Below, in pieces: positions 1 to 64,000 of a stretch of DNA of 64,000 nucleotides (positions within the stretch are counted from its first letter, which is position 1; each line of letters starts with the position of its first letter). Both the position numbers and the translations under genes were made by a program. This stretch comes from Solirubrobacteraceae bacterium (GTDB lineage Bacteria > Actinomycetota > Thermoleophilia > Solirubrobacterales > Solirubrobacteraceae): positions 4,052-68,051 of the forward strand of contig JBEKNK010000001.1 of assembly GCA_049522915.1 (NCBI GenBank). Direction: 5' to 3'. The notes under the pieces are model-generated. The model saw nothing but the letters and a program-made list of their open reading frames with translations, made no database searches and was not told the origin of the DNA.

Positions 1-197
1 TCATATCGGCTGAAAAGCACCGCCACCGAGCGCCGCACGTGCCAGCGGACGAATGACCGATGCGCCCGCCGTCGTTATGACTAGCGAGCCTGCCACGAAC
101 CGGAGAGCGGCCACTCCGCTGCTGCCGCAACGCGAACCCAGCCCCAGCCTTCTGGCCACCCTCGCTCGTCACCGCAACGCCATGGCGGTTCCGGCTC

Positions 198-1118
198 CTA
201 TCGGCGGAGCTCGGCTCGTAGGCGGGCAGCGAGCTGCGCGGAAGCCTCGATCTCGACTTTGCGGATCGAGACGCTCTCGACGTTGAGCCCGAAGGGAACG
301 CCGACCCGCCGACAAAACGCGATCAGGTCGACGGCCGTCGCGACAGCTTGATCGTAGGACGCGCCGAGGGTATCGTCGGCATGGCGCAGATCGTTCTCGA
401 TCCAGCGCGGGACGTCGACACCAAGCCACTGCAGGAACTCCAGCGTCTTGACCGAGCCGCAGACCGAGAACGTGAAGACGATCGGCACCGGTTCCAGGTC
501 GCGGGCGGCGCACTCGTAGCGATAGTCAGACACAAAGTCCTTCGCAGCGTTGACGTCGTAGACGACCTGAGTAACGAAGAAGGAGCATCCCGCAGCCTGT
601 TTCGCGAGGATCCGGAGGTGCTCCTTGCCCGTGCGCGCGTGCCGCTCGGGGATCGCGACCCCGCCGAGCGGCAGCTCGGGCCGCACCTCGGTCCGGACCT
701 CGTAGGCCCGAAGTAGCGAGGTCGCAACCACCTTCTCGCGGGAGGAGGCACCAACGAAGACCGATAGGACTCGGGCCGGATCCTGCCCTTCGAGCCAGTG
801 ACGCAGTCCGTCCTCGGTGTACTTGCTGACCACGCGGTAGACGATGGCAGGCACCTCCAGATCCGCCAGGTCGCGGGCGAGGTACTCGGCCGGGTCCATC
901 GTCGGCAGAAACGGAAACGGCCGTTCGCCGGGATTGCGGTCGCTCTCGTCATCAATGTCGTAGATGACCAGTCCGTCGACCCCCACCGGCCGCAGTCGCT
1001 CAAGCGTGACCTCGGCAATCTCCCGGCTCTGCACTGGACCGGTCGTCAGCCGCGGCGGCGTCACGGCGAAGAGCAAGAACTCACCCGTTCGATCTACGAT
1101 GCGCCGCACCAGCTCCAC
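198..1118 (-). CDS. methylenetetrahydrofolate reductase (MTHFR/MetF) family protein
   Basis: 306-aa ORF with MTHFR-like TIM-barrel pattern (LLFAVTPPR, GCSFFVTQVVYD, PIVFTFSVCGS). GTG start with no obvious RBS, so the start is uncertain. Confidence 0.5.
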   Translation of the reverse strand: MELVRRIVDRTGEFLLFAVTPPRLTTGPVQSREIAEVTLERLRPVGVDGLVIYDIDDESDRNPGERPFPFLPTMDPAEYLARDLADLEVPAIVYRVVSKYTEDGLRHWLEGQDPARVLSVFVGASSREKVVATSLLRAYEVRTEVRPELPLGGVAIPERHARTGKEHLRILAKQAAGCSFFVTQVVYDVNAAKDFVSDYRYECAARDLEPVPIVFTFSVCGSVKTLEFLQWLGVDVPRWIENDLRHADDTLGASYDQAVATAVDLIAFCRRVGVPFGLNVESVSIRKVEIEASAQLAARLRAELRR

Positions 1119-1371
1119 GCGGCGGAACCGTAGCCGACCGCGTTGCGAGGGGAAAGCAGGAGGAATCGTTTGGGCACCAGTGCCCGGCGCGATAGCGCCC
1201 GGTAATTGCGGATCAATCGAACAGCCGCACGCCTGAGCGAATTCTCATCAGCCACCGCGAGAATGGCCTATCTCCGCGCGTATAGTCGGAGCCCAGTCAC
1301 CATGGCGATCCGAGACCGACACGGGGCGGCGGGCAGGCCACCGCGGGACCGCGAGCCGTTCGCACGGACCG

Positions 1372-2565
1372 ATGTTTGACCGTCGTGAACTCAGCGCGCG
1401 GCGCGCTGATCAGCTGCGACGGCTTCGCCGAAGGCGGATCCGTTTCGGGACGCTGGCTGCGTTGGTGCTGGCGGTCCTCTACTTCGGGATCTCCTACGCG
1501 AACTACATGCTCAAGCCGACGAGTGAAACCTTCTCCGAGCGCTCCGCGGAATGGGTACGCGACGACGTGCCCTTCGGCAATTGGATCATCGACACGGCCG
1601 AGCACTACACAGCGAGCACGCCCCGCAAGGGCGGCCCGGGGCTCAAGCGCCTGCCCAGCGTCGGGCTCAGTCTGCTACCGCCTCTGGTCACGCACGCCAA
1701 GCACGTCACCTACACGCCGCCACCGATCAAGCCGGTGTTCGCCACGCCGCTGCCCGGCGAGGGCGTGTGGCACCGGACGGGTCCGTCCGTTGATGGCCTG
1801 CCGCCGGTGCTCGTGACGACCTACCGGCCCAGCACGGAATACCCCTCCATCGTCGCTTACGTCCTTTGGATCGACCACACCCGCACCGACCTCGCCTACT
1901 ACCCCGGCCGCTATGAGCCACCGAGCGCGGTCGACCGGGGTCCGATGATGGTTCCTGTCGATCAGCGCTACCGGCTGCTCGCCACCTTCAACGGCGCCTT
2001 CACGCACGTTGACACCAATAACGGCTCTGCGGTCAACGGCCACACCAACGAGCCGCTGATTGATGGCAACGCCACGCTCGTCGGCTACCGCGACGGAACC
2101 GTGAACATCGTCAAGTGGACCGGCGGGCCGAACGCGCCGGCGACTGTCGCCTGGGCGCGCCAGAGCCTCACCCCGATCGTCTGGGACGGCAAGCCCAACC
2201 CCGAGCTGAACACCGACCCCAACAGCATCCAGTGGGGCTACACCCTGGGCGGCGTCACGTTCACCCCGCGCACCGCCGTCGGCATCGACGCCCACGGCAA
2301 CGCGATGTTCGTCGTCGCGTCAGAGGCGACTGTGATCTCGCTCGCCCAGATCCTCCAGCACATCGGCGCGGTTCGCGGGATGGAGTTCGACATCAACCCC
2401 GAATGGCACACAATGATCACCTACTCACACCGCAACGGCCTCGACCCAACGATGGTCGAGCCCCAGCCCCAGCAGTCCCCCGACCGCTACCTCACCCCCG
2501 ACGACCGCGACTTCATGGCGGTGTTCTCCAAGGTGCCCGGGCCGGTTACCGTCCCGTTCAAGTAG
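1372..2565 (+). CDS. membrane-anchored phosphodiester glycosidase family protein (DUF2233-like)
   Basis: 397 aa. N-terminal Arg-rich segment plus one TM helix (GTLAALVLAVLYFGISY). C-terminal FNGAFTH...NGSAVNG...AVGIDAHGNAMFVVASE...GMEFDINPEWH pattern. Confidence 0.6.
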   Translation: MFDRRELSARRADQLRRLRRRRIRFGTLAALVLAVLYFGISYANYMLKPTSETFSERSAEWVRDDVPFGNWIIDTAEHYTASTPRKGGPGLKRLPSVGLSLLPPLVTHAKHVTYTPPPIKPVFATPLPGEGVWHRTGPSVDGLPPVLVTTYRPSTEYPSIVAYVLWIDHTRTDLAYYPGRYEPPSAVDRGPMMVPVDQRYRLLATFNGAFTHVDTNNGSAVNGHTNEPLIDGNATLVGYRDGTVNIVKWTGGPNAPATVAWARQSLTPIVWDGKPNPELNTDPNSIQWGYTLGGVTFTPRTAVGIDAHGNAMFVVASEATVISLAQILQHIGAVRGMEFDINPEWHTMITYSHRNGLDPTMVEPQPQQSPDRYLTPDDRDFMAVFSKVPGPVTVPFK

Positions 2566-2772
2566 TCACTGCGCCGGACCGTCGGATTGGCCGCGCCTCG
2601 GGAGCGAGAGGCCACGGGTTCAGGTCCTGCCCGGCGGCCCGGAAGAATCACGACGACTGACCCAGTCGATCCCGAATCCTTGCCGGCCTCCGAGTCCGTG
2701 GAAGGCCCCGATTGAGCCCCCGACCGCTCGGACTGAATTTCGGCAACCTCGTCTCCCACGTGGCCATCCTCG

Positions 2773-3627
2773 ATGCTGCGGATCAGCCCATTTCGCTGCC
2801 GGGAGCGCGATTCACGATCTGCGATGATCGCGCGGATGTTGCGTCGAGGGTACAACCTTCTCGGACGACTGGCACGTGCGCAGCAAATACCGCGCCGTGG
2901 CCAGCTCGCGCACCTGCTCGTGCGTTATCCGACAACACTCACCTACCGAGATACCCTGGGCTTTGCGCGTCGTACGAGCCTCGGCGATATCTACGAGGCC
3001 TGCCTGTTCCTCGGGGTTGACCTGTTTCTCCTGCCACAAGCGGTCGTCGACCGGATTCCTGCTGGCTCTACAGCGGTTGATGCTGGAGCGCATATCGGCG
3101 TAGTATCCAGTCAACTCTGCCGAGCGGTCGGCCCACGCGGCATAGTGCACGCTATTGAGCCTTTGCCAGCCAACGTCGGTCGCCTGCGCGAGCTGAAGTC
3201 CGACAATGATCTGGACCGGCTCACGGTCTGGGAGTGTGCGCTGTCGGATGAAGATGGATCGGCCGTTCTCCAAACAACGGGTGCCGCAGATGGATCTCCA
3301 CACTCGTCGCTGACTGCGTCGTCGTACACCGGTGCGCCAATCCCGGTGGCGACCCGAGCTCTTGACAGCATCGTGTCGCACACCACGCGCGTGGGATTCA
3401 TGAAGATTGATGTCGAGGGTGCCGAGTCCCTCGTGCTTGACGGCGCGAATCGCATCATGACCAGCGATCGCCCCGTGGTGTTCTGCGAGTTCAACGAAAT
3501 ACATCTCCGGGACGCTGGATCTTCGTCGAATGAACTGTTGCGCAAGTTCGAAGATCTCGGGTACGACACAGCGCACGAGTACCCGCAGGCCGATGCCATC
3601 ACCGACCGCTTGCTCATACCTGCATAG
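2773..3627 (+). CDS. FkbM family SAM-dependent methyltransferase
   Basis: VDAGAHIGVVSSQL (SAM-binding G-rich loop) and MKIDVEGAESLVLDGA...VVFCEFNE signature. The true start may be downstream of 2773. Local GC is clearly lower than in the neighbours. Confidence 0.7.
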   Translation: MLRISPFRCRERDSRSAMIARMLRRGYNLLGRLARAQQIPRRGQLAHLLVRYPTTLTYRDTLGFARRTSLGDIYEACLFLGVDLFLLPQAVVDRIPAGSTAVDAGAHIGVVSSQLCRAVGPRGIVHAIEPLPANVGRLRELKSDNDLDRLTVWECALSDEDGSAVLQTTGAADGSPHSSLTASSYTGAPIPVATRALDSIVSHTTRVGFMKIDVEGAESLVLDGANRIMTSDRPVVFCEFNEIHLRDAGSSSNELLRKFEDLGYDTAHEYPQADAITDRLLIPA

Positions 3628-3696
3628 GGCGGCCCTGAGTGCAGGCGACTGCGCGGCACTTCGGGAGCGTCCCGAAGTGCCGCGTGCCGGAGCCGT

Positions 3697-4140
3697 CTAG
3701 ATGAAGGTGACGACGGGTGTGGTCGCGGTTGAGCCGGTGTAGTCGGTTGTGGTGGAGTAGCTGGCGCTGTAGTGGTTTGTGATGTAGAGCAGCGCCTGGT
3801 TGATCGGCGAGATCGCGCCGCCACGACTCCCGAGCCGATCCCGACGAACGGCTCAAACTCGACCAGCTGCGGCCAAGCCTCAAGGCTCGACGACGCCGCA
3901 ACCACCTTGTAGGAGCGCGTGACCGTCGTCGACTGGCCGTCCGCATCGGTCGCGGTCACCGAGAACGAATTCGAACCCGGCGTCGTCGTGTTGACAGCAC
4001 TCCCGCTTGGGACCGTCCCAGTGCAGCTGCTGAGCGTCGAACCGCCCCCCGCCGTGCACGAATAGCTCGCATCAACGACCTGGCCGTAGCTGTAGGTCGG
4101 CGTCCCCGACGGCGGCGTCACGAGCGCCACCGACGGCGGC
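3697..4140 (-). pseudogene. remnant of a secreted beta-rich (Ig-like) domain protein, frameshifted, no N-terminus
   Basis: One frame reads TPPSGTPTYSYGQVVDASYSCTAGGGSTLSSCTGTVPSGSAVNTTTPGSNSFSVTATDADGQSTTVTRSYKVV. Near 3825-3835 the plausible protein continues in another frame (AISPINQALLYITNHYSASYSTTTDYTGSTATTPVVTFI-stop at 3697). No start codon or signal peptide upstream. Confidence 0.4.
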
Positions 4141-4149
4141 AGCGCAACC

Positions 4150-5137
4150 ACACCGGCGAGGGATCGCCCGTCGGCAGAGCGCTGTTTCGCTCGTGACGGT
4201 GGGTCCAGTAGGGCTGCATCGACGAGGCGATCGTGCCGGTGGCCCAGTGGAGCGTGAGCGTGGAGAGCAGCAGCTCGCGGTCGAACGCGGGCTGGCCGTC
4301 GCTCGTCGTGCTGCTCCAGGCGGAGACCTTCTCGCCGATTCAAACAGCCAGGCCGGCGGGCGAGTCCGCGAGCGCGGCGGCGAGCGTCGACGGTTTGGTG
4401 GCCTGCACATGGGCGTAGCCGCCCTCCCCGGCGGCCCACGTCTCGATCTCGGCGAAGTGACGCTCCTCTGCACCACTCCACGGGCGGGGCGGCGGGGGCA
4501 GTCCCGGAGTCGCGAGATGGATCCCTGCGCGGGCTTCGGGATGCGCGCGGGCCACTCGCGCGGTGACGCTTGCGCCGAGATCGCTGCCGTGTCCGACGTA
4601 GCGCGAGTGACCGAGGACCTCCGTCATCAGGCGGTTCCAGAGCTCGGCGATCGCGCCGGCGCTGAGGCCCTCCGACGGCGGTGGCGCGGAGAAGCCAAAG
4701 CCTGGAAGCGACGGGGCGATCACCGTGAAGGAGTCCGCCGCGTCGCCACCGAACGCCGCGGGGTCGCCGAGCCGCTCGAAAACCGCGAGGTACTCGCAGA
4801 AGGACCCTGGCCAGCCGTGGGTCAGCAGCAGCGGCAGCGGATCCTCGCCCCGCCCGCGGACGCAGACGAAGTGAATGAGCTGGCCATCGATATCTACGCG
4901 AGCATGATCCAAACCGCGCAGCCTGGCCTCAAACCTCGTGGCGTCAAACGAACGCCAGTCCGCGAGCAGCTCGGCCAGCCATTTCCCGGGTACACCACGA
5001 CTCCAGCCGTCGGGCCCTGCCGGGGCGGCGCGCCATCGGGCGAGCCGGTTGCGAAGATCCTCCAGGGCACCACGATCCAGGATCGGCTCGAACACCTCGA
5101 TCGCCGCGTGTGTTGCCACCGGCCCAAAGGATCTCAC
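4150..5137 (-). pseudogene. epoxide hydrolase (N-terminal-domain type alpha/beta hydrolase), in-frame stop and 3' truncation
   Basis: Motifs IEVFEPILDRGALEDLRNRL, LLLTHGWPGSFCEY and GHGSDLGASV. An in-frame TGA at 4340-4342 sits where family members have Trp (LAV*IGEKVSAW), and the reading frame continues after it. The normal C-terminal third is missing. Confidence 0.6.
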
Positions 5138-5225
5138 GCGCGCGCCATCACGGATCCGGCGGCGATTGCACTCGTTGGCGGCGCGCCCGGCCGACGGACC
5201 GGGCGAGCCGTGTAGCGTTTTCCAC

Positions 5226-6551
5226 ATGAGACTTCGCTGCCCGACGCGCGCAATCGGCGTGACCCTGCTGGCCTTGGCCGCCGCTGTCGCGCTTCCGGGA
5301 TCGGCTTTCGCGGCCGGCGCCACGGCGACGGCGGGCGGTGGAACGGGCGCGAGCCGGGCGCATGCGGCGATCGTCGGCGGCGCTCCGGCGGCGAGCGGCA
5401 CGTTTCCGTGGCTCGCGCTGGTCGAGTACAACGAGGGCAACGGTGAGGCGCAGTACTGCACGGGCAGCGTGGTCGCATCGAACGTCGTTCTGACCGCAGG
5501 GCATTGCGTCGCCAACATCGACACCGGCGTGACCCTGCCGGCGAGCAACTTCACCGTCTTCACGGGCAACGTCGATTGGACGGCCCCGGGCGAGCAATCC
5601 TCGGCCGTGACGACCGTGCTGGCATACCCTGGCTACGTTCCATCCACGGGGTACGGGGACGCCGGGCTGCTCGTGCTGGCAACGCCCAGCAGCGCGCCGG
5701 CGATACCGCTCGCGACCGCGGCGGACGCGAACTTCATCGCCGAGGGAAACGCGCTCACGATCACCGGCTGGGGCGCGACGTCCGCCGGGGGCGGGCTGAT
5801 GACGGCGCTCCAGACCGGCATCATCGGGACGCAGAGCCCGGGCTATTGCGAGAGCCAGGACGGTGCCGACAGCCTCGCCTTCGACCCGACCGCGGAGTTC
5901 TGCGCGATCGACCCGACGAACTACGCGATCGGCACCTGCCACGGCGACAGCGGCGGGCCCGCGACGGTGGCACCGACGCCCGGCTCCGTGCTCGAGGTCG
6001 GGATCGCCAGCCGCGCCGACGCATACTGCAAGACGACGGTGCCCGACATCTTCACCCGCGTGGATCTGGTGTCCGGCTGGGTTGAGAACGAGATCGCTGC
6101 CGTCGCGCCGCCGCCGCAACCTTCCAGCCCAACCTCAACGACAACACCCACGAGCCCGTCGGCAGCCGCCGCGACCACGCCGCCGGCGCCCGCGGCGGGA
6201 AAGTACCTGGGGACGACCGGCCAGCGTGACGGTCACGTCTACGCGACCGTGGGGGCGACCGGAGTCACGCGCATCAATGTGCGCGTCACCCTCCGCTGCG
6301 GGCGTCAACTGCGCGGGCCGCTGACGAGCACGGAGCTGTTCCCCGACGCGGCCCCGCTGACACGGTCGGGCAGCCTGTGGCGCTTCTCCGCCGCCTATCG
6401 GGACCCCGCGGGCCGCCGTTACACGCTCAGCGGCGCCTTCCCCGCGGCGGGTGTGAGCGCGTATGCGACCGGCACGCTGAAGGTGACCACCAGGAACGGC
6501 GGTTGCAGCAGCGGAAGCCTGCGCTGGTCCGCACCCTCCCCGCCCTCCTAG
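5226..6551 (+). CDS. secreted trypsin-like serine protease (S1 family) with C-terminal unknown domain
   Basis: Signal peptide MRLRCPTRAIGVTLLALAAAVALPGSAFA. Motifs IVGG, TAGHC and CHGDSGGP. A P/S/T linker is followed by a ~120-aa extra domain. Confidence 0.85.
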   Translation: MRLRCPTRAIGVTLLALAAAVALPGSAFAAGATATAGGGTGASRAHAAIVGGAPAASGTFPWLALVEYNEGNGEAQYCTGSVVASNVVLTAGHCVANIDTGVTLPASNFTVFTGNVDWTAPGEQSSAVTTVLAYPGYVPSTGYGDAGLLVLATPSSAPAIPLATAADANFIAEGNALTITGWGATSAGGGLMTALQTGIIGTQSPGYCESQDGADSLAFDPTAEFCAIDPTNYAIGTCHGDSGGPATVAPTPGSVLEVGIASRADAYCKTTVPDIFTRVDLVSGWVENEIAAVAPPPQPSSPTSTTTPTSPSAAAATTPPAPAAGKYLGTTGQRDGHVYATVGATGVTRINVRVTLRCGRQLRGPLTSTELFPDAAPLTRSGSLWRFSAAYRDPAGRRYTLSGAFPAAGVSAYATGTLKVTTRNGGCSSGSLRWSAPSPPS

Positions 6552-6557
6552 CCCCGA

Positions 6558-7247
6558 CTAGCAGCCGTCGGCCGCGCACGAGTCGCCGACGGCGAGTACC
6601 GGCTCGCCGGGGCGGCGGGCGTCCCATCCCTGTCGCAGGAACGCGAGCAGCTCGGACGGGGGCTGTGCGCCGGAAACGCCGAACGCCCGGTCAATGACGA
6701 ACGTTGGAACCGCGGTGATCCCGAGGGCAGCCGCCGTCTGCTCGTCGTCGCGGACCTCGGCGGCGTAGCGCTCGCCGCCAAGCGCGGCGCGGGCGTCTTC
6801 CTCGTCAAGGCCGACCTCGCCGGCCAGGCGAGCGAGCGTCTCCTGGTCGCTCATCAGCTCACCCTCGGTGAAGTACGCGCGCAGGAGCCGCTCCTTCATC
6901 GCGTCTCCAAGATCGTGCTGCTCGGCGAGATGAATGAGCCGATGGGCATCGAACGTCGTTCCGGACCGTGCGATGTCGAAACGGAACCGCAGCCCCTCGG
7001 CGGCGGCCGTGTCGACCATGCGCTGCTCCATCGCGCGAGCCTGCTCGACGGTCGTGCCGTACTTCGCCGCGATGCGGGCGGCGCGGTCACCCTTAACCGC
7101 GGCCGGAGCCGACGGGTCCAGCTCAAAGCTCCGCCAGATCACCTGAACGTCGTCGCGATGCTCGAAGCCGGCGAGCGCCTGCTCGAAGCGGCGCTTTCCG
7201 ACGTAGCACCACGGGCAGGCGACGTCCGACCAGATCTCAACGAGCAT
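6558..7247 (-). CDS. DsbA/FrnE-family thiol:disulfide oxidoreductase
   Basis: MLVEIWSDVACPWCYVGKRRF (CPWC active site) and the overall FrnE-like pattern. No signal peptide. Confidence 0.85.
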   Translation of the reverse strand: MLVEIWSDVACPWCYVGKRRFEQALAGFEHRDDVQVIWRSFELDPSAPAAVKGDRAARIAAKYGTTVEQARAMEQRMVDTAAAEGLRFRFDIARSGTTFDAHRLIHLAEQHDLGDAMKERLLRAYFTEGELMSDQETLARLAGEVGLDEEDARAALGGERYAAEVRDDEQTAAALGITAVPTFVIDRAFGVSGAQPPSELLAFLRQGWDARRPGEPVLAVGDSCAADGC

Positions 7248-7395
7248 CCACCCAGTCTAGCGACGCCGGTTGGCGGCTTCCGGGTCTTCGAGGACGCCGG
7301 CGAAGCCGGCGCGCAAACGCGCCCGGCTTCGCCCTCGATGACGCAGGCGGGGGACGCCGCGTCACGCGGCCCCAGCGCACGGCGACCGGCGCGGC

Positions 7396-7785
7396 TCAGC
7401 CGACGAACGACCTGATGTCGCCCGCGAGCTTGCTCTCGATCTCGAAGTTCCAGGCTGTTTCGGCCACGTCGACGACGAGGAAGAGTTCCCCGAGCAGCAG
7501 CGTCTCGATGACCGCGACCTCGAGATGCTCGGCCCACTTGCCGATGCCGATGCGCACCGTGAAGTCGGCGGGCGTCCCGCTGATCGTGATCGTCAGTGCG
7601 CGATTGGCGTCGATGACACCCTGCAGGAAGCCGCCCTTCTTGGCCTGGATGACGACACCCTGGTCGCTCGGCGCCGAGCTCTGGGTCTTGAACCCGTCGC
7701 CCTTGAGGTACTCCTCGATGTGCGATTGCAGGGCCGCCAGATCGGTGCCCTTGCCCTCGAAATGCTCCTCTTTGTCTCCAATCAT
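7396..7785 (-). CDS. hypothetical protein
   Basis: 129 aa from an ATG preceded by GGAGGAG. Balanced amino-acid composition. No family recognised. Confidence 0.45.
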   Translation of the reverse strand: MIGDKEEHFEGKGTDLAALQSHIEEYLKGDGFKTQSSAPSDQGVVIQAKKGGFLQGVIDANRALTITISGTPADFTVRIGIGKWAEHLEVAVIETLLLGELFLVVDVAETAWNFEIESKLAGDIRSFVG

Positions 7786-7983
7786 GCTGGTCTCCTCCGG
7801 GGTGTCGTTGTTGGTCGTCCACCCAGCGAGCGCGACCGTTGAGCGGGGTGCGATGCAACTCCGCCGGCGAGCGAACATGGCCGGCGCGTCGAGGTTAGCG
7901 CGACGGCGCGAGCATCGAAGGTCTCGGCGCTGCCTTGCTGAGCGACTCGCACGGGTGAGCGAGTCGCCGTCAGCCGAGCCGCT

Positions 7984-8352
7984 TCAGCGCTCCTTGGTCC
8001 AGCCGTCGCGGCCGGCGTGCCCGCCGAGGCGCGCGGAGAGGTGCTTCCAGCCGCTTGGCTTGGCACCAGGCTCATGGTCGTGAAAAACAGGTGCAGCGCC
8101 GTGGGGCACGGGAAGCGTGGCGGCCTGCGCCGCGTCGATCGACAGGTCGACCCCGTGTTCGTGCAGCGACGCGATCTGATCGGCCGCAACGAAGCGGCGG
8201 TCCTTGCCGTCCGCCATCACGATGCCGTGGAAGATGTCCTGTTCGGGCGCCGCGACGACGTGGTCGACGGTGCCGAGCATCTCGCCGCCTGACGCGTAGA
8301 CGGGCACGTTGCGCTCGAGCACCTGGTAGGCGATCGGGAAGCCCTCGTCCAT
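7984..8352 (-). CDS. PRC-barrel-like small protein
   Basis: 122 aa. VPVYASGGEMLGTVDHVV...IFHGIVM pattern resembles PRC-barrel / DUF2171 proteins. Confidence 0.45.
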   Translation of the reverse strand: MDEGFPIAYQVLERNVPVYASGGEMLGTVDHVVAAPEQDIFHGIVMADGKDRRFVAADQIASLHEHGVDLSIDAAQAATLPVPHGAAPVFHDHEPGAKPSGWKHLSARLGGHAGRDGWTKER

Positions 8353-8447
8353 CGACTCAGCTTAGGGCCTGGCTCGCCGCCGCGTCGCACGCATTGCTCG
8401 GGCGATCAGGCAATCGCGGCGCGCTGCGGTAGCGTGCCGCGCCAGCC

Positions 8448-10256
8448 GTGGCTCGCGGACCCCGCCAGCACCGTTTGCGAATCCTCGCGCCCGCGCTGTG
8501 CGCGGCGTGCGCCGCCCTCGCTCTGAGTGTCGTCGGCCAGAGCGGGGCGAGCGCCGGCCCCGTGCCCACCCCCGCGCTGACGGTCTCGCCGCTGCCAGGG
8601 ACGCCGGACGCGTCGAGCACTACGCAGATCAGCTTCCTCGGCGGCCCCGGCACGCACGTGAGCGACGTGGCGGTGCGCGGATCGCTCAGCGGTCGCCATG
8701 GCGGCAGGCTCGAGGCCTATTCGACCGGCACCGGCGAGAGCTTCCTGCCGAGCCGCCCGTTCGCGCCCGGGGAGCGGGTCGCCGTGAGCGCGCGCGTGCG
8801 CCGCGGAACGACCGCCTGGCAGGCCGTTTCGACGCACTTTCGCGTCGCGGTCCAGGCGCCGGTCAGCCAGGCCCAGTTCCCCCCCGACCCGGGCGATCCG
8901 GCCGACGTGCAGCACTACCTCTCGGCGCCGGCCCTCGCCCCCTCCACGGTCAGCGTCACAAGCGCGGCCGCGGTCGGCGCCACGCCCGGGGACTTCTTCC
9001 TCGCGCCCTACCAGGGTGCGGGCACGGCGGGCCCGATGATCGTCGATCAGTCCGGCGGGCTGATCTGGTTTCACCCGCTCGCCGCGGGTCTCGTGGCGAC
9101 CGATTTCCGGATGCAGTCCTACGACGGGCGCAGCGTGCTGACGTGGTGGCAGGGACGGATCCTGAAACTCGGCTTCGGGCAGGGCAGGGATGAGATCTAC
9201 GACAGCTCCTATCGGCCGATCGCGCAGGTGGCGGCCGGCAACGGTTACGCCGCCGACCTGCACCAGTTTCTGCTGACGCGCAGCGGAACCGCCTGGATCG
9301 ATGCCGTGGATCCCGTCGAGGTCGACCTCGCTCGCCAGGGAGGTGCCGTCCATGGCGTGGTGAGCGACTCGATCGTGCAAGAGATCGACGTGCGAACCGG
9401 GCTAGTGATGTGGGAGTGGCATGCGCTCGGTCACATCCCGCTCCTTGACTCCTACGCCCCCGCGCCCCATGACGCCACGCCCTGGTACTACGCCCACATC
9501 AACTCAATCGATCCCTCGCACCCCGGTCAGCTGCTGATCTCGGCCCGCAATACCTGGACGATCTACGACGTCAACCTGCACACCGGGTCGATCCTCTGGC
9601 GCCTCGGCGGCAGGCGTTCGAGTTTCGCGCTCGGCCCGGGCACCGCGTTCCACTACCAGCACGACGCCGCCTGGCAACCCGGGGGCCGCGTCTCCGTGTT
9701 CGACAACGGCGGCGGCGAGGAGAGGCAGTCGCGGGGGCTGCTGCTGGCGCCCGACCTGGCGAGGCGGCGGGTGACGCTCGTCAAGGCGTTCATCGACCCC
9801 AATGCGACGCTGCGCAGCGATAGTCAGGGCGACCTGCTGCGACTGGCGGGCGGAAACTGGCTGATGGGCTACGGCGGGCTGCCGAACTTCACGGAGTTCA
9901 ACGCCGCCGGGCAGGTGCTGCTGGACGCGACGCTCGGACCAGGCGTCCAGGACTACCGGACCTATCTCGCGAACTGGAGCGCCACGCCCAGCTCGAGGCC
10001 GGCGATCGCCGCGCAGGCCGGCGCGGGCGGAGCGCTGAGCATCGAGGCGAGTTGGAACGGCGCGACGGCGGTGAGCGATTGGGAGGTGCTCGCCGGCTCC
10101 TCGGCGAGCTCTATGAGCGTCGTCGCGACGGTCCCCAAGCAGGGGTTTGAGACCTCGATCAACGTGGCCGCAGAGGCACCGGTGGTCGCGGTCTCTGCGC
10201 TCGGCGGGGGCGGCCAGGTGCTCGGCACCTCCGCGGCGATCTCACCTAGCGGCTGA
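8448..10256 (+). CDS. secreted arylsulfotransferase (ASST) family protein
   Basis: 602 aa with an N-terminal signal-like segment. Beta-propeller-type ASST pattern (LTWWQG, GYAADLHQF, VMWEWHALGHIPL, YAHINSID). Confidence 0.65.
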   Translation: MARGPRQHRLRILAPALCAACAALALSVVGQSGASAGPVPTPALTVSPLPGTPDASSTTQISFLGGPGTHVSDVAVRGSLSGRHGGRLEAYSTGTGESFLPSRPFAPGERVAVSARVRRGTTAWQAVSTHFRVAVQAPVSQAQFPPDPGDPADVQHYLSAPALAPSTVSVTSAAAVGATPGDFFLAPYQGAGTAGPMIVDQSGGLIWFHPLAAGLVATDFRMQSYDGRSVLTWWQGRILKLGFGQGRDEIYDSSYRPIAQVAAGNGYAADLHQFLLTRSGTAWIDAVDPVEVDLARQGGAVHGVVSDSIVQEIDVRTGLVMWEWHALGHIPLLDSYAPAPHDATPWYYAHINSIDPSHPGQLLISARNTWTIYDVNLHTGSILWRLGGRRSSFALGPGTAFHYQHDAAWQPGGRVSVFDNGGGEERQSRGLLLAPDLARRRVTLVKAFIDPNATLRSDSQGDLLRLAGGNWLMGYGGLPNFTEFNAAGQVLLDATLGPGVQDYRTYLANWSATPSSRPAIAAQAGAGGALSIEASWNGATAVSDWEVLAGSSASSMSVVATVPKQGFETSINVAAEAPVVAVSALGGGGQVLGTSAAISPSG

Positions 10257-10308
10257 GCTTGGGCGCGCCGCCGGACGCTCTGGCTCCCCCACCCTGAATG
10301 TGAAAAGA

Positions 10309-10329
10309 GGGCGCACCGTGGGTGCGCCC
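10309..10329. terminator. hairpin between convergent genes (9-bp perfect stem, 3-nt loop)
   Basis: GGGCGCACC-GTG-GGTGCGCCC lies between the stop of the ASST gene and the stop of the LuxR-type regulator. Confidence 0.5.
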
Positions 10330-10471
10330 CCCTCCCTGGAAGAACTGCGCCCGGCGGATCGCAGCCGCCGGGCTTGCGCGAATTGCACCACGCCTCACAC
10401 GCCGTCGGCGGGTGAGGTTTCGCGCCCGCGACTGGGCAGATTTCTTCCGCCCGACCGCGGCTTGAACGGGA

Positions 10472-11116
10472 TCACTCGTCGAAGTCCTCCGCGAGGCCGG
10501 CGAGCGCCTCGATGCGGTTGCGCACACCGAGCCGGCGAAAGATCTCGGAGAGGTGAAATTTGACCGTGTTCGGCCGCACATTGAGGCATTCGGCGATCTC
10601 CTCGTTGCTGTAACCGTGAGCGACGAGTTTGAGCACCTCGACCTGGCGCGGCGTCAGCGTGACCGCCTCCGTTGCAGCCCGCCAACGTGAGGGCATCACC
10701 GCGTGGCCGGTCAGGATGTGCGCAATGGCGTCGCAGAGCTCGCCGACCGAGGACTCCTTCAGCACGACACCGTCGATCCGCCGCGTGCTCGCGCAGAGCA
10801 CGATCTGCTCCGTGATCTCCGTGGAGAGCAGAACGAGCTTGCAGTCCAGCTCGAGTGCCAGCAGGCGATCGACGGCACGCCCGCAGGCGCTGCGGTAGGA
10901 ATCGACGTCCAGAAGCACGACGTCGCAGCGCGGCGATGGCCGCTCAAAGCGCTCGGCCAGGGCCTCGATCGAGGAAACCGAGCAGGTCAGGGACATGCCC
11001 GGCTGAGCGTCGATCAGTTCGCCGATCGCAGCGCGCATCAACTGCGGGCCACCGACCAACGCAAGCGTGATCTCGCGCCTGCGCGCATCGCTCCGGCTTG
11101 CCGAGGTTCTCGTCAT
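10472..11116 (-). CDS. LuxR/NarL-family response regulator with atypical receiver domain
   Basis: C-terminal HTH LTPRQVEVLKLVAHGYSNEEIAECLNVRPNTVKFHLSEIFRRLGV. N-terminal receiver-like fold. ATG at 11116 is preceded by GGAGGG; the ORF could extend to 11230. Confidence 0.75.
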   Translation of the reverse strand: MTRTSASRSDARRREITLALVGGPQLMRAAIGELIDAQPGMSLTCSVSSIEALAERFERPSPRCDVVLLDVDSYRSACGRAVDRLLALELDCKLVLLSTEITEQIVLCASTRRIDGVVLKESSVGELCDAIAHILTGHAVMPSRWRAATEAVTLTPRQVEVLKLVAHGYSNEEIAECLNVRPNTVKFHLSEIFRRLGVRNRIEALAGLAEDFDE

Positions 11117-11473
11117 CCGCCCTCCGCTCTCCGGCGCCATCAGGGCGCCGCTCATGGCCGCGTTCCAGCAACGGTCTCGGTGCTCATACCGCTGGGCTGT
11201 GCAGCCATCTGTGTCCTTTCGCTCGCTCATAACACCTCAGCCAACGTAAAGGTGCGTCAAGGCGAATCCCACCCCCAAAAGGTGTTGCGTCTTGCACACC
11301 TTCTTGCAGCGCGGTGCGCAGGGCCTCAACGTCCCGGCCCGCTGCGAGGGCGGACCGCGACCGTGGGCGAGCCGCGCGGCGCCGACGCAAGCCGCGAAGG
11401 CGGCTTCACAGCCTCCCGGGCGCAGCCGAGGGCGCTGGAGCACCGCTGGCGCTGCCTATACTCGGCCGCGGAC

Positions 11474-11785
11474 ATGGTCCTGATCGGTCACTCCCAGCGC
11501 GTTTCGCAACCGCTCACGCGCACCCAGAAGCGCGGGCTCGCCGTCGTGGCGGTGATCGCGGTCGGGCTCGCCGCTTGGGCGATCGCGCGCTCGACCTCGG
11601 CTCCGGTCTCAAGCAACGGCTGCGTGAGCGTGCTCGTCCCGAGCTCGACCGGCGGCGGTGTCCTGTCGCACTGCGGCGCGGCGGCGCGCAGCTGGTGCCA
11701 GACCGAGTTCGTCAGCACCGGCGATCTCGCCAAGCGGGTCCAGGCCCAGTGTCGCCTGGCCGGCATCGAGCCACGGCGCAGCTGA
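11474..11785 (+). CDS. hypothetical small membrane-anchored protein
   Basis: 103 aa with one TM helix (GLAVVAVIAVGLAAWAI) and four Cys in the exported part. Weak evidence only. Confidence 0.3.
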   Translation: MVLIGHSQRVSQPLTRTQKRGLAVVAVIAVGLAAWAIARSTSAPVSSNGCVSVLVPSSTGGGVLSHCGAAARSWCQTEFVSTGDLAKRVQAQCRLAGIEPRRS

Positions 11786-11907
11786 TCGGCGCGGCGGTCG
11801 GAGCGGCGGTCGGCGAGCGGGCCTCGCGAGCCGGGCGCCTGGTGGCGGCGCGCGCCGGCTGATCCAGCGAGCCGCGGGCGAATGACTGCGGCGCGGGGCG
11901 GCTGCCC

Positions 11908-12294
11908 TCAGGCGGCCTTCGAGAGGAGCGCGAACAGGCCAGTGGGCCCGATCACATCCGGCGGGCGCCCCGAGATGTCAACCAGCTCGACCACGACGCG
12001 ACCGTCCGGGGTTCGCTCGAAGCGAAGCTCCTTACCCTGCGCAGCGAGCGTCTGGCCGGCGAGTGCGGCCTGGGCGAGCTCGCGCTCAACCTCCGGCGGC
12101 GGGACATAGAGCGCTGAGATCGATGCCGATGCTCCCGCGGCGGTCCGTCGCGCGCGCATCCTGCTCGCCGTGCGCTTGGCGCGCCGGAGCGTTTTGCCGA
12201 ACGCGCTCGGGCCGCTCGGGACAAGCGGCTGCGGTAGGTGCCCGAGCCTTGACGCGGACACGGCAAGGGCTTGCGGTTCGATCCTGGCTTCCAT
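11908..12294 (-). CDS. hypothetical protein, weak FlaG-like C-terminus
   Basis: 128 aa. C-terminal LRFERTPDGRVVVELVDISGRPPDVIGPTGLFALL resembles the FlaG family tail. Confidence 0.3.
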   Translation of the reverse strand: MEARIEPQALAVSASRLGHLPQPLVPSGPSAFGKTLRRAKRTASRMRARRTAAGASASISALYVPPPEVERELAQAALAGQTLAAQGKELRFERTPDGRVVVELVDISGRPPDVIGPTGLFALLSKAA

Positions 12295-12513
12295 CTTGCG
12301 TTAGTTGTCGAACCGCTCGGCGCGCGACTTGAGCCCACAGGCGCTCTCGCCAACGATGGTTCGACGCTGGTGCGTCAAACCGATCAGATGTCGAGCGCGG
12401 GGCGCCAGGCGGCGCGCCCCCACCGTGCTCATCCAACGAGCGTCCATGGGCGGGCGCGGACTGAGGGGAGCCCCGCTCAACGGCCGCGGCGCAGGCGGCG
12501 GACGGCCCCTGGG

Positions 12514-12894
12514 CTAGAGGAAGGCGATCCGGCCGGGCACCAGGGAGTCCTCGCTGGTCAGGAAAGCGGCGCAGGTGCGGTGGTATCCGTCGGCGATCTG
12601 GGCGACGACATCGGCGCGCAGCACGACGAGCAGGATCGGTGAGAGGGCCTCCTTGTCGCGCACCTTCGCCAGCTTCTCGGCCACCTCCTCGCTCTGCTTT
12701 GCGCTCAGCAACGGCAGCCGTGCGGCGCGCAGGATGTCCTTGGCCCGCCAGCGCCCGGCCGGAGCCTCGCGCAGCTGGGCGATCAGCGGATCGAGCTCCG
12801 CGGCGCCGACCAGCAACGAGAGGTAGCTGTGTGCAGCCGCGTAATCCTTGTCCTCGGGCTCGTCGAGCCACCTGACCTTCGGCGGGTCAGCCAC
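12514..12894 (-). CDS. hypothetical protein, third gene of the riboswitch-controlled operon
   Basis: 126 aa. Its start overlaps the stop of the sulfur-carrier gene by 8 nt. No family recognised. Confidence 0.5.
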   Translation of the reverse strand: MADPPKVRWLDEPEDKDYAAAHSYLSLLVGAAELDPLIAQLREAPAGRWRAKDILRAARLPLLSAKQSEEVAEKLAKVRDKEALSPILLVVLRADVVAQIADGYHRTCAAFLTSEDSLVPGRIAFL

Positions 12895-13162
12895 CCGCCA
12901 CCGCCGGCAGGATCGTGAGCTCCGCGCCGTCGGGAACCGCCGTCGCCACGCCGTCCAGGAAGCGGATGTCCTCGCCGGCGAGGTAGACGTTGACGAAGCG
13001 GCGCAGACCGCCCTGCTCGTCCGAGATCCGCTCGCGCAGCTCGCCGAACTGGGCGAAGAGTTCGTCGAGCACCTCGGACACCGTTGCGCCCTGGACGCTG
13101 GCGACGCTCTCGCCCCCCGTCGCCGAACGCAGTTGCGTCGGGATGCGGACCGTGACCGCCAT
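12887..13162 (-). CDS. MoaD/ThiS-family sulfur-carrier protein (C-terminal GG)
   Basis: 91 aa ending in AVAGG-stop, with beta-grasp length and pattern. Its ATG overlaps the TGA of the upstream ThrC-like gene (ATGA at 13160-13164). Confidence 0.8.
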   Translation of the reverse strand: MAVTVRIPTQLRSATGGESVASVQGATVSEVLDELFAQFGELRERISDEQGGLRRFVNVYLAGEDIRFLDGVATAVPDGAELTILPAVAGG

Positions 13163-14421
13163 CAGACGGCAACCGAGCCGAGCGCCGCCTCGAAGGCCTC
13201 GAGCGTCGGATCGATCTCGTGCGCCTGAAAGCTTCCGCGCACCGCGTCGAGCGTCTTCAGGCCGTCGCCGGTGATCACAAGCACGACCCGCTCCTGTGGG
13301 TCGATCTCGCCTCGCCGCGCAAGCTCGCTGAGCACCGCTACGCTGACGCCGCCGGCCGTCTCGGTGAAGATCCCGGTCGTCTCGGCCAGCAGGCTGATGC
13401 CCTCGCGGATCTGGTCGTCGGAGACGGCGTCCACGGCGCCACCGGTGCGGCGCGCGAGCTCGATGACATAGGGGCCGTCGGCCGGGTTGCCGATCGCCAG
13501 CGACTTGGCGATCGTGTTCGGCTTGACGGGCTGGCAGAAGTCCTGGCCGAGCGCGAACGCGTTTGCAACCGGCGCGCACCCGGATGCCTGAGCTCCGTTC
13601 ATGATCGGCTCGCGGCCCTCGACGAGTCCGAGCTCGATCCACTCCGCAAACCCTCGATGGACCTTCGTGAACAACGAGCCCGAAGCGATCGGGACGATGC
13701 AGCGGTCGGGCAGCTCCCAGCCGAGCTGCTCGACGATCTCGTAGGCGACGGTCTTGGAGCCCTCGGCGTAGTACGGCCGCATGTTGATATTCACGAACGC
13801 CCAGTCGTCATGCTCGGCAGACAGCTCGGTGCACAGGCGGTTGACCTCGTCGTAGTTGCCGCGCACGGACACCAGGTTGGTGCCGTAGACGCCGGTGCCG
13901 AGGATCTTCTGCTCCTCGAGATCTGCGGGGATGAAGACGTAGGAGGGCAGGCCGAGCGCCGCCGCCTGAGCCGCGACCGCGTTGCCGAGGTTGCCGGTCG
14001 AGGCGCAGGCGAGCGCGGCAAAGCCCAGCTCACGCGCGCGCGCGGAGGCCACGGCGACGACTCGGTCCTTGAACGAGTGGGTCGGATTGGCCGCGTCGTT
14101 CTTGACCCACACCTCGCGCAGACCGAGCCGCTCGGCCAGCCGATCGGCGTTGATCAGCGGTGTCCAGCCAGCCGGCAGCCCGGCTCGCGACGCCAGGTGG
14201 TTGGACGGTCCGGGCGGTCCGCCGGCCAGCGGCAGGAAGTCGGCGTAGCGCCAGACGTCCTGGGATCCACCCTGGATGCGTCGGCGCAGCGTCGCGACGT
14301 CACCGGTGAAGCCGTGCTTGTAACGAACCTCGAGCGGTCCGAAGCAGCGCTCACACACATAGAGCGCCTCGAGCGGGTACTCCGTCCCGCATTCCTTGCA
14401 CTTGAGACTTTCTGCCGCCAT
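13162..14421 (-). CDS. threonine-synthase-like PLP enzyme with N-terminal zinc ribbon (candidate MetM-type homocysteine synthase)
   Basis: 419 aa. CKECGTEYPLEALYVCERCFGPLEV zinc ribbon. NPTHSFKDR PLP-lysine motif and a TrpB/ThrC fold pattern. Preceded by a SAM-I riboswitch. Confidence 0.85.
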   Translation of the reverse strand: MAAESLKCKECGTEYPLEALYVCERCFGPLEVRYKHGFTGDVATLRRRIQGGSQDVWRYADFLPLAGGPPGPSNHLASRAGLPAGWTPLINADRLAERLGLREVWVKNDAANPTHSFKDRVVAVASARARELGFAALACASTGNLGNAVAAQAAALGLPSYVFIPADLEEQKILGTGVYGTNLVSVRGNYDEVNRLCTELSAEHDDWAFVNINMRPYYAEGSKTVAYEIVEQLGWELPDRCIVPIASGSLFTKVHRGFAEWIELGLVEGREPIMNGAQASGCAPVANAFALGQDFCQPVKPNTIAKSLAIGNPADGPYVIELARRTGGAVDAVSDDQIREGISLLAETTGIFTETAGGVSVAVLSELARRGEIDPQERVVLVITGDGLKTLDAVRGSFQAHEIDPTLEAFEAALGSVAV

Positions 14422-14476
14422 ATGAAAACCCTCCGCTGGTCATGTGGCGAAGGTTCTCAGGCAGAAGCTCCAACCA

Positions 14477-14582
14477 CATCTCCCAGGCCGTTGTTGGAGC
14501 CTGATGGAATTGGCACCGTTTCTCGCTTGCGCGAGATGGTTGCCGGGGTTTCATAGGGCCAGTCCCTCCACCCCTCTGGATG
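14477..14582 (-). promoter_or_regulatory. SAM-I (S-box) riboswitch aptamer
   Basis: Minus-strand RNA reads CAUCCAGAGGGGUGGAGGGACUGGCCCUAUGAAACCCCGGCAACC-AUCUCGCGCAAGCGAGAA-ACGGUGCCAAUUCCAUCAGGCUCCAACAACGGCCUGGGAGAUG. This matches the conserved SAM-I core, with P1 closing CAUC/GAUG. An SD (GGAGGG) and the ATG of the ThrC-like gene follow ~55 nt downstream. Confidence 0.85.
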
Positions 14583-14692
14583 CGTCCAGCTATGTACGCG
14601 CAAGTATAGCGGTGTGCAGGCCAGAAAACGACAGCCGGGCGCAACGCCCAACCAGCGCGGTAACGCGCCGGTCTGGGCGGTGTAGCAGAGAC

Positions 14693-15682
14693 GTGAGCGA
14701 CTCATCCACCGAAACCGCCGTCCAGCGCGTCGTCGCGACGCTCGAGCCGATCGACGCCGCCGACCGTCGCCGGGCGCTGGTGATTGTCAACCCCTTCGCG
14801 ACGACCGTATCCGATCGCCTGCGCAACCTCGTCGTCTATGCGCTGGCCGCGCGCTACGAGGTCGAGGCGGTCGAGACGCAGTCGCGCGGTCACGCGACCG
14901 AGATCGCCCGCGACGCGGCGCGATCGGGCTACGGGATCGTGATCGCCTTCGGCGGCGACGGCACCGTCAACGAGGCGGCCAACGGCCTGGCCGGGTCGGG
15001 CACGCCGTTGAGCTGCCTGCCTGGCGGTTCGGCAAACGTCTTCTGCAAGCTGCTCGGAATCCCAGGTGAGATCGTCGACGCCACGCAGCACCTCCTGCGC
15101 GTGGCCGACAACTTCGCGCCGCGCCAAATCGACCTCGGCGATGTCGAGGGGCGCCTCTACACCTTCAGCGCCGGCATCGGCATCGACGCCGCTGTCGTGC
15201 GCGGCGTCGACGCCCGGCCGCGGCTGAAGGCGCGTTTCGGGCCCTATTTCTTCCTCGGCACGGCGCTCACCACCTTCGCCGGCCGCTACCTGCTCCGCGC
15301 GCCGAGGATGTTCGTGTCGGTCGGCGAGGAAACCGTTGTGGGCGTCACGACGATCGTCCAGAACGCCGCTCACTACACCTACTTCAACGACCGCCCGATC
15401 GACCTCGCCCGGGGCGCCTCGCTGGACGGCGGCACACTCGCGAGCGTCGTGCTGCGCCGCGCGAGCCTGCTCGCAGCGCCGACGCTGCTGGCCCGCGCCG
15501 TGCTCGGCCGCCGCGGCGTCGGCGGCCACCGCCAGGTTGCAAGCTTCGAGGACGTCACGTCGATGACCGTCAGCAGCGCGAGTGGACGCCCGCTGCCGCT
15601 GCAGGTGGACGGCGATCACATCGGCGACGTCACCGAGGCGCGCTTCACGATCCGTCCCGGCGTGCTGACCGTCGTCGCGTAG
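14693..15682 (+). CDS. diacylglycerol kinase family lipid kinase
   Basis: VIVNPFATT...FGGDGTVNEAANGL...LPGGSANVF motifs. GTG 14693 is chosen because the longer ORF start (14444) would run through the riboswitch region. Confidence 0.8.
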   Translation: MSDSSTETAVQRVVATLEPIDAADRRRALVIVNPFATTVSDRLRNLVVYALAARYEVEAVETQSRGHATEIARDAARSGYGIVIAFGGDGTVNEAANGLAGSGTPLSCLPGGSANVFCKLLGIPGEIVDATQHLLRVADNFAPRQIDLGDVEGRLYTFSAGIGIDAAVVRGVDARPRLKARFGPYFFLGTALTTFAGRYLLRAPRMFVSVGEETVVGVTTIVQNAAHYTYFNDRPIDLARGASLDGGTLASVVLRRASLLAAPTLLARAVLGRRGVGGHRQVASFEDVTSMTVSSASGRPLPLQVDGDHIGDVTEARFTIRPGVLTVVA

Positions 15683-15785
15683 GCGCGGTCGCGCGTCCCG
15701 CGCGCGCTACGCGACGTCGGGCATGCGCGCCAGCGGGCGCCGGCTGGGGCCCGGGAGCTCCCGCAGCAGCGCGGCGCGACCGCGG

Positions 15786-16448
15786 TCAGCCGAGCGGCTC
15801 GTCGTGCTCGTGCTCGGCCGCCGCGGCAGTGGCCTCGAGCGGCCCGGCCTCCCCGGGCTCGGGCGACGCGGCGGCGGCGGCCTCGAGCGGCCCGGCCTCC
15901 CCGGGCTCGGGCGACGCGGCGGCGGCGGGCTTGGGCGGCCCGGCGTCCGCGAGATCGGACGCGTCCCCGGGCCCGGCGTCCCCGGGCTCGGACGAAGCGG
16001 GGGCGGCGGCGGGCGCGACCGAATTTTGGTGGCCGCCGCTCTCGCGCGGCTCGGCGTACGTCTGCGCGGCCGCGGGAGCCTCGACGGGCACGGCTGGCGG
16101 GCCGGCCGGCAGCGCCGGGCGGGAGCGACGCCGGCGGAAGAGGTGACCGATGCCGGCAACCTCCCGCTCGGCGGCTTCCAGCGGAGCCGCCATTCGCAGC
16201 ACCTCGCCGAGTTGTTCGGTGAGCTTGACCAGCGCGCCGGTGAGTTCCGGCAGCGTCGCAGCAACGGCCTCGAGCACCTCGACGTGGTGGTCCATCGACT
16301 CGGCCGCGTGGTGCAGAGCCGCCACCGCCTCGTGCAGCGGCTGCTCGACCGGCGTGTGCTCCTCGACCTCGTGCTCGGCGCCGCCGAGCAGCTTCAGCGT
16401 CGAGCGCATCGCGCTGCCGACGAAGTCCGGCACGGGCAGCGATGGCAT
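15786..16448 (-). CDS. hypothetical protein with Ala/Pro/Glu-rich repetitive C-terminus
   Basis: 220 aa, starting 2 nt after the relA stop. Helical N-terminal half. C-terminal low-complexity half contains a perfect 16-aa duplication. Confidence 0.45.
   Translation of the reverse strand: MPSLPVPDFVGSAMRSTLKLLGGAEHEVEEHTPVEQPLHEAVAALHHAAESMDHHVEVLEAVAATLPELTGALVKLTEQLGEVLRMAAPLEAAEREVAGIGHLFRRRRSRPALPAGPPAVPVEAPAAAQTYAEPRESGGHQNSVAPAAAPASSEPGDAGPGDASDLADAGPPKPAAAASPEPGEAGPLEAAAAASPEPGEAGPLEATAAAAEHEHDEPLG
15841..15936. repeat. perfect 48-bp tandem duplication (2 copies) inside a CDS
   Basis: GGCCTCGAGCGGCCCGGCCTCCCCGGGCTCGGGCGACGCGGCGGCGGC occurs at 15841-15888 and again at 15889-15936. Confidence 0.9.
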
Positions 16449-16449
16449 C

Positions 16450-18762
16450 TCAGTTCCCGGGGGTCACGCGGAAGGCGTCGAACACCGAGTCGATGTTGCG
16501 CAGGCGCGAGATCGTCGCCTTCAGCGTCTGGGTGTCTGCGCACTCGACGACGAAGCGGTTTCGGATCATCGGCGGGTTGGCGGTGCACTGGGCCTCGACG
16601 ATGTTCATGCCCGCCTCCGAGAAGGTGCGGGAGAGGTCCTCGAGCAGGCGGTGGCGATCCCAGCCGTCGATCTGGATCTCCACCTTGAAGCCCGTCGTCT
16701 GCTCCCCCTCCCACGCCACCGGCGTGAAACGGTCGGCGTCGCGACTCAGGGCCCGCGCGTTGGAGCAGTCCTCGCGATGGATCGTGATGCCGCGCCCGAG
16801 CGAGATGTAGCCGACGATCTCATCGCCAGGCACCGGGCGGCAGCACTTCGCGAGGCGCACCAGCACGTCGCTGACGCCCTCGACGCGGATGCCGAACTCG
16901 CTCGAGGAGTTGGTCGGACGGCGTCGCTCGCGCCGTGAGGAGATGAGCGTCGAGGCGGCCGTCTGGTCGGCGTCGGCGGCCTCCCCCTCCTTGAGCCGCT
17001 GCATGATCTTGCCGACCACCGTCTTCGGCGAGACCTTGGCCGCACCGAGCGCGATGTAGAAGTCGTCGGCCTTGCGGAAGCCGAGCTCGCGGATCACGTC
17101 CGCGAGCAGGCCCGAGCCGGTGATCCGCTGCGCCGGAAGCCCCTGTTTGCGCAGCGCCTCCTGCAGCGCCTCGCGACCCGAGTGCTCGGTGTCCTGGCGC
17201 GTCTCGGCCTTGAACCACTGCTTGATCTTGTTGCGCGCCCGCGTCGTCTTGACGACCGCGAGCCAGTCGCGCGAGGGGCCGCGCTCACGCTTCGAGGTCA
17301 GCACCTCGACGATGTCGCCGGAACGCAGCTCGTAGCTGAGCGGCACGATCTTGCCGTTGACCTTTGCGCCGACGCAGCGGTGGCCGACATCGGTGTGGAC
17401 CTCGTAGGCGAAATCGAGCGGCGTCGCGCCCGCCGCGAGCGACTTGACCTCGCCCTTCGGCGTGAAGACGTAGACCTCGTCCTCGAACAGGTCGACCCGG
17501 AGCGTCTCCATGAACTCCTTCGGATCGGAGGTCTCGCTCTGCCAATCGACCATCGAGCGCAGCCATTTCAGCTTGCCCTCGTCCGCCGACCAGTTCGAGC
17601 GCCCGCTGCGGTCCGGTCTCGCCGCCTGCTTGTACATCCAGTGCGCCGCGACACCGTACTCGGCCATGTTGTGCATCTCGCGGGTGCGAATCTGGATCTC
17701 GAGCGGCCGGCCCTCGGGTCCGATCACGGTCGTGTGCAGGGACTGGTACATGTTGAACTTGGGCATCGCGACGAAGTCCTTGAAACGCCCGGGCAGTGGC
17801 TTCCAGAGCGAATGCACGACACCGACGGCGCCGTAGCAGTCCTTCGTCGTCTCGACGACAACGCGCATCGCCGTGAGGTCGTAGATCTCGTTGAACTCGC
17901 GGTCCTTGCGGGTCATCTTCGAGTAGATCGAGTAGAAGTGCTTGGCGCGGCCGGAAATCGAGGCGGCGATGCCCAGCGAGTCGAGCTCCCGCTGCAGGAT
18001 CTCGCCGGCGCTGTGCACGTAGCGCTCGCGATCGTCGCGCTGCTGCGCCACGAGCACCTTGATCTCCTCGTACTTGCGCGGGTGCAGCGTCGCGAAGGCG
18101 AGGTCCTCGAGCTCCCACTTGAGCGCGTGGATACCGAGGCGGTGCGCGATCGGGGCGTAGATCTCGAGCGTCTCCTTGGCCTTCTCGATCTGCTTCTGCT
18201 TGGGCAGCGCGCCGATCGTGCGCATGTTGTGCAGGCGGTCGGCCAGCTTGATCAGGATGACGCGCACGTCGCTCGCCATCGCGACGATCATCTTGCGGTA
18301 GTTCTCGGCCTGGGCCTCATCGCGCGAGGAGAAGGTGATCCCAGTCAGCTTGGTGACACCGTCGACGAGGTTCGCCACGTCCTCGCCGAAGCGCTCGTGG
18401 ACCTCCTCGAGCGAGGCCGTGGTGTCCTCGACGGTGTCGTGCAGCAGCGCGGCGCAGAGCGTCTCGGTGTCCAGGCGCATGCTGGCGCAGATGCGCGCGA
18501 CGCCGACGGGATGGACGATGAACTCCTCGCCCGAGCGCCGGCGCTGGTCGGCGTGATGGTCGCAGGCGAACACGAACGCGGCCGCGACGGCGTCGCGGTC
18601 GATCGGGACGAGCGAGTCCTCGGCGTGCTCCTCGACGATCGCGAAGAGGTCGCCGAGCAGCCGCCGCTCGCGCTCGTGCAGCGCCGTCAGGTCCGGTGGG
18701 GCGATGTGCAGGCCGGCGGCCGGGCTCTCAGGCGCAAGCACGCCTGCGTCCGGTGGGCTCAC
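16450..18762 (-). CDS. relA: bifunctional (p)ppGpp synthetase/hydrolase RelA/SpoT
   Basis: 770 aa. HD hydrolase (HPVGVA, LLHDTVEDT), synthetase (YSIYSKM...DLTAMRVVV), TGS and ACT regions. Confidence 0.95.
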   Translation of the reverse strand: MSPPDAGVLAPESPAAGLHIAPPDLTALHERERRLLGDLFAIVEEHAEDSLVPIDRDAVAAAFVFACDHHADQRRRSGEEFIVHPVGVARICASMRLDTETLCAALLHDTVEDTTASLEEVHERFGEDVANLVDGVTKLTGITFSSRDEAQAENYRKMIVAMASDVRVILIKLADRLHNMRTIGALPKQKQIEKAKETLEIYAPIAHRLGIHALKWELEDLAFATLHPRKYEEIKVLVAQQRDDRERYVHSAGEILQRELDSLGIAASISGRAKHFYSIYSKMTRKDREFNEIYDLTAMRVVVETTKDCYGAVGVVHSLWKPLPGRFKDFVAMPKFNMYQSLHTTVIGPEGRPLEIQIRTREMHNMAEYGVAAHWMYKQAARPDRSGRSNWSADEGKLKWLRSMVDWQSETSDPKEFMETLRVDLFEDEVYVFTPKGEVKSLAAGATPLDFAYEVHTDVGHRCVGAKVNGKIVPLSYELRSGDIVEVLTSKRERGPSRDWLAVVKTTRARNKIKQWFKAETRQDTEHSGREALQEALRKQGLPAQRITGSGLLADVIRELGFRKADDFYIALGAAKVSPKTVVGKIMQRLKEGEAADADQTAASTLISSRRERRRPTNSSSEFGIRVEGVSDVLVRLAKCCRPVPGDEIVGYISLGRGITIHREDCSNARALSRDADRFTPVAWEGEQTTGFKVEIQIDGWDRHRLLEDLSRTFSEAGMNIVEAQCTANPPMIRNRFVVECADTQTLKATISRLRNIDSVFDAFRVTPGN

Positions 18763-18776
18763 GACGGTGACCTGCT

Positions 18777-21245
18777 CTACGCCGCCGCCTGACGATCTGT
18801 CGTCGTTCCGAGGTATCTGAGGCCGTCCTGTCGAGTTCGTTCGTAGTCGCGGTAGGCGGGCGAGCGCTCGAGCGCCACGCGCCGCTGCTGGGTCATGACC
18901 ACCGCGAGGCGCTCGCGGTCGAGATCCACGAGGCCGACCTCCGTGAGGATCCGCAGCAGGCGCCCCGCCCCCTCGGGGGAAGGCGCCGTCTCACGCAGGA
19001 CCGCCTCGAGCTCCCGCCCGGCCGCGCCGCCCCGGTCGCGGAGCTTCCGGTAACAGGCGGCAAGCGAGTCGCGGAGACCGTACTCCTGCTCGTGTATGTG
19101 TGCCGCAAAGCGTAGCTCAGCCGGTCCCCATGCCAAAAACAACCGCTCTGCCCGAGCCCCCCCGCCGCAGGCGACGCCTGCGCGCGCAAGGGCGGCGGCG
19201 CCGATGGGCGGATCCAGCGCCACGACGTGCGCGAAACCTGCGCTCAGGAGGGGTTCGCGCGCCAGCGCGGCGTGAGCTGCCAGGGAGAAGCCGCCGAGGC
19301 GCGGAGCGAGGTGTCGCAGGCGCGCCGGCGCGTCAGCCACGAGCACGAGCACCGGCTCGCCGCTGGCGACAAGCCGCGTGATCAGTGAGGCGATCCCGCG
19401 GTCGCGGTGGTCGATCTCGATGCGCGAGCCCGCGCCCGCCGGCATCTGCGTCGCCTCCGGCGCGCGGCCGAACTCGGCGAGCGCCCGGCGCAGAAAGTCG
19501 GCGTCCTCGCCGAGCAACTTGATCGCCGGCGGGTCGCAGGCAGCGGCGGTGCGCAGCAGCAGCCGCGGTGCGACGACGCCCTGCCACTCGTCGCGCTCGA
19601 GCGTGAACGTCGCGTCGACGGGGGCGCCCAGCTCGACCCCGACCCGCGGGCCGCAGCCGAAGCGCACGGCGCGCGCGCGCCCGGCGCCGGAGTTGACGGT
19701 GAAGCGCGCATGGTCCTCGCGGCGCTCGCCGCCGAAGCCGACCGCATCGCTGAAGGTCGCGGCCGGCAGGAGCAGCGAGACGCCAGGATTGCCCGCCCCG
19801 AACGGGGCAAGGCGCGCCAGTTCCTCGGCGAGCGCGAGCCCGATCTCCTCGCCCGACGTGATCGCATCGACGTGTTCGGTGACGATCAGATCCCCCGGTG
19901 TGAGCACGGCCCGGGCGTGCGCGACGAACGCCTCGCGGAAGGCGTCGACGCGGTCGCACTCGATCGTGAGCCCCGCCGCGGCGCGGTGGCCGCCGTAGCG
20001 CACGAGATGGTCCGCGCCGGCGGCGAGCGCGCCCAAAAGATCAAACGACGGGATCGACCGTCCGGAGCCGGCGCCGAGGCCGTCGGGCTGCTCGGGCAGC
20101 GCGATCAGCACGGCGGGGCGATGGTGTCGCTCGGCGACGCGTGCTGCGACGATCCCGATCACCCCGGGGTGCCAGCCCGGCGCCGCCAGGACGTAGGCCG
20201 CGGCGTCGGGGTCGTCGGCTGCGAGCGCCTCCGCCTCGAAGCGGATCCTCGTCTCGATCGCCCGCCGTTCGGCGTTGCAGTGATCGAGCTCATCGGCCAG
20301 CTCCACCGCGCGTTCCTCGTCGTCGGTCAGCAGCAGCTCGAGCGCGGCGTCGGCGCGATAGAGGCGACCGGCGGCGTTGATTCGTGGTGCGAGGCGAAAC
20401 GCGAGCGAGCGCTCGTCGAGCCCCAGCGGCGCGACGCGCGCGACACTCATCAGCGCCCGAAGCCCGGGTCGTCCGGTGCTCGCCAGGGCTCGCAGGCCGG
20501 CGCGCACGAGGCGCCGGTTCTCGCCGCGCAGCGCGACCACGTCGGCCATCGTCGCGATCGCGACCAGCTCGAGGTCGGACTCGCGTTCGCCGGCGTCCAG
20601 GCCGGCGCGCTCGCGCAGTGCCTGCGCGACCTTCGCCGCAACCGCCGTCGCGCAGAGCTCCGCGCAGGGATAGCCGCAGAGCGCCGGGTGGATGACGGGG
20701 GCGTCCGGCAGCACGCCGTCGGCGCGCGGGCTGTGGTGGTCGGTCACCAGCACATCCAGGCCGCCGGCGCGGGCGGCCGCGACCTCGGCCACGGCCGTGA
20801 TCGCGCAGTCGGTCGTGACCAGCAGCCCGGTTCCACGCTCGATCAGCGCCGCAACGGTGCCGGCCGAGAGCCCGTAGCCCTCGGCCTGGCGGTCGGGCAG
20901 GTGCCAGTCGACGTCGGCTCCAAGTTCGCGCAGGACGGCGATGAGGATCGCGGTCGAGCAGACTCCGTCGCAGTCGTAGTCGCCGTGAACGGTGATCGTG
21001 GACCGCCGCTCGATGTGGCTGAGTACAAGATCGACGGCCGCGGCCATCCCGCGAAAGGCGCCGGGGCGATGTTCCTCGGAGGCGGCGAGGAACACCGCCG
21101 CCGCAACCGGGTCCCCGAGACCTCGGCGCGCGAGCACCTGCGCGAGCACGCCGCTGCAGCCGAGCTCGCGCTCCAGCGTCTCGATCGTCTCGAGCGCGAC
21201 CGTGGGGATGTCGAGGAAGACCGTGGGTTCGGGCGATTTGGCCAT
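18777..21245 (-). CDS. recJ: single-stranded-DNA-specific exonuclease RecJ
   Basis: DHH motifs (VHGDYDCDGV, VTDHH), a DHHA1 region and a long C-terminal extension. ATG at 21245 chosen. Confidence 0.85.
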   Translation of the reverse strand: MAKSPEPTVFLDIPTVALETIETLERELGCSGVLAQVLARRGLGDPVAAAVFLAASEEHRPGAFRGMAAAVDLVLSHIERRSTITVHGDYDCDGVCSTAILIAVLRELGADVDWHLPDRQAEGYGLSAGTVAALIERGTGLLVTTDCAITAVAEVAAARAGGLDVLVTDHHSPRADGVLPDAPVIHPALCGYPCAELCATAVAAKVAQALRERAGLDAGERESDLELVAIATMADVVALRGENRRLVRAGLRALASTGRPGLRALMSVARVAPLGLDERSLAFRLAPRINAAGRLYRADAALELLLTDDEERAVELADELDHCNAERRAIETRIRFEAEALAADDPDAAAYVLAAPGWHPGVIGIVAARVAERHHRPAVLIALPEQPDGLGAGSGRSIPSFDLLGALAAGADHLVRYGGHRAAAGLTIECDRVDAFREAFVAHARAVLTPGDLIVTEHVDAITSGEEIGLALAEELARLAPFGAGNPGVSLLLPAATFSDAVGFGGERREDHARFTVNSGAGRARAVRFGCGPRVGVELGAPVDATFTLERDEWQGVVAPRLLLRTAAACDPPAIKLLGEDADFLRRALAEFGRAPEATQMPAGAGSRIEIDHRDRGIASLITRLVASGEPVLVLVADAPARLRHLAPRLGGFSLAAHAALAREPLLSAGFAHVVALDPPIGAAALARAGVACGGGARAERLFLAWGPAELRFAAHIHEQEYGLRDSLAACYRKLRDRGGAAGRELEAVLRETAPSPEGAGRLLRILTEVGLVDLDRERLAVVMTQQRRVALERSPAYRDYERTRQDGLRYLGTTTDRQAAA

Positions 21246-21377
21246 CGCCGACGAGCCTACGCGGCGGTTGCGACGGAACGCCGTCGGCGGGCGACCCTCG
21301 GGGCCCCACGTGCCCCCGCCAAGCCACACGGAGGCGCGACCCCTTGGCAGAGCGGTGCGCGAAGCGCACCGCTCCTT

Positions 21378-21683
21378 TCAGCCCCCGAACGGGGTGTTCG
21401 CGATCCGCTGCGCGCCGCGTTCGCGGGCTGCGCCGATGGCATAGACGACGGCCATGCCGGCGAGGGCGCCGGGGATCGCGTAGAGAACGGTGGCGAGGTG
21501 GGTGGCGTGGCGTGCGGGGATCGCGACGCCGTGCAGCGCGAGACTGATCACGATGCCGGTCAGGATCGCTCCGGCGATCGAGGCGAGGAAGGCGCCGACG
21601 ATCCCGCCCCAGAAGCGGTCGGGCAGCCAGATCGTGTAATGCCAGAGCGCGAGACCCATGATGACCCAGGCGAGCATGCCCAT
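21378..21683 (-). CDS. small membrane protein (GlsB/YeaQ/YmgE-like)
   Basis: 101 aa with three predicted TM helices. Its ATG overlaps the secDF stop (ATGA at 21681-21685). Confidence 0.5.
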   Translation of the reverse strand: MGMLAWVIMGLALWHYTIWLPDRFWGGIVGAFLASIAGAILTGIVISLALHGVAIPARHATHLATVLYAIPGALAGMAVVYAIGAARERGAQRIANTPFGG

Positions 21684-24600
21684 CAGCGTGGCCTCCCCCG
21701 GCGACGGTTGCGTGACTTCGACGCGCCCCGCCGGCGTGCCGCGGCGTCGTCGGCGGGCATCACGACATCCTCGGGGCGCGCGTCGGCGGTCGGATCGCGC
21801 ACGGGCTCCGGCCGCGCCTCGGGCCGGGTCTCGGGGATCACCTGGGCCGTGGGCCGCGCCGCGGGCTCCGCGTGCAGGTCGCGCACCAGCTCGCGGAACT
21901 CGCCGGCCTTGACGTCCGGGCGCGGCGGCTCGGTCAGGCGCCGGCGCGGACGGCGGCCGCTCGCGTCGACGTCGACCTCGCGCGCGGCCGCGCCGACCGT
22001 CGCGTAGGCCGGCACGACGCCGCCGTTCTCGGCCGCGATCCGCGCCCGCCGGCGACGGTACACGGGCTCGCGCTCCTTCCAGTGCGTCAGCACCGGCGAG
22101 GCGATGAAGATCGACGAGTACGCACCCGAGGCCACGCCGACCAGCAGCGCGAAGGCGAAATCCTTCAGCGTCGAGCCGCCGAAGAACAGCAGCGCCAGGA
22201 TCGGCAGCAGCGTGCACAGGCTCGTCGCCAGCGAGCGCGTCAGCACCTCCGACATCGAGCGATTGACGATCTGCGAGAACGCGGCGTTCTGCATCTTCGC
22301 GACGTTCTCGCGCACCCGGTCGAACACGATGATCGTGTCGTACATGGAGTAACCCAAGATCGTCAGCAGGGCCGCCACCGTGTCGGCCGTCACCTGCCTC
22401 CCGGTGAGCGCGTACACGCCGGCCGTGATCAACAGGTCATGCATCAGCGCGATCATCACCGGCACCGCGTATTTCCACTGGAAACGCAACGCGATGTAGG
22501 CCGCGATCGCGAGCAGCGCCGCGACGATCGCGACCGCCGCGCTGTCGGCGACCGTCTTGCCGAAACTCGGCCCGACGGTGTTCTCGCTGAAGGACGTGAT
22601 GCCGTAGCGCGCGTTCAGCAGGCCGTAGACCGTGCTCGTCGACGATCCCGCGCTGCCGAGCTGCGCCACCGTCAGCGTCTTGGTCGCGATCTGGAAGTTG
22701 TAGGTGGGCTTCTTGGTCTTTCCCGGGGGTGACACCTGCTGCACGACGGGCAGCCCGATCGAGGCGCCCGCGCTCTTCAGGTGCAGCGACTGCACCGCCT
22801 TGGACACATCGCTCACGCTCGCCGGGTGGGCCAACCCGACCTCGACCTGGCTGCCGGAGACGAAGTCGATGCCGAAGTTCACGCCGCGAGCGCCGATCGC
22901 GATCGCGCCGATCAGCAGGATCGTCCCCGAGAGGCTGAAGAACCACTTCGACTTGCCCATGAAGTCGAACGTCCACCGCCGCCGGCGTTCGCTCACCCCG
23001 AGCGCGCTCGGCGCCCGGATGAACCGCGTGTGCCCCATCGTCGAGAGGATCGCCCGCGTCGCCGCCACGGCCGTGAACAGCGAGACCAGCACGCCCATGC
23101 CGAGCGTCAGCGCGAAGCCCTGCACATCGGACTGGGAGAGGATGAAGAGGATGAACGCCGCCATGAAGGTGACGACGTTCGCGTCGATGATCGCGCTGAA
23201 GCCGCGGCGGTAGCCGGCGGTGATCGCGTTCAACGGCGAGCGCCCGGCGCGCGACTCCTCCTTGACGCGTTCGAAGATCACCACGTTCGCATCCGCCGCC
23301 ACGCCGATCGTCAGGATCAGCCCCGCGATGCCCGGCAGCGTCAGCGTGACCGGGACCAGCTTGATCAGCGCGTAGAGATACAGCGAGTAGATCGCCAGCG
23401 CGCTGACCGCGATCACACCCAGGACGCGATAGAAGACGAGCAGGAACAGGGCGACCAGCGCCAACCCGACCAGGCCGGCTATCAGCCCCTGGTTGAGCGC
23501 CTGGTGGCCGAGCGTCGGGGTGATCAGCTCCGAGGAGATCTCGTCGAGCTTGACCGGCAGGGCACCGCTCGCCATCACGTTGGCGAGCGTGTTCGCGGTG
23601 GCGTAGGTGAAGCCGCCCGTGATCTCCGAGCCGTTGGATGCGTCGATGCCGAACGGGTACTGGCTGAAGTTGATCGACGGGACCGTCACCAGCGCGCCGT
23701 CGAGCGTGACCGCGAAGTGCTGCAGGTTCGGGTTGGCGAGCGAGACCGAGTTGTTCTTGCCGCGATTCGCGAGCACCGCCGTCACGTTCGTGAAGACGCT
23801 CGCCCCGTTGCCCTTGAAGCCGAAACTGACGGCGATCCCCTGCGTCGGGTCGGTGGTGACCTGCGGGCTGGAGACGTCCGAACCCGTCAGCTTCACGTTG
23901 TCCGCGAGCACGTAGTAGTCGTTTGGCACGAGCACCTCGGGCGCGCTCGTGGCCTGCACGAGCACGGTCCCCGGCTGCACCACGACGAGCCGCGCGCCGG
24001 CCGGCAGCTTGACGTGCTTCTGTACGAGGTCGGCGTCCAGCAGCGCCTTGGTCGGCTCCGGCCCGTTGGGCGCGTAGACCGTCTGGGTCTTCGCGTCGAC
24101 GTAGTAATAGACGGGCACGGGCGAGGATTCGATCGCGAAGCAGCGCGTCTTCTTCGCGCGCAGCGCCGGCGTGCAGGTCGGCACCGCGGGCTCCTTGGAC
24201 GCGCGGATCACGGCGGCGTAGTAGGTGATCCCGCACGCGGGCCCGCCGGGGGCCTCGGTCGTGCCGTCGCAGGTCACGGACGGGTCGTTGGGGCCGGCGA
24301 CCTTGCCACTTGGGCCGATCACGCTGTCCTCCCAGTCGTAGAAGAACAGCTGGCCGGCCACGCCGACGACCTTCGCCGCCTGCGCCGTGTTCTGGACGTC
24401 GGGGAGGTCGACGGTGATCTCGTCGCCGCCGTAGGCGGTGATCGACACGCCGCTCACGCCGAGTGTGTCGCTGCGCGAGCGCATCACGTTGATCGCGTCG
24501 CCCAGCTGCGTCGAGTTGACCGGCTTGCCCGACGTCGTGCGCGCGTCGTAGATCAGCTGGGTGCCGCCCTTCAGGTCGAGCCCGAGGCGGGTCTTCGACG

Positions 24601-24700
24601 CCTTGACGACGCCGGGGATGCCGACCACGATCACCAGCGACGCCAGCACGAGCGCCGCGACGACGGCGAGCACGAAGGCGTGGCGGAAGCGTTCGCTCAT
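21683..24700 (-). CDS. secDF: fused protein translocase subunit SecDF
   Basis: 1005 aa. SecD periplasmic domain and 6 TM helices, followed by SecF (second 6 TM) in one frame. Arg/Pro-rich C-terminal tail of ~130 aa. Confidence 0.9.
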   Translation of the reverse strand: MSERFRHAFVLAVVAALVLASLVIVVGIPGVVKASKTRLGLDLKGGTQLIYDARTTSGKPVNSTQLGDAINVMRSRSDTLGVSGVSITAYGGDEITVDLPDVQNTAQAAKVVGVAGQLFFYDWEDSVIGPSGKVAGPNDPSVTCDGTTEAPGGPACGITYYAAVIRASKEPAVPTCTPALRAKKTRCFAIESSPVPVYYYVDAKTQTVYAPNGPEPTKALLDADLVQKHVKLPAGARLVVVQPGTVLVQATSAPEVLVPNDYYVLADNVKLTGSDVSSPQVTTDPTQGIAVSFGFKGNGASVFTNVTAVLANRGKNNSVSLANPNLQHFAVTLDGALVTVPSINFSQYPFGIDASNGSEITGGFTYATANTLANVMASGALPVKLDEISSELITPTLGHQALNQGLIAGLVGLALVALFLLVFYRVLGVIAVSALAIYSLYLYALIKLVPVTLTLPGIAGLILTIGVAADANVVIFERVKEESRAGRSPLNAITAGYRRGFSAIIDANVVTFMAAFILFILSQSDVQGFALTLGMGVLVSLFTAVAATRAILSTMGHTRFIRAPSALGVSERRRRWTFDFMGKSKWFFSLSGTILLIGAIAIGARGVNFGIDFVSGSQVEVGLAHPASVSDVSKAVQSLHLKSAGASIGLPVVQQVSPPGKTKKPTYNFQIATKTLTVAQLGSAGSSTSTVYGLLNARYGITSFSENTVGPSFGKTVADSAAVAIVAALLAIAAYIALRFQWKYAVPVMIALMHDLLITAGVYALTGRQVTADTVAALLTILGYSMYDTIIVFDRVRENVAKMQNAAFSQIVNRSMSEVLTRSLATSLCTLLPILALLFFGGSTLKDFAFALLVGVASGAYSSIFIASPVLTHWKEREPVYRRRRARIAAENGGVVPAYATVGAAAREVDVDASGRRPRRRLTEPPRPDVKAGEFRELVRDLHAEPAARPTAQVIPETRPEARPEPVRDPTADARPEDVVMPADDAAARRRGASKSRNRRRGRPR

Positions 24701-24718
24701 CGGGGCATCATCGGCCGC

Positions 24719-25168
24719 TCAGCGGGACGGCGTGAGCACGAGCAGCAGCCCGCCGTCGTCGTCATACGCAGGGAAGAGATCCGCGGTCGCCGAGGCGGAG
24801 AGATCGGAGTCGGTGCGCAGCGTCGCCGGCTTTCCGAGTGCTCTGACGCCCCACTCGAGCACGGTGCTGACGTGGTCGATGCCGTTCTCGAAGCTCAGGC
24901 CGAGCGCCTGCGTCAGCGGCTGGCCGACGACCTCCTCCTCCTCGTAGCCGGTCAGCTCGAAGGAGCCGCGGCCGCAGCCGATCACCCGGCCCTCGCGGTC
25001 GGCGACGAAGAACGCCGCGTCGGGGGCGGGGTAATAGTCGTCAAGCAGCTCGAAGAGGAACGAGAAGCCGCAGTTCGAGCAGCCCCGGTCCTCCCGGCGA
25101 AACGCCTCGTAGCGGTCGGACGCGAGCGAGCGCTCGCCGCAGTTGGGACAGATGAACGGGTGCGCCAT
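24719..25168 (-). CDS. zinc-ribbon plus PAS domain protein
   Basis: 149 aa. CPNCG...CSNCG ribbon, then FFVADREGRVIGCGRGSFELTGYEEEEVVGQPL, a PAS-type pattern. Confidence 0.55.
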   Translation of the reverse strand: MAHPFICPNCGERSLASDRYEAFRREDRGCSNCGFSFLFELLDDYYPAPDAAFFVADREGRVIGCGRGSFELTGYEEEEVVGQPLTQALGLSFENGIDHVSTVLEWGVRALGKPATLRTDSDLSASATADLFPAYDDDGGLLLVLTPSR

Positions 25169-25275
25169 GGACTGTTGACAGCCTACAGGCGCGGCAGCGG
25201 TGAGCGGTCCGGGGTCCCCGCGCTCCCGCGCGGGCGAGGCGGGCCCGCCCGCGCGGGGCCGATGCACCCGCGCGC

Positions 25276-26295
25276 TCAAAACAGTGCCGGCGCTGCGCTG
25301 GGAAGCTCGAGGTCCAGGTGCGCGTAGGCGTGCTCGGTCGCGATCCGTCCTCGCGCGGTCCGCTTGAGCATGCCGAGCTGCAGCAGGTAGGGCTCGTAGA
25401 CGTCCTCGATCGTGTCGCGCTCCTCCCCGACCGCCACCGACAGCGTGGAGAGCCCGACCGGCCCGCCGGCGAACTTCTCGCAGATCGCGCGAAGGATCGC
25501 GCGGTCGAGCCGGTCCAGCCCGAGCTCGTCGACCTCCATCAGGCCGAGCGCCGCGTGGGCGACGCTCGCCGTCACGGTGCCGGCGCCGCGCACCTCGGCG
25601 TAGTCGCGGGTCCGTTTGAGCAGGCGGTTGGCGACGCGCGGCGTGCCCCGGCTGCGGCTGGCAATGGCGTGGGCGCCGCCCTCGTCGAGTGAGACCTCCA
25701 GGATCGCCGCGGCGCGCACGACGATCGCCGCAAGCTCGTCGGTCGAGTAGGGCTCCAGGCGCGCCGGGATGCCGAAGCGGTCGCGCAGCGGCGTGGTCAG
25801 CAGCCCGGCCCGGGTCGTCGCGCCGATCAGCGTGAACGGCGGCAGCTCGAGCGTGACGACGCGCGCGCCGGCGCCCGCCCCGACGGTGATCGGCAGCCGG
25901 CGGTCCTCCATCGCCGGGTAGAAGGTTTCCTCGAGCGCCCGCGGCAGGCGGTGGATCTCATCGACGAAGAAGACGCTGCGCGGCTCGAGCGAGGTCAGAA
26001 ACGACGCGATGTCCCCCTTTCGCTCGAGCGCCGGTCCGGCGGTCGCGACGAACGCCACGCCCAACTCCGCCGCCACGATCTGCGCGAGCGACGTCTTGCC
26101 GAGCCCGGGCGGGCCGGCGAGCAGCACGTGGTCGAGCGCCTCCCCGCGCGCCCTGGCCGCCTCGATCGCGACCGACAGCTGCTCCTTCAGCTGCGACTGC
26201 CCGACGAACTCATCAAGGCGCCGCGGGCGCAGCGTGCGCTCGAATTCGTCCTCCGGCGCCAGGTAGGGCGTCTGGATGCGTTCGGGTCCGCTCAC
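25276..26295 (-). CDS. ruvB: Holliday junction branch migration ATPase RuvB
   Basis: [12 protein letters not shown], Walker [21 protein letters not shown] start overlaps the ruvA stop (GTGA). Confidence 0.95.
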
Positions 26296-26891
26296 CGCTG
26301 CGCCGCTCCACGACGCGTCGCCCGCAGCGCGTCCGCCAGCAGCTCCTCGGCGCTCTCCCCATCGGCCTGGGCGAGCAGCGCCTCGGTCTCGCCCGCCGTG
26401 AAGCCGAGCTCCAGCAGTCCCTCGCGCGCGAGCTCGCGCGGCGCGTCCTCCGCGCCGGCGCGCCGCAGCACGATGCCCTCGCCGATCGCCGCGCCGACCT
26501 TCTCGCGCAACTCGACGATGATCCGCTCGGCGGTTCGCTTGCCGACCCCCGGGACGGATTGGAAGAAGCGGGCGTCGCCCGCGGCGATCGCGCCGAGCAC
26601 GGCGCTCAGCGGCCCGGCGCCGAGCACCGCGAGGGCGAGCTTCGGTCCGACCGCCTGCACGCCGAGCAGGGCGAGGAAGAGGTCGCGCTCGGGGGCGGCC
26701 GCGAAGCCGACCAGCACGAGCGCGTCGTCGCGGACGATCAGGTGGGTGTGCAGCGTGGCCTCGGCGCCGAGCGGGCCAAGCGCGCCCAGCGTCTGCGTGG
26801 AGACCGCGAGGCGGTAGCCGACGCCGCCGCACATCACCGTCACATGGTCGCCCTCGCGCTCCACCAGCTCGCCGCGGATCATCGCGATCAT
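26292..26891 (-). CDS. ruvA: Holliday junction DNA helicase subunit RuvA
   Basis: [11 protein letters not shown]... and the HhH motif [15 protein letters not shown] overlaps the ruvC stop (ATGA). Confidence 0.9.
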
Positions 26892-27391
26892 CGCGCGGCC
26901 GCCGCCTCGATCGATTGCGCGAGCGGCGCGTGGTTGGCGTGGCAGATCGCGACCGCCAGGGCGTCGCTGCAATGGTCGGCGAAGGGAACCTCCGGCAGCG
27001 ACAGCAGCGCCGCGACCATCCGTGCCACCTGGTCCTTCGGCGCCCGCCCGTTCCCGCAGACCGCGCCCTTGACCTGCTGGGGGGTGTAGGAGAAGCATTC
27101 GACGCGCTGCTGCCCGGCGCACAGCAGGGCGACGCCGCGCGCCTGCCCGACCGCGAACGCGGTGCGCACGTTCTGCCCGAAGTAGAGCGCCTCGAGCGCG
27201 ACGGCGGTCGGCGCGTGCTCCTCGAGCAGCGCGCTCAACGCCTCGTGCAGCTGACCAAGGCGCCGCTCGGCGCTGAGCGTGGGCGCCGTCGCAACGACAC
27301 CGCCGTCGAGCGCGACGAGCCGCCCGTCGCGGCGCGCGACGACGCCGTAACCGGTGTTCGCGAGCCCCGGGTCGATTCCAAGCACGATCAT
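26888..27391 (-). CDS. ruvC: crossover junction endodeoxyribonuclease RuvC
   Basis: [18 protein letters not shown]... and the [14 protein letters not shown] catalytic pattern. 167 aa. Confidence 0.9.
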
Positions 27392-27453
27392 CGCTCCGGC
27401 CTGATTCTCCGCGCAGGACCGGACGCCTGCCTGGCGCGACGACCCCAGTGGGC

Positions 27454-27612
27454 CGTCCAGGCACGTTCGCCCCGAAATGGCGGATCCCGGATGCCGCCTG
27501 GCAGCGTCCTCAGTCGCAGCAAGGCAACCAGCCTTGCTCGCTCCCTGCGTCCTCGCCAGTCGACCCCGGGACCTCGCCACAAGCTCCGTTGCAGGCCCAA
27601 CGTGCCTGGACG
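27454..27612. repeat. 159-nt element bounded by a perfect 14-bp inverted repeat in the yebC-ruvC spacer
   Basis: CGTCCAGGCACGTT (27454-27467) is the exact reverse complement of AACGTGCCTGGACG (27599-27612). Internal hairpins include GCAAGGC-AACCA-GCCTTGC. Confidence 0.6.
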
Positions 27613-27621
27613 ACCCTCCGC

Positions 27622-28371
27622 CTACCCGACGACCTTCTCGAGGATCTCCTCGGACACTTCGAAGTTGGCGTGGACCGCGCCGACGTCGTCGTTGTCCTCG
27701 AGCGCCTCGATCAGCTTGAACAGTCTCAGCGCACTGTGTTCGTCGAGCTCGACGCGCGTGCTCGGCCGCTGGATCACCTCGGCGCTCTCGATCTCGATCC
27801 CCGCAGCCTCGATCGCGGCACGCACGGCCGAGAGGTCGCTCGGCGCGGTGATCACCTCGAGCGAGTCCTCGTCGGCCACGATGTCCTCGGCTCCCGCCTC
27901 GACGGCGACCAGCAGGTCGTCCTCGCCGTAGCGTGCGCCGTCCACGATCACGACGCCCCGCTTCTCGAACAGGTAGGAGACGCTGCCCGGCTCGCCGAGG
28001 TTGCCGCCGTTCTTTGAGAGCAGGTGTCGCACGTCGGCGCCCGTGCGGTTGCGGTTCTCGGTGTAGGCCTCGATCAGCAGCGCCACGCCGCCGGGGCCGT
28101 AGCCCTCGTAGAGGACCGTCTCGATCGCCTCGGCGTCGGCGCCCGCGCCGGTGCCCTTGGCGATCGCGCGCTCGATGTTGTCCTTGGGCATCGACGCGTC
28201 CTTGGCCTTCTGGACCGCGTTGTAGAGCGCCGCGTTCGCGTCCACGTCCCCGCCGCCCTCACGCGCGGCGGTCGTGATCGCGCGCGCGAGCTTCGTGAAG
28301 GCGGCACCGCGGCGGGCGTCGACGATCGCCTTCTTGTGCTTGATCCCCGCCCATTTGGAATGTCCGGACAT
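27622..28371 (-). CDS. YebC/PmpR family DNA-binding transcriptional regulator
   Basis: MSGHSKWAGIKHKKA... canonical YebC N-terminus. 249 aa. Confidence 0.95.
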   Translation of the reverse strand: MSGHSKWAGIKHKKAIVDARRGAAFTKLARAITTAAREGGGDVDANAALYNAVQKAKDASMPKDNIERAIAKGTGAGADAEAIETVLYEGYGPGGVALLIEAYTENRNRTGADVRHLLSKNGGNLGEPGSVSYLFEKRGVVIVDGARYGEDDLLVAVEAGAEDIVADEDSLEVITAPSDLSAVRAAIEAAGIEIESAEVIQRPSTRVELDEHSALRLFKLIEALEDNDDVGAVHANFEVSEEILEKVVG

Positions 28372-28458
28372 GCACGGATTCTACGAGGGCGAGGAGTCGG
28401 CCACGTTGGCGGCGCCCACGCCCGTGCGCGGCCAGCTCACCGCATAGCATGCGCGCAG

Positions 28459-29826
28459 GTGGCGCTCGACCCCGACATCTTCAAGGCCTACGACATCCGC
28501 GGCCTCTACGGATCCCAGATCGACGGCGAGGCCGCCGAGCAGATCGGCCGCGCGTTCGCGCGCGTCCTCGGCGGCCTGGCCGGCAAACCGACGAACGAGC
28601 TGCGCGTCGCGCTCGGGCACGACATGCGCCTGACCGCGCCCGAGCTGCACGCCCGCTACCGCGGCGGCCTGATCGCCGAGGGCGCCCACGTGCTGGACGC
28701 CGGCCAGGTCGCGACCGAGGTCGTCTACTTCCTGATCGGCTCGATGGAGCTCGACGGCGGCCTGATCTGCACCGCCTCGCACAACCCGAAGGCCTACACG
28801 GGCGCGAAGCTGATCCGCGAGGGCGCGATGGCGCTGTCGGGCGAAACCGGCATCGACGACGTCCGCGACCTGATCGCGGCGGGCCTGCCCGACCCCCCGG
28901 GCGGTGGTCGCGCCGAGACCGTGGAGTGGGGTGAGCGCTTCCGCGCCGACGTGACGGCGTTCGTTGACCCAGCCGCCGTAGGCGGCCTGAAAGTCGTTCT
29001 TGACGGCGGCAACGGCATGGCGGGACCGACGATCGGGCCGATCCTCGAGCGGATGGATCTGCAGCTGGTCCCGACCTACTGGACGCCCGACGGCAACTTC
29101 CCCGGCCACGAGCCCAACCCGCTGCTGCCGGAGAACCGTGAGCTGGTGATCGCCGCGGTGCGCGACAGCGGCGCCGATCTGGGCATCGCCTTCGACGGCG
29201 ACGCCGACCGCTGCTTCTTCATCGACGAGACGGGCGAGTTCATCGCCGGGGACTTCATCACCGCGCTGCTCGCCGGCTCGCTGCTGCGCACCCACCCGGG
29301 GGCCGCGATCCTCTACGACCTGCGCGCCAGCCGCGCGGTCGCCGACACCGTGACGGCGGCGGGCGGGCACGCCTTCCGCAACCGCGTCGGCCACGCCTTC
29401 TTCAAGCGGCGGATGCGCGAGGAGGGCTCGCTGTTCGGCGGCGAGGTCTCCGGCCACTACTACTTCCACGACTTCTACTGCGCCGACTCCGGCACGATCC
29501 CGGCGCTGCTGATGCTCGAGCTGCGCTCGCGCGAGGGCCGTCCGCTGTCGCAGCTGCTGGCGCCCTTTCGCGAGCGCTACTTCATCTCCGGCGAGATCAA
29601 CAGCGAGGTCGCCGACCCGGCCGCGAAGCTCGCGGAGATCAGCGAGCGCTACGCCGACGCGCGCCAGGACACGCTCGACGGGATCTCGATCGACTACGAC
29701 GACTGGCACTTCAACGTGCGGATGTCCAACACCGAGCCGCTGCTGCGCCTGTGCCTGGAGTCACTCCTGTCCCCGCAGGACATGGAGCGCCGGCGCGACG
29801 AGGTGCTGGCGCTGATCCGGAGCTGA
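28459..29826 (+). CDS. phosphomannomutase/phosphoglucomutase
   Basis: FKAYDIRG, active-site TASHNPKAYTG, FDGDADR, GGEVSGHYYF. In-frame GTG start chosen. Confidence 0.9.
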   Translation: MALDPDIFKAYDIRGLYGSQIDGEAAEQIGRAFARVLGGLAGKPTNELRVALGHDMRLTAPELHARYRGGLIAEGAHVLDAGQVATEVVYFLIGSMELDGGLICTASHNPKAYTGAKLIREGAMALSGETGIDDVRDLIAAGLPDPPGGGRAETVEWGERFRADVTAFVDPAAVGGLKVVLDGGNGMAGPTIGPILERMDLQLVPTYWTPDGNFPGHEPNPLLPENRELVIAAVRDSGADLGIAFDGDADRCFFIDETGEFIAGDFITALLAGSLLRTHPGAAILYDLRASRAVADTVTAAGGHAFRNRVGHAFFKRRMREEGSLFGGEVSGHYYFHDFYCADSGTIPALLMLELRSREGRPLSQLLAPFRERYFISGEINSEVADPAAKLAEISERYADARQDTLDGISIDYDDWHFNVRMSNTEPLLRLCLESLLSPQDMERRRDEVLALIRS

Positions 29827-29838
29827 TTGCCTTTTAGG

Positions 29839-29856
29839 CGACCGCTATAGCGGTCG
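29839..29856. terminator. palindromic hairpin between convergent genes
   Basis: CGACCGC-TATA-GCGGTCG spans the rpiB stop codon, 13 nt after the PMM stop. Confidence 0.45.
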
Positions 29857-30303
29857 ATCGTCGACACGGTCGAGTTCGGCGAGGTGCTCGAGGTTCGCGA
29901 GATCGCTGTCCAGCGCGCTTGGCTCAGTCTCGAACCAGGCGTCGAGGATCTCGCCGAGCACGCCCTCACCGACCGCGCGCAGGCTCAGCGCCAGCACGTT
30001 GGCGTCGTTCCAGCGCCGTGCCCCGGCGGCCGTGACCGCGTCGGCGCAGAGCGCCGCCCGCACGCCGGCGACCTTGTTCGCGGCGATCGCCGCGCCCGTG
30101 CCGGTCCAGCAGCAGACGATCGCCTGCTCGGCCCGGCCGGCCGCCACGTCGCGCGCCGCGGCGACCGATCCGAACGCCCAGTCGGGGCGCTCACCCTGCG
30201 CCAGCGCGCCGTGGGCGATCGCGACGTGCCCGCGCTCGGTCAGCTCCTCGAGCAGGAACTGCGCGAGCGCCGAGCGCTCGTCCGCGGCGACCGCGATCCG
30301 CAC
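29845..30303 (-). CDS. rpiB: ribose-5-phosphate isomerase B (RpiB/LacAB family)
   Basis: VRIAVAADE..., CCWTGTGAAIAANKVAGVRAA motif. 152 aa from GTG 30303. Confidence 0.8.
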   Translation of the reverse strand: MRIAVAADERSALAQFLLEELTERGHVAIAHGALAQGERPDWAFGSVAAARDVAAGRAEQAIVCCWTGTGAAIAANKVAGVRAALCADAVTAAGARRWNDANVLALSLRAVGEGVLGEILDAWFETEPSALDSDLANLEHLAELDRVDDRPL

Positions 30304-30313
30304 CGGCGAAGTA

Positions 30314-30856
30314 TCACAGCTGCTCCAGCAGCCAGCGATGCAGGCGGCGCTCGCCCGCCAGCTCGGGATGGAAGGCGACCGCGAGGATCCGCTGCGCGCG
30401 CACGGCGACGGCGTGCCCCTCGACGCTCGCCAGCACCTCGACGCCCGGCCCATGCTCGGCCACCCACGGGGCGCGGATGAAGACGGCGCGAAAGGGCTCC
30501 CCGAAGCCCGCCAGCGTGACCTCGCCCTCGAAGCTGCGCACCTGGCGCCCGAAGGCGTTTCGCTCGCAGCGCATGTCGAGTGAGCCGAGATGCTCGCGGT
30601 CGAGCATGATCATCCCGGCGCAGGTGGCGAGCACGGGCACGCGCGCGCAGAGCTCGACAAGCGGCGCCCGCAGCCGCTCGCGCTCGATCCCGAGCGTCAT
30701 CGTCGTCGACTCCCCGCCCGGCAGCACGAGCGCGTCCAGACCCTCGAGGTCGCCCGCCACGCGGACCTCGCGCACGCCCGCGCCGAGCTCGCGCAGGATC
30801 GCGCCGTGCGCCTCGAAGTCGCCCTGGAGGGCGAGCACGCCGACCTCGCCGGCCAC
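30314..30856 (-). CDS. pdxT: pyridoxal 5'-phosphate synthase glutaminase subunit PdxT
   Basis: VGVLALQGDFEAH, GGESTT, ATCAGMI, FHPEL. Confidence 0.9.
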   Translation of the reverse strand: MAGEVGVLALQGDFEAHGAILRELGAGVREVRVAGDLEGLDALVLPGGESTTMTLGIERERLRAPLVELCARVPVLATCAGMIMLDREHLGSLDMRCERNAFGRQVRSFEGEVTLAGFGEPFRAVFIRAPWVAEHGPGVEVLASVEGHAVAVRAQRILAVAFHPELAGERRLHRWLLEQL

Positions 30857-30865
30857 GGCGGCGTC

Positions 30866-31750
30866 CTACCAGCCGCGCTGGGAGAGCAGCTGCTCGTCGG
30901 GCAGCTTGCGCGACTCGATGCTGGTCATCGCGCCGCCGAGGCCCTCGGACGCCGCGGCGACCCGTTCGGCGTCGGCGAAGTTCGTCGTCGCGTCGACGAT
31001 CGCAGCCGCGCGCGCCGCCGGGTCCTCGGACTTGAAGATCCCCGATCCGACGAACACCCCCTCGGCCCCGAGCTGCATCACCAGCGACGCGTCGGCGGGC
31101 GTGGCGATACCGCCGGCGCAGAACATGACGACCGGCAGGCGTCCCGCGGCGGCCACCGCGCGCACCAGCTCGAGCGGCGCCGACAGGTCCTTCGCGGCGC
31201 TCGGCAGCTCCTCCTCGCGCAACCCCCGCAGACGGCGGATCTCGCCGCCGATCGAGCGCAGGTGACGGACCGCCTCGACGATGTCGCCCGTACCGGCCTC
31301 GCCCTTGGAGCGGATCATCGCCGCGCCCTCGGCGATGCGTCGCAGCGCCTCCCCGAGGTTCGTGGCGCCGCAGACGAAGGGCACGCGGAAGCGCGACTTG
31401 TCGATGTGGTTGGCCTCGTCGGCGGGCGTCAGGACCTCGGACTCGTCGATGTAGTCGACCTCGAGCGCCTGCAGCACCTGCGCCTCGGCGAAGTGGCCGA
31501 TGCGGGCCTTCGCCATCACCGGGATCGAGACCGACTGCTGGATCGCGCGGATCATCGCGGGGTCGGACATCCGCGCGACGCCGCCGTCGCGGCGGATGTC
31601 GGAGGGCACGCGCTCCAGCGCCATCACCGCGCAGGCGCCCGCCTCCTCGGCGATCCGCGCCTGCTCCGGCGTGACCACGTCCATGATCACGCCGCCCTTG
31701 AGCATCTCGGCCAAGCCGGCCTTGACGCGAAAAGTGGCCTCGTCATGCAT
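30866..31750 (-). CDS. pdxS: pyridoxal 5'-phosphate synthase lyase subunit PdxS
   Basis: [37 protein letters not shown]. Highly conserved throughout. Confidence 0.95.
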
Positions 31751-31806
31751 CGCGATGAAGTCTACGCCGCGCCGCCCGCGGGGCGCAGGAATCCGGGGAC
31801 GGCGAG

Positions 31807-32691
31807 CTACTTCAGCCGGAAGGCCTTGATGCGGTCGGCGTACTGCTCCTCATCGCGCGAGTAGACGCCGTAGGCGATCGCCTGCAGCATGCTCAGCAGC
31901 GCCGTGTGCGAGCGGACGTAGGCGGGGCTGTTGGAGGAGTAGTAGAGCTTGATCTGGGCGAGCTTGGCGACCTCTGAGAGCGTCGCGTCGGTGATCGCCA
32001 TCGTCAGCGCCTTGCGGTGGCGCGCCAGCTTCATTGCGCGCACGACGAGTGCGTGCGGGCGCCCGGCCGAGAGCGCGATCACGAGCGTGTCGCTGTCGAT
32101 TCGCCCGAGCCTGCTGAGGGCCTCCTGCGATGGGCTGGCGACCAGCTCGGCGCGCAGATCGAGCAGCATCAGCAGGTGGCGCAGGTAGCTCGCGAAGAAC
32201 GCCATCTGGTCGGTCCCGGCGATGACGATGCGGTCCGCGGAGGCGATCGCGGCGATCGCTCGATCGACGGTCGCGCGGCTGGCCTTGCGCGCGCTCTCCT
32301 CGACGTTCGCGTAGTCGGCCGCGATCGAGGTCTCGAACTCCGTGCGCTCGATCGAGAAGAGCGGCGAGGAGGACTCCGCCTGCGCGCCGTGGGCGCGCTT
32401 GTATTCCTCCCGCGCGGCGCGCTGCAGCTCGGGGAAGCCCTCGAAGCCGAGCGCCTGGGAGAAGCGCACGACCGTGGAGCTCGAGGTGTTCGCCCGGCGG
32501 GCGAGTTCCTCGGCCGTCTGGAACGCGGCCTCGTCGAGGTGGTCGATGATGTACTGGGCGACGTCCTTCTGGGAGCGCGAGCACTCCTCGAAGCGCGACT
32601 GGATATAGCTCGAGAGCGTCTGCGGCTCCGGGCCCGGGACGGTCGCTGCGGCGGTCTCCCCTGCTGGTCTCTTCATCAGTGTCGTTGTCAT
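31807..32691 (-). CDS. MurR/RpiR family transcriptional regulator
   Basis: HTH_6 region ([11 protein letters not shown]...[27 protein letters not shown]) plus a SIS domain. Only the 3' third of the 780-aa track ORF is credible; the start may be 32691 or 32676. Confidence 0.8.
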
Positions 32692-32835
32692 TCGACGGTC
32701 CGTTTCCCACTTCCTCCAAAGGTGGACTTGATCCGTGGTCGTGACAACCACGTAACTACGCTTCGAGACGATGGTTCGCCGCGCCGGCCCACTCCCCTGC
32801 ATGGAGACCACACGCTCGTCCCGGGCGGTGCGCCG

Positions 32836-34074
32836 ATGAGGATCGCGATCGTCGGCGGCGGCGTCTCGGGCCTGGTCGCGGCGCAGGCGCTGCACGCCCG
32901 CCACGAGATCACGCTGTTCGAATCGGAGTCCCGCCTCGGCGGTCACACGAACACGGTCACGGTGGAGCGACCCAGCGGCACCTGGCATCTCGACACCGGC
33001 TTCATCGTGCTCAACGACCGCAACTACCCCCGGTTTCGCGAGCTGCTGGAGCGGGCCGGCGTCGCCGTCCAACCGACCCACATGGGTTTCTCGGTGTCCG
33101 GCGAGGACGAGGACTTCGAGTTCGCCGGCACGCCGCGCGGGGTGTTCTGCCAGCGAGCAAACATCGGCCGCAGGGCTTTCTGGCGGATGCTCGCCGACCT
33201 GCGGCGCTTCAACGCCGCGTTGCGCGAGATGCTGGCGCGGCCGGGCTCCGAAGAGCGCTCGCTCGCGCAGTTCGTCCGCGACGGCGGCTATTCGAACTGG
33301 TTCGTCGATCGCCTGATCGTGCCGCAGGCCTCCGCGGTCTGGTCGGCGGACCCGGCGGCGATGTGGAGCTTTCCGGTCGCCTTCCTCGCCGAGTTCTTCG
33401 CCAATCACGGCATGCTCGGCTTTCGCGACCGGCCGCGATGGCAGACGGTCGTCGGCGGATCGCGGCGCTACGTGGAGGCGCTGAGCAGGCCGTTCGCCGA
33501 CCGCATCCGTCTGGCCTCGCCGGTCCAGTCGCTGGCGCGCGAGCGCGACGGCGTGACGCTGCGCCTGCACGGCGGCGCGCAGCGCGAGCGCTTCGACGAG
33601 GTGATCCTCGCCTGCCACGCAGATCAGGCGCTCGCACTCCTGGAGGACGCCTCGGCGCCCGAGCGCGAGATCCTCGCGTCGTTCCCCTACCTGGCCAACG
33701 AGGCGCTCCTGCACACCGACAGCTCGCTGCTGCCGCGTCGGGCCGCCGCGCGCCAGGCATGGAATTACCACCTCTTCGCGCGACCGCGGCCGCTCAGCAC
33801 CGTCACCTACTACTGCAACCAGCTGCAGCGCCTGGACGCCCCGGAGGACTTCTGCGTGTCGCTGAACATGAGCGAGCGGATCGATCAGTCGAAGGTGATC
33901 GCCGGCTTCCGCTACGCGCACCCGGTCTTCACGCGCGCCGGCGTCGCGGCGCAGGCCCGCTGGGGCGAGATCTCGGGGGCCGGCCGGCGGACCCGCTACT
34001 GTGGGGCGTACTGGGGCTGGGGGTTCCACGAGGACGGCGTGGTCTCCGCGCTGCGAGCGGTGGAAGGACTGTGA
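32836..34074 (+). CDS. FAD/NAD(P)-binding oxidoreductase (amine-oxidase/desaturase-like)
   Basis: MRIAIVGGGVSGLVAAQAL...LFESESRLGGH dinucleotide-binding motif. 412 aa. Confidence 0.8.
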   Translation: MRIAIVGGGVSGLVAAQALHARHEITLFESESRLGGHTNTVTVERPSGTWHLDTGFIVLNDRNYPRFRELLERAGVAVQPTHMGFSVSGEDEDFEFAGTPRGVFCQRANIGRRAFWRMLADLRRFNAALREMLARPGSEERSLAQFVRDGGYSNWFVDRLIVPQASAVWSADPAAMWSFPVAFLAEFFANHGMLGFRDRPRWQTVVGGSRRYVEALSRPFADRIRLASPVQSLARERDGVTLRLHGGAQRERFDEVILACHADQALALLEDASAPEREILASFPYLANEALLHTDSSLLPRRAAARQAWNYHLFARPRPLSTVTYYCNQLQRLDAPEDFCVSLNMSERIDQSKVIAGFRYAHPVFTRAGVAAQARWGEISGAGRRTRYCGAYWGWGFHEDGVVSALRAVEGL

Positions 34075-34889
34075 TGGCAGCGAGCTGCGTCTACGAGGGC
34101 TGGGTGCGTCACCGCCGGCTCGGAGCGATCGCCCACGAGCTGCGGGCAAAGCTCTTCATGCTCTATCTCGACCTCGGTGAGCTGCCCGAGCTGTTCGACT
34201 CCTTCGTGCTCGCCTCCGCCCGCGGGCGGGCGCTGGCCGAGTTCCGCCGCAGCGACCACCTCGGCGATCCCCACAGGCCGCTCGAGGAGGAGATCCGCGA
34301 GCTGGTGGCGGCGCGCACGGGCGAGCGCCCGGCGGGCCCGATCCGTCTGCTGACGAACCTTCGCTACCTCGGGCACTGCTTCAACCCGGTGAGCTTCTAC
34401 TACTGCTTCGACGAGGGGGGCTCACGCGTGCAGACGATCGTCGCCGAGGTCACGAACACGCCGTGGGGTGAGCGGCACGCATACGTCCTTTCGCCCCCGG
34501 AGGGGCGTCCAGCCGCATCGGTTATGCGTGGACGCTTTGAAAAGGACTTCCATGTCTCCCCGTTCATGGGTATGGACCACACCTACGCGTGGCGCATGAC
34601 CGAGCCCGGCGAGCAGCTGATCGTGCAGATCGACAGCGAGCGCGACGAGCAGATCGTGTTCGATGCGACGCTCTGCATGTCGCGCCGCGAGCTGACGCCT
34701 GCGCGTCTGCGGTTCCTGCTGGCCCGCCACCCGCTGCTGACGCTGCGGATCGTGGTCCAGATCTACGCCAACGGGCTGCGGCTGGCGCTGCGGGGCGCAC
34801 GCTACTTTCCAAACCCGAGCGGGGCGCCGCTGCTGCGCCGCCCCGCTCGCGCACACGCTCGCGCCTCGCGTGAGGGGGCGTCGCGTTGA
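34074..34889 (+). CDS. DUF1365 family protein
   Basis: Y.G.V.H.R pattern (CVYEGWVRHRR), LGHCFNPVSFYYC, VSPFMGMD. The ATG shares its first base (34074) with the last base of the upstream TGA stop (TGATG). Confidence 0.8.
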   Translation: MAASCVYEGWVRHRRLGAIAHELRAKLFMLYLDLGELPELFDSFVLASARGRALAEFRRSDHLGDPHRPLEEEIRELVAARTGERPAGPIRLLTNLRYLGHCFNPVSFYYCFDEGGSRVQTIVAEVTNTPWGERHAYVLSPPEGRPAASVMRGRFEKDFHVSPFMGMDHTYAWRMTEPGEQLIVQIDSERDEQIVFDATLCMSRRELTPARLRFLLARHPLLTLRIVVQIYANGLRLALRGARYFPNPSGAPLLRRPARAHARASREGASR

Positions 34890-34932
34890 GGATCGCGCCA
34901 AACGCGCGCGAATCCGGCCGCCGTCGATCAGG

Positions 34933-34951
34933 CCCACTTGCTGGGTTTTTT
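34933..34951 (+). terminator. weak hairpin followed by a T6 tract
   Basis: CCCA-CTTGC-TGGG then TTTTTT, 45 nt after the DUF1365 stop. T-runs are very rare in this window. Confidence 0.3.
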
Positions 34952-35008
34952 GTTGCAGTTTGGAGGAGACCTCGTACATCCGTCGACGCTGGTTACAATC
35001 CTCCCCGG

Positions 35009-36406
35009 ATGGCACCAGGCGCGGGGCAGGGATCGAGAGGGCGCTGGATCGCGGTGGGTGCGGTCGCGATGGCGCTCCTGGCCGTCCCTGCAGCCGCCAC
35101 CGCCAGCCCCGTCAAGACCAGCCAGGCCCACGCCGCGTCGAGGACCGCGACGAGCATCCTGCACACGAAGGTTCCCGCGAAGGGCAAGTACCTCGTGATC
35201 GTGTGGGTGCGCTCGCGCGGCAAGCACTCGCGACTGGTCGAGGTCTACCTGCAGGGCCAGAAGGCGCGATCGGTTGTCGCCAACCCGTGGTGGGGCGCGG
35301 CCGTCTACTACACGCTCAACCTCTCGCCGACCGTCCTTGTGGTCCGCACCGTCAACGCCCCGCCGGCCGTGGCGATCCGCACGACCCTGACTCTGCGCCA
35401 GGCCGCGACCGGCAGCGCGCCGAAGACGCCGACGAGCTCCAACAGCGCGCCGCCGTCCACGACGTCAACGACGTCGCCGACCACGACCACCACCACGACC
35501 ACCACCACGCCTCCCGGCGGGAGCACGCCCCCCGTTTCGAGCGGCGCCTACACGGTCAACGTCTTCACCGACGACTTCGTGACGGACTACACGGCGGGCG
35601 GCAGTGCCCCCAACCAGCTCCCGAATCCCAAGTACTGGAACCTCGACAACTGGGGTGGCTGCGGCAGCAACGCGACGCCCAACACGGTCGGCGACACCCT
35701 CTCGACGAACAACACCGACGATGCCGGCGAGACCGGCTACGACGTGGACGGGTTCAATCCCGACCAGAGCGCGTACCTGACGCCCAACGGTCTCGCGATC
35801 ACCGCCGTCCGCAACCCGGCTGTGGCCGCCAACTCGCTGGCCGACAACACCTACATCTCGGCCCAGGTGGACAGCTCGGGACCGTCCGGCTTCTCCGCCC
35901 AGTACGGCGAGGTCGAGGCGAGCATCGACATGCCGTCGGCGCAGGGCCTCTGCCCAGGCTTCTGGATGCTCGGCGACAACAACATCGCGGGGTCCAACAT
36001 CCCGGGCGAGATCGACGTCGTCGAGGCGCCGACGTTCGGTGACGGACCGGGCAGCTCGTCGGACTACTTCGACCTCCACGGCACATCGGTCGACGGCACG
36101 ACACAGCAGTTCCAGGCCGAGATTCCGCAGGTCACTCCCGGCTTCCACACCTACGCGATCGTCTGGACCCCGACCTCGATGACCTGGGAGATCGACGGCG
36201 TCGCCTACGCCTACGCCGATCAGGCTGCGCTCGTAGCCGGCGCGTCCTGGGCCCCTGACTACTCCTACGGCAAGTTCCACCTGATTCTCGACCTGGCGGT
36301 CGGTGGCTGGTCCTGCGACTTCGGCGAGTGCGAGCCGAGCACCGCCCCTGCTCCCAGCTACACGATGTATGTGCAGTGGGTGAAGTGGCTACAGCTGCCG
36401 TCGTAG
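35009..36406 (+). CDS. secreted glycoside hydrolase family 16 protein (paralogue 1)
   Basis: Signal peptide, N-terminal small domain and a poly-Thr/Pro linker. GH16 catalytic strand GEIDVVEAP. C-terminal WEIDGVAY...ILDLAVGG. TACAAT at 34994-34999 lies just upstream of the ATG. Confidence 0.8.
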   Translation: MAPGAGQGSRGRWIAVGAVAMALLAVPAAATASPVKTSQAHAASRTATSILHTKVPAKGKYLVIVWVRSRGKHSRLVEVYLQGQKARSVVANPWWGAAVYYTLNLSPTVLVVRTVNAPPAVAIRTTLTLRQAATGSAPKTPTSSNSAPPSTTSTTSPTTTTTTTTTTPPGGSTPPVSSGAYTVNVFTDDFVTDYTAGGSAPNQLPNPKYWNLDNWGGCGSNATPNTVGDTLSTNNTDDAGETGYDVDGFNPDQSAYLTPNGLAITAVRNPAVAANSLADNTYISAQVDSSGPSGFSAQYGEVEASIDMPSAQGLCPGFWMLGDNNIAGSNIPGEIDVVEAPTFGDGPGSSSDYFDLHGTSVDGTTQQFQAEIPQVTPGFHTYAIVWTPTSMTWEIDGVAYAYADQAALVAGASWAPDYSYGKFHLILDLAVGGWSCDFGECEPSTAPAPSYTMYVQWVKWLQLPS

Positions 36407-36502
36407 TGATGATCGCCGGCACAAGCGGCGTTTCAGGCCCAGGTTTCTGGAAGACCCGCTAGCCCACTGAACCGCCGGCGGCCGGCCTGCGTAACAGACA
36501 TT

Positions 36503-37828
36503 GTGAGCGAGCGCATCGATCCGGCGGTGATTGCGCGTAGGGCCGTCGCGCGGCGGCCGCGACGGGCCCCAGCCGCCGCGGGCGCCATGGTCGTGGGCGC
36601 GCTCTCGCGGTTGGTGGTGCGGGCGCTGCTTCGGCGCACGCGGCACGGCACGCTGACGATCCTCGAGGACGGACAGAGCCAGACCTTCGGGCCGGCGGAC
36701 GCCGCCGGCCCGGCAGTCCTCGTGCTCGTCCACGACCGCCGCTTCTACCGCTCGCTGCTGCGAGGCTCACTCGGGGTCAGCGAGGCCTACACCGAAAGCT
36801 GGTTCGACTGCGCCGATCTGCCTGAGCTGGCTCGCCTCGCGGCGCTCAACATGCCGGCGCTCGACCGCTGGCGTCGCGCGGTCCGCCCGCTGGTCGCCGG
36901 CCCCCAGTCGGCGCTCAGCTGGTGCGCGCGAAACACCCCAAAACGCTCACGCCGGCGAGTCGCCGCGCATTACGACATCGGCAACGACCTCTTCAGTCTG
37001 ATGCTCGACGAGACGATGACCTATTCGTGCGCCATCTTCGAAGAGCCCGCGAGCTCGCTGCACCAGGCACAGCTCGCCAAGCTCGACCGCATCTGCCGCA
37101 AGCTGGAGCTGCGGCCCCAGGATCACGTGCTCGAGATCGGGAGCGGCTGGGGCGGCTTCGCGATCCACGCCGCATCGCACTATGGCTGTCGCGTCACGAC
37201 GACGACGCTCTCGGGGGAGCAGCGCCGGCTGGCGCAGGAGCGCATCGCGGCCGCGGGCCTGGACGATCGCGTGACCGTACTGCTGCAGGACTACCGCGAT
37301 CTGGAGGGCACGTTCGACAAGCTCGTTTCGATCGAGATGATCGAGGCGGTCGGGTGGCAGTACTTCGACACCTTCTTCGAGCGCTGCGCGGCCCTGCTGG
37401 CGCCCGACGGCGCGATGCTGCTGCAGGCCATAACGATCGACGAACGCGCCTACAACGTCGAGAAGTCCAAGCGAAGCTTCGCCAATACACACGTCTTCCC
37501 CGGCGGCTGCCTGCCGTCGCTCGGCGCCATCTCGCGCTCGGTGGCGCGCGTCACCGACATGCGCCCGATCCAGCTCGAGGACATCACGACGCACTACGTG
37601 CGCACGCTGCGGTGCTGGCGCGAGAACTTCCTCGCGCAGCTCGAACGGGTGCGCTCGCTCGGCTACGACGGCCGCTTCGCGCGGATGTGGGAGCTCTATC
37701 TCGCCTACTGCGAGGGTGGCTTCCGCGGCGGGCGGATCGGCAACGTGCAGCTGCTGCTGGCCAAACCGCAGTTCTCCCCGGCGAGCGGCGAGTCCGCCGG
37801 GGCGGGCGCCGGCGCCGGAGTCCCCTAG
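36503..37828 (+). CDS. cyclopropane-fatty-acyl-phospholipid synthase family methyltransferase
   Basis: AHYDIGNDLF, VLEIGSGWGGFA, MIEAVG, CEGGFR motifs. 441 aa. Confidence 0.85.
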   Translation: MSERIDPAVIARRAVARRPRRAPAAAGAMVVGALSRLVVRALLRRTRHGTLTILEDGQSQTFGPADAAGPAVLVLVHDRRFYRSLLRGSLGVSEAYTESWFDCADLPELARLAALNMPALDRWRRAVRPLVAGPQSALSWCARNTPKRSRRRVAAHYDIGNDLFSLMLDETMTYSCAIFEEPASSLHQAQLAKLDRICRKLELRPQDHVLEIGSGWGGFAIHAASHYGCRVTTTTLSGEQRRLAQERIAAAGLDDRVTVLLQDYRDLEGTFDKLVSIEMIEAVGWQYFDTFFERCAALLAPDGAMLLQAITIDERAYNVEKSKRSFANTHVFPGGCLPSLGAISRSVARVTDMRPIQLEDITTHYVRTLRCWRENFLAQLERVRSLGYDGRFARMWELYLAYCEGGFRGGRIGNVQLLLAKPQFSPASGESAGAGAGAGVP

Positions 37829-37976
37829 CCACGGCCGCCAGCCCACGTGCAGCCGCCGAGCCCGACCTCGGCGCGTGCGACACTGAAGGGGTGATCTGGA
37901 TGCTCGGCGGGCTCCACGGGAGGGTCCGGGGCGCGGTCCGCCGGCTCGCGAAGGCGATTCCCCGGGACCGGGGCCG

Positions 37977-39221
37977 GTGATGAGGATCGCCGGCCGGCCC
38001 ATGCCGGCGCAGCGGATGGCCGCGGTCGTATCGTTCGTGGCGATGTGTGTCGCCGCGGCGGCGCTCGCCCCGGCGGCTCGCAGCGCGACCGCGACAACCA
38101 CGTCGGTGGTCGTGATCGAGCGGGTGGCGAAGCCCGGCACCTACGCCGTGGTCCTGGACGTGACGGCTCCGATCGCCGCCGAGACGGTCAGCGTGTTCGT
38201 CGCCGGCGAGGCGGACAACGACATCTCGCTCTCCGCCGGGACCGGCATCATCCTCGCGTTCGAGCCGCGCGTGCGCGGGCGCAGGTTCAGGGTGCGAACG
38301 GTGAGCACCGGCGCGCCGGCCACCTTCAGCGTCGCGAGCTCGCTGCAGAGGAAGCAGAAGCTCGATCCACGGGTGTTCGAAAGCGGCTCGGGCAGCGAAA
38401 CCCCGAACGGCATCCCCACCGGTCCCACGGGTCCCACCGGGGCGACCGGCGCGACCGGGGCGACCGGCGCCGCCGCGGAGACGATCGTCAACCCGAAGAC
38501 CGGACCCTACAACCGCCTCGTCTGGGCGGATGAGTTCAACGGCCCCGCAGGGACTGCGCCGAACCCCAACAACTGGACCCCCGACGGCTACGGCGGCTGC
38601 GGCGGCGGCACGCTCTCGACGGACACGCTCAACACCGCCAACGCCGAGATCGACGGCCACGGGAACCTCGCGATCACCGCCGACGGCGGACCGAGCTACT
38701 ACTCGGCCCAGCTCGACGGCGCCGGCCACCTCTCGTTCGAGTACGGCGAGATCGAGGCTCGAATCAGGATTCCCTCCGGAAGCGGCCTGTGCTCGGCGTT
38801 CTGGCTGCTGGGCGACTCCTCGGCCCCCGGCTCCTGCTGGCCGACGTGCGGCGAGATCGACGTGATGGAGGCCATCTCGCCCACGCCCGACACCCTCTAC
38901 GCGACGCTCCACGGCCCCGTCACCGGGTCCGACAACTTCCAGCAGTGGCAGGGGCTGGTCGATTCGCCGACGCCGTTCAGCGACGGCTACCACACCTACG
39001 GACTGATCTGGCGGCCGAACCTGCTCACCTGGACCTTCGACGGGGTGCCCTACGCGGAGGCGACTCCGAACTCGCTGCCGCCCGGCGCCCAGTGGGTCTT
39101 CTCCGGCCACACCTTCCACATCATGCTCGACCTCGCCGTCGGCGGCTGGCCCGGAGCGCCCGCCGCCGGCGCGCCCTTCCCGCAGACGCTCGACGTCAAC
39201 TGGGTCCGGCTCTATGGGTGA
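37977..39221 (+). CDS. secreted glycoside hydrolase family 16 protein (paralogue 2) with collagen-like linker
   Basis: Signal peptide, N-terminal small domain and a GPTGPTGATGATGATG linker. GEIDVMEA catalytic strand. IMLDLAVGG. Confidence 0.8.
   Translation: MMRIAGRPMPAQRMAAVVSFVAMCVAAAALAPAARSATATTTSVVVIERVAKPGTYAVVLDVTAPIAAETVSVFVAGEADNDISLSAGTGIILAFEPRVRGRRFRVRTVSTGAPATFSVASSLQRKQKLDPRVFESGSGSETPNGIPTGPTGPTGATGATGATGAAAETIVNPKTGPYNRLVWADEFNGPAGTAPNPNNWTPDGYGGCGGGTLSTDTLNTANAEIDGHGNLAITADGGPSYYSAQLDGAGHLSFEYGEIEARIRIPSGSGLCSAFWLLGDSSAPGSCWPTCGEIDVMEAISPTPDTLYATLHGPVTGSDNFQQWQGLVDSPTPFSDGYHTYGLIWRPNLLTWTFDGVPYAEATPNSLPPGAQWVFSGHTFHIMLDLAVGGWPGAPAAGAPFPQTLDVNWVRLYG
38421..38468 (+). repeat. 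9-nt periodic Gly-X-Thr (collagen-like) coding repeat
   Basis: GGTCCCACG GGTCCCACC GGGGCGACC GGCGCGACC GGGGCGACC GGC, in frame within GH16 paralogue 2. Confidence 0.85.
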
Positions 39222-39261
39222 GCTTCGGCCCTTGGCCGAAGCTCATTGCGTTTTGTCGACA

Positions 39262-39640
39262 CGGGGCGGTTCGGGCGGCCGGGCCACAGGGACCGCCTGA
39301 CGCGCGGTTGTCGTTCAGCGGGCCGCGAGGCGAGCGCGGCAATGCTCGCGGTCGGTAACGTCGCCGTCGATGCGGGCGCAACAGCCTGACGGGCGGCCGC
39401 GGCTCAGCCAGCCGCGAGGCGAGCGTGGCGACGCGCGCGGCCGGGAACGCCGCCGGCGATGGGAGAACCGCCTGACGGGCGGCTGCGGTTCAGCCGGCCT
39501 CGCGGCGAGCGTGGCGATGCGCGCGGCCGGGAACGCCGCCGGCGATGGGAGAACCGCCTGACGGTAGGGTCCGGCTCAGCGGTCCGCGAGGCGAGCGCGG
39601 CGTGGGGCGGCGCGGACACCACCGTCGATGCCGAGAACTG
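39262..39640. repeat. intergenic tandem array, ~4.5 copies of an 86-89-bp unit
   Basis: Units start with GCCTGACG at 39295, 39384, 39470 and 39556. Copies 2 and 3 differ at about 6 of 86 positions by hand alignment. Each unit holds short GC hairpins (CCGCC-TGACG-GGCGG, and the CGCCGGCG palindrome). Confidence 0.85.
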
Positions 39641-39657
39641 CCCAACGGGCAGTTCTC
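39633..39657. terminator. perfect 11-bp stem, 3-nt loop hairpin between convergent genes
   Basis: GAGAACTGCCC-AAC-GGGCAGTTCTC sits 5 nt from the stop of the 39662-39940 ORF and at the end of the repeat array. No U-tract. Confidence 0.55.
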
Positions 39658-39661
39658 CTAT

Positions 39662-39940
39662 TCAGCGTGCGGCGACGCGGGCTTGGCGCAGACGGCCGAG
39701 CGGCGGGGCTTCGGCGGGCGCTTGCGGCGCGGCGGCGAGAGGCTGTGGCAGGTCGGAGCGCTCCATCCCCGCGGCCGCCTTGGCCAGCAGCTCGACGCGC
39801 ATGCCGCGCGGCAAGCCGGGGACGGAAACCACCTCGGCGGTGACGATCTCGTCGCCCTCCTCGATGACCTCGTAGACGGCCTCGCTGCCCAGCAGCTCCT
39901 GGCGCAGGAAGAGCGGATGCTCGAGCATTATGAAGGGCAT
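39662..39940 (-). CDS. hypothetical small protein
   Basis: 92 aa (MPFIMLEHPLFLRQELLGSEAVYEVIEEGDEIVTAEVVSVPGLPRGMRVELL...). The rest of the 276-aa track ORF looks non-coding. Confidence 0.3.
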   Translation of the reverse strand: MPFIMLEHPLFLRQELLGSEAVYEVIEEGDEIVTAEVVSVPGLPRGMRVELLAKAAAGMERSDLPQPLAAAPQAPAEAPPLGRLRQARVAAR

Positions 39941-40105
39941 ACCCGCATATCGGCGCTGAAAGCACCCGACCACAGCGTGCTCGACAGGCGTAGCGGAGAC
40001 GGGCTCGTTTCTGGACGTTCGTCGTATGCGGACAGGCAGATACGGTCCCCCGCCGACACTGATTGAATGCGAGCGGCGCGCGGCTGCCCGCGCCCGCGCC
40101 GACCT

Positions 40106-41647
40106 ATGGCCGTCGAACAGGACAAGAACGCGGCCATCCGCCGCCAGGTTGCCGTCGGCACCGCCGCCAACTACGCGGGTCGCCTGATCAATCTCGGCAT
40201 CTGGTTCGTGCTGACGCCGATCATCTTCAGCCACCTGAAGTCGACGAACTACGGGCTGTGGGCGCTCGTCGCGTCCTTCGTCGCCTACGGCAGCCTGGCT
40301 GACCTCGGTATCGCGCAGGCGGTCACCAAGTATGTGGCTGAGTATCGCGCGCGCGGCGACAACGAGATGGCCACGCAGCTGATCTCGACCGCCCTGTGGC
40401 TCTACTGCGGCCTCGCCGTGCTCGTCGTCGCGCTGTCGGCCGTCATCGCGCCGTTCGTCCCGCATGTCCTGAAGGTGCCGGCCAACGAGCACGCGACGAC
40501 GTCCTGGCTCGTGGTGATCACGGCCGTCGGCGTCGCGGTGCAGCTGCCGTCAAATTGCGCGATCGCGGTGCTGCGGGGCCTGAACCGCTACGACCTGATC
40601 AACGTGATCGGGACCCTCGCGATGCTGAATCTGGCGGGCGGCATCGTCGCGGTCCTGCTGCTCGGTGGCAAGGTGCTGCTGATCACCGGCATCGCCGTGC
40701 CCGTGACGCTGCTGTGGCTCGCCCCGACGATCTGGCTGATCCACCGCACGGCGCCGGAGCTGCACTTCGGCTTCCGCGGCGCGCAGCGCCGCCACGCCCG
40801 GCGTGTGATGCTGTTCAGCTCGGCGCTGTTCGGGATCCAGGTCGCCTCCGTGGTCAAGCTGCAGAGCGACGAGTTCGTGATCGGCGCGTCACTGCCTGTG
40901 CGGGCCGTTTCGCCCTACTCGATCGCCCGCAAGCTCAGCGGCCTGCCGGGGCAGCTGACCAGCCAGTTCGTCTTCGTGCTGTTGCCCCTGGCCAGCCGCA
41001 TGCACGCCGAGGGCGACGCCGCGATGCTGCGCGAGATCTACCTCTCGGGCATGCGCCTGACCCTCGCGCTGTTCGCGATCGTCGGCGGCGCGCTGATCAT
41101 CTTCGCCCATCCGTTTCTTGTGGCCTGGCTGCCGGCGGCCGCCTCGAGCACCGACATCGTCGTGCTGCTGACGATCGCGGCGCTGCTCGAAGCGATGATC
41201 TCGCCGGTCTCGCAGGCCCTGCAGGGGATGAGCCGCCACCAGCCGCTGGTCGTGTTCGCACTCGGTTCGGCGGCGCTCAACCTCGCCCTCTCGATCGCGC
41301 TGATCGGCCCGCTCGGGGTGCGCGGCGTCGCGATCGGCACGCTCGTCGCCACCGCCGTCGAGGCCGCGATCGTGCTGCCGTTCGGGGCGCGGGTGCTCGA
41401 CGTCCGCGCGGCCGACGTCGTGCGTCGCGTTCTGATCCCGGGGCTCGTGCCGCTGATCCCGACCGTGGCGGTGCTCGTTGCGATCCACTCGACGCTGGCG
41501 CCGGCGTCGATCCCGGCGATCGCCGCGGCGGGGCTGGCCGGCGCCTTCGTCTACAGCGTCGGCTACCTGGCACTCCCCGCGACCGCCGGCGAGCGGGCGC
41601 TCGCGCGCCGGCTGCTCGCGCTGGGCCGCGGCCTGCTCTCGCGCTGA
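40106..41647 (+). CDS. polysaccharide/oligosaccharide flippase (Wzx-like, MOP superfamily)
   Basis: 513 aa with ~12-14 TM helices. N-terminal NYAGRLINLGIWFVLTPIIFSHL...YGLWALV pattern typical of Wzx/polysaccharide biosynthesis proteins. Confidence 0.8.
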   Translation: MAVEQDKNAAIRRQVAVGTAANYAGRLINLGIWFVLTPIIFSHLKSTNYGLWALVASFVAYGSLADLGIAQAVTKYVAEYRARGDNEMATQLISTALWLYCGLAVLVVALSAVIAPFVPHVLKVPANEHATTSWLVVITAVGVAVQLPSNCAIAVLRGLNRYDLINVIGTLAMLNLAGGIVAVLLLGGKVLLITGIAVPVTLLWLAPTIWLIHRTAPELHFGFRGAQRRHARRVMLFSSALFGIQVASVVKLQSDEFVIGASLPVRAVSPYSIARKLSGLPGQLTSQFVFVLLPLASRMHAEGDAAMLREIYLSGMRLTLALFAIVGGALIIFAHPFLVAWLPAAASSTDIVVLLTIAALLEAMISPVSQALQGMSRHQPLVVFALGSAALNLALSIALIGPLGVRGVAIGTLVATAVEAAIVLPFGARVLDVRAADVVRRVLIPGLVPLIPTVAVLVAIHSTLAPASIPAIAAAGLAGAFVYSVGYLALPATAGERALARRLLALGRGLLSR

Positions 41648-41662
41648 GACGCGCCGGGCCGC

Positions 41663-42436
41663 TCAGCAGCGAACGGCCGAGATGTTCCAGTCGCGCAGGG
41701 CGACGCTGCGGTAGGTCACCGCGGGATCGGCCGTCGTGCTCAGCGACGCGTCGATCGCGGGCCTACCCGAGGCGACGGCGATGACGGTGCTCCAGCCGGC
41801 GCCGGGAGCGAGCGTGATCGGACCGAACCGGCGCGCCGGCCTTCCCGCCACGAGCACCGAAACCTCATAGCTGGTGACGTGCAGCTGCTCGTTGATCACC
41901 CCCACGCAGGCCGCGCTGCGACCGTTCGGGGCCGGCACCAACCACAGCGCGCTCGTCTCCTGGGTGCCCGTCGGCGCCCGCAGCGGCGTGAAGCCGAGCA
42001 CCGCGGCGCCGGCCAGCAACGCGACGGCGACGGCCGCCGCGGCGCCATCTGCGCGACGGATGCGCAGGCGTGGCATCGCGATCGGACGAGCCAGTCCCCT
42101 GGCGCTCCCCCACGCAGCGCCGGCCAGCGTCAGTACGGCGAGCAAGCCCATCCACGGCGCGGTCGTGAGCGAGATGCCGAGCAGATCGAGTAGCAGCCCT
42201 GCGAGGATCGTTGCCGCGATGCTGAAGGCAACCGACAGCGTGGCGATCTCCGCCCCGCGCAGATCATGCGAGCGGAACAGCGCGCTGGCGAGCACGTAGC
42301 CGGGCAGCGCGAGCACGAGCGGCAGGCAGAGCAGCGTTCGCAGCAGGGCCAGGCTCGATGGGAGCACCGCCGCGAAGACGAGCGCCGCGAGCGCGAGCGC
42401 CATCGCGAGTGCCAGATCGGTCCGAGGTCTCACCAC
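41663..42436 (-). CDS. DUF1616-like membrane protein
   Basis: N-terminal TM helices with LPGYVLASALF...ATLSVAFSIA...GLLLDLLGISL pattern, plus a C-terminal beta-rich exported domain. Overlaps the upstream gene stop (GTGGTGA). Confidence 0.55.
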   Translation of the reverse strand: MVRPRTDLALAMALALAALVFAAVLPSSLALLRTLLCLPLVLALPGYVLASALFRSHDLRGAEIATLSVAFSIAATILAGLLLDLLGISLTTAPWMGLLAVLTLAGAAWGSARGLARPIAMPRLRIRRADGAAAAVAVALLAGAAVLGFTPLRAPTGTQETSALWLVPAPNGRSAACVGVINEQLHVTSYEVSVLVAGRPARRFGPITLAPGAGWSTVIAVASGRPAIDASLSTTADPAVTYRSVALRDWNISAVRC

Positions 42437-44262
42437 AGCCCGCGCACTCCGTAGATCACGAGGTTGCCGCCGTCGTACAGGCGGTTGGAGCCGGCGACGT
42501 TGAACTTCGAGTCCGTCGAGGCGGGCGCGAGCGACGGCGGCCCGACGTCGAAGTAGAAGCCGAACAGGTTGTCGCTGCTGATGTTCCGCCTGTCGCTGAC
42601 CACCAGCGTCGTGTGGTAGGAGCGCAGCAGCCTGCGCATCGCCGGTGTCAGCGTCCTTGCGTCGAGCAGATCATCGACGTCGGGGGCGAAGTTGCCCGTC
42701 AGCGAGGCCTGCAGCGCGAGCGTGAGGAAGAAGCGAGCGTCGGCGTCCTGCGCGAACACGTCCTGGGAGCGACCCAGCGTGCGGCCGCTCCACTGCGCCG
42801 CAACGACCGCCGGCGCGTCCAGGGTGCGACCGTCGACCGCGATCCGTTGGGGCTGGGCCAGGCGCTCGTTGGCGGGCCATCCGGCGATCACGCCGGAGCC
42901 GAACACGATCGCCACCGCAGCGCCGACGAGCAACCGCCCCCGCAGTGGACGCCGCTTGCCGCGCTCCAACATCCAGACCAGGCCCAGCGCCACCGTCAGG
43001 CCGACGCCGACGAAGAGAAAGTCGCCGGCCCGGCTGACCGTCTCCCACGCGTCTGGCACGAAGCGCAGCGGCAGCGTGCCGAGGTAGACGAACGCGCACA
43101 GCACGAGCAGCACCATCAGCGGGTTGCGCCAGCGTTGCTGCCACACCAGACGGACCCCCACGAGCACCCCGAGCCCGAGCAGGACGATCCCGCTCAGCGC
43201 GATGACGATCTCGGCCGGCGGCGTCACCTCGCCCCCGCCCTGGTTCGCGAACAGCGTGCGCGTCGGGGTCTCGCGGGCGAGGGTCTGGATCACCTGCTTC
43301 ACCGCGCTGGTGAGCACGGGACTGAGGTAACCGACGGTCCCCCCGGCAGCGATCGCCAGCCAGATGATCGTGAACAAGGCTGCGGCCCCCGCCAGCAGCC
43401 ACGGCGCTCCGGTGCGGCCGTGCAGACGCCAGTGAATCAGGCACACGCCGACCAGGAAGGCGACGAGCACGTAGGCCGAGACGTGGTGGGTGACGACGAC
43501 CGCGGCGGCAACGACCGCGAAGGCGACCTCCCACGGCCGTCGAAACTCGGGCCGGCGCTCCTGAGCCCAGCGGATCGTCACCAGCAGCGCCACGGTCGCC
43601 AGCGGCAGCGCGAGTGACTCGTATGCGAATTGGGCGGACCAGAAGAGGAAGTTCGGTGTGGCCGCATAGATCAGCGCACCGAGTCCCGCCGCGCGCTCCG
43701 AGCCACCGAGGCGCGCGTAGAGTAGGTAGAGCGCGAGCATCATCACCAGCCGACCGGCGGCGACGGTCGTCAGGCCCGCGGCGAACGGCGACATCCCGGC
43801 TGCCCGAGCGATCAACGCCGCGACCAGCTCGAGGCCGGGGTAGCGGGGGGTGATCGGGAGGATCGGGTTGGAGCCGAACAGCCGCCCTGTGGAGAGGATC
43901 GTCTGGAGGTTGTAGAGGTGAGGGAACTCGTCGCCGTAGGTGAAGGCGAACGGGTCGCGCAGCACCTTGACGGCATAGAGCGCCATACCCACGAGCACGA
44001 CTGTGGCCAGACGCTCCCCGGGCCGCACGCGAGCGCCGGCGAGGCGCACACCCGCCGGGAAGATGATCAGGATCATCGCCAGCCAGAACAGCAGCGAGGC
44101 GCCCCGATGTCCGGTCCGCGAGAGCGCATCGGCGCCGCTGACCACCATCACGCCGGCGGCCACCGAGAGGAAGATCCACGGCAGGCGGCCGAGCGGCGAG
44201 GACTGCTTCGCGGGTTCAGCCGGCGCGGCCGGCTGCGCGGGTGTGGCGACGAGGAGGGTCAT
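42430..44262 (-). CDS. large polytopic membrane protein (GT-C / polymerase-like) with C-terminal exported domain
   Basis: 610 aa from ATG 44262. About 13 TM helices followed by a ~200-aa soluble C-terminal domain. No family firmly recognised. Confidence 0.5.
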   Translation of the reverse strand: MTLLVATPAQPAAPAEPAKQSSPLGRLPWIFLSVAAGVMVVSGADALSRTGHRGASLLFWLAMILIIFPAGVRLAGARVRPGERLATVVLVGMALYAVKVLRDPFAFTYGDEFPHLYNLQTILSTGRLFGSNPILPITPRYPGLELVAALIARAAGMSPFAAGLTTVAAGRLVMMLALYLLYARLGGSERAAGLGALIYAATPNFLFWSAQFAYESLALPLATVALLVTIRWAQERRPEFRRPWEVAFAVVAAAVVVTHHVSAYVLVAFLVGVCLIHWRLHGRTGAPWLLAGAAALFTIIWLAIAAGGTVGYLSPVLTSAVKQVIQTLARETPTRTLFANQGGGEVTPPAEIVIALSGIVLLGLGVLVGVRLVWQQRWRNPLMVLLVLCAFVYLGTLPLRFVPDAWETVSRAGDFLFVGVGLTVALGLVWMLERGKRRPLRGRLLVGAAVAIVFGSGVIAGWPANERLAQPQRIAVDGRTLDAPAVVAAQWSGRTLGRSQDVFAQDADARFFLTLALQASLTGNFAPDVDDLLDARTLTPAMRRLLRSYHTTLVVSDRRNISSDNLFGFYFDVGPPSLAPASTDSKFNVAGSNRLYDGGNLVIYGVRGLW

Positions 44263-44272
44263 GGACGGCGCC

Positions 44273-45502
44273 TCAACGCCCGGCGAGGCTAGCTCTCCGG
44301 CTCGCGAGGGCTCGCTCGTAGGCAGCTTCGTAGCGGGGGACGACCGCCGGCGCGCTGAAGGCCTCGACGCGCGACCGCGCACCCGCGCCGAGGCGCTCAC
44401 GAAGCGCCGGATCGCCGATCAGCCGATCGAGGGCGCCGGCCAGCTCACCAGCGTCACCCGGCGTGACGAGGAGTCCGCTCTCCCCGTCGATGACGGCCTC
44501 GGGCAGCCCGCCGATCCGCGAGACCACGACCGCCGTGCCTGCGGCCATCGCCTCGAGCGCCACGGTCGGGAACGGGTCGGGCCAGATCGACGGGACGACA
44601 CCGATCGCGCAGCGCCGCCAGGCGGCGAGCAGGGCGTCGTGGGGCAGCAGCCCGAGATTGATCACGTTGTCGCGCATCGGCAGCAGGTGCGGCTCGACCG
44701 GCCGGCCCGCCACGACAAGCGGTGCCGCGGTGCTCATTCGAGCGTGGGCGTCGAGCAGTACCCCGACTCCCTTATCGGTGGTGATGTCGCCGGCAAAAAG
44801 AATGAAAGGTTCATTGGGAAGCCAGCTCGCAAGCGCTGGATCGAACCCGGCCGTGGCGGCGTCCGAGGCCCTGAAGTTCGGCACCACCTCGTAGGGCAGA
44901 CGGCTCCCGGTGAGGCCGCAGCGCCGCGCGACGTCGTTGCTGACCGGCAGCAACAGGTCGGCCGCGCGCCGCTGCGCGGCGCCCGAGAGCATCGTCAGGA
45001 AGGCCACGGGCGGCCCGACGGCGCGGCCATAGTGCTCGCCAGCGCAGACCGCGCACTTCGCCAGGGCCGGACCGCTGCACGGGGCGCCCCTGCGCATCAG
45101 GCGCTTGGTCGCGCAGCGCAGGCTGTAGTCGTGCAGGCTCAGCACGTACGCGGCGGAAGAGCGCCGGCGCAACGGCAGGTATGCGTGCGCCAGCCAGTTG
45201 TGCGCGTGGAGGACATCCGGGCGTTCGCGGGCGATCACGCGCCGCAGCGCCAGCACCGTCTCGGGGTCCGGTGCCGGCGGCGCGTGACGTCGCCCCGGCT
45301 CGCTGAACAGGCTTCCGACGCGCTGCGCGAGCCCCGGCAGGCGGTGCACGCGAATCCCGTCGATCTCCTCGAGCGCCGCGAGACCGGGCTGGCGCAACGT
45401 CGCCACCGCGACCTCGTGGCCCCGCTGCGCGAGGGCAGCCGAGAGCGACTGCGTCATGCGCTCCTCGCCGCCGACGATCGGCGCGTAGAACTGGGCGAGC
45501 AT
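44273..45502 (-). CDS. glycosyltransferase family 4 (GT-B) with Cys-rich insert
   Basis: MLAQFYAPIVGGEE N-terminus and the E-x7-E region (PDPFPTVALEAMAAGTAVV). Insert C-x11-C-x7-C-x2-C. Confidence 0.85.
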   Translation of the reverse strand: MLAQFYAPIVGGEERMTQSLSAALAQRGHEVAVATLRQPGLAALEEIDGIRVHRLPGLAQRVGSLFSEPGRRHAPPAPDPETVLALRRVIARERPDVLHAHNWLAHAYLPLRRRSSAAYVLSLHDYSLRCATKRLMRRGAPCSGPALAKCAVCAGEHYGRAVGPPVAFLTMLSGAAQRRAADLLLPVSNDVARRCGLTGSRLPYEVVPNFRASDAATAGFDPALASWLPNEPFILFAGDITTDKGVGVLLDAHARMSTAAPLVVAGRPVEPHLLPMRDNVINLGLLPHDALLAAWRRCAIGVVPSIWPDPFPTVALEAMAAGTAVVVSRIGGLPEAVIDGESGLLVTPGDAGELAGALDRLIGDPALRERLGAGARSRVEAFSAPAVVPRYEAAYERALASRRASLAGR

Positions 45503-45510
45503 CAGGATTC

Positions 45511-46671
45511 TCAACGCCGCCCACCTGCCGCGCGACGGTAGCGCTCGAGCAGCGCCGCCGCACACTCGTCCCATGTCGGCAGCGAGAACGGCGCCCGCAC
45601 CAACGGGTCGCGCAGCTCGCGCAGGATCGCCTCGGCGACCGCCTGAGCGGGCATGTCCGCCTCGATCGCGCGCGCCAAACCGCGCTGCGCGAGCTCGCCG
45701 AGACCCGAGCCGGAAGCCACCAGGAGTGGGCGCCCCAGCGAGATCGCCTCGAGCGCCGCGATCGGGTGCGTCTCGTAGTCGCTGAGCAGGGCCACGAGAT
45801 CCACCTCCGAGAGCCGGCGCGCCATCTCGGCGCGGTCATCGGCGGAGACGGCGCTGATCTCGACCGCGGCGGCGATCCCGAGATCCGCGGCCAGACGCCG
45901 TAGCTCCGCCTCGTACGGGCCCGCCCCGGCCACCCACAGTCGGGCCCCGGGCTCGGCGTCGAGCACGTGCGCGAACGCCGCGATCACGCGGTGGTGGCCC
46001 TTGTATCGCTCCAGCCGCCCGACCGAGGCGATCAGCGGATGCGCGGCCGGCGCGCTGCCATTCAGCGCCTGCGCCGGCGGCGGAAGATCCACGCCATTCG
46101 GGATCAGCGCAAAACGCTGCACCGGGATCCGAAGCTCCGCCGAGTAGGTCTCGATCTCGAACGGGGCGAGCGCGACGAGCGTGGCGGCCCGAGTGAGCAA
46201 TGGGCGCAGCAGCGCCCGCTGGGCGCGGCGAGCCCGGTTGCGCATCGGCTGCGAATGCCCGCCGCCGTGAAAGGTGAGGAGATATGGAATGCGACGCCGT
46301 GCGGCTGCGGCCATCGCGATCGGCGCCACGAACGTGTGGTAGGACTGCACGTGGACGACGTCCCATCCGCCCTCGGCGATCACCGTCGCGATCCCCGGCG
46401 CGAACATCCAGTCGCGTCCACGCGGGTGGGCGGCGACACGTCGGATCTCCACGTCGCCGTCCGCATCGGCGCTCGCTCCGCTGCCGTCGCTGACGGTCGT
46501 GAGCACGGTCACGGACGCCTCGCCGCTGCGCGCCAATCGCGTCGCCACTTCATGAACGTGGCGCTCCACCCCACCGATCTCCGGCAGATACCGCGGGGTC
46601 ACCATCAGCACGTTCAGCCGATGGTCCTGCGGGCGCCGGAGCGCGCCGCCCTCCCCTGGCACCTCGGTCAT
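45511..46671 (-). CDS. glycosyltransferase family 4 (GT-B)
   Basis: VLMVTPRYLPEIGGVERHV N-terminus and ETHPIAALEAISLGRPLL C-terminal motif. ATG overlaps the upstream stop (ATGA). Confidence 0.85.
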   Translation of the reverse strand: MTEVPGEGGALRRPQDHRLNVLMVTPRYLPEIGGVERHVHEVATRLARSGEASVTVLTTVSDGSGASADADGDVEIRRVAAHPRGRDWMFAPGIATVIAEGGWDVVHVQSYHTFVAPIAMAAAARRRIPYLLTFHGGGHSQPMRNRARRAQRALLRPLLTRAATLVALAPFEIETYSAELRIPVQRFALIPNGVDLPPPAQALNGSAPAAHPLIASVGRLERYKGHHRVIAAFAHVLDAEPGARLWVAGAGPYEAELRRLAADLGIAAAVEISAVSADDRAEMARRLSEVDLVALLSDYETHPIAALEAISLGRPLLVASGSGLGELAQRGLARAIEADMPAQAVAEAILRELRDPLVRAPFSLPTWDECAAALLERYRRAAGGRR

Positions 46672-47735
46672 GGTGCCAGCCGCTCGGAGGCCAGTGGCGC
46701 GCGCTGGGGTGAGCGATCCTCATCCGGGGGTGAGCCCGGCGCGAGCGGCTTCGTTGCGGCGCCCTCGCCGGCGGCGCCCTCGCGCCGCGCGGTGAAGCAG
46801 CGGCTGCGAGCGTAGGCGGCCGTCGTGATCCCCAGTCCCGCCGTGATCGCCGACGCACGCGCCACGCCATCGCCGCGTCCGCTCGCGGCGAGTCGCAGCT
46901 CACGGCGCAACGCGCGAGGCAGCACGGAGCGCACGTATGCGCGTTCTGAGCGCAGGCCCTCGTCGCCACCGGCGATGCCCGAGAGAACCGCCTTCGCGGT
47001 GCCCTCGACGACGCAGCGGCGCACGAAGTAACGCCAGGTTCCGCGCTCGGGCGGCACGGCGTGCGCGACGCGCGCCCGGGGCTCGTAGATCCAGTAATGC
47101 CCGGGGTGAGCGCGCGCGGCGCGGATGCACAGCTCGGTCTCCTCGGCGCTTCCCGACAGCGTCCTCGATCCGCCAGCGCGACCGAGCCGCGCGTCGAAGG
47201 CGCCCGCGCGCGCGAGAACCGCGGCCCGCATCGACATGTTCGCGCCGATCACGTTGCGGACACGGGCGGTGCTCGTCGGCATGCCGGCGTAGGTGCAGCC
47301 GACCACCCAGTTGAACTCCGGCGGGAACCACCGCGGCGCGCCCCGCTCCCAGGCCGGCTCGATCGAGCCGCCCACGCCGAGCACCTTCGGGTCGCTGTAG
47401 GCCTCCACCAGCCGCGCCAGCCAGTGCTCCTGCGCGATCGCGTCGTCGTCGAGGAACGCGAGAATCGAGCCCCGCGCCTCCTCGGCGCCGGTCTGGCGGG
47501 CACCCGACAGGCCACGATCGTGGCTGTTACGGACGATCTGCGCACCGCTCAGCCGGGCTCGCACGTGCTCCTCGAGCGCCTCGTCCCCATCGATCACGAC
47601 GATCGCCTCAAGCGGCGGCGGCGTTTGCGCGAGGACCGACGCCACCGCAGCGCGGAGGTTCGCGAGGCGCTCGAGCGTGTGGGTGCAGACGATCACCGAG
47701 ATCGTCTCCGGCTGGAGGCTCGTCGCGGACATCAT
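46668..47735 (-). CDS. glycosyltransferase family 2 (GT-A)
   Basis: ISVIVCTHT...VIDG...LSGARQTG...AFLDDDA (DxD). ATG-ATG start at 47735. Confidence 0.85.
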   Translation of the reverse strand: MMSATSLQPETISVIVCTHTLERLANLRAAVASVLAQTPPPLEAIVVIDGDEALEEHVRARLSGAQIVRNSHDRGLSGARQTGAEEARGSILAFLDDDAIAQEHWLARLVEAYSDPKVLGVGGSIEPAWERGAPRWFPPEFNWVVGCTYAGMPTSTARVRNVIGANMSMRAAVLARAGAFDARLGRAGGSRTLSGSAEETELCIRAARAHPGHYWIYEPRARVAHAVPPERGTWRYFVRRCVVEGTAKAVLSGIAGGDEGLRSERAYVRSVLPRALRRELRLAASGRGDGVARASAITAGLGITTAAYARSRCFTARREGAAGEGAATKPLAPGSPPDEDRSPQRAPLASERLAP

Positions 47736-47785
47736 CGACACAGTAGCCGTTGCACTTGGCGGCGCCCGACGTCCGCCGGCGAGCC

Positions 47786-49636
47786 TCAGCCGGGGCCCGA
47801 TCGCCGGCCTTCCCTGCCCAGGGTGCGTGCGAGCGCGGCGTCCAGGGCCTCGTGGATGTACACCTGCGACCAGGCTGAGCGGAACACGTGCTCCGCCGTC
47901 GGGATCCGCTCGAGGTGCAGGTTCGGCCACTCATCGAGCCGTTCCAGCAGGCCGTATGCGACGAAGTCGTCGTAGAGCGGCTCGCCGAGCGAGAGCAGCA
48001 GGAGGGACTCAACGTCACCCTCACGCAGCCGATCCAGGGCTTCGACGATGTCCGCGTCTGAGGTCGTGGTCGGGCTGCCGCCGCGTCCGAAGCGCATGCG
48101 CCGCGCGGTCACGCGCACCATCCTGGCGAGCCGCCAGCGATCGGCGGCAACGATCCGCGCGATCGTGCCCAGATCGCGCTCGCGCAGCAGCGCCCGTGTG
48201 CGCCGGGCGTCTCGCATCGCGCCGAAATCGTCGCTCCAGTAGAAGGCCAGAAGGTTCACGAGCAACAGGCCGCGCACGCGCTCGTCAGCCAGCGCCGCGT
48301 GCAGGCCCCAATAACCGCCCGAGCACAGGCCGCCGACGATGAACCGGCCGGGAAGGCCGCGGCGCTCGAGCTCATCGCAGGCGGCGATCACCTGCTTTGC
48401 GAGCTCGTGGCGCTGGAAGGACGTGCGCGCGGCGTAGAGGTCCTCTGCGCCGTCGGAGTCGCCGACCCCGAGCACGTCGAGCCGCAGTGTCGAGACCCCG
48501 CGCGCGGCCCAGCGGCGGGCCACCTCCACCCACATTCGGTGGTGGCCGATGCGCCGCACGGCGCCGGGGTTCAGCAGGATCGCGCAGAGCGCGACCTCGA
48601 CGGAGGAAGCGACCGGTTCGGTCAGCACGCCGCTGAGCAGCTCGCCGGCGAACTCGAACTCAAACGGCGTCTCGCGGATCGCGACCTCGGCGACCGTCAG
48701 CTCGAGCTCGGCCGCGCGCGCGGGCGCCGCCGCAAACGGCGGAAACGCGTCCGCCCCGGCGACTGCGTCGGCGAGCCAGCGAGTCGTGTACGCGAATGTC
48801 TCCCACGGCGTCTTCGAGAACTGGGGGTCGACCATCATCGCGCCGTAGCCGGCGCCGTCGGCGACCGTGACCTCGGCTCCGCTGCGTTCGTAGTGCTCGC
48901 GCAGCCGCTGGTCGACCTCGCTGGAGTCGCGCCGCAGGAAGAGAATTCGCCGCCGGTCGGCGTTGGGGACCGGCAGCTCGGTCAGCTTCAACGCCTCGAT
49001 CGCCGCCACGGTCTCGGCCGTCATCAGGAAGCCCGACGCGTTCACGGCGCCCTCGCCCAGCACCTCGCTGTCCGCGGGCGCCGGTGGTGTCTCCTTCACA
49101 GCACCGATGTGCACCGCCTCGGCGTCGAGAATCCGCGCGAAGGCCTGGAGCTCGCGCATGAAGACGTGGCCGCGCGAGTACACGCCCCAGAGCACGAGAT
49201 CGTCAATCGGCGCTCCAAGCGCAAGCGCGCGGGCTGCGACGATGCCGCCGAGCCCGATCCCGATCGCGACGATCCGCTCGCATCCCTGGTTCGCCCTCAG
49301 GGACGCTGCGACGCCTTCGAGCGCCGCGGTCCAGGCTTCGAGGCGCTCGGGATCCCGCGGCGACCCGGCGCTGTCGCCACAACCGGGCAGGTCAAACCGC
49401 AGCGTCGGATGGCCGGCCTCCGCGAGCGCGCCTGCCCAGGAGCGGAGACTGCGGTGTGAGCTCAGTTCGTCCCAGCCGAACGGGGAGCACAGAATCACGC
49501 CGGTGGCAGATCGCTCGCGCTCGCGCGGGATGTGCGCCATGACGAAGACCGGATCCGGCTCGGTTGCGAGGTAGAACGGGCGCCCGCGCGCGGCGAGCGG
49601 CCGATCGGCGAGCAGATCTGGAACGAGTTCGGTCAT
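47786..49636 (-). CDS. fused tandem alpha/beta-hydrolase-fold protein (hydrolase-2-like + hydrolase-1-like halves)
   Basis: 616 aa with two alpha/beta-fold halves. The nucleophile elbows read GIGLGG (Gly) and GLCSGG (Cys). Each half has an LRFD/LRLD...GxGDSxG segment. Confidence 0.65.
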   Translation of the reverse strand: MTELVPDLLADRPLAARGRPFYLATEPDPVFVMAHIPRERERSATGVILCSPFGWDELSSHRSLRSWAGALAEAGHPTLRFDLPGCGDSAGSPRDPERLEAWTAALEGVAASLRANQGCERIVAIGIGLGGIVAARALALGAPIDDLVLWGVYSRGHVFMRELQAFARILDAEAVHIGAVKETPPAPADSEVLGEGAVNASGFLMTAETVAAIEALKLTELPVPNADRRRILFLRRDSSEVDQRLREHYERSGAEVTVADGAGYGAMMVDPQFSKTPWETFAYTTRWLADAVAGADAFPPFAAAPARAAELELTVAEVAIRETPFEFEFAGELLSGVLTEPVASSVEVALCAILLNPGAVRRIGHHRMWVEVARRWAARGVSTLRLDVLGVGDSDGAEDLYAARTSFQRHELAKQVIAACDELERRGLPGRFIVGGLCSGGYWGLHAALADERVRGLLLVNLLAFYWSDDFGAMRDARRTRALLRERDLGTIARIVAADRWRLARMVRVTARRMRFGRGGSPTTTSDADIVEALDRLREGDVESLLLLSLGEPLYDDFVAYGLLERLDEWPNLHLERIPTAEHVFRSAWSQVYIHEALDAALARTLGREGRRSGPG

Positions 49637-52215
49637 CTGGCCTCTGTTCTCATGATCGGCAGGCGACCGGCGAGGTTGAGCGCTGTGAGCGCGCCGTCGC
49701 CCGGCCCAACCTCGCCCGCGAGAGCCCGCAGCGCGATTCGCCGCTCGCCGCCGGGCTCAATCGAGAACGCGTCATCGTCCGCCTGAAAGCCGGGAAGGTG
49801 CACACCCACACCGTAGACGAAGCACTTCGCGCGTATTTTCAGCTCAGCCGCACCGTCGCCCGTGGCGCTCAGAGTAGCCTGCAGTCCCAGCCGCGCCGCG
49901 GATTCGCGTTGCAGCGCACGCCCCGCGGGCAGCCGGAAGCATTGTGAGAGCAGCTCCACCCCGTCCTGGGTGTCGCGTTCGAGGCTGCAGGCAACGACAT
50001 CCGCCGCCACCGGGCCGAAGCGGTAGGCCCACGACACGTCCATGAAACGGCCGATCAGCTCCTCGACATCGTGCACGCAGCCCGAGTGCGGTGCGAGCTC
50101 CAGCTCTCGCGTCGCCTCCTCGACCCTGACCTCCGCATCGCGGTAGAGCGCGACGCGCAGCCGCGCGCGCACGGGCGTCGAGCCGTCGTTGGCGACGTGG
50201 ACCGCGATCCCGCCCAACCCCTCGTCGGTGCTCCACACGGCGAGCGGCGCCAGCACGCGGCGCAGATGGTGGTAGGCGACCTTCGGTTCGCCGCGATGGT
50301 CGAGCACGCCCCAGCCGGCGCCCGGGCAGAGGTCGCGCAGCCACAGCACGAGGCCCCCGCCACAGCCCGACTGCTCACGCCGCCACTCACCGAAGACCTC
50401 CGACATCACCTCACCGCTGAGCGCCCGCGACAGCTCGAGGTAGCGCTCGAGGTCGCTGCGGCGCAGCTCGGATGGGTCGACCGCGAACAACTCGGCGAGA
50501 TAGTGGTCGCGCACGTCGTCGAAGTCCCAGCCGACCCCGGTGTCGCGCGGGACGCCGGCCTTCCAGCGTGGGTCGTGAACGGCGACGGGCGCCGTGGATC
50601 CCTCGGCCAGCTCGTCGAGCACGGCCTCGCCGGGCACGTTCGCGAAGGCGAGGCACTCCGCGGCGAAGCGCACCTGCGAACGGCGCACGTCGTCGAGCGC
50701 GCGCCGGTAGCCCCCGACGCCGTAGTAGTTCGCGACGCCACGATCAGGGCGAAACGGCAGCGATCCGCCCCACGGCGCGGACGGGACCCATACGGCATCG
50801 ACCTCGGCTTCGCGGATCAGACTCGGCAGGAGCTCGCCGTAGAGCGGCCCGTCGGCGAGCGCCGGGTCGAGACCGAGCATTGCGACCTGCTGCGCGACCT
50901 CGCTCGAGCCGCAGAGGACGGCGAGGCTGGGACGGCCGCCGACGTCGTCGAGCAGCTGGCGCGCCTCGCTCGCAACGGCCACCATGAACGCCGGGTCCGA
51001 TTCGGGGTAGTCGAGGTTCGCGAACATGAAGTCCTGCCAGACGAGAATGCCCAGTTCGTCGCAGAGATCGTGGAAGGCGACCGACTCATACGCCGCGGTA
51101 CCGGGGATGCGCAACATGTTCATCCCGCCCGCGCGGACCGTTTCAAGCAGCGCTCGCAGGTCGGCGCGCGAGGTTGCTCCGCCGCTGGCCTCCAGGGGTG
51201 TCCACACCGCGCCGCGCACGAACACGGCGACGCCGTTGATCGTCAGCTGAAGTCCGTCGCGCTCGAGCGCTTCGCCGCCGCCCAGCTCGCGGAAGCCAAC
51301 CCGGCCGCAGTCGATCGTGAGGCTCCCCGGCTCGCCCTGCACCTGCAGCGTGACGTCGTAGAGGTTCGGGTCGCCGTGGGTGTGCGGCCACCAGCGCGCC
51401 ACATCCGCGACGGCCAGCTCGCCCTCTGCCTCGAGCTCGTCCGCGCCGACCCGCAGCGCCAGCTCGGCGGCGTGGCTTCCGCCCGGGCCGTCGATCGCAA
51501 CGACGATCCGCTCGGGCACGGGCCCGTCGAGCATGCGCAGGCGCGCGGTAACCGCGAGAACGCCGTCCTTCCCTTCGACGCGGGGTCGCAGCCGCAGGCC
51601 GCTGAGCTCGAGCGCCCGGCGGCGCTCGAGCGCCACCGGGCGCCAGGGCCCGACGACCGCGGGGCCGGGCGCGAAGCCCGGGGCTCGTCCGAGCAGCATG
51701 GTGCGAAAGAAACGCAGACCGCCCTCGCCGACGAGTCGCGTGCGCCAGCGCGCGCGCGGACGACGCGCGAGCGCGAGCAGCGGCGTGAGCGCGCGGCAGC
51801 AGATCGCAAGTTCGTTCTCCGCCGCCAGGAGCGCCGTGACGTCGACCGCCGAGCGGGCGAACATCGACTCGCCGGCGAGGATCCGCTCACCGTTGAGATA
51901 GACCTCGGAGACGGTCGCGAGACCGTCGAAGGCGAGCACGAGCTGCTCCCCCGGCCCGGCTGGATCGGCGATCAGGCGGCGGCGGAACCACCAGTCGCGG
52001 GCGTCCAGCGGCGTGGCGGCGATCTCCCGCCGCGGCACGCCGGCGTGAGTAAGCACGTCGGCGGCGGCGCCGGGAACGCGCGCCGGGCGCCAGAGGAGCG
52101 CATCGAGCCCGACCGGTTCGGCGTATGCGCCGGGCTCGGAGTCGGCAGCCTCCCAGCCGTCGCGCAGATCCTCACGCTCGTGCCCCTCGACGGCGCCGCG
52201 AGAGGTGCACGCCAC
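49633..52215 (-). CDS. glycoside hydrolase family 2 protein (beta-mannosidase-like), no signal peptide
   Basis: GMNMLRIPGTAAYE...FHDLCDELGILVWQDFMFANLDYP is a signature-like stretch. Candidate catalytic Glu in CGSSEV and FAAECL. GTG 52215 chosen; the ATG of the next gene overlaps its stop (ATGA). Confidence 0.7.
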   Translation of the reverse strand: MACTSRGAVEGHEREDLRDGWEAADSEPGAYAEPVGLDALLWRPARVPGAAADVLTHAGVPRREIAATPLDARDWWFRRRLIADPAGPGEQLVLAFDGLATVSEVYLNGERILAGESMFARSAVDVTALLAAENELAICCRALTPLLALARRPRARWRTRLVGEGGLRFFRTMLLGRAPGFAPGPAVVGPWRPVALERRRALELSGLRLRPRVEGKDGVLAVTARLRMLDGPVPERIVVAIDGPGGSHAAELALRVGADELEAEGELAVADVARWWPHTHGDPNLYDVTLQVQGEPGSLTIDCGRVGFRELGGGEALERDGLQLTINGVAVFVRGAVWTPLEASGGATSRADLRALLETVRAGGMNMLRIPGTAAYESVAFHDLCDELGILVWQDFMFANLDYPESDPAFMVAVASEARQLLDDVGGRPSLAVLCGSSEVAQQVAMLGLDPALADGPLYGELLPSLIREAEVDAVWVPSAPWGGSLPFRPDRGVANYYGVGGYRRALDDVRRSQVRFAAECLAFANVPGEAVLDELAEGSTAPVAVHDPRWKAGVPRDTGVGWDFDDVRDHYLAELFAVDPSELRRSDLERYLELSRALSGEVMSEVFGEWRREQSGCGGGLVLWLRDLCPGAGWGVLDHRGEPKVAYHHLRRVLAPLAVWSTDEGLGGIAVHVANDGSTPVRARLRVALYRDAEVRVEEATRELELAPHSGCVHDVEELIGRFMDVSWAYRFGPVAADVVACSLERDTQDGVELLSQCFRLPAGRALQRESAARLGLQATLSATGDGAAELKIRAKCFVYGVGVHLPGFQADDDAFSIEPGGERRIALRALAGEVGPGDGALTALNLAGRLPIMRTEAR

Positions 52216-52241
52216 GCGTAGGAGCTGGGCGCGGTCCGCGT

Positions 52242-53219
52242 CTATCCGACGACCTCCTCGAGCCCCGCGATCGCCTGCTTCCACGCGTCGCCGAGCGGCG
52301 CGACGATCGGCTCGGGGTCGAACGCGCGCCGGCGCGCCAGGCGGAAGCCGAGCACCTTGCAGCCCTCGACGATCGCGCGCATCGGCGCGGTACACGCCCG
52401 CGCGTCGGCGCCGAGCAGCCACTCCGCCTGCGTCGCGGCGAGCTCGAACGCGGCGCCCACCATGCGGACGGTCGCAAAGGCGTAGGCGTGGTAGGCCTCC
52501 GGCCCGGCCTCCAGCAGCATCGGGAGGTCGCGATCGAGCGCCTGCGCGAAGCGCTCGAAGGGATCGCTCGCCGGCCGATGGGCGAGGTGCCGCCGCAACG
52601 AGGCGAGAGCGCCGGCGCGCAGCTCCCGGCCGGCGAGCCGCGGTCCGGCGTCAAAGCGCACCAGCTCGGTGTAGGGCGGCAGGATCTCCGGCGAGGGTTC
52701 GCCGTCCAGGCGGAAGATGCCGGTGTAGTCCTCACCTTCGAGCTCGTAGAGGCCGGCGCCGTGGAAGTAGCGCAGCCACCCGCGCTCCAGGTCGATCGCC
52801 TCGGCGACGACCGAGCTCTTGACGTGCTCGGTGTGGTAGCTGGTCGCCGCCGTGTCCGGAAGGTGCCAGGAGTCGAGCTCGACGATCAGCGTGCGGCCGC
52901 TGTCAATCTGCTCCGCGATCTGCAGCGGCAGCGGGCGGTAGGGCTGCATCTCGTGGACGTCGATGCCGAACAGCGACTCGAGATCCTCCGGCGGCGGCTT
53001 GAAGAAGGTCCACTGATCGCCCTCGAAGTCCGTCCGCACCAGGCAGCCGAGCACCGCCAGCGGCTCATCGCCGCGACCGTGCAGAAGTTCGATGATGATG
53101 TCGGTGTAGCAGTTGGTCTCCATGTAGGTTCGTCCGCTGCCGTGCACAGCGTGCGAGCGGTAGCCGTCCGCGTCGAGGCCGAACAGGCTGCGGTAGGTGC
53201 CGGTACGCGTAGCGCTCAC
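52242..53219 (-). CDS. DUF1839-like protein (possible BtrH-like Cys-dependent acyl/aminoacyl transferase)
   Basis: 325 aa. N-terminal YMETNCYTDIIIELLHGRG. GTG start overlaps the ligase stop (GTGA 53216-53219). Family name is from memory only. Confidence 0.5.
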   Translation of the reverse strand: MSATRTGTYRSLFGLDADGYRSHAVHGSGRTYMETNCYTDIIIELLHGRGDEPLAVLGCLVRTDFEGDQWTFFKPPPEDLESLFGIDVHEMQPYRPLPLQIAEQIDSGRTLIVELDSWHLPDTAATSYHTEHVKSSVVAEAIDLERGWLRYFHGAGLYELEGEDYTGIFRLDGEPSPEILPPYTELVRFDAGPRLAGRELRAGALASLRRHLAHRPASDPFERFAQALDRDLPMLLEAGPEAYHAYAFATVRMVGAAFELAATQAEWLLGADARACTAPMRAIVEGCKVLGFRLARRRAFDPEPIVAPLGDAWKQAIAGLEEVVG

Positions 53220-54145
53220 ACCCACAGCTCCCGCCGGACATCCGCCGGCCAGGACGCCGGATCGACGCCGTGGGCGTGCAGGAGCGCCAGCACGATCCGC
53301 TCCTGGCCGAAGCCGAGGCACGCCGTGTGGGCGCCACCGCCGTCAGCGAGCTTCAGGTCGTAGATGCCCGCAAAGTGATCCTGGTGGTAGTTGAACGACG
53401 CCACTGCGGTTGGCTCGTCGCCGGCGATCGCCACCAGCAGCTCGAGCTTCAGCTCCTGGGCTCGCTGGTTGGCGGCCAGCATCCGGCCGCCGCGCCCGAA
53501 GAACGGATCGGTGGCACGATCGGGGCGGGCGTCCAGGCCGAGCGAGCGCAGCAGGCCGAGCCCGCGCTCGCACCAACCGTCGCGCCAGGCGCGGACCTCG
53601 TCCGGCGCGCCGAGCCGCACGATCTCGCGCTGATGGAACATCTGCAGGCGAGCCGGATCCTCCGACGGTTCGTGGCGGAACACCCACGCACCGCCTGCAT
53701 CCACGACGACGCCGCCGCTGGGCAGCGGGCCACGCGCGGCGACGGCCGGGTAGACCGGGTAGCAGGCCGCCGGCACCAGCGCGAGCTCGGTCATGGACTG
53801 GAACTGGCTCCAATCCTCGTGCCGGTCCGCACGCTCGCCCTGGACCAGCGCCTCCTCCTCCCCGCCCTCGAAGGCGAAGACCGATCCCGCCAGGTGCGGG
53901 AATGAGTGCAGGTAGCCGATCGTCTCGATCTGGCGTCGCGGGAGCAGCGGGGGGAAGCGCATCGACTCGGGGGCGTCAACCGCAGCGGCCCTCGTGATCA
54001 GCGCGTCGACGCGTGCGCGGACGTCCTCGAACACGGCGCCCTTGCCGTAGAGCCCGGGGACGCCACTGGAGATGAACAGCCCGTGCGCGATCAGCTCGTC
54101 GCGGAACGCCGCCTGATCCGCGGTGGCCTGACGAACCCTCGCCAT
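53216..54145 (-). CDS. amino acid--[carrier protein] ligase (class II aaRS catalytic-core homologue, SerRS-like, no tRNA-binding domain)
   Basis: 309 aa only. Class II motifs: RFPPLLPRRQIETIGYLHSFPHL, VFRHEPS...LQMFHQREIV, HTACLGFGQERIVLALL. Candidate Zn ligands are Cys (PAACYP), Glu (HQREIV) and Cys (HTACLG). Confidence 0.75.
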   Translation of the reverse strand: MARVRQATADQAAFRDELIAHGLFISSGVPGLYGKGAVFEDVRARVDALITRAAAVDAPESMRFPPLLPRRQIETIGYLHSFPHLAGSVFAFEGGEEEALVQGERADRHEDWSQFQSMTELALVPAACYPVYPAVAARGPLPSGGVVVDAGGAWVFRHEPSEDPARLQMFHQREIVRLGAPDEVRAWRDGWCERGLGLLRSLGLDARPDRATDPFFGRGGRMLAANQRAQELKLELLVAIAGDEPTAVASFNYHQDHFAGIYDLKLADGGGAHTACLGFGQERIVLALLHAHGVDPASWPADVRRELWV

Positions 54146-55344
54146 CAGGGCTCCTTGGCGATCAGCAGCAGCGCCGCGTCGGTGGCGTGCAGGCGCTCGT
54201 TCGCGACCATCAGGCGAGCGGACAGCGAGTCACGCAGGTGACGGCCGATGCTGTAGGGCGTGTCGTTTCGGTAGCCGACGATGCCAACCACCTCGAGCGC
54301 GCCGGCGCAGACGCTCGGCGCGTGCTCGGAGGCTGCGAGTTTCAGGTTGTTGAAGCGCAGCACGCTCGCCATCGTCATCAGGCGAGCGCGATCATCGAGA
54401 TCATCGGCCTGGAAGTCGTGCAGCGCCGCAGACACCTCGCCGCGCAGCAATGTGAGCTCCGCCATCACGTGCGAGAGCCTTGCCGCGGCAGGCAGCGGCT
54501 CGCCCGGCGCGCGGCGGGCGCTGGCTCGCAGGAAAGCGCGCGCACGCTCGAACGCGTCGCTCGCGATGCCGAGCCAGACATGCGACCAGAGGATGTGCGA
54601 GAGCGGCACCATCGACTGGTTCATGACCACGGCGAAGGGCGCCGTCATCACCTGCTCCGGGGCGAAGCGGGCGCGCACGACAAACCCGGGTGAGCATGTC
54701 CCTCGCATGCCCAGCGTGTCCCACGCGCCGGCGGGCTCGAGCTCGGCCTGGCCGAACTTGGTCAGCACGAGCACCTGGTCGCCGGGCTCGGCCTCGGGCG
54801 TGCGGCGCAGCGTCGTCAACAGGTCGTCGGCGTGAGCGCCGTAGCTGACGGTCGGAGCCTGCTTCTCGAAGCTCATCTCGCCGTCCGCTTCCGGCGTGAC
54901 CGCGGCGATCGAGCGGCTCATGTCGCCGCCGGTGCCGATCTCCGACGTCGCCGAGGCGATCAGCCGCTGATCGCGATGGAGGTCCTGCAGATAGCCCTCG
55001 AACCACGGCGCGCCGTCGAGGTGGCGCGCGATCGTCAGCACCTGGATCTGGTGCATCGCAAAGACCATCGCAGTTGCGCTGCAGCGGCGCCCGAGCTCGA
55101 AGCAGCAGCGTGCGATCGTCTCAAGCGACGCGCCGTCGCCGCCGAGCGACTCCGGCACCGCGGCGGACAGGGCGCCGGCGGCCCGCAGCGCGTCGATCGC
55201 CTCGGTGGGAAAGCGCGCCTCGCGGTCGACGCTGTCAGCCGCCGCGGCCGCGACATCCTCGGCGATCCGCCGGACGGCCTCAAGCAGCGCCCGCTCGGAG
55301 TCCACGGGGACGCTCATCGAGCGGCGCCGCAGCTCACGCGCCAC
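54145..55344 (-). CDS. acyl-CoA dehydrogenase family protein (probably acting on a carrier-protein-bound substrate)
   Basis: 399 aa with ACAD three-domain pattern (FPTEAIDAL, TSEIGTGGD, WDTLGMRGTCS, GYRNDTPYSIGRHLRD). The start may be GTG 55344 or ATG 55317. Confidence 0.8.
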   Translation of the reverse strand: MARELRRRSMSVPVDSERALLEAVRRIAEDVAAAAADSVDREARFPTEAIDALRAAGALSAAVPESLGGDGASLETIARCCFELGRRCSATAMVFAMHQIQVLTIARHLDGAPWFEGYLQDLHRDQRLIASATSEIGTGGDMSRSIAAVTPEADGEMSFEKQAPTVSYGAHADDLLTTLRRTPEAEPGDQVLVLTKFGQAELEPAGAWDTLGMRGTCSPGFVVRARFAPEQVMTAPFAVVMNQSMVPLSHILWSHVWLGIASDAFERARAFLRASARRAPGEPLPAAARLSHVMAELTLLRGEVSAALHDFQADDLDDRARLMTMASVLRFNNLKLAASEHAPSVCAGALEVVGIVGYRNDTPYSIGRHLRDSLSARLMVANERLHATDAALLLIAKEP

Positions 55345-55615
55345 CGCCCGCCGCCGACGGCTCGCCGTCGGCTGACAGCTCGGCGACCGCCGCAGCGATT
55401 GCCGACACGCTGTCGAACACGCCCCGGGTCAGCATCCGGTCGGGAAACTCGATGTCGAAGGCGTCCTCCAGCGCGAGCATCAGGTTCACGCTCGCGTGCG
55501 ACGTCATGCCCGCGGCGAACAGATCCGTGTCATCGGCGAGCGTGTCCACATCGACGGGCAGGCGGGCGTGCTCGCGCAGCACGCGGCGGATCACGATGCG
55601 AGTGTCGTCGGTCAA
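55334..55615 (-). CDS. dedicated acyl/aminoacyl carrier protein
   Basis: 93 aa. LFAAGMTSHASVNLMLALEDAFDIEF, with Ser in the phosphopantetheine (DSL) position. TTG start overlaps the PPTase stop (TTGA). Confidence 0.7.
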   Translation of the reverse strand: MTDDTRIVIRRVLREHARLPVDVDTLADDTDLFAAGMTSHASVNLMLALEDAFDIEFPDRMLTRGVFDSVSAIAAAVAELSADGEPSAAGGGA

Positions 55616-56049
55616 CGCTCGCCACGCACCCGGGCGACGACGACCGCAGCCGCAAACGGGCCCTCATGGGTGAGGCTGACGTCAAGCCCCTCGACGCCGC
55701 GCATGAGCGCGAGCTCCCGCGCAGCACCCGTGAGCTCGATCGACGGTCGTCCGAAGCGGTCGGCGCGAACACCGACCGCCTGCCAGGGAACGGCCTCGTC
55801 GCCGGCGCGCAGCACCTTCAGCGCTGCCTCCTTGGCGGCGAAGCGGGCGGCGAGCCGTCGGGCGTCGGGCGCTCCGCCCGCGCTGGCGCAGTCGCGCAGC
55901 TCGCGGCTCGTGTACACCCGCCTAAGATAGCGCCCGGCGTGGACGCGGATTGAGTCCTCCACGGCGGCGACGGACATCAGGTCGATGCCGACCACCACGC
56001 CGTCGCGACGCGACGTGGCAGCGCTCCTCGCCCTGCCCCGGCGGATCAC
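55612..56049 (-). CDS. 4'-phosphopantetheinyl transferase, AcpS type
   Basis: VGIDLMSV and FAAKEAALK motifs. 145 aa. GTG start overlaps the methyltransferase stop (GTGA). Confidence 0.8.
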   Translation of the reverse strand: MIRRGRARSAATSRRDGVVVGIDLMSVAAVEDSIRVHAGRYLRRVYTSRELRDCASAGGAPDARRLAARFAAKEAALKVLRAGDEAVPWQAVGVRADRFGRPSIELTGAARELALMRGVEGLDVSLTHEGPFAAAVVVARVRGER

Positions 56050-56978
56050 GCGCCGGCTCCCGGGAGTTCCACGCGCGTCGCGGCGTAGTGCAGCTCGTGC
56101 CAGCCGCTCGCGCTCTCGCCCGGGCCAACGGGCTCACCATCGAGCCTGAGGCATTCGTGCAGCTCGAAGCCGTGCGCGGCGAGCTGGCGTTGCTGCTCGT
56201 CGCGCGTGATGTAGTAGTGCAGCAGCGAGAAGTCGTGCGCCGCGTCGTTGAGGATCGCGTGGTCCGAGCCAACCTGCTCCCATGCCCGCAGCCGCCGGCG
56301 GTTGCGAATGCTTCGCGGGAGTCTCAGCACCTGGCTCGCGAAGCTCACAGGGTTGGTCGCGTTGATGCTGCGAAGGGGTCCCCGCAGCAGCGGTGCGCAG
56401 GCCAGGTTGTGCGAGGAGAAGATCAGCAGGCCGGACGGCCGCAGCAGCCGGTGGAGCCCGTCGAGAAAGGCCCGGCGCTCATCGTGCGTGAGCACGTCGA
56501 TCACGGCATACCCGGCCACGATCGCATCCCAGCCCCCCGTTTCGAAGTCCGAGAGCTCGCGCAGGTCGCCCTGGCGGAAGGCGGCCTGCGGGTAGGTTCG
56601 CCGGCAGTACGCGATCATGTCGGCGGCGAGATCGACGCCGGTGACCGAGGTCGCCTTCTCGATCAGGTGGGCGGTCAGGCGCCCGCCGCCGCAGCCGAGT
56701 TCGAGCACGGTCCCCGAGAGGGCGTCGACGTGGGTGTCAAACAGCACGCGCTCGGCCGGCCGCAGCCGGCGCCCGCCGTAGCGGCGCAGCAGACCCCCGG
56801 ACCCCCAGACGCGCTGGTTGGCCTCGCGTTGCGCCTGCTCGGGCGTGAACGTGGCCTCCCCCTCCGGTGCGCCGGCGCCGGGCGGAGCGCCGTTCATCCG
56901 AGCGGTTGCTGAAGGTGCGTTGTGCATGACGGAGTCCTGGCGCGAAGCCCGAGCGTGCGCGAAGGCGCCGCTGTCCAC
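56046..56978 (-). CDS. class I SAM-dependent methyltransferase
   Basis: VLELGCGGGRL (motif I), DAIVAGYAV, LRPSGLLIFSSHN. The start may be GTG 56978 or ATG 56927. Confidence 0.8.
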   Translation of the reverse strand: MDSGAFAHARASRQDSVMHNAPSATARMNGAPPGAGAPEGEATFTPEQAQREANQRVWGSGGLLRRYGGRRLRPAERVLFDTHVDALSGTVLELGCGGGRLTAHLIEKATSVTGVDLAADMIAYCRRTYPQAAFRQGDLRELSDFETGGWDAIVAGYAVIDVLTHDERRAFLDGLHRLLRPSGLLIFSSHNLACAPLLRGPLRSINATNPVSFASQVLRLPRSIRNRRRLRAWEQVGSDHAILNDAAHDFSLLHYYITRDEQQRQLAAHGFELHECLRLDGEPVGPGESASGWHELHYAATRVELPGAGA

Positions 56979-57896
56979 TCAGCCGGCGGGCGAGAGGTCC
57001 GCGCGGGGCGGATGAAGCAGCGAGAGGTGGGCGCGGTCGTCGCCGTCGCGCACGCCTCCCGCGATCGAGTGCTCATGGGCGTCGGCGACAGGCGGCAGCT
57101 CGTGAAACGCCGGCCGCCATCCATGTTCATGCTGGGCGGCGGGGTCGCGTCGAACACGTTCTCGCAGGATCATACGCAGGATCCGCAGTCCGTCCCGCAC
57201 GGCGCTGAGCTTGCTCTCGCCGTGCAGGCGCTCGTATTCGACCGACGCGATCTCGACGACCTCCAGGCCCGCCCGCGCGACGCGCACGTGGATCAGGGTC
57301 TCCACCTCGAAGCCGTCACAGGTGACGTGCATGTGCGGCAGGCAGTGGTTCCAGAAGGCGTTGTAGCCGTAGCAGAGGTCCGTGTAGCGCGTTCCGAAGA
57401 GCACGTTCACGGCGAGCCCGAGCATGCGGTTGCCGAACGCCCTGATCGGCGTGATGTCGGTGCTGGCGCCACCGAGCGCGAAGCGCGACCCCTTGGCGAA
57501 GTCGTTGCCCGCGAGCAGCGCAGCGACGAACTGCGGGATCTCGGCCGGGTCATTGGAGGCGTCGGCGTCGAGCATCACGATGATGTCACCGGTCGCGGCC
57601 GCGAAGCCGCAGGCCAGCGCGTTGCCCTTGCCGCGGCCGTTCTGCAGGACGACGCGGACGTCGGGGCGGATCGTGCGGGCAACATCGATCGTGCCGTCCT
57701 TGGAGTGCCCGTCGACGAGCACGACCTCGTCCACGATCTCCGGGATGCGGGCGAGCACATGCGGCAGGTTCGCGGCCTCGTCGAGCGTGGGGATGACGAC
57801 GCTGATCGTCGCCGACGAGCGCCCCGCCGTGGCACGGGCGACCCGTCCCTCCACGGAGAAAAGTGCCGTCCCTGCCGTCGAATCCCTGACGCTCAT
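56979..57896 (-). CDS. glycosyltransferase family 2 (polyprenyl-phosphate sugar synthase-like); first gene of the operon
   Basis: ISVVIPTLDEAANL, VLVDGHSKDGT, MLDADASN (DxD). ATG 57896 preceded by GGAGG. Confidence 0.85.
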   Translation of the reverse strand: MSVRDSTAGTALFSVEGRVARATAGRSSATISVVIPTLDEAANLPHVLARIPEIVDEVVLVDGHSKDGTIDVARTIRPDVRVVLQNGRGKGNALACGFAAATGDIIVMLDADASNDPAEIPQFVAALLAGNDFAKGSRFALGGASTDITPIRAFGNRMLGLAVNVLFGTRYTDLCYGYNAFWNHCLPHMHVTCDGFEVETLIHVRVARAGLEVVEIASVEYERLHGESKLSAVRDGLRILRMILRERVRRDPAAQHEHGWRPAFHELPPVADAHEHSIAGGVRDGDDRAHLSLLHPPRADLSPAG

Positions 57897-58237
57897 CCTG
57901 GTACTACCTCCGCCGCGATGGAGCCTGATCGAGTGTTGGCGTCGATGCCGCACAGCCTCCGCTCCACGCAGTGCCCGAGCCCAGGGCGCAGGGGTGCATC
58001 GCCATGACGTTCGCGCTGTGCATGGCAATGTAACGGCTGCACCGGCGGCTTATTGCCGCTTGGGGAGAGAAATCACCAGCATCAGGCCGTGGGTGACGCC
58101 TTCGAACGTCGGCCCGCGCGGACCGGGGTGAGGCCGCCGAGCTCGTCCCCGAGAGCGGGCGGCCGACCGGAGCGAGCGGCCTCGCACGATCGGCGAGGAA
58201 GTCGTACGTCCGTCCAACGCGGGCGCCGCCGAAGCGC

Positions 58238-58262
58238 TCGAACGCTCGAACAGACGTCGAAC
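58238..58262. promoter_or_regulatory. three direct TCGAAC repeats (spacing 8 and 11 bp) upstream of GH16 paralogue 3
   Basis: TCGAAC at 58238, 58246 and 58257, lying 50-75 nt upstream of the ATG at 58312 in the divergent promoter region shared with the glycan operon. Confidence 0.3.
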
Positions 58263-58311
58263 AGGTCGGCGTTCCGTTGGCGCACCGCGGCCACAGCCCG
58301 ATCGGATAGGC

Positions 58312-59667
58312 ATGCCGTCACATCGCTCCACCGCCCTCCTGATCGCCTGCTTCGCGGCGCTCGCAGCGGCGCTCCCGGTCGGGGCGTCGGCATTCCCGGT
58401 TGGATCGCTGGCGAAGGCGCCGCCGGTCAGCGCCGGCGCGTCGGTCGCGAGCGCGATCCGCGAACAGCTCCCCTCGGCCGGTGTCTACGAGCTGAGCGTG
58501 ACAGTCACAACCCGCTCATCCGCCGGCAGCTTCGTCGACGTCGAGGTCGGTCCGCTCGATCGCCGCGCGGCGATCGATCAGCGCGAGCATCGTGCAAGCC
58601 TGGACCTGCGCCTTGCGATCACGCGGCGGGACTTCACCGTCCGCGTCTCCCCCGCCCGCACGCGCCCGCATGTGAGCGTCCGGCTGCGTCGCCTCGGCGC
58701 GGTGGCCGCCGGCACCGCAGCGCGCAGCATCGCCCTCGCAGTCCTTCCCGCGGCGCCGGGCAAGACCCGTGCGTCCGGGCCGGTCACCAAGCCGGCCAAG
58801 GCCGCGGGCACGGGCACGACGCGCGCGTCGACGGGGTCAACGGGCGCGAGCGGAGCGAGCGCACCGAGCGCCCCGGCCGCCACGCCGGCGACGCCCGCCG
58901 CCCCGGTCGCCAGCTTCGGCCCGAGCGGCAACCCGATCATCGCGACACCGAGCGGCTTTGCGCCGATCAAGAGCTACAGCAACCTCGTCAAGAACTACCA
59001 GTTCGACGGCTCCACGCTCCCTGCCGACTGGTCGGCGGGAACCGGGAACCACGGGTTCTCAGCAACCGACTTCCAGCCGTCGCAGGTCACGATGACGGGT
59101 TCGTCCGTCGCGCTGAGCGCGACCAACCAGCCGGACGGGAACGATCCGAACCAGGGTGGTTGGATCTCGACTGAGGGCAGCTTCTCAATGACCTACGGGA
59201 TGGTCGACTTCCGCGCGAAGATGCCGGCCGGCCAGGGCCTCTGGTCGGCACTCTGGCTCGATCAGCCCGACGGCAGCAGTCCGTGGGGCGAGATCGACGT
59301 CGCCGAGATGCTGCTCGGCAACACACACACCGTCTACGGAAGCCTTCACAACTGGGCCCCGGGACCGGACTGGGGCGAGCTGCAGACCACCGTCATGGGA
59401 GACGATGCGTCGCAGAACTGGGAGGACTACCAGGTCGTCTGGCAGCCCGGCTACATCAGCTGGGCAGTCGACGGTGTGGCCTATGCCCAGTACTCCGATT
59501 GGCAGGCCGCCGCGAACGGTCAGTCCTGGCCATTTGACGACGGCACCGGCTTCTACCTGATCGCCGACCTCGCGGTCGCAGGAACAAACGACTGGGGCGG
59601 CCCGCCGGACTCCTCGACGGTCTTCCCCGCCACGATGCAGATCCAGTCCATCAAGGTCTGGCAGTAA
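58312..59667 (+). CDS. secreted glycoside hydrolase family 16 protein (paralogue 3)
   Basis: Signal peptide, N-terminal small domain and an Ala/Thr/Gly/Pro linker. GEIDVAEM catalytic strand. LIADLAVAG...IKVWQ C-terminus. Confidence 0.8.
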   Translation: MPSHRSTALLIACFAALAAALPVGASAFPVGSLAKAPPVSAGASVASAIREQLPSAGVYELSVTVTTRSSAGSFVDVEVGPLDRRAAIDQREHRASLDLRLAITRRDFTVRVSPARTRPHVSVRLRRLGAVAAGTAARSIALAVLPAAPGKTRASGPVTKPAKAAGTGTTRASTGSTGASGASAPSAPAATPATPAAPVASFGPSGNPIIATPSGFAPIKSYSNLVKNYQFDGSTLPADWSAGTGNHGFSATDFQPSQVTMTGSSVALSATNQPDGNDPNQGGWISTEGSFSMTYGMVDFRAKMPAGQGLWSALWLDQPDGSSPWGEIDVAEMLLGNTHTVYGSLHNWAPGPDWGELQTTVMGDDASQNWEDYQVVWQPGYISWAVDGVAYAQYSDWQAAANGQSWPFDDGTGFYLIADLAVAGTNDWGGPPDSSTVFPATMQIQSIKVWQ

Positions 59668-59724
59668 CCGCCAGCTCCTGCGGCGCCGATCGGGGCCTCG
59701 CTCGGCGCCGATACACTCGGCCCG

Positions 59725-60702
59725 GTGGAGCGTCGTGACCGCGTGAGGTCCGCCCCAGCGGGCGACGCCCACTCGGTTAGCCAAACGGGCGCCGGCGCAG
59801 CCAAACCGCGCACAGGGACGCGCGCGGTTTGGGGCGCGCTTGCGGTCGTGTACGTCGCGTGGGGCTCGACCTACCTGGCGATACGCGTGATGGACCGCAC
59901 GATCCCGCCGCTGCTCGGCGCCGGCGTGCGCTTCCTTGCCGCGGGTGCGCTGCTGGCCGTGGGCCTCACGCTGTGGCGCCGGCGCCTGCCTCGCGTCGCC
60001 GCGCGCGAGCTCGCCTCGCTGGCTCTGGTGAGCGTGCTGCTGCTGGTGGCGGGCAACGGCGGCGTCAGCTACGCCGAGCGGCACGTGGCCTCCGGCCTTG
60101 CGGCCCTGCTGGTCGCCTCGGTGCCGCTGTGGATCCTCGTGATCCGCATCCTCGCCGGCGAGACGCCGCGGCGCGCGACGCTCGGCGGCCTTGCGATCGG
60201 CTTCGTCGGCGTCGCCCTGCTGGTCCTTCGCGGCGGTGCGTCGCAGCACGTGAGCATCGCGCAGATGCTGGTCGTCCTCGGCGCGTCGGCGTGCTGGGCG
60301 CTGGGCTCATGGTTGTCGGGACGTCTCCCGATGCCGGCCGACGCAACCGCGGGCACCGCCATCGAGATGCTGATCGGGGGCGTGGCGCTGATCGCGATCG
60401 GACCGCTGAGCGGCGAGCGGGTGAGCGCCCTCAGCGAGCACGCATCGCCGGACTCCCTGGTCGCGGTCGCCTACCTGGTCGTGTTCGGCTCGATCCTCGC
60501 CTTCACGGTGTACGTCTGGCTGCTGGCGCACGCACCGATCTCCCAGGTCTCGACCTACGCCTACGTGAACCCGATCGTCGCCGTCGCGCTCGGCGCGCTG
60601 GTGCTGGGAGAGCCGATCACGGCGGTGACGCTGCTCGGCGGCGCGATCATCGTGCTGGCCGTCGCGGTGGTGATCCGCTCGGAGGTCTCCCGACGGCCCT
60701 AG
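59725..60702 (+). CDS. EamA/DMT-family transporter
   Basis: Ten TM helices and two EamA repeats (VYVAWGSTYLAIR..., AYLVVFGSILAFTVYVWLL). Confidence 0.85.
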   Translation: MERRDRVRSAPAGDAHSVSQTGAGAAKPRTGTRAVWGALAVVYVAWGSTYLAIRVMDRTIPPLLGAGVRFLAAGALLAVGLTLWRRRLPRVAARELASLALVSVLLLVAGNGGVSYAERHVASGLAALLVASVPLWILVIRILAGETPRRATLGGLAIGFVGVALLVLRGGASQHVSIAQMLVVLGASACWALGSWLSGRLPMPADATAGTAIEMLIGGVALIAIGPLSGERVSALSEHASPDSLVAVAYLVVFGSILAFTVYVWLLAHAPISQVSTYAYVNPIVAVALGALVLGEPITAVTLLGGAIIVLAVAVVIRSEVSRRP

Positions 60703-61127
60703 CGCTGGCGGCCCTCCTGATGGCGCTCGAGACCGTCATCGGGGATCGGCTCCCACGGCGCCGCGTAGGCGACGAACGCCCGCCAGCGCGGCCGCACGCC
60801 GGGGTCGCCGTCAAATGCCGACATGCGAACCGACATCTGTGTCCCGTCCTCGTTGCGGCTGAACAGATGCGCGCCGCAGCGTGTGCAGAAGCACTTCTCG
60901 AAACCGCCGTCGGGATGGCGCCACGCCCCGAGCAGCTCCTCGCCCGCGGTCAGGCGGAACGTGGCGCCATCAACGCGGGCCTGCGCCGACGCGGCGGTGC
61001 CTGTCCGGCGCTGGCAGCGCGTGCAGTGGCAGTAGCCGGCGTCGGTCGGACGCTCGGTGAGCTCGAAGCGAATTGCCCCGCAGAGGCATCCGCCGGTCAC
61101 GGTCTGATCATCGTGGAGGGCTGCCAT
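60699..61127 (-). CDS. GFA (glutathione-dependent formaldehyde-activating / CENP-V) family protein
   Basis: GGCLCGAIRF...CHCTRCQRRTG...CTRCGAHLF zinc-binding Cys pattern. 142 aa from ATG 61127. Confidence 0.8.
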   Translation of the reverse strand: MAALHDDQTVTGGCLCGAIRFELTERPTDAGYCHCTRCQRRTGTAASAQARVDGATFRLTAGEELLGAWRHPDGGFEKCFCTRCGAHLFSRNEDGTQMSVRMSAFDGDPGVRPRWRAFVAYAAPWEPIPDDGLERHQEGRQR

Positions 61128-61226
61128 CGTGTGATTATCGCCTCTCTGCCCACGGCGGTACTCTGCGGCCGTGGCAGCGATCGCCGTCTCGCAGGCACGC
61201 AGCGCGCGACCCCGGGGTCCGCGCTG

Positions 61227-61823
61227 ATGCTGCTCTATGACTCGAGCGTCTCCGGCAACTGTTACAAGGTGCGACTGGTGTTCGCCCAGCTCGGCCTGGA
61301 GTACGAGCGACGTGAGCTGAGCGTCGTCGACCGCTCCAACCGCATGGATGTCCTCGGCGAGCTGAACCCGGCGCTGCGCGTGCCCACGCTGATCCTCGAT
61401 GACGGCCGCGCGCTTGCGGAGTCGCATGCGATCACGTGGTATTTCGCGGAGGGCACGCCGCTTGTTCCCGACGATCGCTACGAGCGGGCGAAGGTGCTGC
61501 AGTGGCTCTGCTTCGAGCAGTACGACCTCGAGCCCACGATCGCCGTCGTCCGCTTCTGGGTCGCCTTCTCGGCCTCCCCTCCCCCCTCCGCCGAGATCGA
61601 GGCCAAGCGATCCGCCGGGTATCGCGCGCTCGACGCGCTCGAGCGCGGCCTGACCGGCGAGGAGTTCCTTGTCGGCGACCGCTACACGCTCGCCGACATC
61701 GCGCTGTACGCCTACACGCACGTCGCCGGGGAAGGCGGGTTCGACCTATCTGGCTACCCGGCGATCCTGGGCTGGCTCGACCGCGTCGCCGGCCAGCGCG
61801 GTCACGTGCCCATCACCGCCTGA
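61227..61823 (+). CDS. glutathione S-transferase
   Basis: SGNCYKVRL, LNPALRVPTLILDDGRALAESHAI and a C-terminal helical GST domain. 198 aa. Confidence 0.85.
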   Translation: MLLYDSSVSGNCYKVRLVFAQLGLEYERRELSVVDRSNRMDVLGELNPALRVPTLILDDGRALAESHAITWYFAEGTPLVPDDRYERAKVLQWLCFEQYDLEPTIAVVRFWVAFSASPPPSAEIEAKRSAGYRALDALERGLTGEEFLVGDRYTLADIALYAYTHVAGEGGFDLSGYPAILGWLDRVAGQRGHVPITA

Positions 61824-61844
61824 GGGAGGCGCGGCGGCGAGGAC

Positions 61845-62639
61845 CTACGAGGCGTCGCGGCGCGTGAAGACGATCAGCGTGCCCGCCGCGATCAGCACCA
61901 TGTAGACGGCGAGCGTGACCAGGGAGTGGTGGTAGGAGGAGTCGGTCGTGCCGCCGTGCGCGACCGCGCTCAGCAGCTGGCCGGGGAGCCAGCGGTCGCC
62001 GTTTGACCAGATCGCGCCGACGACGATCCCCTCGATCGCAACGACGTAGGCGACGGCCGCGCCGATCGCTACCCCCGGCGAGCGCAACAGCACTCCCGCT
62101 GCGGCGCCCAGCATGCCGTAGCCGACCGAGGCGAGGAAGACGTGCAGGGTCGCCTGGAGCAGGTCGTTGATGCCGGTGCTGCTGGTCCAGGCGGAGGTCG
62201 TGATGCCCCGGCCCGGCGCCAGGATGAAGGCGACCGCGCACGAGACCACGATCTCGAGCACGACGGCCACGCCGATGAACACCGCAATCGCCAGGAACTT
62301 GCCGGTCAACAGCTGCGCGCGACGGGGCTCGCGCACCAGCAGGTTGCGCATCGTTCCCTGGCTGAACTCCGTCGCGAAGGCGCCTGCAAAGAGGCACAGC
62401 GCGACGATCCCGATCAGCGTGCTGATATCGACCACGCCGTGCACCAGGCCGGTCGGCATCTCGAGCTGGTAGAAGCTGACGCGCCCGCGGCGCAGCGGAA
62501 ACAGGCCCGGGTTCTTCACGGCCCGCTCGATCGTGAAGATCGTCGCGATCAGCGCGAAGAACAGCCCGCCGCCGAGCCCCCAGAGCAGCATCGCCCGCCG
62601 GCGCAGCTTGACCCACTCGCTGGAGAAGGCGCCGAGCAT
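61845..62639 (-). CDS. ABC-2 type transporter permease
   Basis: 264 aa with six TM helices. FATEFSQGTMRNLL motif. ATG overlaps the ATPase stop (ATGA). Confidence 0.75.
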   Translation of the reverse strand: MLGAFSSEWVKLRRRAMLLWGLGGGLFFALIATIFTIERAVKNPGLFPLRRGRVSFYQLEMPTGLVHGVVDISTLIGIVALCLFAGAFATEFSQGTMRNLLVREPRRAQLLTGKFLAIAVFIGVAVVLEIVVSCAVAFILAPGRGITTSAWTSSTGINDLLQATLHVFLASVGYGMLGAAAGVLLRSPGVAIGAAVAYVVAIEGIVVGAIWSNGDRWLPGQLLSAVAHGGTTDSSYHHSLVTLAVYMVLIAAGTLIVFTRRDAS

Positions 62640-63565
62640 CAGGCGTCTCCCTCCCCCTCGGCCTGCGCGGCGTCGGTGATCGCGAAGAACGCCTGCTCGA
62701 GTGAGGCGCGGCTGACGGTCAGGCCGCGCAGCGTTATGCCGGCGGCCATCGCCGCCCGGTTCAGCTCCGGCGCCCAATCCTGGGGCGCCTGGACGTGAAC
62801 CTCGTCGCCATCGACGCGGGCCGGTTTTCCAGCGGCGGTGCACAGATCGGCGAGCGCCTGCGCGTCGGTGGCGTGCTCGGGCGTCGCGATGATGTCCGAG
62901 TGCTGGGCGGCGATCAGCTTCTCGACGCCGCCCTGGAAGACGATACGACCGTTGTCGATCATCACCAGGTGGTCGCAGACGGCCTCGATCTCGGCCAGCA
63001 GGTGGCTCGACACGAACACGGAGATGCCGCGGTCGGCCAACCCGCGAATGACGGCCCGCATCTCGCGAATGCCCGCCGGGTCGAGGCCGTTGGTGGGCTC
63101 GTCGAGGATGCACAGCTCCGGATCGGGGAGCAGCGCGGCGGCGACGCCCAGTCGCTGCTTCATCCCGAGTGAGTACGCGCGCACGAAGTCGTTGCCACGG
63201 TCGCTCAGCTCGACCATCGCGAGCACCTCGGAGATCCTGGCGCGATCGATGCGGCCGAGTCGCGTCAGCACCTCAAGGTTACGTCGACCCGAAAGGGTCG
63301 GATAAAAAGATGGCGCCTCGATCAGCGCGCCGACCCGGCTCAGGTAGGACGCGGGATCGCTGATCGGACGCCCGAGGACCTCCGCGCTACCGCCGGTCGG
63401 GCGGCAGAGGCCGAGCAGCAGCTGGATCGTCGTGGTCTTGCCGGCGCCGTTGGGACCGACGAAACCGCTGACCACCCCCGCGGGTAGCTCGATGTCGACG
63501 GCATCGACTGCGAGCCGCGTACCGAAGCGCTTGGTCAGACCGCTGGTGACGACGCTCGAGGTCAA
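62639..63565 (-). CDS. ABC transporter ATP-binding protein
   Basis: Walker A GPNGAGKTT, signature YSLGMKQRL, Walker B LCILDEPTNGLD. TTG start. Confidence 0.9.
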   Translation of the reverse strand: MTSSVVTSGLTKRFGTRLAVDAVDIELPAGVVSGFVGPNGAGKTTTIQLLLGLCRPTGGSAEVLGRPISDPASYLSRVGALIEAPSFYPTLSGRRNLEVLTRLGRIDRARISEVLAMVELSDRGNDFVRAYSLGMKQRLGVAAALLPDPELCILDEPTNGLDPAGIREMRAVIRGLADRGISVFVSSHLLAEIEAVCDHLVMIDNGRIVFQGGVEKLIAAQHSDIIATPEHATDAQALADLCTAAGKPARVDGDEVHVQAPQDWAPELNRAAMAAGITLRGLTVSRASLEQAFFAITDAAQAEGEGDA

Positions 63566-63589
63566 CTCCGGCGAACGCTACTGACCATT

Positions 63590-63607
63590 CCTAATTAGTG
63601 GATTAGG
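63590..63607. promoter_or_regulatory. AT-rich inverted repeat CCTAAT-N6-ATTAGG upstream of the ABC operon
   Basis: Located 25 nt upstream of the ABC ATPase start. It is one of the most AT-rich spots in the window. Confidence 0.3.
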
Positions 63608-63653
63608 GTTGGCGTGCGGGGTCCGAGCGGGCGCCGCGACGGCGGCGCGAGCG

Positions 63654-64000
63654 TCACTGCCAGATCTTGACGTACTGCAGCTGCATCGATGCCGGCAGTA
63701 CGGTCGCGGCGTTCGGCGGGCCACCCCACTCGTTCGGACCGGCGACCGCGAGATCCGCGATCAGGTACATCGGCTCGGTGTCGAAGGGCCAGGTCTGTCC
63801 CGCCGCCGTCGCCTGCGCCTTCGAGTACTGGGCGTAGGCCACGCCGTCGATTGCCCAGGTGAGCAGCCCGGGCTGCCAGATCAGCTGGTAATCGTGCCAA
63901 CCGGTCGCGTCGGAGGTGAGCGTCCCGGTCTGTGTCTCGCCCCACAGCTGCGTGTTGCCGTTCCAGGCGTGCGCGCTGCCATAGACGGTGCGCAGGTTGC
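63654..64000 (-). CDS. glycoside hydrolase family 16 protein (paralogue 4), C-terminal part; gene runs off the window
   Basis: The frame is open from 64000 to the stop at 63654. It reads NLRTVYGSAHAWNGN...WHDYQLIWQPGLLTWAIDGVAYAQYS...YLIADLAVAGPNEWGGPP...YVKIWQ, closely parallel to the C-terminus of paralogue 3. Confidence 0.7.
   Translation of the reverse strand, partial: NLRTVYGSAHAWNGNTQLWGETQTGTLTSDATGWHDYQLIWQPGLLTWAIDGVAYAQYSKAQATAAGQTWPFDTEPMYLIADLAVAGPNEWGGPPNAATVLPASMQLQYVKIWQ

Follow-up and report, generated by a model that had tools for sequence, protein, structure and literature searches.

A likely tRNA-independent glycan aminoacylation module in a Solirubrobacteraceae genome

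What is an enzyme derived from a seryl-tRNA synthetase doing among glycosyltransferases? The question is raised by a 64,000-nucleotide stretch of Solirubrobacteraceae contig JBEKNK010000001.1 (here, the window); the host is a soil actinobacterium. A sequence-only reading had proposed a self-contained cassette of five minus-strand genes at 52242-56049 that loads an amino acid onto a carrier protein, possibly oxidizes it, and passes it to a glycan. All five open reading frames were found at these coordinates, and HMM searches upheld the family assignments: the five coupled genes encode an AcpS-type phosphopantetheinyl transferase (PPTase), an Atu2571-like carrier protein (ACP), an acyl-CoA-dehydrogenase (ACAD)-fold flavoprotein, a Bll0957-type ligase, and a DUF1839 protein. 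“Self-contained” proved too narrow: a GH2-like protein and a double alpha/beta-hydrolase are also conserved members, and the conserved unit spans 47786-56049. It lies within a run of genes in the order GT2, methyltransferase, cassette, GT2, GT4, GT4, and GT-C, with a Wzx-like gene alongside:

40067..41647, plus strand: Wzx-like polysaccharide flippase (Polysacc_synt_3, 9.8e-12)
42430..44400, minus strand: GT-C (PMT_2/ArnT-like) polytopic membrane glycosyltransferase (PF13231, 2.7e-08)
44273..45574, minus strand: GT4 glycosyltransferase (Glycos_transf_1, 1.6e-27)
45511..46671, minus strand: GT4 glycosyltransferase (Glyco_transf_4 and Glycos_transf_1)
46668..47930, minus strand: GT2 glycosyltransferase (PF00535, 3.4e-22)
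47786..49636, minus strand: fused double alpha/beta-hydrolase, 616 aa (N half like TIGR03101, C half like TIGR03100)
49633..52215, minus strand: GH2 beta-mannosidase-like protein, ~860 aa (Glyco_hydro_2_N2 and Glyco_hydro_2)
52242..53219, minus strand: DUF1839 protein, 325 aa, predicted CtaG/CcbD-fold thiol acyl ligase (PF08893, 7.6e-97)
53216..54145, minus strand: amino acid:[carrier protein] ligase, 309 aa, truncated methanogen-type SerRS catalytic core
54145..55344, minus strand: ACAD-fold flavoprotein, 399 aa from GTG 55344 or 390 aa from ATG 55317
55334..55615, minus strand: aminoacyl carrier protein, 93 aa (NF005480, 110 bits, cutoff 72)
55612..56049, minus strand: AcpS-type 4'-phosphopantetheinyl transferase, 145 aa (PF01648 ACPS, 2e-14)
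56046..56978, minus strand: SAM-dependent methyltransferase, coupled to the PPTase gene (Methyltransf_25, 3.6e-19)
56979..58028, minus strand: GT2 polyprenyl-phosphate sugar synthase-like glycosyltransferase (PF00535, 8e-24; TIGR04182 AglJ, 1.7e-39)

Overlapping stop and start codons link these genes largely as had been described. Read from the sequence, GTGA (56049-56046) joins the methyltransferase to the PPTase, TTGA (55615-55612) the PPTase to the carrier protein, and GTGA (53219-53216) the ligase to DUF1839; the carrier protein stops at TGA 55336-55334, and the ACAD starts at either GTG 55344 (an 11-nt overlap) or ATG 55317. An ATGA had been claimed for the ACAD/ligase junction, where the sequence instead reads TGATG (54147-54143), a 1-nt overlap, with a Shine-Dalgarno AAGGAG (54156-54151) ahead of it. 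Coupling extends further, as GH2 stops and the hydrolase starts within a shared ATGA (49636-49633); the start of the GH2-like gene is uncertain, GTG 52215 being the first in-frame start past the DUF1839 stop. The reported motifs VGIDL, FAAKEAALK, GMTSHASV, FRHEPS, FHQREIV, GFGQERIVLALL, and YMETNCYTD were all present in the translations. No signal peptide or transmembrane segment was found in any cassette protein, and the GH2-like protein likewise had no signal peptide. NCBI already holds identical DUF1839 and hydrolase proteins under those names, from a Solirubrobacteraceae metagenome-assembled genome (MAG).

The arrangement is not due to chance: most of the 80 related genome loci share the gene order, which is found on proteobacterial plasmids too. 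All seven genes were present in 38 of the 71 loci with enough flanking sequence, and only the PPTase was missing in 12 more. The PPTase adjoined the cassette in 56/80 loci (first-pass count, coverage >0.4) and was absent from the proteobacterial cassettes examined. Nor is the cassette undescribed, as had been supposed, because the ACP-ACAD-ligase-DUF1839-GH2 neighborhood was listed in 2023 by Ozhelvaci and Steczkiewicz, who predicted a glycan-processing role (PMC10318531). The cassette is thus a useful lead that is only partly novel: it is known, and its role is still a proposal.

The position of the cassette, its partner enzymes, and its relatives suggest that an amino acid is attached to a cell-surface sugar polymer. 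The original interpretation is partly supported, and the locus is likely a tRNA-independent glycan aminoacylation module; on balance, we favor a cytoplasmic, carrier-protein-based aminoacyl-transfer module that would decorate the glycan made by the surrounding glycosyltransferases. By homology to characterized proteins, the PPTase would modify Ser39 of the 93-aa carrier protein to give the holo form, and the zinc-dependent, SerRS-derived ligase would use ATP to activate a small amino acid and place it, without tRNA, as a thioester on the phosphopantetheine arm. From residues and context, we infer roles for the ACAD, hydrolase, and GH2-like proteins. The ACAD-fold flavoprotein may oxidize the tethered aminoacyl group. 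DUF1839 would then accept the acyl group on Cys37 and deliver it to an amine by a ping-pong route, yielding an amide; this step is modeled on CcbD (prolyl-S-carrier protein plus amino sugar) and on CtaG, BtrH, and AsbE in their pathways, and its likely acceptor would be an amino sugar in an intermediate linked to a nucleotide or a lipid. The C half of the hydrolase, with a Cys-His-Glu triad, could be a second thiol acyl-relay enzyme that supplies the lipid-linked glycan with aminoacyl groups immediately ahead of flipping, and it is the sole transferase candidate retained in minimal loci. The GH2-like retaining glycosidase, with its altered C2-recognition residue, may trim or transglycosylate the same sugar, and the finished unit would exit the cell via Wzx and the GT-C enzyme.

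For the transfer step, the evidence comes from fold comparison. All 16 Foldseek matches in the PDB at E<=1e-3 to the AF2 model of DUF1839 (pLDDT 88, pTM 0.88) were CtaG, CcbD, or AziU2/U3, aligned over the full length with TM 0.49-0.62; that these are the sole significant PDB neighbors of the predicted structure is new here. Cys37 was invariant (77/77). The CtaG fold class includes BtrH and AsbE (PMC12865890), and CtaG, BtrH, and AsbE are grouped as papain-like thiotemplated ligases (PMC12865890; PMC6836290). CcbD joins a carrier-protein-tethered proline to an amino sugar as an amide, via a Cys thioester (PMC12945683); CtaG and CcbD are both carrier-protein-dependent Cys amide ligases, and the acceptor of CcbD is a sugar. 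The predicted fold supports DUF1839 as a carrier-protein-to-acceptor acyltransferase more strongly than did the BtrH analogy first offered.

The putative oxidation step is harder to assign. Acyl-CoA_dh_N and Acyl-CoA_dh_1 domains were matched, but the proposed analogy to prolyl-PCP dehydrogenases found no specific support: the canonical catalytic Glu (SCAD 'IYEG') is missing and aligns to Val380, a V/I position in 76/78 sequences. The cassette-clade profile was equidistant from butyryl-CoA dehydrogenase (5.8e-23) and the nitrososynthases DnmZ, KijD3, and ORF36, so that amino-sugar N-oxygenases are as close as dehydrogenases. As the canonical Glu that would serve as base is absent, alpha,beta-dehydrogenation and amine oxidation or N-oxygenation are equally plausible.

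Which enzyme would make the final transfer? The two hydrolase halves matched TIGR03101 (N half, 2e-25) and TIGR03100 (C half, 3e-22), both below cutoff, and the AF2 model (pLDDT 84.5) comprised two alpha/beta domains. In the N half, G128 occupies the elbow, without a nucleophile; in the C half, C438, within a GxCxG box, is conserved in 66/66 sequences and H583 in 63/66, and His583 and Glu552 are canonically placed on the model topology, giving a candidate triad Cys438-Glu552-His583. Its GH2-like neighbor had beta-mannosidases as best PDB matches (3e-48), with Glu435 (acid/base position) and Glu516 (inferred nucleophile position) invariant (62/62) and the canonical Asn preceding the acid/base replaced by Ser in 61/62. 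Two sister loci (L086 and L087), described here for the first time, share the glycan operon of the window and keep the PPTase, ACP, ligase, and hydrolase genes but have no ACAD, DUF1839, or GH2. Also new is a plasmid of Rhizobium sp. NLR16a (only 1 of 60 plasmid records) on which the hydrolase is fused to a Wzx-like flippase domain.

These observations raise the possibility, which we regard as tentative, that the hydrolase is the real glycan aminoacyl transferase, with the ACAD, DUF1839, and GH2 as an optional submodule for editing or elaboration; for example, DUF1839 might condense aminoacyl-S-ACP into di- or oligopeptidyl-S-ACP (distal elongation, as in CtaG, whose acceptor is a carrier-bound amine) for the hydrolase to transfer. 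In minimal loci, ACAD, DUF1839, and GH2 are lost together while the hydrolase stays, and the invariant Cys nucleophile and flippase fusion of the hydrolase would fit such a role. However, peptide elongation does not account for the co-loss of GH2, at least 5 loci have ACAD, DUF1839, and GH2 with no hydrolase within 10 kb, this alpha/beta-hydrolase subfamily has no known characterized member, and the fold search matched nothing but generic esterases and thioesterases.

The favored link of the module to a glycan draws on operon context, the minimal sister loci, the flippase fusion, and a neighbor census. In the window, the GT2 upstream of the methyltransferase resembles ArnC and PpgS and is syntenic in five loci (L001, L002, L006, L015, and L086), the Wzx-like protein is polytopic and its gene syntenic in L086, and the GT-C protein has several transmembrane-like segments. 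The methyltransferase, weakly similar to daptide N-methyltransferase and NodS, has a homolog within 10 kb in 24/80 loci, directly upstream of the PPTase in ~12 of those. No amino-sugar-forming enzyme (aminotransferase or deacetylase) was obvious in the window operon. Elsewhere, a Tsukamurella exopolysaccharide locus carries PPTase, ACP, ligase, and hydrolase homologs among glycosyltransferases, strain NLR16a has GT4 genes within the cassette, and the cassette of B. gladioli adjoins exopolysaccharide genes. The 253 nearest neighbors were dominated by GT4 (16), GT2, priming transferases, Wzx, DegT aminotransferases, sugar dehydratases/epimerases, polysaccharide deacetylases, and GH26. A new observation is that, in related loci, genes for glycans and amino sugars make up the most frequent class of neighbors. 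Against the link, custom HMMs placed GT2 or GT4 within 10 kb in only 21 of 47 related loci, a lower bound. The neighborhoods bear out the expected glycan setting in part only, as some proteobacterial cassettes stand alone and ligase relatives also occur in NRPS/PKS, peptide-like, and small-molecule clusters.

Those exceptions would suit a cassette for the synthesis or processing of a soluble small molecule (an aminoacylated glycoside, short peptide, or siderophore-like compound), an explanation we think unlikely, if not negligibly so. The window glycosyltransferases would then be coincidental or would glycosylate the product; DUF1839 would have a free amine as acceptor, as with AsbE and BtrH; the hydrolase would be a thioesterase; and GH2 would strip off a sugar with a protecting or activating role. 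In Azospirillum, Mycetohabitans, and Caballeronia, operons of six or five genes stand alone (the six-gene version on Azospirillum and Mycetohabitans plasmids), with no glycosyltransferase or flippase genes nearby; ligase-ACP-ACAD triads accompany KS, AT, and NRPS genes in Streptomyces and, in Priestia, ATP-grasp, type II thioesterase, and alanine genes; and the solved or characterized CtaG/CcbD-fold relatives of DUF1839 all belong to secondary metabolism, in contrast to the envelope glycan synthesis proposed here. Yet the window cassette is coupled on either side to glycosyltransferase and methyltransferase genes, its operon has neither an export pump nor a regulator nor any other gene typical of secondary metabolism, and the glycan operon is retained where the cassette is reduced. 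The polysaccharide loci of Tsukamurella, Rhizobium, and B. gladioli, the flippase-hydrolase fusion, and the dominance of glycan genes among neighbors likewise argue against a soluble product.

The loading half of the favored module is the firmest, and the earlier claim of a tRNA-independent ligase that has a carrier protein and PPTase of its own held up. The PPTase scored 59 bits against TIGR00556 (cutoff 45). The modifiable Ser of the 93-aa protein, Ser39 within AGMTSHASV, was invariant in 85/85 orthologs, and the protein matched Agrobacterium Atu2571, an aminoacyl carrier protein (PDB 2jq4 and 4h2w_C; E 2e-20). The ligase scored 398 bits against NF005479, amino acid--[ACP] ligase (cutoff 357); its residues 8-305 align with 32-328 of Bradyrhizobium Bll0957 (PDB 3mey, 4h2w; E 4e-81, ~46% identity), its Zn ligands and motif 2/3 Arg are conserved (Cys128, Glu159, Cys276, Arg157, and Arg283 in 91/91), and no tRNA-binding domain was found in its 309 aa. 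Characterized relatives reportedly use Gly or Ala, in work by Mocibob from 2010 and 2013.

Action on fatty acids, phospholipids, or lipoproteins, which a supplementary table of the 2023 study predicted (PMC10318531) and the ACP and ACAD annotations might suggest, is very improbable: the carrier protein is of the aminoacyl, Atu2571-like type and not that of fatty acid synthesis, the ligase is an amino-acid-activating aminoacyl-tRNA-synthetase core, and genes for fatty acid synthesis or lipid acyltransferases are not among the conserved neighbors. Finally, JGI pipelines name homologs of the ligase “seryl-tRNA synthetase,” but the idea that it is a pseudogene or degraded piece of the housekeeping enzyme is refuted by its full-length alignment to a crystallized ligase, its score above the NCBIfam equivalog cutoff, its invariant catalytic residues, its conserved synteny with its carrier protein, and at least 6,776 homologs with E<=1e-10 among 8,000 candidates scored.

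The five minus-strand open reading frames that a sequence-only reading had set out at 52242-56049 were all present as described. [quoted passage not shown] The junctions read GTGA at 56049-56046, TTGA at 55615-55612, and GTGA at 53219-53216, and the ACP stop at 55336-55334 leaves candidate ACAD starts at GTG 55344 or ATG 55317, again as first read; the ACAD/ligase junction, taken there for ATGA, is actually TGATG at 54147-54143, with a one-base overlap and AAGGAG upstream. The picture of a self-contained five-gene cassette had to be enlarged: among 80 related genome loci compared, the conserved block (47786-56049 in the window) ran in the order PPTase-ACP-ACAD-ligase-DUF1839-GH2-double alpha/beta-hydrolase, the GH2 stop and hydrolase start sharing ATGA in the window. 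All seven genes were found in 38 of the 71 loci with enough flanking sequence, and only the PPTase was missing in 12 of these 71; plasmids of Azospirillum and Mycetohabitans likewise had six of the seven genes, the PPTase being absent, and in B. diazoefficiens the ligase gene bll0957 adjoins bll0958 (acd). Nor is the pairing undescribed, as had been supposed, since the neighborhood already appears in a 2023 supplement by Ozhelvaci and Steczkiewicz (GH2 at -1, DUF1839, ligase at +1, ACAD at +2, ACP at +3; PMC10318531); that study classed DUF1839 as a papain-like fold and suggested glycan processing in an acyl-CoA-dependent manner. The locus is a variant of a known, functionally orphan cassette and is not categorically new. 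The nearest relatives of the window (G+C of ~71%) were Solirubrobacteraceae MAGs, and DUF1839 and hydrolase proteins identical to those of the window have already been deposited from an 82-kb MAG contig.

The 309-aa ligase is a class II aminoacyl-tRNA synthetase (aaRS) catalytic core of the methanogen-type SerRS and lacks domains for tRNA or anticodon binding: archaeal type-2 SerRS (3w3s, 2cim) aligned with it solely over the C-terminal catalytic part, while its residues 8-305 aligned with residues 32-328 of Bradyrhizobium Bll0957 (E of 4e-81, ~46% identity), and it scored 398 bits against the NF005479 cutoff of 357. The Cys/Glu/Cys zinc ligands (Cys128, Glu159, Cys276) and the arginines of motif 2 (Arg157) and motif 3 (Arg283) aligned with those of Bll0957 and were invariant in 91/91 orthologues. 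A housekeeping aaRS fragment or pseudogene was ruled out by this full-length match, the score over the cutoff, and the retained residues. The carrier protein scored 110 bits with NF005480 (cutoff 72) and matched Agrobacterium Atu2571 (E of 2e-20), the aminoacyl carrier protein crystallized with a ligase; the modifiable serine expected of it is Ser39, invariant in 85/85 orthologues, and its gene adjoins the ligase gene in 75 of 80 loci. The PPTase, within the ~120-145 aa expected of an ACPS domain, is of the AcpS type (PF01648, E of 2e-14; TIGR00556, 59 bits versus a cutoff of 45), with scores against the housekeeping AcpS equivalogs under their cutoffs. Because of the Bll0957 and Atu2571 alignments and the invariant residues, the proposed load step is as well supported as sequence allows, and homology predicts that the ligase aminoacylates the carrier protein and not tRNA.

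Ligases of this kind were discovered in 2010, and structures have since been solved. The characterized relatives, those of Mocibob et al. 2010 and 2013, reportedly use glycine or alanine. A 2022 review, which tabulates their amino-acid specificity (Gly/Ala), still describes carrier-protein aminoacylation as having no known biological role. The family has thousands of members and was seen here in Actinomycetota, Pseudomonadota, Bacillota, and MAGs labeled Chloroflexota and Acidobacteriota; more than 547 loci were found in all. With the rhizobial systems (Bll0957 and its carrier, Atu2573/Atu2571), the window shares the ligase family, identical zinc ligands, the carrier protein family, the ACP-ACAD-ligase gene order of bll0957/bll0958, and the DUF1839 and GH2 neighbors (PMC10318531). 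In contrast to them, its cassette includes an AcpS-type PPTase of its own as well as a coupled methyltransferase and lies inside a GT2/GT4/GT-C/Wzx operon of an actinobacterial genome.

The ACAD protein has both the N- and C-terminal domains of its fold (PF02771, 1.9e-14; PF00441, 2.6e-05), yet the catalytic Glu was absent at the MCAD/SCAD position, where SCAD 'IYEG' aligned to L-M-V-A and the aligned residue, Val380, was V or I in 76 of 78 orthologues. In the alternative helix-G region, 58 orthologues had E at residue 243 and 11 had Q, the residue of the window protein. A 9-sequence profile placed the prolyl-ACP oxidase AnaB first (1.3e-50) because it included a Streptomyces homologue from an NRPS/PKS context (the ACAD of locus L090, a Streptomyces plasmid), which pulled it towards AnaB; without this homologue, AnaB dropped below 1e-15. 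In the profile of the cassette clade, butyryl-CoA dehydrogenase (5.8e-23) tied with the amino-sugar N-oxygenases DnmZ, KijD3, and ORF36. The proposed analogy to prolyl-PCP dehydrogenases thus gained no specific support, as the clade did not group with AnaB or PigA and the Glu base is missing. The fold is common to AnaB, the PigA/RedW oxidases, and the nitrososynthases DnmZ, KijD3, and ORF36. As the ACAD gene sits directly between the carrier and ligase genes from Actinomycetota to Pseudomonadota and Bacillota, the substrate is very probably the carrier-tethered amino acid.

The candidate for the transfer step is DUF1839 (Pfam match, E of 7.6e-97). An AlphaFold2 model built with 39 homologues (pLDDT of 88, pTM of 0.88) showed the bipartite fold of a papain-like N-terminal and a helical C-terminal domain, and all 16 PDB matches at an E of ≤1e-3 were full-length matches to CtaG, CcbD, or AziU2/U3 (TM of 0.49-0.62, ~315-355 aligned columns, 12-17% identity), with ordinary papain-like proteases matched solely above an E of 0.02. 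No Pfam match to BtrH_N or DUF6005 was obtained with HMMER even at an E of ≤10, so that kinship to the BtrH/CtaG class was visible solely by structural comparison. Cys37 was invariant in 77/77 orthologues, and sequence conservation left His132 or His153 and Asp143 or Asp164 as candidate triad partners; remote homology to papain-like family members and a rearranged C-(T/S)-H active site have been claimed for DUF1839 previously (PMC10318531). CcbD/LmbD join carrier-tethered proline to a lincosamide amino sugar as an amide, through a Cys thioester in a ping-pong reaction (PMC12945683); CtaG is a papain-like PCP-dependent ligase whose structural relatives include BtrH and AsbE (PMC12865890), the latter moving 3,4-dihydroxybenzoate from AsbD to spermidine (PMC6836290). 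Like these enzymes, DUF1839 has an invariant N-terminal Cys and is encoded beside a carrier protein and a loading enzyme, and the CcbD reaction, in which an amino sugar receives an amino acid from a carrier, is of the type proposed for it here. Loaders in the CtaG/CcbD class are an NRPS A domain, an ATP-grasp, or an ANL enzyme serving antibiotic or siderophore synthesis, whereas that of the window is an aaRS-type ligase in a setting of envelope glycan synthesis. The specific CtaG/CcbD/AziU2/U3 matches and the invariant Cys37 support the transfer role that the sequence-only reading had assigned by likeness to BtrH, for which CcbD is the closer precedent. The acyl donor is predicted to be a carrier-protein thioester, with an amide as the product, in line with the occurrence of DUF1839 alongside the ACP and ligase genes in 71 of 80 loci.

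The GH2-like protein was closest to beta-mannosidases (3e-48). Its Glu435 aligned to the acid/base Glu of WCGNNEV in 6byg and was found in 62/62 orthologues, and Glu516, within F-A-A-E-C-L and likewise invariant in 62/62, is presumably the nucleophile, a placement made by motif analogy and not by alignment. The canonical Asn ahead of the acid/base Glu was absent, its place taken by Ser434 in 61 of 62 orthologues; in GH2 beta-mannosidases, the Asn of this Asn-Glu pair recognizes the C2 substituent. The protein may therefore be a retaining enzyme, active as a glycosidase or transglycosidase, that recognizes sugar C2 in an altered way.

The 616-aa hydrolase comprises two alpha/beta-hydrolase domains (model pLDDT of 84.5), the N half closest to TIGR03101 (90 bits versus a cutoff of 203) and the C half closest to TIGR03100 (79 bits versus a cutoff of 168), so that both halves fell below the curated cutoffs for exosortase-A-associated hydrolases 1 and 2. 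Those hydrolases occur as a pair, with an adenylating enzyme, in EPS loci of PEP-CTERM systems; the window protein resembles both most closely, in the order 2 then 1, but has the two domains fused, and no exosortase genes were noted. A GxSxG nucleophile elbow was found in neither half. The N-half elbow is G-I-G-L-G (G128 in 56 of 66 orthologues), and because of this Gly at the nucleophile position, the N-terminal domain (residues 1-300) is probably a pseudo-enzyme, perhaps a docking or substrate-binding module. The C half instead has a GxCxG box, G-L-C-S-G, with Cys438 in 66/66 orthologues, and Glu552 and His583 occupy the canonical acid and base positions as judged from orthologues and the model; a Cys nucleophile would fit a thioester acyl relay better than plain hydrolysis. 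The fold search with the double hydrolase returned 937 generic matches (PETase, feruloyl esterases, lipases, thioesterase domains), none of them discriminating. Signal peptides and membrane segments were found in none of the seven cassette proteins, which places the cassette chemistry in the cytoplasm.

Within the window, the cassette is tied to glycan assembly. The run reads GT2 (polyprenyl-phosphate sugar synthase-like), methyltransferase, the seven genes, GT2, GT4, GT4, and GT-C, with a Wzx-like flippase gene alongside and secreted GH16 genes on both sides. Its accompanying features are as follows.

34886-36406, 37977-39221, and 58312-59667, plus strand: GH16 paralogues with N-terminal signal-like segments, flanking the glycan operon.
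56046-56978, minus strand: SAM methyltransferase, GTGA-coupled to the PPTase gene.
59725-60702, plus strand: EamA/DMT transporter, syntenic in L001, L002, and L086 (L numbers denote related loci from other genomes or plasmids).

GH16 genes recurred beside the cassette in L001, L002, L006, L015, L021, and L084-L087, and their flanking position and recurrence suggest a secreted enzyme remodeling the same polymer. The methyltransferase most resembled, at sub-threshold scores, a daptide N-methyltransferase and NodS, whose methylation target is a sugar amine; it could methylate the transferred amino group. Homologues of it lay no more than 10 kb away in 24 of 80 loci, and in ~12 of these the homologue immediately preceded the PPTase gene. 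The Arn pathway relies on small DMT proteins to flip its lipid-linked amino sugars.

A home-made iterative HMM census of glycosyltransferases missed GT-C and Wzx entirely and undercounted the others, and was supplemented by Pfam scans of the 253 nearest neighbors of 47 loci. The commonest families were GT4 (16), GH26, and DegT-type sugar aminotransferases, joined by sugar epimerases/dehydratases, GT2, Polysacc_synt_2/_3, polysaccharide deacetylases, and priming transferases; many neighbors were housekeeping genes, which counts against the link to glycan assembly, as does the lack of glycan genes near the cassettes of Azospirillum, Mycetohabitans, and Caballeronia. GH26, a beta-mannanase family, appeared five times among the 131 nearest cassette neighbors in loci L038-L076, which, with the likeness of the GH2 protein to beta-mannosidases, hints that the polymer is built on mannose. 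Other contexts support the link: in B. gladioli, exopolysaccharide genes lie next to the cassette, and on a Tsukamurella plasmid the PPTase, ACP, ligase, and a hydrolase homologue lie among a priming transferase and several glycosyltransferases of an exopolysaccharide locus. In Rhizobium sp. NLR16a, GT4 genes fall within the cassette, and its hydrolase takes an unusual form.

L093 16856-20167 (Rhizobium sp. NLR16a plasmid p3): Polysacc_synt_3 (Wzx-like)-double hydrolase fusion of 1,103 aa.

This fusion has an N-terminal Wzx-like membrane domain, keeps the Cys box as GRCSGG, and has GT4 genes on both sides; a search of 60 plasmid records that contain a hydrolase homologue turned up no other.

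We favor, by a modest degree of confidence, a model of glycan decoration in which every step after loading is inferred. The PPTase would prime the carrier protein, the ligase would load a small amino acid on it, and the ACAD-fold enzyme would oxidize the tethered amino acid, as a dehydrogenase or as an oxygenase; DUF1839 would pass the acyl group via Cys37 to an amine, plausibly that of an amino sugar, a further transfer, to the lipid-linked glycan close to the flippase, would fall to the Cys-type hydrolase, and GH2 would work on the same sugar.

A variant compatible with this model makes the hydrolase the true transferase and ACAD, DUF1839, and GH2 an optional elaboration module. It finds a natural counterpart in smaller versions of the operon.

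L086 and L087 (ENA contigs), ~8235-19488, also L010, L012, and L074: minimal operons keeping PPTase, ACP, ligase, and double hydrolase.

The L086/L087 operon reads EamA, GH16, GT2, PPTase, ACP, ligase, hydrolase, GT4, GT4, GT-C, DUF1616, and Wzx, and its ligase is 74% identical to that of the window. ACAD, DUF1839, and GH2 were missing, a pattern seen in about six loci, with gaps of 133 and 157 bp at the sites where they would be expected. That the operon otherwise matches the one in the window also supports the link to glycan assembly.

The main rival, which we consider rather unlikely, is a pathway to a soluble metabolite. It draws on the cassettes that lack glycan neighbors and on distant relatives of the ligase in a Priestia alanine/ATP-grasp/thioesterase cluster and a Streptomyces KS/AT/NRPS cluster.

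L089 (Priestia aryabhattai plasmid p-LAD4), ~8130-16689: AcpS, ACP, ACAD, ligase, DMT transporter, ATP-grasp ligase, and more.
L090 (Streptomyces sp. NBC_00557 plasmid), ~4061-12231: KS, alpha/beta-hydrolase, 3-hydroxyacyl-CoA dehydrogenase, PP-binding, ACAD, ligase, acyltransferase.

In L089, the ligase (38% identity) is directly followed by the DMT transporter; a type II thioesterase, an alanine permease, and an alanine racemase come further on, in that order, and a D-Ala-D-Ala ligase lies upstream. The ACP-ACAD-ligase triad thus sits here in a small-molecule or peptide setting with an alanine theme. L090, whose aaRS-like ligase has 36% identity and whose cluster adjoins NRPS genes, looks like an aminomalonyl-ACP-type extender-unit cassette with an aaRS-like loader, a logic that we liken to that of zwittermicin ZmaG-J. 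The polysaccharide and amino-sugar families that dominate the neighborhoods of the cassette itself point the other way. A lipid-processing reading is given little weight.

The glycan-decoration model resembles known envelope chemistry in part. Surface glycans are known to be aminoacylated by ANL-adenylase/carrier routes (Dlt, AlmEFG) and by aminoacyl-tRNA-dependent transferases; Vibrio cholerae AlmEFG, for example, puts glycine on lipid A. Dlt (DltA/DltC/DltB/DltD) and AlmEFG follow a logic like that of the window, in which adenylation of an amino acid is followed by its attachment to a small dedicated carrier protein and its transfer to an envelope glycopolymer or glycolipid, and the window carrier protein weakly matched DltC models. 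Their activator, however, is an ANL-family adenylase, whereas that of the window is a class II aaRS core, and family searches of the window operon proteins found no homologues of MBOAT (DltB), DltD, or the LpxL-like AlmG; in their place the window has DUF1839 and the Cys-type alpha/beta-hydrolase, both thiol enzymes, together with GH2 and ACAD. We tentatively suggest, at somewhat less than even confidence, that aaRS-derived ligases are the entry to a third route, by which glycine or alanine, maybe oxidized, would reach lipid-linked repeat units via a CcbD-like DUF1839 that amidates an amino sugar and a Cys-type double alpha/beta-hydrolase that works at the flippase. If true, the orphan ligase family would thereby gain a physiological role, and the route, if confirmed, would add a tRNA-independent, aaRS-derived mechanism to the ways of modifying the charge and chemistry of envelope glycans. 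Among the conserved partners of the ligase there are now a predicted CcbD/CtaG-type amide ligase, a GH2 with both catalytic Glu residues, and an alpha/beta-hydrolase of the Cys type; time and again, the surroundings point to the assembly of polysaccharides and amino sugars, and full and minimal operon versions exist in nature. With these in hand, the question of the ligase's role, open since 2010, becomes directly testable in cultivable carriers (Bradyrhizobium, Azospirillum, Rhizobium, and Tsukamurella), and in this lies the value of the locus.

Elsewhere in the window, three further genes may be listed, and the rest is housekeeping (SecDF, RecJ, RelA/SpoT, PdxS).

8448-10256, plus strand: arylsulfotransferase (ASST) family protein.
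28024-29826, plus strand: phosphoglucomutase/phosphomannomutase.
36503-37828, plus strand: cyclopropane/mycolic-acid-synthase-like methyltransferase, between two GH16 genes.
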